Positions 1 through 36,491 of a stretch of DNA of 36,491 bases are shown piece after piece. Origin of the DNA: Chiloscyllium plagiosum (taxonomy: Eukaryota); contig NC_057718.1 in assembly GCF_004010195.1 (NCBI RefSeq), positions 72,305,236 to 72,341,726 of the forward strand. Direction: 5' to 3'. Position 1 is the first letter of the stretch; each line of letters starts with the position of its first letter. Made by a program: the position numbers and the translations under genes. A model generated the notes under the pieces. The model was not told where the DNA came from and did no database searches. It was given only the letters and a program-made list of their open reading frames with translations.

Positions 1-1071
1 AAGAAGACTATGTTATTAGATAGTCTTTATAAATCCGATAGAGAATGTAGTGTCCTACGACCAGTGGGGGTATCTTCCGTCAGTACTATTTATCATTTAC
101 TACATGATGAAGTATCGGGAGATATGGATAATCTGCTTAAAACATGGGATCAGGAATTGGGACTAGAAATCTCTACAGATATGTGGAATGACATTTGGGA
201 AAACGCCAGATGAATCACCATCTGTAACAGAACTCAGGCTATCCAGCTGAAGATATTTCATAGGGCCCATATAGCACCGGATCGATTGGCAAAATTTAAG
301 GCAGGGGCATCTCCAATGTGTCCCAAATGTAAATTAGAGGTGGGCACTCTTGTACATTGCCTATGGACCTGTCATAAGGTTGACAGAAATTTTAGGAACG
401 GAAATTAAAGTGGACCCTGTATCTCTCCTTTTGGGCTTTTCGAACTTTCCCTCCCTGGATATGCACGGGAAGAGACTATTTTCTATTCTCTCTTTCTGTG
501 CAAGGAAAAATATTTTGGTAAACTGGGTGGCTGAGGGCCCCCCTGGACTTTCAAATTGGCACAGATTAATTATGGAATGTATTCCCCTTGACTTCCTTAC
601 AAATATGGTGCACCGAAAGACCGAATTATTTTATAAAATATGGCAGCCCTTCTTGAATTATATGAATACAAGGGTTTTTATTTAATTGAGATTACAAACC
701 TGGCTGGTCTGGGGCTCCTTGGGAGAGGAATCCTGCACAAATACGGGTTTTGTTACATTTGATGTTAACACATTCCGAGCATATATCTCACTACCCAATT
801 TCTATGTTATCCATTTTTTTTGTTTTTTTTTCTCTTTCTTTTATTGAATAATGTAAGAGACTTAAATATACACTCTGGTTAGTTGTAGGTTAGATTAGTA
901 GTTAGTTGAGTTTTGTTTTCTTTCTCTCTCTGTATTTCTCTTTTGTTAAACTTTGGTTATTATATATTTAAGATTTAATTGTATATCAATGTTTGTACTT
1001 AAGAGTTTTGTTTATTTTCGTAAACTTGTAAAAATGTTAAACTTCTAATAAAAATATCTATTTAAAAAAAA
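1..1071 (+). mobile_element. L1-clade LINE 3' end (ORF2 C-terminal zinc-binding region, 3' UTR, polyA)
   Basis: Frame reads TWDQELG...WNDIW...QLKIFHR...CPKC...TLVHCLWTC with a stop and a deletion. A T-rich UTR follows, then aataaa and an A-tail at about 1047-1071. Confidence 0.85.
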
Positions 1072-1114
1072 GATAAGCCCTCCAGTCCAGGCAGCATCCT
1101 GGTAAATCTCCTTT

Positions 1115-1510
1115 CTTGGTGTTTAGCTGAGATGTCATTGGAGCCTAATTACTGAGTGGGCCCCCTGTTGTTCTTCGGTGGGCAGACTTTATACAGTGGT
1201 CTTTCCCCACCGCGCCTTGGCGGCAGGTGCCCCAAGCTTCAGCACGTCCCTCAGCACATTGTCCTGGACCTTGGGATGTGCCAGTATGCAACACTCAGTC
1301 AGGGTCACGTCTTTTAGCTGGAAGACTAACAGGTTTTGGACAGACCAAAGAGCATTCTTCACCGAGTTGATGATCCTCCAGGCACAGTTGATGTCCGTCT
1401 CAGTGTGCAACCCGGGGAACAGACCATCGAGCACGGAGTCCCACGTCACGGAGCTGCTTGGGACAAACCTTGACAAACACCACTGCCTCCCCCTCCAGAC
1501 TTCCTTCTGG
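1115..1510 (-). mobile_element. Tx1-like LINE ORF2 C-terminal fragment
   Basis: ORF 1189-1476 (-) has 'VLDGLFPG...CAWRIINSVKNALW...VQDNVLRD...W', typical of the C-terminus of Tx1-type ORF2. Confidence 0.7.
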
Positions 1511-2224
1511 ATTTTAAAGCGAGTGTCAGGGATTTGTTTTACTTAACCACCAGAAGTTATTGAAAAGCAGGTTATACCATTTTTCACACTCCTTTTACAG
1601 ATTATAGGAGAGGTGCTTCTCTTTGGATGTGTTAGTTTTGGTTCTCAGAGGGGAGTCAATCTCTGCTTTATAACTCTATCAACATTTTGGCACTGAGATC
1701 TTTTACGAGCAGGACTGGTAACTGGGTGGATGTTGAATTAATTAATTAAGGGCAGATTGGTGCTGGGTAGCCAATCACAGAGAATGTCAGCAAAAGAGAG
1801 GAAGATAAAAATGAACCAGTTCTGACAAGGGCTTTGAAGCCTTGAGTACATTTTGAAAAAGCTTCCGGACAATGCTGCTGTTTTTTGCTCACTCATTCTT
1901 TTGTTTTGATGCATTGTCGATTTGTTCTGATAAGAAAACCCCTCTCTAAGAAATGAGTGAATGATTCTTGAAGTTTACTGGCCGTGTTTGCATTTGTCAG
2001 TGACTTTGAAATTCAAGGAAATCGTACAGTTTAATTGGCTGTGAAAAGCTGCATTAACCAAGGATTTCTGAAGGCCTGAGTACCCATCATGAAACTGATG
2101 AACTGACAAATTACAATTCTTTATTTATTTCTCTTCATTTATCCTTTAAGTATGTATATGGGCAGGGGCTCTGGTTAAAGAAGACTAGGCTGATATTATT
2201 GATATTAAGTAGATTGTCTTGTTC

Positions 2225-3090
2225 AATAAGATCATAAGATACAGGAGCTGAATTACATTGTTTAGTCTATAGAGTCTGCTCTGCATTTTGATCATGGCTG
2301 GTACGTTTCTCAAGTCCATTCTCCAGCCTTCTCTCCATAACCCCCGATCCCCTTGTTGATCTAAAACCTATCTCGGTCTTAAATGCACTCAGTGACTTGG
2401 CCTCCACAGCCTTCTGGAGCAATGAGTTCCACAGATTAACCCCTCATCTAGCTGAAAAATGTCACTTTATTTCACTTCAAAAGGGTAGCATCTTCACTCT
2501 GAGACTGTGCCCTCAGGTCCTAGTCTCCACTATTCATGGAAACATCATCTTCACATCCACTTTAAGTTAGCCTCTCAGTATTCTCTAAGTTTCACTCAGA
2601 CAACCCAACATTCTTCTAAACTCCATTTAGTACAGACCCAGCAACCTCAACTCCTCCTCATATGACAAGTCCTTCATGCTTGCAAACTTTTTTGGGACCT
2701 CCTCCAATGCCTTTCCTTAGATATCAGGCTTAAAACTGTTCTCAATATTCCAAATGCAGTCTGACCAGAGCCTGATACAGCCTCAACAGTACATCTCTAC
2801 CCTTGTATTCTAGTACTCTTGAAATTAATGCTAACATTGCATTTGCCTTTCTGACTGCCAATTGAACCTGCATGTTAAACTTGAGATAATTCTGAACTAG
2901 GTCTCCCAAATGCCTTTGTGCTTCAGATTTCTGAAGCCTTTCCCCATTTAGAAAATAGTCTATGCCTCTTTTCTTCCCACCCAAGTGCACAGCCTCACAC
3001 TTTCCCACATTCTATTTCATTTGTCACTTCTTTGCCAACTCTCCTACCCTGTTCAAGTCCTCCTCTAGCTTCTCTGCTTCCTCAACACTA
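2225..3090 (-). mobile_element. CR1 LINE 3' fragment
   Basis: ORF 2742-3008 (-) reads KCEAVHLG...KANAMLALI.R..EYK..DVLLRLYQALVRLHLEY. A tail 'ataagatcataaga' lies at about 2226. Confidence 0.85.
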
Positions 3091-3621
3091 CTCTCTAGCT
3101 TTTCTTGTTGTTATTTATCCTCGTTCTACTAAAGTTACTTTTATAATAATTAAATTATCAATTTCTGTTCAATTTATAAACTTGGCGTCAAATATCTGTC
3201 TTTCTTAAAATGTGGAAAGGAACAACTGAGTGATTTTGATGGTCTTTGTTTAATTTTACTGTGTTACAAATCCAAGGATAGGTAAGCTGATTTTGTTTGG
3301 CTTACTGTCTCCATGTCATAGCACTTTAAGCAGAACAGTGATGTTATTGAAAACCAATACAACAGGCTGAAACAAAATATTACATCACATGGCACGGCAA
3401 GCACAGGGTATAAAGAAAGAACTTCATGTGCAACTGGCCGCTACAATTAGGGTAGAGCAGCCTGCTTCAGAAGACATGCCAGGAGAACTGTTAATGGACT
3501 GACTGCCTGAGACAGATCATGGTCCATGGCACTTCAAAGCATCTAGTGACATTGTGAGTACGTTCTATTGTTCAATAGTTTAAAAAGGTGTGCCACATTA
3601 AGTGAAATGGATGCAAGTTAT

Positions 3622-3726
3622 TGAGTGGAGTTTTGTCTTGCACCCTACCTCTGCACCAGGAAGCCTAGCTTCAAGTCCTACCTGCTCCAGAGGTGTGCAA
3701 TAACATTTGTTGATTAGAAAATATCC
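3622..3726 (+). mobile_element. Short degenerate tRNA-derived SINE
   Basis: B-box-like gcttcaagtcc followed by acctgctccagagg...gattagaaaatatc. A related copy lies at about 23161-23276. Confidence 0.45.
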
Positions 3727-4393
3727 ACAACTTATTGTGTGTAATTGATATCTGGGCCACAACCTTTAAACACAATGAGGGTATTACAGTATAACATACT
3801 GAACAGAAAGAAACTGATCAAATCTACATTCTAGAAAAAGGCAAATTTACATGGTGATATAATGTACCTTTATAAAGTTTGTAAATAAAATCAATTTTTG
3901 AAGAAGAATGGAATGGCAAACTATAGTTAAGAGAGATACAAAATACTGGGATCTTTTTTGCAAATCAAAGTTAAGAGGAGATCCAACATGAGATTGTAAC
4001 ACATTAGGGTTATTCGCATAAAACAGATTTCTTTGGTTGAGGAGTCAATGATGAAGGAGCCTCAATTTACTATGATCACTGAGGAGCAGAGAAGTTAGGT
4101 AAGCTTTCTCAATAAATTTTGGATGCTTTGTCACAGAGAGTAGTTAAAAAGAAATAATTGCACTTTCTGGAAAATTGTATAACTATTTGATGCAAAGGAT
4201 GACCTAGGGAACTGAGGAAACAGCAGGTCAGCTGAGTTAATTTTAGATCATTCTAGCTAAGATATTGCAAGGTGGAGTAAAATACAATGATAGTATACAG
4301 ACAATTGCTCAACAGTACTTCTGACAATGTAATATTTGCACAGTATTGTCAGCCTAGTACGTTTGAAGTGATGAATGGGTCCGTCCACCTCCG

Positions 4394-4600
4394 AGGAGAA
4401 AGTGATGATTGCACATGCTGAAGATCAGAGTTGTGAGTATGGTGCTAGAAAAGCACAGCAGATGAGGCAGCATCCAAGGGATAGGAGAATCAACACTTTG
4501 GGCACAAGCCCTTCATCAGGAAGGGCTTATGCACGAAACATCGATTCTCCAGCTCCTTTGCTGCTGCCCAACCTGACGCGCTTTTCCAGCACCATACACT
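4394..4600. mobile_element. Palindromic Penelope-terminal-repeat mini-element (family A), apparently inside an old Deu-domain-type SINE relic (about 4305-4645)
   Basis: Inverted arms around cccttcatcaggaaggg, with the same sequence as the 18240-18458 and 29581-29793 copies. The flanks ctgacaatg...gtcagcctag and ttctgactcaagaggc resemble a SacSINE/DeuSINE-like element. Confidence 0.7.
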
Positions 4601-4749
4601 TGACCCCGTATACTTCTGACTCAAGAGGCAAGAATATTACTAAAGTCAATTTGGAACTGAAAGATCTTCTTTCAATCTGCATTACGAAGCTTAAATTAAT
4701 TAGACACTCCTGTTCAGGATTTTGCAATATCTGATATTATTTAATGTTA

Positions 4750-5072
4750 TAGAGTCATAAAGATGTACAGCATGGAAACAGACCCTTCGGTCCAACCTGT
4801 CCATGCCGACCAGATATCCCAACCCAATCTAGTCCCACCTGCCAGCACCCGGCCCATATCCCTCCAAACACTTCCTATTCATATACCCAAATGCCTCTTA
4901 AACGTTAATTATACCAGCCTCCACCACGTCGTCTGGCAGCTCATTCCATACACGTACCACCATCTGCGTGTAAAAGTTGCCCCTTAGATCTCTTTTATAT
5001 CCTAAACCTATGCCCTCTCGTTCTGGACTTCCCGACCCCGGGAAAAGACTTTGTCTATTTATCCTATCCAAT
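4750..5072 (-). mobile_element. CR1 LINE 3' end
   Basis: Reverse complement of the 3' end seen at 5619-5885 and 11803-12120 (gataggataaatagacaaag...gggactagattgggttgggatatctggtcggcatgg). Confidence 0.9.
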
Positions 5073-5218
5073 CCCTTTAGATGTGATGTAACCGTCGACC
5101 ATTAGGGATGTCTTATACACTTTAATTATCACCTAAAAAAAAAATCAACTTGTCTAGACATGGTAAATTTTTCTGTAGATTGCAAAAGAATAAACAAAAT
5201 TGGATTATTGAAACTTAC

Positions 5219-5347
5219 CCTTTGTGCTGACAAAGACTGATTACTTTCTCGTAGAGCAAGAGAAGTAAAGTACTGCACACACTGATCCACTTCAGATTGT
5301 GGTAGAGAGGCCAGCAGATTTCTGAGCTCATCTTCAATGCAGGAGTT
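5219..5347 (-). CDS. SERAC1: SERAC1 internal coding exon (129 nt, phase 0-0; probably human exon 8 equivalent)
   Basis: Minus strand reads tttcctgtgtgtag|AAC TCC...CAA AGG|gtaagt. It translates as [43 protein letters not shown], resembling SERAC1 '[36 protein letters not shown]'. Confidence 0.95.
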
Positions 5348-5467
5348 CTACACACAGGAAACACAAGAACAGGATTTTATATATAAAAACACAATTAATT
5401 GCCTGGAAGGCTGCTTAATGACAAAAGTTTTGGAAAATTATACATTGCCTCCAGGTTCACAAGATGC

Positions 5468-5885
5468 TGAATGGGTTCAGAAAAGATATACAACGATGTT
5501 GCCAGGATTGGAAGATTTGAGTTATAGGGAGAGGCTGAACAGGCCGGGGTTGTTTTCCCTGAAGTGTCAGAGGCTAAAGGATGACCTTATAGAGGTTTAT
5601 AAAATCGTGAGGGGCATGGATAGGATAAATAGACAAAGTCTTTTCCCTGGGGTGGGGAGAGGGGAAATATATAAAAGGGACCTAAGGGGCAACGTTTTCA
5701 TGCAGAGGGTGGTGTACGTATGGAATGAGTTGATTTAAAAGGCATCTGGATGGGTATACGAACAGGAAACGTTTAGAGGAATACGCGCCATGTGCTGGGA
5801 AATGGGACTAGATTAGGTTCAGATAACTAGTCGGCATGGAGGAGTTGGACAAAGGGTCTGTTACCGTGCTGTAAATCTCTATGAA
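5468..5885 (+). mobile_element. CR1 LINE 3' end
   Basis: Reads EWVQKRYTTMLPGLEDLSYRERLNRPGLFSL...DLIEVYKIVRGMDR, followed by the 3' UTR. Confidence 0.9.
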
Positions 5886-7215
5886 TTGAGAATGTGTTGA
5901 TGGAAAAAGCACAAGCAGGTCAGGCAGCATCCAAGGAGCAGGAAAATCGACATTTCGGGCTGAAGTCCTTCATCAGGAAAGAGACTGGGAGCCTTTGAGG
6001 TGGGGAGATAAATGGGAGGGGAGGGTTGGGGTGTGGGGCTGGGAGAAGGTAGCTGAAAGGGCAATGGTTGGATCGAGGTGGGGGTAAAGGTGATATGTCA
6101 GAGAGGAGGGTGGAGCGAATAGGTGGGAAGGAAGATTGACAGGTGGGACAGGTCATGAGGGCAGTGCTGAGCTGGAAGGTTGGAACTGGGGTAAGGTGGG
6201 GGGAGGGGTAATGAGGAAACTAATGAAGTCCACATTGATGCCTGTTTTAAAAAAATTCTCAAGGTCAAGGACCAGGCTCGCAGGAAAGTAGTCTGACACA
6301 GAACATTCTGGTCACATACAGATAAGAAGATTCACACGGGAAGGTGTGTAATAAGATTCACACGGGACTAAGCGACACCTTCCATTTTCGGTTAGATTCA
6401 CACATGTATTGGGACACAATTTTAACCCTTTCACCACAATGCCCTGGGGTTGAAGGATTCCGAGGCAGAAGAAAAGGCGTTCTTCCTCCAGGCGCTGGGT
6501 GGTGAGGGAGTGGCGATGGAGGAGTCCAGGACCTGCATGTCCTTGGCAGACTAGGAGGAGGAGTTGAAATGTTCGGCTGCGGGGTGGTGGGGTTGATTGG
6601 TGAGGATGTCCCAGAGATGTTCTCTAAAGCACTCTGACAGAAGACGTGCAGTCTCCCCAATGTAAAGGAGATTGCATCGGGAACAATGGATACAATAAAT
6701 GACATGTGTGGAGGTGCAAGTGAAACGTTGATGGATGTGGAAGGCTCCTTTGGGGCCTTGGACGGAGGTGGGGGGGGGTGTGGGCACAGGTTTTGCAATT
6801 CCTGTGGTGGCAGGGGGAAGGTGCCAGGAAGGGAGGGTGGCGTGGGCCTGACCAGGTAGTCATGGAGGGAACAGTCTTTGCTGAAAGCAGATAGAGGTGG
6901 GGAGGGAAATATATCCCTCATCATCCGCCAACATTTCCGCCACCTAAAAACGGACCCTACCATCATGAATATATTTCTTTCCCCATCCCTATCCGCAAAG
7001 ACCGTTCCCTCTGCGAATACCTGGTCAGATCTGCGTCCACTAACAAGCCACCCTCCCTTCCTGGCACCTTCCCCTGCTACCGCAGGAATTGCAAAACCTG
7101 CACTCACACCTCCCCCCTTACCTCCAAGGTCCCGAAGGAGGCTTCCACATCCAAAGTTTCACCTGCACTTCCACATGTCATTTATTGTATTCGTTGCTCC
7201 TGATGCGGTCTCCTC
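5886..7215 (-). mobile_element. Penelope-like element (family A): terminal repeat plus GIY-YIG endonuclease region, with an inverted segment
   Basis: ORF 6551-6787 (-) reads FTCTSTHVIYCIHCSRCNLLYIGETARLLSECFREH (GIY-YIG). Segment 6915-7215 repeats part of it on the + strand. The terminal repeat at about 5886-5980 has CTGATGA...GAAA on the - strand. Confidence 0.85.
6243..6438. mobile_element. Candidate solo LTR inserted in the Penelope copy
   Basis: Begins TG, ends CA, and is flanked by a 5-bp duplication atgcc (6238-6242 and 6439-6443). Removing it restores the Penelope sequence. Confidence 0.65.
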
Positions 7216-7419
7216 TGGCCTCTTAGGTCAAAATTGCTGGAAGTAGCCAAAAACATAAGCTCCAGAAATGCAGTTGTCACATTTGGATTCAATGTCACAA
7301 GAAGCTCAAATATCACGACTGCGCTGATTGACATCCCATCTTCAAATGTCAACTCCACACTCTGCCTCTCTCAGCATCCAATTGCAGAGCACAACTTTAA
7401 CCAATTCATCTTACACTGA

Positions 7420-7780
7420 TGTGGAGGTGCAGGTGTTGGACGGAGGTGGACAAAGTTAAAAATCACACAATATCAGATTATAGTCCAACAGGTTTATTTG
7501 GAAGTACAGGACTAACTTTCAGAGCACTGCTCCTTCATCAGGTAGCTAGTGGAATAGGATGATAGGACACAGAATTTATAGCAAAAGATCATAGTGTCAT
7601 ACAGTGATGCGATATATTGAACAAATCTAGATTGCTGTTAAATCTTTCATCTTTTAGAACAGGTTTTAATTCATTAATATGTAAATCCCAGGACTGCTTT
7701 CAAGTCACATTCCAGACATAACAAGGTCTTATAGAAAAAAGGTGACATCTCAGCTCAGACAATGCATTAAAGGTGTGAGC
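7420..7780 (-). mobile_element. Penelope-like terminal region (family B) with hammerhead motif
   Basis: Shares ggaggtg...caaagttaaaa...atagtccaacaggtttatttggaag...ccttcatcagg with 25685-25800, which is linked to a GIY-YIG fragment. Confidence 0.75.
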
Positions 7781-9404
7781 TCCTAAGTTATTGCAAGTGT
7801 GTCAGTAGTACATCAATTATCTCTGCTTTTCAAGCTCTGTCAGACAATGCTTCCTCCAGTTTACCCGCAAAGTTAATCAAACTGAGTTTTGAAAATTTCC
7901 TTAAAACTAGAGGGAGAACTCTGCCACTTGCTGGAAATCCTTTGCACTCCCGGTTCCATGTTTTAAGTATAGCAAAGAATCTGCTTTGTCCTTGACTTGT
8001 ATTATTTACTAATATTACATCCCAAATCTTCATTGCTTCTGTTTCAAATCCATTCCTGGTCAAGAGCTCTCACATCTTGTCATGACTTGCTGGGGTATGA
8101 TTTGGAGGTGTTTACCACAACTGTTGACTGTCATCACACTCTCAACTATCAGAACATTTAGTGACAAGTACCAGGTATAGCAGGAGAAGTGGTGATAGCA
8201 CAAGTATAGGCAGCCCCATGGTCTGATGCTAACTCCCTGCTTGTTCTCCTCCAGATTGTGATTGTACAGGGTGGAAGATTCTCCTTCCGTGGGATGGTAA
8301 GAAGCAATACCCCCAACTGACGAAGTATGACTATACTGGAAGGTCAATAAACAAGTAGTATTGGCTTGTTGTTGTCAGCTTTCATTTTTGGTAATATATG
8401 CATGCGGCATGCATGAATACAAGAAACAGTCGTCTGTTGTGAGTTCTTAACATGCTCATGGAACCTGTTTATGAATCTGCATAACTTTCCACAATGTGGG
8501 CAAGGACTGAACTACAGACCCACAAAATGCTGAATGACTTTATGCGTTGAGGGCAAGTAAAACTTAACATTAGAATGGCCACGTGCTATGGAGATAATTA
8601 GACATAAGACTGCATGAGTGCATTGTGTGCATTCACCATGACAACTCAGGAATCCTCAACATCCCAAGGTTTTGGGAGGCTGACAGATGGGTTGGAAAGG
8701 TTAAAGGACACAGGACATGCAGCATGAGGCACAGCTGAAAAGCACTAAAGCCTGTGGAAATCAAGGGTTTAATCCCTCCAAATTCCTCTGCATAGTATTT
8801 TCCCATTATAGTCTTTTTCTACGATGAAAACAATGCACAAGAGAGGACAAGATCATTTCACACATTGCACTGCCCTTGCCCAACTCTCTATCCTTGAGCC
8901 ATGGCCTCCTGCCTTTGGTTCCCCTTCAGTCATGCCTGGCCATCCATTTAACAGCTGAATGGCAAGATAGCCATCAAATCACAGCATTTCCCTGAGTGTT
9001 GAAGCACTGACTGAGAACTCCACAGCATTGCCTCTGCTTTTGAGCTGCAGCTTGAGCCCAACCCAGTTATTCTCAGAACAACTTGGGTTCCAAATCAGCC
9101 ATGATGAAGACCTTCAACCTGTACTTTTGTTGCTGCTTGGTCAAGGTCTGTGATCTGGAGGGGCTCAGGATTAAGTAATTGACTGCTGAGTACATAAAAT
9201 AATAACATAATTTGAAACAGATTTTCATATCTTATGATGGACCGTATTATGCAAAGTTTATGAATTACTTATTACTTACCTTATTCAATACAAAACATTG
9301 ACAAATCAAATATCACCATGTTCTATGAGCTGTCCAAAGGAATCATCATCCTCATTTAGGAAACTGGTGAACAGCACCATGTATTTAAAAATCTAGAATA
9401 CAAT

Positions 9405-10005
9405 TATGCTACTATGGTAAGGGTTATAAACCACAAACACAAATGTCAATGCAAATCCAGATTTAAATCTGGTAAAATGGCATTGCCACTCCCTTCTCCA
9501 CGGAACTTCATTCAACTTTGTTTCTGCAATTCTGATTACCATTAATTCTAGAATGGCCCTACAGCTGTAGCATCAGCATGAATTGAAACGGCTTCACACC
9601 AGCTTTACTGCTGCTATATAAATATATACTAATTCAACTCCACTTTACACAAACAGTATCACTTTGCTGAAAATGACAGATAACAAGCAATACAAATAGA
9701 TTTACTGACCTCAATTATTCTTGGTGATGGAGGATGTAAAAAAAAGCGAAAGTCAACATCCTGTGATCGGGCTAGCCCAATGCTTGTTTTCTGATCTAAT
9801 GCTTGGGCCAGCGTTCTGTACTGATAATCTGCAAACAAAGAAAATATATGCTATTATGGTAAGGGTCATACAAAGCAGCTTTGCTTGCACAAACACAAAT
9901 GTCAATGCAAATCCAGATTTAAATCTGGTAAAATGTCATTGCCACTCCCTCCTCCAAGGAACTTCATTCAACTTTGTTTCTGCAAATCTGATTACCATTA
10001 ATTCT
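9405..10005. repeat. Pair of direct repeats of about 145-160 bp (9405-9549 and 9847-10005) flanking the 119-nt SERAC1 exon
   Basis: Both copies read tatgcta.tatggtaaggg...cacaaacacaaatgtcaatgcaaatccagatttaaatctggtaaaatg.cattgccactccc...attaccattaattct with few mismatches. Confidence 0.95.
9710..9828 (-). CDS. SERAC1: SERAC1 internal coding exon (119 nt, phase 1-0; probably human exon 7 equivalent)
   Basis: Minus strand reads ctttgtttgcag|AT TAT CAG...ATT GAG|gtcagt. It translates as (D)[39 protein letters not shown], resembling SERAC1 '[29 protein letters not shown].PP'. Confidence 0.95.
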
Positions 10006-10305
10006 GTGGTTAGCACTCCTGCCTCACAGCGCCAGAGACCCGGGTTCAATTCCCGCCTCGGGAAACTGTCTGTGTGGAGTTTGCACATTCTCCATGTCTG
10101 CATGGGTTTCCTCCGGGTGCTCCAGTTTCCTCCCACAGTCCAAAAATGTGCAGGTTAGGTGAATTGGCCATGCTAAATTGCCCGTAGTGTTAGGTGAAGA
10201 GGTAAATGTAGGGGAATGGATCTGGTGGGTTGCTCTTCGGAGGGTTGGTGTGGATTTGTTGGGCCAAAGGGCCTGTTTCCACACTGTCAGTAAGTACGTA
10301 ATCTT
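10006..10305 (+). mobile_element. HE1-type V-SINE, 5'-truncated
   Basis: gtggttagcact...gggttcaattccc (tRNA head), V-domain tgtgtggagtttgcacattctc..., tail gggcctgtttccacactgt. Confidence 0.9.
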
Positions 10306-11039
10306 AATACTAATACTGTGTTGATAGTGAACACTCTACTAAACCAATTTTCACGCAAAGTTAGAATGATATTATATTTTTATGAGAAATTACAAACCAT
10401 TACAAATCGTACAACACTGGACACTCTTCATCATGTCTTTGCTACTGCTATTGGAAGCATTAACAAATAATCCCTTTTGTACTTTTCCTATCCCCCTTCA
10501 AACTTCCCCCTTTCATGTGTTTGTTCTTTTAACATTATATTTGAACCTACTTCCAGTACCCTTTCAGTGAGTGCTTTCCAGATCATAAACAACCAATACA
10601 TCAAGAAATTTCATCTTATTTCCCCATCGGATCTTTTTTAACAAATGCTTTAGATCTTTGTATTAATCAATAATTCTCCCGCAAGTGGAAGAAGCTTCTC
10701 CATTTCTTTTTTATCAAAGCACCTCATAATTTAGAATGTCTCTTTTAAAACATCCAATTATACTCTGCTTGAAGAAGAATAATTCCAGCTTCTCTGGTCT
10801 TACCAATTAATTATAGTTTCTGATAGCTTTTTTCTTTAAATTCCCTCCAAAGCCTTGACATTTGACTGAAAGTATGATATCCAGAATTGGACAAAATAAT
10901 GTTGCTGAGGTCTAAACAGTTATATCTATAAAGGTTAATATAATTTCTTATTTTTAAAGCCAAGGACCTCAAGTGCTTTAACAACCTGGTCCAATCTGTA
11001 GTGATTATACTGAGATCAGCTATGTGGATTTCATAGAAT

Positions 11040-11140
11040 ATGAGTTCCTGATTGGGGCTGTCAACCTGGCCCAATTAACAGACGTGTCAGGGGTTCTGTT
11101 CACTCCTGGAGCCAGCTATGAGCTAGCAGTGGACCCGTAG
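11040..11140 (+). mobile_element. Possible LTR remnant of the Gypsy element whose pol lies at 12130-12753
   Basis: cctgattggggctgtcaacctgg.ccaat...gtgtcaggggttctgttcactc resembles shark LTR sequences as I recall them. Its position upstream of the pol relic is consistent. Confidence 0.35.
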
Positions 11141-11149
11141 CTTTTTCAA

Positions 11150-12121
11150 TTAGTGCTGGGTCTGCTACTTTTCATCATTTATATAAATGATTTGGGTGTG
11201 AGCATAACAAGTATAATTAGTAAGTTTGCAGATGACACCAAAATTGGAGGTGTAGTGTACAGCAAAGAAGGTTACCTCAGATTACAATGGGATTTTGATC
11301 AGATGGGCCAATGGGTTGAGATGTGGCAGATGGTGTTTAATCTAGATAAATGTGAGGTGCTGCATTTTGGGAAAGCAAATCTTAGCAGGACTTATACACT
11401 TAATGCTAAGGTCCTAGGGAATGTTGCTGAACAAAGAGACCTTGGAGTACAGGTTCATAGCTCCTTGAAAGTGGAGTCGCAGGTAGATAGGATAGTGAAG
11501 GAGGCATTTGGTATGCTTTCCTTTATTGATCAGAGTACTGAGTACAGGAATTGGGAGGTCATGTTGCAGCTGTACAGGACATTGGTTAGGCCACTGTTGG
11601 AATATTGCATGCAATTCTGGTCTCCTTCCTAGCTGAAGGACGTTGTGAAACTTGAAAGGGTTCAGAAAAGATTTACAAGGATGTTGCCAGGGTTGGAGGA
11701 TTTGAGCTATAGGGAGAGGTTGAATAGGCTAGGGCTGTTTTCCCTGTAGTGTTGGAAGCTGAGGGGTGACCTTATAGAGGTTTATAAAATCATGAGGAGC
11801 ATGGATAGGATAAATAGACAAAGTTTTTTCCCTGGAGTGGGGGAGTCCAGAACTGGAAGGCATAGGTTTAGGGTGAGAGGGGAAAGATATAAAAGGGGCA
11901 ATGTTTTCACGCAGAGGATGGTACATGTATGGAATGAGCTGCTGGAGGAAGTGGTGGAGGCTAGTACAATTGCAAAATTTAAAAAGCATCTGGACGGGTA
12001 TATGAATAGGAAGGGTTTGGATGGATTTGGGCCAGGTGCTGGCAGGTGGGACTAGATTGGGTTGGGATATCTGGTCGGCATGGACAAGTTGGACCGTGCT
12101 GTACATCTCCATGACTATGAC
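11150..12121 (+). mobile_element. CR1 LINE, 5'-truncated (RT C-terminal half plus 3' UTR)
   Basis: LLFIIYINDL...ISKFADDTKIGG...KCEVLHFG...LVRPLLEYCMQFWSP, ending in a ctatgact-type tail. Confidence 0.95.
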
Positions 12122-12129
12122 CTGAGGCA

Positions 12130-12753
12130 CCCTAGAAAGTCCACCGACAAATAGTTTGGAACAGCTAAATTGCTTAGCAACATCCAATCAGAACTAATCA
12201 AAAGAAACGTCTGGTTCAATAGTCACCCAGTTCTAAAGGAGGTTGATACTGGTGTGGCTGCATAAGTGATCACTGAACTAGACTTTACCAAAATTTGCTT
12301 TGGATTCCAACAATTAAGTTTTTGTAACACCTCGGCCAGGCTGAGAATGTATACCAGGGAACCCCAGATTAAGGGTACAACTTTGGTCCCGGTCTCTTAT
12401 GAAAGGCAACAAGTTTAGTTAGTCTAGTAGGCTTGGGTCCAAGCTTGAAGGGAGGAATTGGTTGAGAAAGATTCAACTTGATTGGATTACCATCTTTTGA
12501 TGAGAAAATGGCTGCCTAAGTGAAATCCTAATGAAATACCTACAAGTTTTTTTTCTCTCAGTAAAGTCTAGGGACTATTAAACAGTCCAAGGCCACTTTA
12601 CATGTTGACCATGAAGCAATTCGAAAATGCTGCAAGGCCTGTCCAGTGCCATTTGTCTTGCGTGAAGAAGTAGAGGCAGAAATCAGGATGCTGGAAAGCA
12701 AGGCAATAATCAAACCAGTACAGTTTGCAGAATGGGCAGCACCGGTCATACCA
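12130..12753 (+). mobile_element. Gypsy/Ty3 LTR retrotransposon pol relic (aspartic protease to RT start)
   Basis: EVDTG at about 12239-12253. Later LGTIKQSKATLHVD...PVPFVLREEVEAEIRMLE..AIIKPVQFAEWAAPVIP. Contains stops and frameshifts. Confidence 0.85.
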
Positions 12754-13550
12754 AATGACTAGGGTAGGAATAGGTCCAGTCAAGGATAGTAGTGGGAAGT
12801 TGCGTGTGGCGGCTGAAGAGATTGGGGAGACACTGAATGAATACTTTTCGTCAGTGTTCAATCAGGAACAGGACATTGTTGTCAGTGCGAATACTGAGTC
12901 ACAATTAAGTAGAATGGATGGCTTTGAGGTATGTAGAGATGAGGTGTTGGAAATTCTGGAAAGGGTGAAAATAGATAAGTCCCCTGGGCCTGATGGCATT
13001 TATCCTAGGATTCTCTGGGAAGCAAGGCAGGAGATTGCAGAGCCATTGGCCTTGATTTTTATATCCTCGTTGTCTACAGGAATAGTGCCAGTAGACTGGA
13101 GGATAGCAAATGTGGTTCCCTTGTTCAAAAAGGGGAGTAGGGATAACCCGAGTAACTATAGGCCGGTGAGTCTCACTTCTGTTGTGGGCAAAGTCTTAGA
13201 GAGAATTGTAAGGGATAGGATTTATGAACATCTGGATAGGAATAATGTGATCAAGGATAGTCAGCATGGTTTTGTGAAGGGCAAGTCGTGCCTCACAAAC
13301 CTTATTGAATTCTTTGAAAAGGTGACGAAGGAGGTTGATGAGGGGAAAGCGGTAGATGTGGTATATATGGATTTTAGTAAGGCGTTTGATAAGGTTCCCC
13401 ATGGTAGACCACTGCAAAAAATACGGAGGTATGGCATTGAGGATGAGTTGGAGGTTTGGATTAGGAATTGGCTGGATGGAAGAAGACAGAGGGTAGTAGT
13501 TGATGGCAAAGTTTCTTCATGGAGTGCCGTCACTAGCGGTGTTCCGCAAG
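12754..13550 (+). mobile_element. Young CR1 ORF2 internal fragment (stop-free)
   Basis: KSPGPDGIYPRIL...WRIANVVPLFKKG...NYRPVSLTS...QHGFVKGKSCLTNL...YMDFSKAFDKVPH...SGVPQG, uninterrupted and CpG-retaining. Confidence 0.95.
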
Positions 13551-13800
13551 GAAAAAAAAACACTGCTGCCCGCTACCGGTAAGCACTTTTAAAACCAAAC
13601 GGTCTTACCTTCGCTGCTGCTCGCACTGGAGATGACCGGCGGCTTCGAAGGGTGAGTATAAATACTCACCGCTTTCCTTCCCGGCTGCCCCTCTGGTCGT
13701 CGTCACTTCCCCCTGGTGCTCCCGCTCTTTCTGTGAAGAGAGAGTGAAAGAGAAAAAAAAACACCGCTGCCCGCTACCGGTAAGCACTTTTACCGGTAAG
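13551..13800. repeat. GC/CpG-rich module bounded by about 40-bp direct repeats
   Basis: gaaaaaaaaacac(t/c)gctgcccgctaccggtaagcactttta occurs at about 13551-13591 and 13752-13792. An internal hairpin reads ggtgagtat-aa-atactcacc. Confidence 0.8.
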
Positions 13801-13994
13801 TATATTCCTATCTGCTCCCCAGGTGTAGTCATGTGCCCAGTTAAAGGTGAGGAATCTAACCCTCCAATCCCTTCTCAGAGGCTAATGGGCCTGTAACCAG
13901 ACAGCCTGGATCATCATCATGGCTCCTTCAAATTGCTGTCTCATATTCGGTGGCTACTGTGTCTGTTACATATTAATCTACATAGGTAATGTAC

Positions 13995-14088
13995 ATACAC
14001 AATACATACATTATTTATGTGTGTGTGTATAATATATGATACATATGTATTATATATGTATCATATATTATATACATACATAAAATAT
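13995..14088. repeat. AT-rich (TA/TG/CATA) low-complexity tract
   Basis: atacatacattatttatgtgtgtgtgtataatatatg... visible directly. Confidence 0.7.
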
Positions 14089-14183
14089 GAGCCCTGAAGA
14101 AGGGCCTATGCCTGAAACGTCGACTCTCCTGCTCCTCGGATGCTGCCTGCCCTGCTGTGTTTTTCCAGCACCACATTTTTCAA
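14089..14183 (+). ncRNA. Minimal type-I hammerhead ribozyme motif in a single-arm mini-element (family A)
   Basis: gagcc CTGAAGA a GGGC-ctat-GCCT GAAA c GTC gactc. Flanked by the duplication ataaaatat (14080-14088 and 14184-14192). Confidence 0.7.
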
Positions 14184-14934
14184 ATAAAATATAAACAGTC
14201 CACCAGCTAGGTCAAGGTATCTCTTTCATATTTAATGAACTACACTGTAAGTATTATTTCAAACTGCTTTGTGCGTTCTGTTTGTTACCAATGCAGTTAT
14301 AGCTGTGTTAATATTAAATGCATTCTTTGTGTCTGTTTATTAATTTATAAATGTTTAACTTTACCAGTGTGTCATTTACAAATCTGTCTATAAATGTTAT
14401 TGATTAATTCATTTGTGTATTCATCAGTTGCAATAGTCATATTTTGTTATATTGGTTTTATTGATTATTTTTGTGTAAGTCTTGCTTTTGAATACATTTG
14501 CTTGTTTCTTCCAGTTGTTTCCAATACATCTGGATGTGTGTTTACATGAACAATAAGTTGACCTTACAACATTAATCAGTAACAACCTTCACCTGGAAGT
14601 GTCAGTATGATACATGCCGCAGTATCGAGTGGATGGGAAATAGAGTGGAGTTGAAACCAAAATGAAAAACACTATTCTGAAGCCCCTACCTGAGTCACAG
14701 CCCTAGCATGGACATCCACATGGAGGTGACCAAATGTTCAGAGTATGTGGGTAGGGAGGCAGGATTGAATAGGAGTGGGGTGAGGCACAGTTTCCAGGGT
14801 GAGACGCAGGCAATAAAGCAGCTTCAGGCTCCATGATATGAGACTCAGCACGACTTCCTTCCACTTGTGTCTTGCTGGATCTGTGAAGGGTAGGCTAGCC
14901 CAGGTTGTGGAACAGAGTCACCTCGATGACACTT

Positions 14935-15134
14935 ATTCAGCGAGTCGTGAGTTCATGGAATTCCCTGCCAGTAGCAGTGGTGGACTCTCTCTCTTTATGG
15001 GCATTTAAGCGGGCATTGGATAGGCATATGGAGGATAGTGGGCTAGTGTAGGTTAGGTGGGCTTGGATCGGCGCAACATCGAGGGCCGAAGGGCCTGCAC
15101 TGCGCTGTATTCTTCTATGTTCTATGTTCTATGT
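14935..15134 (+). mobile_element. Young CR1 3' tail
   Basis: Near-identical to 30323-30521 and ends in (ttctatg)n. Confidence 0.9.
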
Positions 15135-15199
15135 AAATGTGAAGCCTGATGGATTGGTTCACCTTTGTAGGATTGATTTCAAACAAACGGTAAACCACT

Positions 15200-15555
15200 T
15201 TTTGCAGCTGGAAACTATTCAATCCGTTGCCTCGAGGACTTAAAGGCAAAACTGGCGTGGGGGAAATAACTTTAGGATTTCTCCCCACATTATGTGCTAC
15301 AGAGAATAAAAGAAAGATGATAGGGGAGGATTGTACTTGGCTTAAGGCATGCTGTAAAAAGGAGGGATTCAACGTTTGGACCAATAGCATCAGTTCTGAA
15401 GCAAGTATTCTGCAGAAAGATCTGTACTTAGATTTCCAGAAAGCATGTGATAAAGAGCCACGTCAATGGTTGTTGTGAAAAATAAAGAATCATGCTGTAG
15501 GGTATAAAATATTATGAATAAAAATATTGGTTAATAGGAAATAGATGATAGTTTT
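15200..15555 (+). mobile_element. Degenerate CR1 ORF1 (esterase-like) and RT scraps
   Basis: GFLPTLCA...TWLKACCKKEGF resembles CR1 ORF1. LYLDFQKACDK is an RT motif. Confidence 0.55.
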
Positions 15556-15764
15556 GTCTTTGCCAAACAAAAATAGAAATTGCTGGAAAAGCTCAGGTCA
15601 GGCAATAAATGATTAAATTCCATCCAAATAAGTTGAATTTGATTGGTCGGGTAATTATGTTCCAATACTCTGCCTGATTGTGAAAGCTTCTGAAAAAAAA
15701 TTAAGGTTTTTCCATAAATTAATTTTAATTAAAGCTTGAAATTTAACCCAGCCTTCACATTAAA

Positions 15765-15992
15765 ATAAAATAAAGAACTGTGGATACTGTTCTTTGGTCT
15801 ATACTGGAAATTTGAACCAAAAATAGAAATTACTGAAGAACCTCAGCGGATTTCACAGCATCTGTGGTGAAAAAGCAGAGTTAATGCGTCGACTCCAGTA
15901 ACTCTTACTCATAACTTCTTGAGAAATGTTAATTCTGCTTTCTCTCAACAGATGTTGAAGGGCTGCTCAGTTTCTCCTGCAATTTGTTTTTC
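15765..15992. mobile_element. Degenerate palindromic terminal-repeat element
   Basis: agaaattactgaagaacctcagc...cagcatctgtgg..aaagcagagttaa pairs imperfectly with ttaattctgctttctctcaacagatg...gctcagtttctcctgcaattt. Partial relatives lie at about 15567-15603 and 28945-29060. Confidence 0.55.
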
Positions 15993-16484
15993 TTCGAACT
16001 CTCACATTTCCAACAGCAAAGAAAATCTACTCTTCCTAGTATTAATAACACTTTGTATGAAACGTTCCTTACAAATTTTTCCCTTCACTCTGCTACGATG
16101 AATTCCAAAAACTAATAATCCTTGTTACTGATCATGTTGAAGTGACTATGCTGATACTACTGTATCTTTAAGCACTTTTTTAAACAAACAAATTCAGAAC
16201 TGCATTGACAATAGTTAATTCAATGACTCTGACACCATAATTATAAATAAAACAGAAACATATCAATCTGAGGGCTGCAGCAATCAAATATCCTGTCACC
16301 CATTAACCTAAAGCATGGCATTTTGTCACAAAGTTTGAAAATTATTTCTCCGTTCTTTAATCTCGGCTCAAACAATGAATAAAGTGATTACCTGAACAGT
16401 ACGATTATCTCAGTTGCAGCACCTAACAATTCAGAAGTATAAAATTTTACAAGCAAATGGAATTGGTGAACTTTCCATTGTGTG

Positions 16485-17140
16485 ATTTTGTCCTTGGACA
16501 AGCACATGGACGATGATGGGATTGTGTGGAGGGATGAGTTTAGATTAGTTCACAGGTCTGCGCAACATCCGAGGCCAAAGGGCCCCTTCTGCGCTGTACT
16601 GTTCTATGTTCTAATACAACTTGAAGAGGTAACACGCTGCACTCCAGATTTGTTAATGGGACAAGCCGCTACCCGGTGCAATAAATTTACATTGACTGTT
16701 ATTTTAATGAAAGATTACAACATTTTGATTTCATAATTTACCTTTTATAATTTTCTAAAACTGTCAGATTCTCTCTCAAACTCCTTTACTGCAAGGAGAA
16801 CAACCCTAACTTCTCCTCATTGTAGCAAAATTGCCTCATCCCTAGAACCATTTTGGTAAAACCCCTGTGCACAATCTATGACATTAACTTGTTCCCTAAT
16901 TAGCCAAACTAATTTCTCTCTTTGTGGTAAATACATGTATTAATGAAATACAAGCTCTTAAAATATTTGGTAAGATTTCTCTTAATTTGTTCTGCTACCT
17001 TCAAAAGGATATTCTATGACTCCCAAGTTCTAGGCACACAAGCCTTCAGATCTCTTTAAGTATATTTTTGGAACTGTGCCAATAAATCAATATATTGCCT
17101 CTCCTTGGGTCTTTTTTCAAAACTTATCATTTCATAGATC
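16485..17140. mobile_element. CR1 3' tail (+, about 16485-16613) and degenerate CR1 (-, about 16745-17140)
   Basis: ggacaagcacatgga...gcgcaacatc.gaggcc.aagggcc...gttctatgttcta tail. The downstream piece resembles reverse-strand CR1. Confidence 0.6.
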
Positions 17141-17149
17141 TAGACCAAC

Positions 17150-17712
17150 CACATATATCGGGTGGCTAGAAGAGTAGTCCAGACGTTAGAGATTTTGCAG
17201 CAAGCAATTTGCACCCTGATTCTTGAAAGCATTTCCGCCATACACATGGCACAAGTCCGAACTGTGATAGAAAATTTTGCACTTGCCTCAATGTATTAAG
17301 ATTCAGTATTAATCAAGAAACTCGTTTGCATACATAACAGCTTATTTCATCGACACCCCCTCCACGGCATTATATGTTCAGTCATTTCATCACTGATGCA
17401 CCATGGCAGTAGTATGTGCTGACTATAAGATGCACAATACGAACTTGTCAAGACAAAGTCACCTTATGAACCTGCAATCTGCCACCTGGAAAAAAACCTG
17501 CATGGAACCCCAACAGTCTACAAAGTATATTCCATCTTACTCTCAAATTCGGTGTCATTCCTTCATGATTGATCGATTAAATTCTTGAAGCCCTCTTCCT
17601 AACAGCATTGTGGGTGTATCTAAACTAGTGATTCACAGAGGTGCTCACTATCTTCTTAAGGATTACTTTTGATAGGTTGCTTGTCCTGTTAATGACACCC
17701 AGGTACTATGAA
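17150..17712 (+). mobile_element. Old L2/CR1-group LINE 3' portion
   Basis: Degenerate 'IH.AQVRTVIE..ALA' (compare YKAQVRSVMEY) followed by a typical 3' region. Confidence 0.5.
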
Positions 17713-17730
17713 TAGCTAAGTAAAATAAAG

Positions 17731-17969
17731 TTAAAAATCACACAACACCAGGTTATAGACATTGAACAAACACTGACCCATCTAACGAACTTGAGCTATA
17801 GCTTTCCCAATCAATATCAGTTTAATTGGAAGCACACTAGCTTTCGGAGTGACGGTGATTGTTGCTCCGAAAGCTAGTGTGCTTCCAATTAAACCTGTTG
17901 GACTATAACCTGGTGTTGTGTGATTTTTAACTTTGTACACCCCAGTCCAACACTGGCATCTCCAAAACA
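17731..17969. mobile_element. Palindromic Penelope-terminal-repeat mini-element (family B) with TSD
   Basis: 14-bp duplication taagtaaaataaag (17717-17730 and 17970-17983). Perfect 29-bp inverted repeat spanning 17821-17893. Confidence 0.85.
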
Positions 17970-18154
17970 TAAGTAAAATAAAGCATTGTTAACGACAAAA
18001 TTTGGAAAAAGAAAGTTAAGTAGTAGTACAAAATTGATTATTGCTGAAAAATAAAGATACAATATAACTGTTGTTTTTCATTTGGGTTAGTATTTCTTGT
18101 GAGTTGTCTCAATGATTGCAAGATTAAAAGCTTCAGTCAAATTTGTTCATTTTC

Positions 18155-19200
18155 AGAGTCACAGCAACGTTACAGCGCAGGAGGAGGCCATTTGGTTCAT
18201 CGTGCCTGCACCAGCTTGTTAAATGAGCATTATTGTGAGGAGAAAGTGAGGACTGCAGATGCTGGAGATCAGAGCTGAAAATGTGTTGCTGGAAAAGTGC
18301 AGCAGGTCATGCAGCATCCAAGGAACAGGAGAATCGACGTTTCGGGCATAAGCCCTTCTTTGGGAATTCCTGAAGGGCTTATGCCCGAAACGTCGATTCT
18401 CCTGTTCCTTGGATGCTGCCTGACCTGCTGCGCTTTTCCAGCAACACATTTTCAGCTCTGAGCATTATTGTGAGCCAATCTCCTGCTTTTTTCTTGAACA
18501 TAACTTTTTTCTCCACATAATAATCCAATGCTCTCTTGAATGCCTCAATTGAACCATATTCCACCACACTTCCAGGCAATGCATTCAGAGCCTAACTAGC
18601 TGAATGAAATAATGTTTTTCCACTTCACCCTTGCGTCTTTTGCAGATTTAAATCCATGCTTTCTTCTTCTTGTTCCATTTACAATCAGGAACACTTTTGG
18701 CCCATCTACTGTCGACCCTGCTGAATATTTTGAAATCCGATCTCTTCTGAGCTTTCTTCACTTCACAAAGAACAGTTCAAACTTCTTCAATCTATCCTTC
18801 TAACTGAAGTTCCTCATCCCTGGAACTAATCTTCTAAATTGCTTCTGCACGCTTCAATGAGTTTACATCCTTCCACATATAACGTGGTGCCAAGAACTGG
18901 ACACAATATCCCAGCTGTGGTCTCACAATTGTCCAATACAAGTTCAACATCATCTCCTTTTGTACTCTATACCATTTTAATAAAGCTAAGGATAGTGCAC
19001 ACCTCACTTATTGCTCTTTCTACTTGCCCTTACACATCCAATGATATGTGCACATACACCAGGTCCCTTTGCTCCTGTACCACTACGTTTTATTATTTTT
19101 CTTCTGACCAAAATGTATCTCATCACACCTGCCTATATTGAAACTCATTTGCTCTACCCACCAACTTGTTTGGATCCTTCTAGAGATCTATACTGTCCTG
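18155..19200 (-). mobile_element. Degenerate CR1 3' part, host of the 18240 insertion
   Basis: Reverse-strand CR1-like segments (ccattt...tccaccacact..caggca.tgcattc; agaactggacacaata). Confidence 0.65.
18240..18458. mobile_element. Palindromic Penelope-terminal-repeat mini-element (family A) with TSD
   Basis: 16-bp duplication tgagcattattgtgag (18224-18239 and 18459-18474). Near-perfect inverted arms of about 89 bp (18270-18358 and 18373-18460). Confidence 0.9.
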
Positions 19201-19452
19201 TCCTGTCTATTCACCTGAAGAATCCTCTGTCACGAGAGCTCCTCCTTTCTTCTCCCTTTCCTTCTAAGTGGCTGAGCCGATTGCAGCGCTGATTGCACAC
19301 TCTTGATGATCTAGCACCCTTATTAGTTTCCAAAATGAAAAACCGATTTGTGAGTCTGATGATTGGGGACTCTTGCAGCACCTGCCTCATTTATCCAATT
19401 CCCTTCCTTCCTCTGGGCTCTTAGGCTGGACTATGGCCACCGTTCTGAACAT

Positions 19453-19577
19453 TCCTGATGAAGGGCTCCAGCCTGAAACATTGATTTTCCTGCTCCTCTG
19501 ATGCTGCCTGACTTGCTGTACTTTTCCAGCAATACATTCTCAACTCTGATCTCCAGCATCTGCAGACCTCACTGTCT
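19453..19577 (+). mobile_element. Single-arm family A mini-element with hammerhead motif and TSD
   Basis: CTGATGA a GGGC-tcca-GCCT GAAA c att. Flanks ccac(c/t)gttctgaacat at 19437-19452 and 19578-19593. Confidence 0.8.
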
Positions 19578-19629
19578 CCACTGTTCTGAACATGCTATCC
19601 TTGTAAAGCTCAGCCTTGGGCATGTGCCG

Positions 19630-20386
19630 CTGATATACTGTAAATGGCAGAACCTTTAGGAAAAGAATAGACAGATAGATTGGGTGCAGGTCCACAGTTC
19701 CCTAGAAGTTGCAACACAGGTAGCCAAGGTGATTAAGGAGGCATTTCGCATTCTTGCTTTCATTGATAGGCCATGGAGTACAAGAGTTGGAAAACCATGT
19801 TTCAGCGATATAAAACCTTTGCTAGACCACATTTAGAGTATTGTGTGCAGTTTTGGAGATCATATTATCAGAAGGGTGTCAAAGCTTTGGAGAGAGTGCA
19901 GAGAAGGTTCATGAGGATGTTGCCTGGTCTTGAGGGCATTGGCTGTGAGGAAAAGTTAAAAAGACTAGGATTGTTTTCACTGGAAAGATGGCAGCCGAGA
20001 GAAGATATAACAGTGGTCTACAAAATTATGAGAGGCAGAGATGGATAGCCAGAGGCTTTCTCCCAGGGTTAAGTTTCAATTACAAGGGGGTAGAGGTTCA
20101 TGGTAGAGGGGGAAACTTTAAAGGAAAAGTACTAGGGAAGCTTTTTATGCAAGAGAGTGGGTAAGAGTCTGGAACACACTGCCCAAAGAGATAGTAGAAG
20201 CAGGCATGTTGGTGAGATTTAAGTAACATCTGGATGGTAATATGTATGCGGAGGGAATAGATAGATGCAGACCGAATAAGGGCAGAAGGCTTGTTTTTTT
20301 TTCAGTTTCATTAGGGCATGATGATTGGTACAGGCTTGGAGGACCAAAGAGGCTGTTCTTGTGCTGTACTCCTCTTTTGTTCTTTG
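19630..20386 (+). mobile_element. CR1 LINE 3' fragment
   Basis: EYKSW...RPHLEYCVQFW...LERVQRRFMRMLPGLEG. Confidence 0.9.
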
Positions 20387-21758
20387 ACTTCAGTTGTTGT
20401 TCAAGCTCTGAAACCGGGACATCAGGTTTCTACAGCAGGAAGCTATTCCTGCTCACAAGATCAATTAGGAGCCCAGTAGAATGCTTGACTTCTCACTTTT
20501 ACAAGCCACACATTCCACTTGACTAACTTGTGCTGCCATGTTCCCTTGCACTTCCTTCAGTTCCCTTGTGCCATCTTTATTCTACTTCCCTTATTCTACT
20601 TTGCTTACTTGTATTACTTTATTATGTCACATTCACTTATCCCTGTGTTTTATTATCAATTCCAAAAAACAGACATTTTTAATCACAAAAAATCAACCCA
20701 TCACTTCCCCATGATTTTACTGTTTGATTTTTTTCCCTCTGAATCAACATTCCTCCAAAATTGCAGCTGTTAAACTGTGCCTCCTTTCTTGCTGCTGTAC
20801 TGAATGTTAGCATTAAGCATTCCTAAGTCAGATACAGCCTGAGAAAATTAGTGTGAAACGTCTATTGTACTTATGGAGTTTTTCAGTATTCTTCAGAAAA
20901 GATTCTAGAATATGTTACATTCAAATCAGGTTCACATGGGTTCACCCTTTAGGGTTTAACTAAATTTGGGGAATAAAACATTATGCAGTTAATCAAGATG
21001 TGCAAAATCAATTGGAAGTCCCTTATGAGCTGAGTAGATAGAAAAGGTTGATTTTTCATTCCAGTCCATTGAGATGAAGCAATTCATTGGAGCTCAGCAG
21101 AGGGCAGCTGAGACTTGTCTGATGAGACTTCACTTGTTGGTCAGGAATGAATATGGGGAGGCTAACAAAGTTGAGTTCTTAAAGGACCAGCTCATTCTTA
21201 CCCAGGGGAATGTTCAGAAAACAATAAACAAATCTTGCCATGCTGAAAAGTCACCAAAAAGAGTAATCAGATTTAACAACGCTGAAGATGCAGGCCTTGG
21301 AGTGGGCTAGAAGTTAAGATATAGTTGATCAATTTTTATACCTAAAGGCTGAGCAGAAAGAAAATTTTAAAAGTTAGCTTTCTGCCAACAGTCAAGCTGT
21401 TGTAGCAGAGTTAGGTTGTTCTCCGTCAGAGGGAACCTACGATCTGTGCGAAAGAAAGCACCTTGCCTTTGCTTCACCAGTATTTATTGGTTCTGTCTAT
21501 TGGAATACCGAAGAAGTGCACGTAAGGACGTATGGATAAAGACGTATTGAATGACATGAAGCTGCGTCATTGCAACTCTGAATCTACACCTTTGTTTATC
21601 CTGATCTTTGGCAAAACTAAACAACTCCATATGCCAGAACTAAAGGGTTGAGCACTAAATTGGACAGAGTAGCAATGATGGATCTGATTTTTTTTAAAAC
21701 AATGCCATATTTTTAATTTGGCTTTTGGGAAAAAAAGTATTGGTATAAAATTTACTAT

Positions 21759-22080
21759 GAGCAGCACGGTGGCACAGTGGTTAGCACTGCTACCTCACAG
21801 CGCCAGAGACCCGGGTTCAATTCCCGCCTCAGGCGACTGACTGTGTGGAGTTTACACATTCTCCCAGTGTCTGCGTGGGTTTCCTCTGGGTGGTCTGGTT
21901 TTCTCCCACAGTCCAAAAATGTGCAGGTTAGGTGAACTGACCATGTTAAATTGCCCATAGTGCTAGGTGCAAGGGTAAATGTAGTGAAATGGGTCTGGTT
22001 GGGTGTGCTTCGGCGGGTCGGTGTGGACTTGTTGGGCCGAAGGGCCTGTTTCCACACTGTAAGTAATCTAATCTAATCTA
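21759..22080 (+). mobile_element. HE1-type V-SINE, full length
   Basis: A box tggcacagtgg, B box ggttcaattcc, V-domain, (taatc)n tail. Confidence 0.92.
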
Positions 22081-22639
22081 TTCCTTGGATCAGTTTTATT
22101 CAAGATTCATACCCACTAGGAATTAGATATGAACTTTCTAAGCTTGTTTTATATACGCTGCTCTTATAATTGGCCAACAAGTTTTCATTCTATGAGGCTG
22201 GCACAAAGCGTGTATAAATAAAAGATGATAAGAGGACATAAAATTTCAGATTCACCACATTATATTTTACATTCTATCTTCTTCTTCTCTTTCAAATTTA
22301 ATTTATCCGATTACCTGACATATAAAATGCTCTGGTTTAGCAAATCTAAATCATTCCAAGAAAAAAAGATACTACATTGGGTAGTCAAAATAGTTCAAGT
22401 TTGTGCCAGGAAAGATGGGATAAATTTTATTTTGTTAAAGGAACCTTCAATGCAAGCTGTTGAATTGCGTCCTTTGTATATTGCAAACCTCTATGGTTTT
22501 TTTTACATTCAGAATTTGTCATTTCTTTGCTGAAGCTTAAATACTAACTCTGAAAGTGTATGGAAGATAGTAATTAAGGACAAAGGTTACAATGATAAAA
22601 TATATCAATTAGGTTTGAACATCTAGTTCTTATTTTTAC

Positions 22640-22771
22640 CATGCCAGTGATACTTCTTCGCCAGTTCCTGAACAGCCTGCACACGTACTGCTTTACATGT
22701 AGATTGTGTCCGTTTTAGAAGAAGCCACAAATCAGAATCATGGCTTTCCACATCCTGTCTTAAGTAATGCT
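22640..22771 (-). CDS. SERAC1: SERAC1 internal coding exon (132 nt, phase 1-1; probably equivalent to human exon 6)
   Basis: Minus strand reads ttttgtttttatag|AG CAT TAC...TGG CAT G|gtaaaa. It translates as HYLRQDVESHDSDLWLLLKRTQSTCKAVRVQAVQELAKKYHWH, which resembles the SERAC1 segment 'WLLL.K..S.....R..AV.E....HHWH' as I recall it. It joins in frame to the 9710-9828 exon (CAT G|AT TAT = H D Y). Confidence 0.93.
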
Positions 22772-23160
22772 CTATAAAAACAAAAAAAAATGTCAGATAA
22801 AGAGTTTTAAAGAGCTTACATATTTTGAAATGTAATCTGTGACTCATTAATGTTTCCTATTTTAAGAAAATAAACAATTGTTGAAGCAAGACAATTTGTA
22901 CTACAAAAGCAATAGTGAGTGAGTCAACTCATCCTATATAAGTGCCAGATTGGAATGCAACCCAAAGACATCAATTAATTTCAGAATTCCGCCCAAGAAG
23001 CAAGGAAATACTTAAAGTCTATGACAATAAAATCAAAATCACTGTATTCAAGGAGGAGAAGAATGATGACAGAGAACAAAACATTCTATTCCAATAAAAA
23101 TCAAATAAACTGCACGTTATGATCTCATTATACTGAAAACATTATTCACCCAAGTGAACT

Positions 23161-23276
23161 GGCCTCTTGTGGTGCAGTGATAGTTTCTCTATTGCTGAGA
23201 CAGATTACAAGAATTCGAATCCCACCTGCTTCAAAAGGAATGTCACCACATCTCTGAGCAGATAGATTAAAAAATA
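23161..23276 (+). mobile_element. Short degenerate tRNA-derived SINE
   Basis: tggtgcagtg A-box-like and attcgaatccc B-box-like, related to about 3622-3726. Confidence 0.5.
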
Positions 23277-23803
23277 ACCCAGACTTAAACCAGGCTTGAT
23301 AAGTTTAATTTTCTTTTATTTACTGCAGAAATCAGCATCTCAACATATTTACACGAGACTACTTTTAACAACAAAGCAAAGCACCTTCTTACAAGAAACG
23401 AAGAAAAAAAATAAACTATAACACCCTATGCAGAAACTACAGGAATTTTCTCATTACAAATATCAGAAAATAAATTCCTTTCACCCAGCAATAAGCTTAC
23501 AGATGCTCAAACTTCAGTGAAGAGTCACCCTATCTACACATTAAAGCTTCCTACTTGGCTGGCACAACTGTAATCAGTTTCCTTTTGTCAAATTTCTGCC
23601 ATGAATTACTTGTTATTAGTTTTTTTTTTAATTTAACGTGTCTCCCAGGAACCCTTAAAAATAAACGACTAACACCGCTCTCAGAATATTCAACATGGGT
23701 TCATTTAACTTATGTCATTAAAAAGCAGACACATAGAAAACATCTAAAAATGTATCGATCATTGACTTGAATATACTCAGTGACTCAGTTTCCATAACCT
23801 TCT

Positions 23804-24149
23804 TAGAATCATAGAATCCCTACAGTGTGGAAACAGGCCCTTCGGCCCCAACAAGTCCATACCAACTCTCCGAAGAGTAGCCCACCCAGACCCATTCCCC
23901 TACCCTACATTTATCCCTGACGAATGCACTCAAGCTACATATCCCCGAACTGGACAATTTAGCAAGGCCAATTCATCTAACCTGCATGTCTTTGGATTGT
24001 GGGAGGAAACCAAAGCACCTCGAGAAAACTCATGCAGACACAGGGAGAATGTAAAAGATCCACACATACAGTCCACTGAGGCTGGAATCAAACTTGGGTC
24101 CCTGGTGATGTGAGGTAGCAGTGCTAACCACTGAGCTATTGTGCTGCCC
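23804..24149 (-). mobile_element. HE1-type V-SINE (older copy)
   Basis: Reverse complement of the HE1 head, V-domain and tail. Confidence 0.9.
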
Positions 24150-25660
24150 AATGTGGTAGTGGAATGAAAAGGTTCATCACCCAACAAGTGAAGGAATAAT
24201 TCCTCATCTCAGCCCCAAATGGCCCAGCCGATTATAGAGAAATTGGGACCCCGTGGGAAACATCCTCCCTGCATCTAGTCTGTCCAACTCTATTAGAACT
24301 TTACACATTTCAATCAGATCCCGCTCTCATTATTCTGGTGTATAGAGGCCCAGTTGAACCAACTTCTCTTCATAGGTCTGCCCAGCCATCCTGAACATCA
24401 GGCTAGTGAGTCTTTGCTACTCTGACTCTGTAGCAAGAATATCTTCCCTTAGGTAGAAAGGCCATAACTGGATATCATATTCCAAGTGTGGGTCTTACCA
24501 ATATTCTGAACAATTGCAGTAAGGCATCCCCTACTTCTGAACTCAAATCCTCTTGCAATGAAGTCTAACATACCATTTGCTTTCCTAATCCTAAACACCT
24601 GCCTGTTTATTTTCATTGACTGGTGTACAAGGACACCTAGATCCATTTGAAAATCTGTATTTCCCGATGTATCACCATATAAATAATACTGTGCCTTCCA
24701 GTTTTCCACATGTATCCACCTGATACTACAACTACCATGTGTTTGCCCACCCACTCTTGGACAAGATTGCCCTGAAGCCTCTTTACATCCTCCTCAAAAT
24801 TCTCAATCTCACCTATTTTTGTGTCATCAGCTAACTTGGAAATATTGCATTTGATTCCCTGATGCTGTGGTTCTGTTCGCCGAGCTGGAAGTTTTTGTTG
24901 CAAACGTTTCGTCCCCTGTCTGGTGACATCCTCAGTGCTTGGGAGCCTCCTGTGAAGCGCTTCTGTGGTGTTTCCTCCGGCATTTATAGTGGCCTGTCCC
25001 TGCCGCTTCCGGTTGTCAGTTCCAGCTGTCCGCTGTAGTGGCCAGTATATTGGGTCCAGGTCGATGTGTTTGTTGATGGAGTTTGTGGATGAGTGCCATG
25101 CTTCTAGGAATTCCCTGGCTGTTCTTTGTTTCGCTTGCCCTATAATGGTAGTGCTGTCCCAGTCAAATTCATGTTGCTTGTCGTCTACGTGTGTGGCTAC
25201 TAGGGATAGCTGGTCGTGTCGTTCCGTGGCTAGTTGATGTTCCCTGATCCTAATCATTTTTGTATATTGTGAATAGCGAGGGCTAAGCACCGATCCTTGC
25301 GGTACACCACTGTTCACCACCTCCAATCCAGAAAAAGACCTGTTTATTCCAATACTCTGGCTCAAAGACCAGAAACAATCTCAATCCATGCCAATATATT
25401 ACCTCCAATGCCCTGTGCTTCAATTTTGTCCACTGGCCTCTTAAGTATATCAAAAGCTTTCTTGAAATCTAAATACACCACAAACACTGGTTCTTATTTA
25501 TCTATTCCAATAGTTATATCCTTGAAAATCTCTAGAAGATTATTTTATCACGAGTTCCCTTTCATAGATCTGTGCTGACTTGGTCTAATATTATTAATGC
25601 TTTCAAAACGTTATCACATTTTTTACTAGCATTTTCCACATTATGCGAGGCAAACTGCGC
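24150..25660 (-). mobile_element. CR1 LINE fragment interrupted by a Penelope insertion
   Basis: SGVPQGSVL...[insertion]...QGIKCNISKLADDTKIG...KANGMLDFIARGFEFRS. Confidence 0.85.
24864..25239 (-). mobile_element. Penelope-like element (family C) 3' fragment: GIY-YIG C-terminal part plus hammerhead terminal repeat
   Basis: EHQLAT.RHDQLSLVATH...HEFDWD...AREFLEAWHS..SINKHIDL. Hammerhead motif at about 24900-24938. 9-bp duplication ttccctgat at 24855-24863 and 25240-25248. Confidence 0.85.
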
Positions 25661-25683
25661 TGTAATTCACTTTTGCCATGAAT

Positions 25684-26662
25684 TGGAGGTGCCAGTGTTG
25701 GACTGGGGTGGACAAAGTTAAAAATCATACAACACCAGGTTATAGTCCAACAGGTTTATTTGGAAGCACTAGCTTTCAGAGTGCCACTCCTTCATCAGGT
25801 GGTTGTGGGGAATAACATCATGCCAAAGGAGTTCAATGCCATGGAGATGTGATACAGTAAACAATCTTAGATTAAAACTTTCATCTTTTATAAATTGGAT
25901 ATGCTGGTTTCTGTTCATTGATATGTAAATCCCAGAGTTTCTTTTAAATTACATTCTCAAGATAGCTCAAGTTTTTAAACAATAGGGGTGATGTCTGTTT
26001 GTGTCCCAATGCTATGTCAGACTAACAAATCCTCTGTATAGTTTTACAGAGTTTTACATGCAGTAAAACTCATGCAGATTCATGCAGTTTTTGAGTAAAG
26101 CAAAATGTAATTCTGCAATAACAAATTCACCCTATAAGTTTATATGTGTGCGTATGTAGGAGCTACAGATTGAGTGTGTGTGTGTGTGTGAGAGAGTGTG
26201 TGATGGGGTATGTGTCCTTGTGTATGAGGGGTGTGTGTGTGTGTGTGTATATATATCGTGCAGTGGGGTCACTTGTAGTGTGACATGAACCCAAGGTCCC
26301 GGTTGAGGCCACTCCCATGGGTACAGAACTTGGCTATCAGCCTTTGCTTGGCCGTTTTGTGCTATTGTTTGTCCCAAAGTCCGCGTTGGAGGCTAGTCAC
26401 CTGAAGATGAGGCCGAATGTCCCGGACTGCTGAAGTGTTCCCCGACTGGGAGGGAACACTCTTACCTGGTGATTGTTATGCGGTGTCCATTCATCTGTTG
26501 TAGCGTCTGCTCGTTCTCGCCAATGTATCATGCCTCAGGGCATCCTTGCCTGCAGCGTATGAGATAGACCACTTTGGCCGAGTCACAGGAGTACTCGCCG
26601 TGTACATGGTGGGAGGTGTCCCCACATGTAATGGTGTTATCCGTGTCGATACTCTGACACTA
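25684..26662 (-). mobile_element. Penelope-like element (family B): GIY-YIG region, (CA)n tract, terminal repeat with hammerhead
   Basis: Minus frame reads YSCDSAKVVYLIRCRQGCPEA*YIGE...MNGHR...LPVGEHF. Microsatellite at about 26145-26257. CTGATGA...GAAAGCTA at about 25764-25804. Confidence 0.85.
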
Positions 26663-26789
26663 TAGAATACTGGCTGCATCGTAAGTGCTGAACTGAATGA
26701 GAAATGAATACAACACTGCACTGTGGAGAGGGCCACTTGGCAAAAAAGGCAGTCTTATGTAGACCTTCCAGTGGAGATTGTCATGAATC

Positions 26790-28635
26790 AGTTACTATGT
26801 CTCCATAGTATCATCTCAGGACTAGTACTGACAGAGGCCCTTCCACTCATCATGTCTGTGCCAATCAAAACAACCATCTACTTATTGTCATCCTATTTTC
26901 CAGCCTTCAATGCGTTGGAAAGCAAATGCACATCTAAATACTTCAAGTGTTATGAGGGTTTCTGCCTCTACTATCCTTCAGCTCCAGATTCCCATAGCCC
27001 TCTCGGTGAAAACATTTTTCCTCACTTCACATCTAAACCTCTATCCCTTACAATGAAATCTATGCCTCTTTGTCAGTGCTGTCTCCATGAAGGGGTGAAG
27101 TATCTTCCTGTCTTTTCTATCTATGCCCCTTAATTTTATATGTAGAATCATAGAATCCCCACAGTGTGGAAACAGGACATTTAGCCCAACAAGTCCACAA
27201 TGACCCTCCGAAGAGTAACCCATCCAGACCCATTCCCCTACCCTTTTACCCTATGTTTACCCCTAACCAATGCACCTAACTTACATATCCTTGAACACTA
27301 TGAGCAATTTAGCATGGCCACTTCACCTAACCGGTATCTCAATCATATCCTCTCTCAACCTACTCTGCTCTAGGGAAAACAACTTCAGTCTGTGCAAGCT
27401 CTCTTCATTTCTGAAACCCTCCTTCCCAAGCAATGATCTGATAAATCTCCTCTACACCCTCTCCAGTGCTATAACACCCTTTGTATAATGTGCTTCCAGA
27501 ATTGTGTACAATTAGCTGCAGCATAAACCAACATTTTACACAGTTGTATTCATTTCTCATGGCAGTGGTTCTAGCATAACTTCTCTGCCCTTAAACTCTG
27601 TTCCTCAAACAAAGAAAGCAAGCACACTATATCTCTTCTCAAACACTTTATCCACCTGTTCGGATACCTAAAGGGACTCATACATATGCACACTGAAACG
27701 CTTCTGATCCTTGGTGTTTCCCAGGTATGATCATGTACTACCTTGCCTGGTTTGTCCTGTCCAAGTGCATTACTTTATGTTTATCCAGATTAAGTTCCAC
27801 TTGCCATTGACCAGTCCATCTGACCAGCCCATCTATAATCTCTTGTAATCTAAGGCCATCCTCCTTCACAATTTAGCACTCCACTAATTTTTGTATTGTC
27901 TACGAACTTACTGATCAATGACCTCCTTGTACACAGACTTCCAGTCAGAAAAACACCAGACACCCTCAACCATCAACCTCTGCATCCTGTTACCCAGCCA
28001 ACTGTTGATCCAATGAGTCATTTCCTCAGATCCCATCAGCTGTTCTTTCTTTGGCTATCAGCCTCCTATGTAGGACCTTATCAAAAGTCTTGCTAAGACA
28101 TCAAAAGCATTGCCCTCATCTGCACACCTGGTCACCTTTTCAAAAAATTAAATCAAGTTGGTCAAACAAAGCAATGCAGACAGCTCTTGAATAATCCCTG
28201 CCTTTCTAAATGCAAATTAATTCTGTCCCGCAGAATTTCTTCCAAATATTCCCACTAGAGTTTAAACTGATTTGCTTGTAATTTCCTCTTTTATTCTTTG
28301 CTCCCTTCTTGAGTAATGCTATCACCGCTGTCCTTCAGTCCTCTCGAGGCCAGAAAAGAATTGAAAATTTTTAAAGTGCATCCGTTAAATCCTCCCTTCC
28401 TTCATTCAACAACCCAGGAGACATTTCATTTAGCCCTTAAGATGGATTTATTTTTAAACCTGTCAGACCACTCATTCATGCATAAATTTATGCAAATTTA
28501 TTTAACTGTCATGTAGATCTTCTCCCTGAATTTTATACCCATTTCACCCCTTTTACTAGTGAACTCTAACCCAAAGTATTTAATCAGATTCCTACCAATA
28601 TCTTCCGGCACTATGCACAAATTACCACTGTGGTC
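26790..28635 (-). mobile_element. Degenerate CR1 with partial HE1 SINE (about 27143-27331, -)
   Basis: Reverse-strand CR1 3' and RT segments. HE1 tail tagaatcatagaatcccc.cagtgtggaaacagg. Confidence 0.7.
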
Positions 28636-29179
28636 CTGTTCATTCACGTGTACTCCAGTTGACCTTTCTCAAGGTTAACATCCTCCAATGTAGTATGCTG
28701 TGCCCCATGAACCTCAAGTTTCAGTCGTCTCTGGCGACCCATTTTGTGCAGAACACAACAGACTATATCAACATTAGGAACCCTCACTTAGGGATAACAA
28801 GAAAACTTTGGTCAAGACACCTGAATTGCATTTTTGTGAGGTCAATGGCCTACTGGTTGTCCTTCTTGTAGATGGCAGTGGTTCTAGTTCACTTGACCTT
28901 AAGTTGTGGTGTTTTCTCTAGGGACATTTGCTGGTACTAAAATAAAATAAAGATGTCATAGATCTGAAATAAACACTAATTGCTGGCAAAACTTAACAGA
29001 TCTGATAGCATCTGTGTGAAGGAAGCAGAGTTAACACTGCAAGCTCCACGGTTGTTCATCACAACTCACCAATGACATGAGCTACAACTGCAACAGATTC
29101 AGAATGAATGGATCACTGTCAGAAAACGTAATGTTTGCCTGAAGGAACCATGAAGGATGAATGCATATACGCTGGATAT

Positions 29180-29440
29180 AAAGACCATAAGAAATAGGAA
29201 CAGGAGTAGGCCATTTGGATGATGGATGATCCGGTATTTCTCACATCCACTTTCCTGCTTTGATTTCCCTCCTAAGAATCTATCTCAACCATAAACATAG
29301 TTGAGGACTCTGCCTCACAGCTCTCAGTGGCAATGAGTTCCAAAGACACTCAACCTTCACTGAAAGAATTGCTCCTCATCTCAGTCTTTAACTTTCATAC
29401 TGAGGCTATGGCCTCTAGTCCTAGACTCTCCTAGGAGGGG
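29180..29440 (-). mobile_element. CR1 3' tail
   Basis: aagaccataagaaataggaacaggagtaggccatt..., same type as about 2225-2530. Confidence 0.7.
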
Positions 29441-29580
29441 AAAAAAAAAGAGTTGTTGTGGTGGGTAATTTTAACTTGCCTTAGATTGACTGAGAGTCAG
29501 TACTTGCTAGTGGCATGGATGGGGCAGGATTTGTAAGCATCATTCAAGAGGGTTTCTTGACCTGGTTTTGGGAAATGAGC

Positions 29581-29793
29581 TTAAAAATGTGTAACTGGAA
29601 AAACACAGCAGGTCAGGCAGCATCAAAGGAGAAGGAGAATCGACGTTTTGGGCATAAGCCCTTCTTCCTGAAGAACAGCTTATGCCCGAAACGTCGATTC
29701 TCCTTCTCCTTTGATGCTGCCTGACCTGCTGCGCTTTTCCTGCAACACATTTTTAAGCTCTGATCCCCAGCATCTGCAGTCCTCACTTTCTCC
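29581..29793. mobile_element. Palindromic family A mini-element with TSD
   Basis: 14-bp duplication tttgggaaatgagc (29567-29580 and 29794-29807). Inverted arms with CTGAAGA...GAAACGTC. Confidence 0.88.
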
Positions 29794-30053
29794 TTTGGGA
29801 AATGAGCCCAGGCAGGTGAGTGAAGTTTCAGTGGGGGAACATTTTCAGAGTAGTGACCATAATACCATGAGTTTTAAGATACTCATGGATAGGGATAACA
29901 GCAGTTCTCAGGTGACGGTATTAAATTGGGGGAAGGTGAAGCACAACAACATTCAGCAGAATTGGAGAATTTTGATTGGACGTAGTGTTTGAGGGTAAAT
30001 TTACATTGAACATGTGGGAATATTTCAAATGGCAGTTGATAAGAGTTAAGGAG

Positions 30054-30521
30054 TTGCCACCCAGGTAAATAGTGCGGTGAAGAAGGCATATGGCATACTG
30101 GCTTTTATTGGTAGAGGAATTGAGCTCCGGAGTCCTGAGGTCATGTTGCAGTTGTATAAGACTCTGGTGCGGCCGCATCTGGAGTATTGTGTGCAGTTTT
30201 GGTCGCCATACTATAGGAAGGATGTGGAGGCACTGGAACGGGTGATGGAGTCAGCTATTATGAGGGGGCATAGCTTTAAATTAAGGGGTGGTAGGTATAG
30301 GACAGATGTGAGGGGTAGATTGTTTACTCAGCGAGTCGTGAGTTCATGGAATGCCTTGCCAGTAGCAGTGGTGGACTCTCCTTCTTTATGGGCATTTAAA
30401 CGGGCATTGGATAGGCATATGGAGGATAGTGGGCTAGTGTAGGTTAGGTGGGCTTGGATCGGCGCAACATCGAGGGCCAAAGGGCCTGTACTGCACTGTA
30501 TTTTTCTATGTTCTATGTTCT
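30054..30521 (+). mobile_element. Young, internally deleted CR1 3' fragment
   Basis: KKAYGILAFIGRG...ALERV|MESAIMRGHSFKL. (ttctatg)n tail, flanked by aggag (30049-30053 and 30522-30526). Confidence 0.85.
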
Positions 30522-30596
30522 AGGAGCAGCACATTTCTGAGAGAATGAAGGATACATAGGGCAATTTATATGAACCTTGGATGACCAAGGCATGAT

Positions 30597-30900
30597 GGGC
30601 GGCACGGTGGCACAGTGGTTAGCACTGCTGCCTCACAGCGCCAGAGACCCGGGTTCAATTCCCGCCTCAGGCGACTGACTGTGTGGAGTTTGCACGTTCT
30701 CCCCGTGTCTGCGTGGGTTTCCTCCGGGTGCTCCGGTTTCCTCTCTCAGTCCAAAGATGTGCATGTCAGGTGAATTGGCCATGCTAAATTGCCCGTAGTG
30801 TTAGGCAAGGGGTAAATGTAGGGGTATGGGTGGTTATGCTTTGGCGGGTCGGTGTGGACTTGTTGGGCCGAAGGGCCTGTTTCCACTCTAATCTAATCTA
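30597..30900 (+). mobile_element. HE1-type V-SINE, young
   Basis: gggcggcacggtggcacagtgg..., CpGs retained, (taatc)n tail. Confidence 0.93.
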
Positions 30901-31487
30901 AAAAAATGACCAGGGATGTTATGACATTGGTCAAAAAGAAAAAGAAAACATACGTAAGGTCGATGAGGATATGAACTGACGAACACCTTGAAATATATAA
31001 GACAGTAGAAAAGAACTTAAACAAGGAATTCGAAGGGCTAAAAAGATCATGAAAAGTCATCAGCAAGCAGGATTTAGGAGAATCCCAAGGCTTTTTATGC
31101 ATATATAAAAAGCAAGAAGGTAGCCAGGGAAAGGGCTGACCTACTCAATGACAAAGGAGGGAATCTGTGTGTGTGGCCAGAAGAGGAAGGTGAGGTCCTA
31201 AATGAATACCATGTGTTGGTATTCACCAAAGAGAAGGAACTGGGAGAATGATCTCAGGGAAGAGAATGTCGAATTTCTAAGCTAAGTTGCTATTAAAAAG
31301 TAACAGGTATTATCCATCTTAAAAAGTATTAAAGGTAGATAAGTTCACAGGTCCTGATGAGATCTATCGCAGAATATTGAGGGAGGCAAGAAAATAAATT
31401 ACTGCAACATTGACAGATATCTCTGGGATCTTGCTGGCCAGCAGAGGTTCCAGAGAACTGGTGAATAGCCAACATTGTCCTATTGTT

Positions 31488-31799
31488 TAGATTAGATTAC
31501 ATTACAGTGTGCAAACAGGCCCTTCGGCCCAACAAGTCCGCACCGACCCGCCGAAGCGCAACCCACCCATACCCCTGCATTTACCCCTTACCTAACACTA
31601 CGGACAATTTAGCATGGCCAATTCACCTGACCTGCACATCTTTGGACTGTGGGAGGAAACCGGAGCACCCGGAGGAAACCCACGCAGACACGGGGAGAAT
31701 GTGCAAACTCCACACAGTCAGTCGTCTGAGGCGGGAATTGAACCCGGGTCTCAGGCACTGTGAGGCAGCAGTGCTAACCACTGTGCCACCGTGCCGCCC
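31488..31799 (-). mobile_element. HE1-type V-SINE, young
   Basis: Reverse complement of the 30597-30900 copy with few differences. Confidence 0.93.
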
Positions 31800-33179
31800 A
31801 CAAGGAGGATAAGGAGGATAGCCGGGATAATTATGGAAATTACAGGCCTGAGAGTCTCCTGTCAATAAATTATCAGAAGAGATGCGCAGGGACAAGATCT
31901 ATACATATTTAGAAGCAAATGGGCTTATTAGCAATAATATGGTTTTGTGCAGGGGAGGTCATGCCTCACTAACTTGAACCAGTTTTTTAAGGATGTGACG
32001 AAGATGATTGATGGCAGAAAAACAGGTGATGTTGTCTGCACAGACTTCAGTAAAGCCATTGACAAGGTCCCTCATGGCAGACTGACACAAAAGGAGAAGT
32101 CACATGGTATCAGGGTGAGCTGGCAAGATGGATACAGAACTGGCTTAGTCATAGGAAACAGAGGGTAGCAGTGGAAGGGTGTTTTTCGGAATGCAGGACC
32201 GTGACTACTGGTGTTCCAAAGGGATCACTGCTTGGATCTCTGCTGTTTATGATTTACATAAACAATCTGGAGGAAAACGTAGTTGGCACAATTATTAAGT
32301 TTGTGGATGATACAAAGGTGAGTAGAGTTGCAGATAGTGTGTAGGATTATCAGAGGAGACAGCAGATCGGTTGGAGCATGAGCAGAAAAATTGGAGACGG
32401 AGTTTAATCCAGACAGATGTGAGGTGATGCATTTTGGAAAGTCAAATACCAGGGGAAATTATACAATGGATGAAACTCCTCTTACAAATATTGATCTGAT
32501 TGTGCAGGTCCACAGATCACCGAAGGTGGCAGCACAGGTAGATAAGGCAGCAAAAAAGCTTTCAGCATGCTTGCCTTCATTGGAAGGAATGCGGAGTACA
32601 AGGATAGGCAAGTTATGCCCCAGCTTTACAGAACTTTAGTTAGGCCACACTTGGAATATTGTGCACTGTTCTTGTCACCACACTACCAGAAAGATATGGA
32701 TGCTTTGGAGTGGGTACATAAAGGTTTACCAGAATGTGGCTTAGTATAGGAGATTTTAGCTATGAAGAAAGATTGGATAGATTGGGTTTGTTTTCACTGG
32801 AATGCAGGAGGTTGAGCTAATAGAGGTTTATAAGATTGCAAATGGCATGGATAGTGTGGGAAGTAGGAGGCCTTTTCCTAGGGTCAATTACTAGGAGACA
32901 CAAGTTAAATTTGCAAAGTGGGAAATTTAAAAGAGATGTGCAAGGCAAGTTTTTCATACAAAAAGTGGCGAGTGCCTGGAATGTGCTGCCAAAAGCGGTG
33001 ATGCAAATAGACACAACGGCAGCATTCAAGAAGCACCTGGATGAATAAATGAGTAGGAAAGGAATAGAGGGATATGGATCCTGTAAGTGAAGATAATTTT
33101 AGCATGGAAGGGAAAAATGTGGCAGCGCAGGCTTGGAGGGACAAAGGGCCTGTTTCTGTGCTGTATTGTTCTTTGTTCT

Positions 33180-34622
33180 TATCCTCTGGGCATTTATCCT
33201 ATGTTTCAATGAGATTACCTCCCATTCTCCTAAATTCCTGCAAGTCCAAACGTGTTTAGCCTTTGCTCATGAGACAATCACTTCATATCAGGAATCATCC
33301 TCATGAGTCTTCACCGAACTGCCTCCAATGAAATGATATATTTCTTAAAATAACAGGATCAAAACTGCTGACATCCAGCAGATGTGTCTCACAAGCATCC
33401 TGTCCAGTTGCAGTAAGACTTTCCTATTCTTACACTCAAAATCCTTTGAAGTAAGGGGCAACATTCCATTTGCTTTCCTGATTCCCTGCTGCAGTGTTGT
33501 GCAAGCTTTTTGTGTTTCGAGCACAAGTACACTCAAATTCCTTTGCATTGCAGTTTTCTGCAATTTTTCTCCATTTGAAATAATTTCGTTCTTGTGTTCT
33601 CCCTTTCAAAATGAACAACTTCACATTTCTCCACATTAAACTCCATTTGGCAACTTTTTGCCCACTTACCTAAACTACCACTATCTTTCTGAACTGCTTC
33701 TATGCCCTCGCAACTTGCCTTTTCACCTATTTTTGTCTCATCAGTAAATTTGACTACAATACATTCTTTCTTTCATTTTTAGAATTCCTACAGTGTGGAA
33801 ACAGGCCATTTGTCGTGACAAGTCCACAACAAATCTCCACAGAGCATACTATTCAGACTCACCACCCTCCATTCTCTATCCCTGTAACCCTACATTTCCC
33901 ATGGCTAATCCACCTAACGTAAACATCCCTGGACACTATGAATAATCTAGTACGGCCAATCCAACTTAGACAGTGATAGGAAACCGAAGCACCCGGAGGA
34001 AACCCTTGTAGACACAGGGAAAATGTGTAAACACCACACAGACTGTTGCCTGAGGCTGGAACTGAACCCAGGTTGCTGGCACAGTGAGACAGCAGCACTA
34101 ACCACCGAGTCACCTTGCCTCCCTATTCACTTCCTTCCTCCAAGTCATTAACATATACAAACAGTTGTAGTTGTGGTCCACTGCCTTTGTGGAACTACAC
34201 TGGCTATAGGATGCAAACCTGAAGAAGAACCCCTCATCCAACTCGCACATCCAGATCATTAGCCAACTCTCTATCCATGCCAATCTACTACTCCAACACC
34301 ATGGGCTGTTATCTTATGACTTAACCTTCTTTGTCCAATGTCCAATGTCTTCTGAAAGGCCAATGCAACATATCTACCCACATCCATGCCTTTATACACT
34401 CTGGTTGAGACTTCCTCAAAAATTCTCAATTTATTTAGACATGATTTCCTTTTGCTGACTCTACCTGATTACATTATGGTTTTTCAAACGTGCTGCTGTT
34501 ACTTGCTTAATACATGTTTGCAATGATAGATGTTAGGCTATTTGGCCTATAGTTATCAGCTTTTTGACTCTCTCCCTTTTTGAACTGGGGTGTTTCATTA
34601 GTAGTTTTCCAATCCTCTAGTC
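33180..34622 (-). mobile_element. Degenerate CR1 with an old HE1 SINE inserted (about 33780-34120, -)
   Basis: IRKANGML....K.FE.KNRKVLLQL..MLVRH on the - strand, plus an HE1-like tail and head. Confidence 0.75.
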
Positions 34623-34667
34623 TACAAAGACTCTCTGAAGAGAATCCATACTCAACTCCCTACTCTG

Positions 34668-35670
34668 AAAGCAAAAGAGTGGGTATAAATGGGTGTTTTT
34701 CTGGTTGGCAATTAGTGGCTAGTGGTGTGTGGTCAGTGGTCATTGTTGGGACCAATATTATTTACAATTTACATAGATGATTTAGAGTTGGGGACCAAGT
34801 GTACAATGTCACAGTTTGCAGATGACACTAAAATGAATGATACAGCAAATATGCAGAGGACACAAAGTCTGCAGAGGTTCAGTGAGTGACTGGGCAAGAG
34901 TTCAGCAGATGGAGTACAACATTAGTAAATATGAGGTCATCAAAATAGCAGCAAAATGCACTGATTTAAATGGTAAATAAATTGCAGCATGCTGCTGTGC
35001 AGAGGCACCTGGGTGGCCTTGGGTATGAATCACAAGTTGGTTTGCAGCTGCAGCAGGTAATTCAGAAGGCAAATGGAATATTGTCCTTCATTGCTGGAGG
35101 AGTGAAGTTTAAAAATAGGGAGGTTGTGATGCAGCTGTGCAGGGTGCTGGAGAGGCCAAACCTCTCATTGGATTGTTCTGTGTACAGTTTTGATTTCCTT
35201 ACTTGAGAACAGAGGTTAACGAGGTTAATACTGGAATTCAGAATCTTGCCTCATGAGGAGAGATCAAGTAGACTGGGAATGTACTCAATGAAATTTAGGA
35301 GAATGAGGGGAGATCTTATAGAAACATAAAATTATGAAGGGAATAGTAGGATGGCGGGTGAAACTAGAACTATGGGGCAAGGCCTCAAAATGAGGAGAAA
35401 CAGATGTAGGACACGGTTGAGGAGAAACTTCTTCACCAAAAGGGTTGCTAATCCATAGAATTTCCTGCCCAGTGAAGCAACTGAGGCAACCTTGTTGAGT
35501 GTTTTTAAGGCAAAGGTAGATTTTTGAACAGTAAAAGAATTACGGATCATGGTGAGCAGGCAGGTAAGCGCAGCTGAGTCCACAAAAAGATCAGCCATGC
35601 TCTTATTAAATGCAGAATAGGCTCAATAGGCAAGATGGCCCACTCCTGCTCTTTTCTTTCTTGTATTCTT
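34668..35670 (+). mobile_element. Degenerate CR1 3' half
   Basis: RVGING.FSGW, FADDTK, KANGILSFIA.G..FKNREV, 3' UTR. Confidence 0.8.
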
Positions 35671-36491
35671 AAACTTGTCACAAACTCACACACCTCTTGT
35701 CGGTGATTATGACAGCCAAAGTCAGACACTATTAAAAGTGTGGGAGACCATGCTTATTCTAACTTCCAGGGTATATCTTTGGAGTTGTATCTAAGGTTGG
35801 GCCCAGGGATCTTCCTGGCCACCTGAGGATTTGAAAAGTGTGTGTTTGGGAGCAGGAAACCTTCAGACAAGAGCTTCCTCCAGAGGGGGAACGCAGTCCT
35901 GAGGCCTGTATGACAGGCTGCAGCCTGTTGGGACCAGGTGAGTTTTGTCTGTGTATGACCCCGAGGTTTAATCTCCTCTCTCTGGGGAGGGGGGCTGGAT
36001 TTTACCAGGACCTCTGGTTAACCGGGTCCTGTCGGATTGGGGCCTTGTCGTTTTTGAACAGGTTTGAAGCCTGGGGCTAAGGTAACTGGGGCCTTGGGAT
36101 TTGACACAAATAAGTCAACCCTAGACCAGCATCACCCACGATGTGTGTGGGGTTAGATTGCTGCTTGTGGGATCTTGCTGTGCATACGTGTTTATTAATG
36201 TTTCAAGCCTCTGGTCAACTGCTCTGCGGTGATGTCGGTGTATTTCAATGTCACTGGGATGGTCAGCAATTCATTCATTCATTCGGCAATAATTAAACTG
36301 AACCAGGGTCACGTGGGAGATTGGGGAAGGCAGAGAGTGCTGTGGGATCGTGCTGTGCTTTTGGTGCCACTGTTGTATTTTATTTCAAATTGATTGGTTT
36401 TTATTTCTCAGTGTGTTTCCCCACCCCCCCGCTCCCCCTAACCCTGGGGGTGAGCAGGAGATTGGATCCAGGAGCTGAAGCTCGGGACGAC

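What the first reader, a model, noticed from the sequence alone, without database searches (positions are those of the whole stretch)
14089..29793. Hammerhead-bearing mini-elements that insert on their own with 9-16 bp TSDs (family A)
Seen: four short copies of one sequence, each bounded by a distinct target duplication. These are 14089-14183 (ataaaatat), 18240-18458 (tgagcattattgtgag), 19453-19577 (ccacYgttctgaacat) and 29581-29793 (tttgggaaatgagc), plus a fifth copy at 4394-4600 without a clear TSD. The same sequence is the terminal repeat of the GIY-YIG Penelope copy at 5886-7215. It contains CTGANGA-(A)-GGGC-loop-GCCY-GAAA-C-GTC. Established: Penelope-like terminal repeats carry minimal type-I hammerhead ribozymes with a tiny palindromic stem III that cleave efficiently mainly as dimers. 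Inference: these are either a non-autonomous, retrozyme- or SINE-like ribozyme family mobilised in trans, or extremely truncated Penelope insertions. Five copies in 36 kb would imply a very high copy number if this density holds genome-wide.
Basis: partly seen in the sequence, partly recalled or inferred. Interest (0 to 1): 0.75.

Follow-up and report, generated by a model that had tools for sequence, protein, structure and literature searches.

The report
Fixed-length Penelope end-module insertions, often palindromic
These 95-220-base repeats are real insertions of only the ribozyme-bearing end piece of a Penelope-like jumping gene, three of five as mirror-image pairs; their fixed ends suggest they are likely copied from the start of that element's RNA, a variant of a known kind of element.

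Summary
In detail: four TSDs of 9, 16, 16 and 14 bp (0 of 400 null placements each), and the unit is the 3' terminus of a broken Neptune-type Penelope copy. Three of five copies are head-to-head palindromes, and only 1 of 9 arms keeps an intact hammerhead. The ends are fixed. The 3' ends fall at about +93 or +128, the known 30-40-nt Penelope 'tail'. The 5' ends fall at -1 to +2, not at the ribozyme cut (+31). Public reads show the same cliff in two species, and unit depth exceeds body depth roughly tenfold. Ragged truncation and retrozyme readings fail. Most likely (0.55), the Penelope protein primes internally on the 5' leader of its own RNA and copies to the RNA start; priming at both target nicks would give the palindromes. 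A self-propagating SINE-like family is the main rival (0.2). Solo and inverted pLTRs with minimal hammerheads are published; I did not find the fixed 5' end or its excess in print. The scan has noted this family in other windows of this genome.

The parts
4394..4522 (-). Long arm (unit +1 to +129, with tail) of an old palindromic copy; hammerhead GAAA box decayed; no TSD found
4523..4600 (+). Inverted short arm (unit about +12 to +87); junction is a 3-nt TTC/GAA overlap; arms differ at 22 of about 80 sites
5884..5979 (-). Unit (+1 to +94, short end) as 3' terminus of the Penelope-like copy
5980..6918 (-). Penelope body: linker C-x4-C-x2-C, GIY-YIG endonuclease (frameshifts, stops) and pyrimidine-rich 3' UTR; interrupted by a ~200-nt younger repeat at about 6238-6439
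6919..7217 (+). Inverted 5' piece of the same Penelope copy (linker and start of endonuclease), head to head with the direct piece
14080..14088 (+). TSD, left copy (9 bp; right copy 14184-14192)
14089..14183 (+). Solo short copy (unit -1 to +92); the only arm with intact core, helix II and palindromic loop 3; predicted cut after 14121
18224..18239 (+). TSD, left copy (16 bp; right copy 18459-18474)
18240..18366 (-). Long arm (unit +1 to +127) of the youngest palindrome; 2-nt microhomology with the TSD at its 3' end
18367..18458 (+). Inverted short arm (unit +1 to +95, 3-nt deletion in the core); centre GGAATTCC; 3-nt microhomology with the TSD; arms differ at 2 of about 80 sites
19437..19452 (+). 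TSD, left copy (16 bp, one mismatch; right copy 19578-19593)
19453..19577 (+). Solo long copy (unit +2 to +126, with tail); loop-3 palindrome decayed
29567..29580 (+). TSD, left copy (14 bp; right copy 29794-29807)
29581..29664 (-). Inverted short arm (unit +9 to +92); 4-nt microhomology with the TSD; TTC overlap at the centre
29665..29793 (+). Long arm (unit +1 to +128, with tail); helix II broken

Best explanation
The repeats are TSD-flanked insertions of just the ~93- or ~129-nt hammerhead-headed end module (pLTR with or without tail) of a Neptune-type Penelope-like element, likely made when the element's RT-endonuclease primes internally on the 5' leader of its own uncleaved RNA and copies to the RNA's predicted start. 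Shown: identity with the Penelope 3' terminus, two 3' end classes about 36 nt apart, one 5' end class that is not the ribozyme cut, a sharp boundary and roughly tenfold excess in reads of two species, and head-to-head pairs with a tail on one arm only. Inferred step 1: position about +1 is the transcription start, so the module is also the 5' end of the full-length RNA. Inferred step 2: +93 and +129 are the two RT start sites, as shown in vitro for anole Poseidon. Every RNA would offer them near its 5' end, whereas a second, 3' pair exists only on read-through RNAs from tandem copies, which would explain the excess of stubs. Inferred step 3: priming from one target nick gives a solo copy. Priming from both nicks (one at each start site) and joining of the two cDNA ends by 2-3-nt microhomology gives the palindrome; fold-back of one cDNA gives the same junction and is not excluded. 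Inferred step 4: most stubs are dead ends, because in the anole element the protein needs RNA beyond the initiation sites, which the stubs would lack. The ribozyme is a passenger here and does not set the ends.
For: Ends in unit coordinates: the complete arm of each of the 5 mini-loci starts at -1 to +2. 4 of 9 arms end at +126 to +129 and 5 of 9 at +87 to +95. None starts at +31. The chance of five 5' ends in one 6-nt window is about 5e-6 even if truncation were confined to 130 nt (window chosen after the fact). Reads laid on 5862-6660: raw RNA-read depth is 772 at 5966, 210 at 5980 and 21 at 5984, against about 60-90 over the body. Loose ends behind 5979 number 651 contigs (organism A) and 590 (organism B), with flank agreement of only 0.32, so the flanks are unrelated and not a shared upstream body or exon. 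Contig depth at 5916-5942 is 8.3 and 9.3 million against 0.4-0.95 million over 6105-6239. Majority letters at 5980 and 5984 restore TCATTCC at the boundary, an initiator-like motif (consensus recalled). Outer ends of the two TSD-bearing palindromes overlap the TSD by 3 and 4 nt at the short end and 2 and 1 nt at the long end, as expected if each target 3'-OH primed there. A palindrome of an unrelated Penelope family at 17731-17969 repeats the pattern: 14-bp TSD, one-sided tail, 4-nt overlap. The three centres differ from each other, and arm-to-arm divergence is 2, 8 and 22 of about 80 sites, so they formed separately and at different times. The solo 19453 shares a minority loop variant with the body-bearing 5886 copy. 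Literature: two internal RT start sites bounding the tail, both strands nicked and extended, unprocessed RNA the main substrate, RNA needed to +172 (PMC11167929); internal TATA-less promoter in Drosophila Penelope (PMC2377424).
Against: No transcription start was measured. The polyA single-cell run showed no pile-up of read ends anywhere (table 6). The initiator-like motif occurs 12 times per kb by chance. The 5' ends spread over about 5979-5983 rather than one base. In D. virilis the hammerhead lies after an intron well downstream of the start, so a start at the hammerhead is not a general rule. I could not show that the unit begins a full-length element: no protein matched its translation, and the one long shark relative lacks the N-terminus. 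Depth ratios are not copy numbers: palindromes count twice, and mismatches in the 5886 reference clip alignments at 5960 and 5997-6077. Only the best-supported loose-end rows were shown (1688 hidden), so the share of copies that run on upstream is unmeasured here. The anole data concern a Poseidon, not a Neptune element. End microhomology also fits ordinary end joining.
Confidence: 0.55

Rival explanations
1. A discrete SINE-like non-autonomous family. Solo modules keep an internal promoter and the RT start sites, are transcribed on their own, and are re-inserted in trans by the Penelope protein.
For: Fixed ends and a roughly tenfold depth excess over the body. Penelope promoters can be internal. 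pLTR sequences sufficed for mobilisation in trans in Adineta, and non-autonomous Chlamys families exist. The unit is abundant in an RNA run.
Against: The unit contains nothing that is not in the Penelope terminus. The palindrome centres differ, so a single palindromic master is unlikely. A minority variant is shared between a solo and a body-bearing copy (two copies only). In the anole element the protein needs RNA beyond the initiation sites. The RNA reads may be host read-through.
Confidence: 0.2
2. Extreme 5' truncation of normal 3'-primed insertions with a strong stop. RT starts in the 3' pLTR of a long RNA and terminates, or the intermediate is cut by the endonuclease, at the ATT just before the hammerhead.
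For: The same sequence is the 3' end of the body-bearing copy. PLE insertions are strongly 5'-truncated, and solo minimal hammerheads were read as truncated PLEs. The anole endonuclease prefers 5'-ATT-3', and ATT lies at the boundary.
Against: A structural RT stop would be expected at the 3' strand of helix I (about +36), which RT meets first, not at +1 (inference). Helix I is only 2-3 bp. Depth shows a cliff within about 5 nt rather than a gradient.
Confidence: 0.15
3. Solo pLTRs left by recombination between the two direct pLTRs of full-length insertions. The structure inverted pLTR + pLTR + ORF + pLTR-tail would collapse to exactly the palindrome, with its TSD.
For: That full-length layout, with a 9-bp TSD and 31-bp tail, is published for Adineta Pen2a, where recombination or deletion is offered for solo pLTRs.
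Against: It needs most insertions to be full length, against the usual heavy truncation, and efficient recombination between repeats of only 93-129 bp about 3 kb apart. One palindrome is young (2 differences in about 80 sites).
Confidence: 0.07
4. Non-LTR retrozyme. Ribozyme-cut monomers circularise, are reverse transcribed and insert.
For: A type-I hammerhead motif, TSDs longer than 4 bp, and the proposed PLE origin of animal retrozymes.
Against: No head-to-tail repeat among the window copies. The unit is 93-129 nt, against 150-450 for retrozymes. Helix I is not the canonical 6 bp. 0 of 9 arms begins at the cut site. Only 1 of 9 arms is intact. Head-to-head copies fold into a ~90-bp hairpin that buries the ribozyme.
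Confidence: 0.03

Closest known systems
Insertion architecture of endonuclease-positive Penelope-like elements: pLTR, optional 30-40-bp tail, adjacent inverted copy, solo pLTRs (PMC3846280; PMC8557442)
   Same: Head-to-head inverted pLTR, tail on one arm only, TSDs of variable length, solo pLTRs.
   Different: Here the ORF is absent from most insertions, the 5' end is fixed to within about 5 nt, and the module appears to outnumber the body roughly tenfold.
Minimal type-I hammerheads (min-HHR) of metazoan PLEs (PMC4209133)
   Same: CUGANGA core, extra base between 9 and 10.1, G10.1-C11.1 pair, palindromic 15.2-16.2; mostly single motifs; pairs on opposite strands 100-700 bp apart already reported.
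   Different: Helix II is 4 bp and helix I 2-3 bp here, against 7-8 and 4-5 bp in the schistosome motifs. That paper did not map the boundaries of the solo copies in the parts I read.
Anolis Poseidon (PAc) internal initiation of reverse transcription (PMC11167929)
   Same: Two 3' ends 30-40 nt apart, roughly 90-130 nt downstream of the hammerhead; no ends at the ribozyme cut.
   Different: A different clade (Neptune-type here). The main text does not discuss solo or palindromic products. Its Fig. S2 could not be seen.
Animal non-LTR retrozymes (PMC7229834; bioRxiv 10.64898/2026.07.22.740005)
   Same: Non-coding, hammerhead-bearing, PLE-related, dispersed monomers.
   Different: Retrozymes are head-to-tail repeats of 150-450 bp with canonical hammerheads that yield circular RNA. 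These copies are solo or head to head and shorter.

Membership tests
Penelope-like element, Neptune-type (parent copy) | RT plus C-terminal GIY-YIG endonuclease ORF | tested here: met
   Window piece 71% identical to a shark protein with RT and endonuclease sequence; 71 long relatives, most with Pfam RT. The window copy is truncated and broken; its own Pfam hit is below cutoff.
Penelope-like element, Neptune-type (parent copy) | [quoted passage not shown] | tested here: met
   C-x4-C-x2-C in both pieces and a similar motif in 65 of 71 relatives. No RT tree was built, so Nematis is not formally excluded.
Penelope-like element insertion unit | 30-40-nt tail at one end only | tested here: met
   3' ends at +87-95 (5 of 9 arms) and +126-129 (4 of 9); one long and one short arm in 3 of 3 palindromes
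Penelope-like element insertion unit | Inverted copy head to head at the 5' end; TSD of variable length | tested here: met
   3 of 5 mini-copies and the parent copy are inverted; TSDs of 9, 14, 16, 16 bp
Ordinary 5'-truncated PLE copies | Ragged 5' ends | tested here: not met
   5 of 5 loci start at -1 to +2; tenfold depth drop between 5980 and 5984 in raw reads. The share that runs on upstream was not measured.
Minimal type-I hammerhead | CUGANGA / GAAA / NUH core, extra base after A9, palindromic loop 3 | tested here: met
   Complete in 1 of 9 arms, core pattern in 4 of 9
Minimal type-I hammerhead | Covarying helices I and II | tested here: inconclusive
   7 arms: 85.7% of cells paired, 0 compensatory pairs, 2 G-C to G-U changes; too few and too similar sequences
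Minimal type-I hammerhead | Self-cleavage as a dimer or with protein help | not testable with these tools
   No read-end pile-up at the predicted cut in one polyA run, about 2% of it read; not an assay
Non-LTR retrozyme | Head-to-tail tandem repeats of 150-450 bp with at least two hammerheads | tested here: not met
   Window only: solo or head-to-head copies, unit 93-129 nt
Non-LTR retrozyme | Circular RNA from ribozyme-cut monomers | not testable with these tools
   Only a polyA library and contigs were laid
SINE-like non-autonomous family | Own head or promoter distinct from the partner's 3' end | tested here: not met
   The first 94 nt align end to end with the Penelope terminus; the rest is the tail
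SINE-like non-autonomous family | Independent replication, seen as solo-only subfamilies | tested here: inconclusive
   Nine arms only; no genome held
MITE / DNA transposon | Symmetric terminal inverted repeats and a fixed TSD length | tested here: not met
   Arms differ by about 36 nt; TSDs of 14 and 16 bp on the two palindromes that have one

The most novel reading that the evidence does not exclude
The stubs are a mass natural record of the unsolved Penelope insertion reaction. The protein primes at both target nicks, at the two internal start sites of the RNA's 5' leader, and joins the two cDNAs head to head. This one reaction would explain the one-sided tail and the inverted pLTR of Penelope-like elements, and why ORF-less stubs outnumber real copies about tenfold in these genomes.
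Probability: 0.35. Interest if true: 0.65.

Novelty: new variant of a known kind. Interest (0 to 1): 0.4.

Why it matters
How Penelope-like elements make inverted pLTRs and a one-sided tail is stated as open in PMC8557442 and PMC11167929. A family whose insertions consist of only these parts, in very many copies, makes the question testable by counting junctions. It also shows that the hammerhead does not define these insertion ends, which bears on the proposed circular-RNA model. The unit covers 955 of 36,491 bases here (2.6%). Palindromic copies would form ~90-bp double-stranded RNA when read through. For annotation, such copies are easily mislabelled as MITEs, SINEs or microRNA hairpins.

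Tried and rejected
No whole genome is held, so the genome-wide end table was replaced by one read lay. Rfam gave no hammerhead; the mir-680 hits (36 bits against a cutoff of 104) are hairpin artefacts. Exact-motif scans found nothing in viral contigs or metagenome contigs. The run search listed no RNA holder on record; this is no evidence on expression. The lay showed no read-end pile-ups, and none of the 15 joints displayed was a strand change (174 more hidden), so the palindrome share is unmeasured. The structure-pair count found no compensatory changes. Folding the 14089 hammerhead alone or as a pair did not give the hammerhead fold as minimum-energy structure; this is uninformative for such short helices. 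A protein search with the unit's translation found nothing, and it did not match any of the fetched relatives. A wider TSD search for 4394 and 5884-7217 was empty. The sequence look-up of earlier findings was empty. Lunse et al. (PMC5785218) is not held. A word search of the three text supplements of PMC11167929 gave no hits. PMC5753468 lists a Penelope-derived human repeat but says nothing on palindromes in the passages seen. Rejected: MITE (asymmetric arms, variable TSD); a spliced leader upstream of +1 (flank agreement only 0.32); a cleaved RNA as template (no arm starts at +31).
Full report
Observation. The four TSDs are exact or nearly so (9, 16, 16 with one mismatch, 14 bp). For each, 0 of 400 controls with the right boundary moved 40-1000 bp reached the observed length. 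The copy at 4394 and the Penelope copy have no TSD. The host is probably a shark: the endonuclease piece matches a Chiloscyllium punctatum protein at 71%.

Anatomy. There is one unit of about 129 nt, numbered here from the TTCC just before the hammerhead core. It occurs as nine arms at six loci. Arms end at +126 to +129 (4 of 9) or +87 to +95 (5 of 9), and each palindrome has one of each. The ~36-nt difference matches the 30-40-nt PLE tail (PMC8557442, passages; PMC3846280, passages and Discussion). In the anole Poseidon element that tail lies between two internal RT start sites (PMC11167929, parts 1-2 of 4). The complete arm of each of the five mini-loci starts at -1 to +2; the two trimmed inverted arms start at +9 and +12. 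None starts at the predicted cut, +31.

Parent. The copy at 5884-7217 reads on the minus strand: linker with C-x4-C-x2-C, a broken GIY-YIG domain, a pyrimidine-rich 3' UTR, then the unit to its short end. An inverted piece of linker and endonuclease sits head to head at its 5' side. Long relatives, many around 890 aa, mostly carry Pfam RT, and 65 of 71 have the linker motif. That fits Neptune; I built no tree.

Ribozyme. The motif fits the minimal type-I hammerheads of metazoan PLEs, including the extra base after A9 and the palindromic loop 3 (PMC4209133, parts 1-2 of 4). It is mostly decayed: 4 of 9 arms pass the core pattern, and only 14089 also has helix II and the palindrome. Seven aligned arms show 85.7% pairing and no compensatory change. 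Rfam found no hammerhead. In a palindrome the two arms fold into one long hairpin (-175.5 kcal/mol, z -26), which would bury the ribozyme. Dimer-dependent cleavage is taken; Lunse et al. could not be read.

Fixed or ragged. I laid four runs on 5862-6660, which holds the unit and the body upstream of it. In raw RNA reads (about 2% of the run) depth is 772 at 5966, 210 at 5980 and 21 at 5984, with about 60-90 over the body. Contigs that stop matching right after 5979 number 651 in organism A and 590 in organism B, and their onward letters agree at only 0.32. Summed contig depth over 5916-5942 is 8.3 and 9.3 million against 0.4-0.95 million over 6105-6239. So the boundary is a cliff, it is shared by two species, and the unit exceeds the body by about an order of magnitude. 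Limits: contig depth is not copy number; palindromes count twice; the reference's own mismatches clip reads at 5960 and depress 5997-6077; 1688 loose-end rows and 174 joints were not shown; and the tail was not part of the laid stretch.

Mechanism. A template cut by the ribozyme would give 5' ends at +31, and a structural stop would be expected near +36; neither is seen. A real RNA end at about +1 explains the data. Majority letters restore TCATTCC at the boundary, an initiator-like motif (consensus recalled), but such motifs occur 12 times per kb, so this is weak. Drosophila Penelope has an internal promoter (PMC2377424, passages), though its hammerhead lies further downstream. If the unit is the 5' leader, every RNA offers the two RT start sites close to its 5' end, and priming there yields a 93- or 129-nt cDNA. 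For palindromes, the TSD overlaps the element's continuation by 3 and 4 nt at the short ends and 2 and 1 nt at the long ends. This is what priming from both nicks predicts; the anole protein nicks and extends both strands, and twin priming in L1 is recalled, not read. The centres are a TTC/GAA overlap in two registers (4394, 29581) and GGAATTCC (18240). They fit annealing of two cDNA ends or fold-back of one equally well. Arm divergence of 2, 8 and 22 in about 80 sites shows separate events of different ages. An unrelated family's palindrome at 17731-17969 has the same one-sided tail and a 4-nt overlap, though its centre lies in helix II. I could not confirm that the unit begins a full-length element.

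Rivals. A self-propagating SINE-like family (0.2) fits fixed ends and excess. But the unit has no sequence of its own, and the solo 19453 shares with the body-bearing 5886 copy a loop variant absent from about 97% of reads covering that site (two copies, and the share is underestimated by clipping). A strong stop or endonuclease cut at ATT during normal 3' priming (0.15) remains open. Recombination between pLTRs (0.07) would give the same palindrome from an Adineta-type layout but needs mostly full-length insertions. The retrozyme reading (0.03) fails on tandem repeats, unit length and cut-site ends (PMC7229834, passages; bioRxiv 10.64898/2026.07.22.740005, parts 1-3 of 5).

Novelty. Solo and opposite-strand minimal hammerheads, solo pLTRs, inverted pLTRs and tails are all in print (also PMC8969392, passages). 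I did not find the fixed 5' boundary, the excess or the two-nick explanation in searches; 'solo pLTR' occurs in one held paper. Repbase and subscription papers were not searchable, and Fig. S2 of PMC11167929 could not be seen, so absence from print is not established. Eight earlier notes of this scan on the same genome concern this family or its machinery, and most reach a similar reading. I wrote my reading before seeing them, and they are not independent evidence. Verdict: real, a variant of known PLE insertion products, interest 0.4.

Noticed in passing
window:17717-17983: Palindromic mini-element of a second hammerhead-bearing family: 14-bp TSD (17717-17730 and 17970-17983), tail on one arm, 4-nt microhomology at the short end, about 60 extra nt inside the left arm, centre within helix II.
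   Followed up: partly
window:7417-7660 and 25678-25895 (minus strand): Two more copies of that second family with recognisable hammerhead cores (7541, 25798). They share weakly similar upstream sequence (72% over 54 nt), so they extend beyond the ribozyme.
   Followed up: partly
window:24860-25250 (minus strand): Fragment of a third Penelope-like element (endonuclease C-terminus-like ORF, judged by eye) with its own hammerhead-like motif at 24935; no Pfam hit.
   Followed up: no
window:6238-6439: A ~200-nt repeat inserted in the endonuclease gene. It is abundant in organism A DNA and RNA runs and has zero depth in organism B, and reads that skip it exist. No clear TSD or terminal inverted repeat; unclassified.
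   Followed up: partly
window:14013-14084: AT-rich near-perfect hairpin directly left of the 14089 copy's TSD; possibly the target that attracted the insertion.
   Followed up: no
window:14089-14126: This copy starts GAGCC and has GACTC after the cut site, a better helix I than the other arms; it may be a separate subfamily.
   Followed up: no
window:10006-10293, 21757-22066, 23823-24150, 30595-30904, 31504-31800, 33790-34124: Several copies of a SINE-like repeat on both strands, and many CR1-like LINE fragments (RT hits at 11141 and 12710); family labels are recalled, not tested.
   Followed up: no
window:338-1546: ORFs resembling the 3' part and an internal part of another non-LTR element; no Pfam hit.
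   Followed up: no
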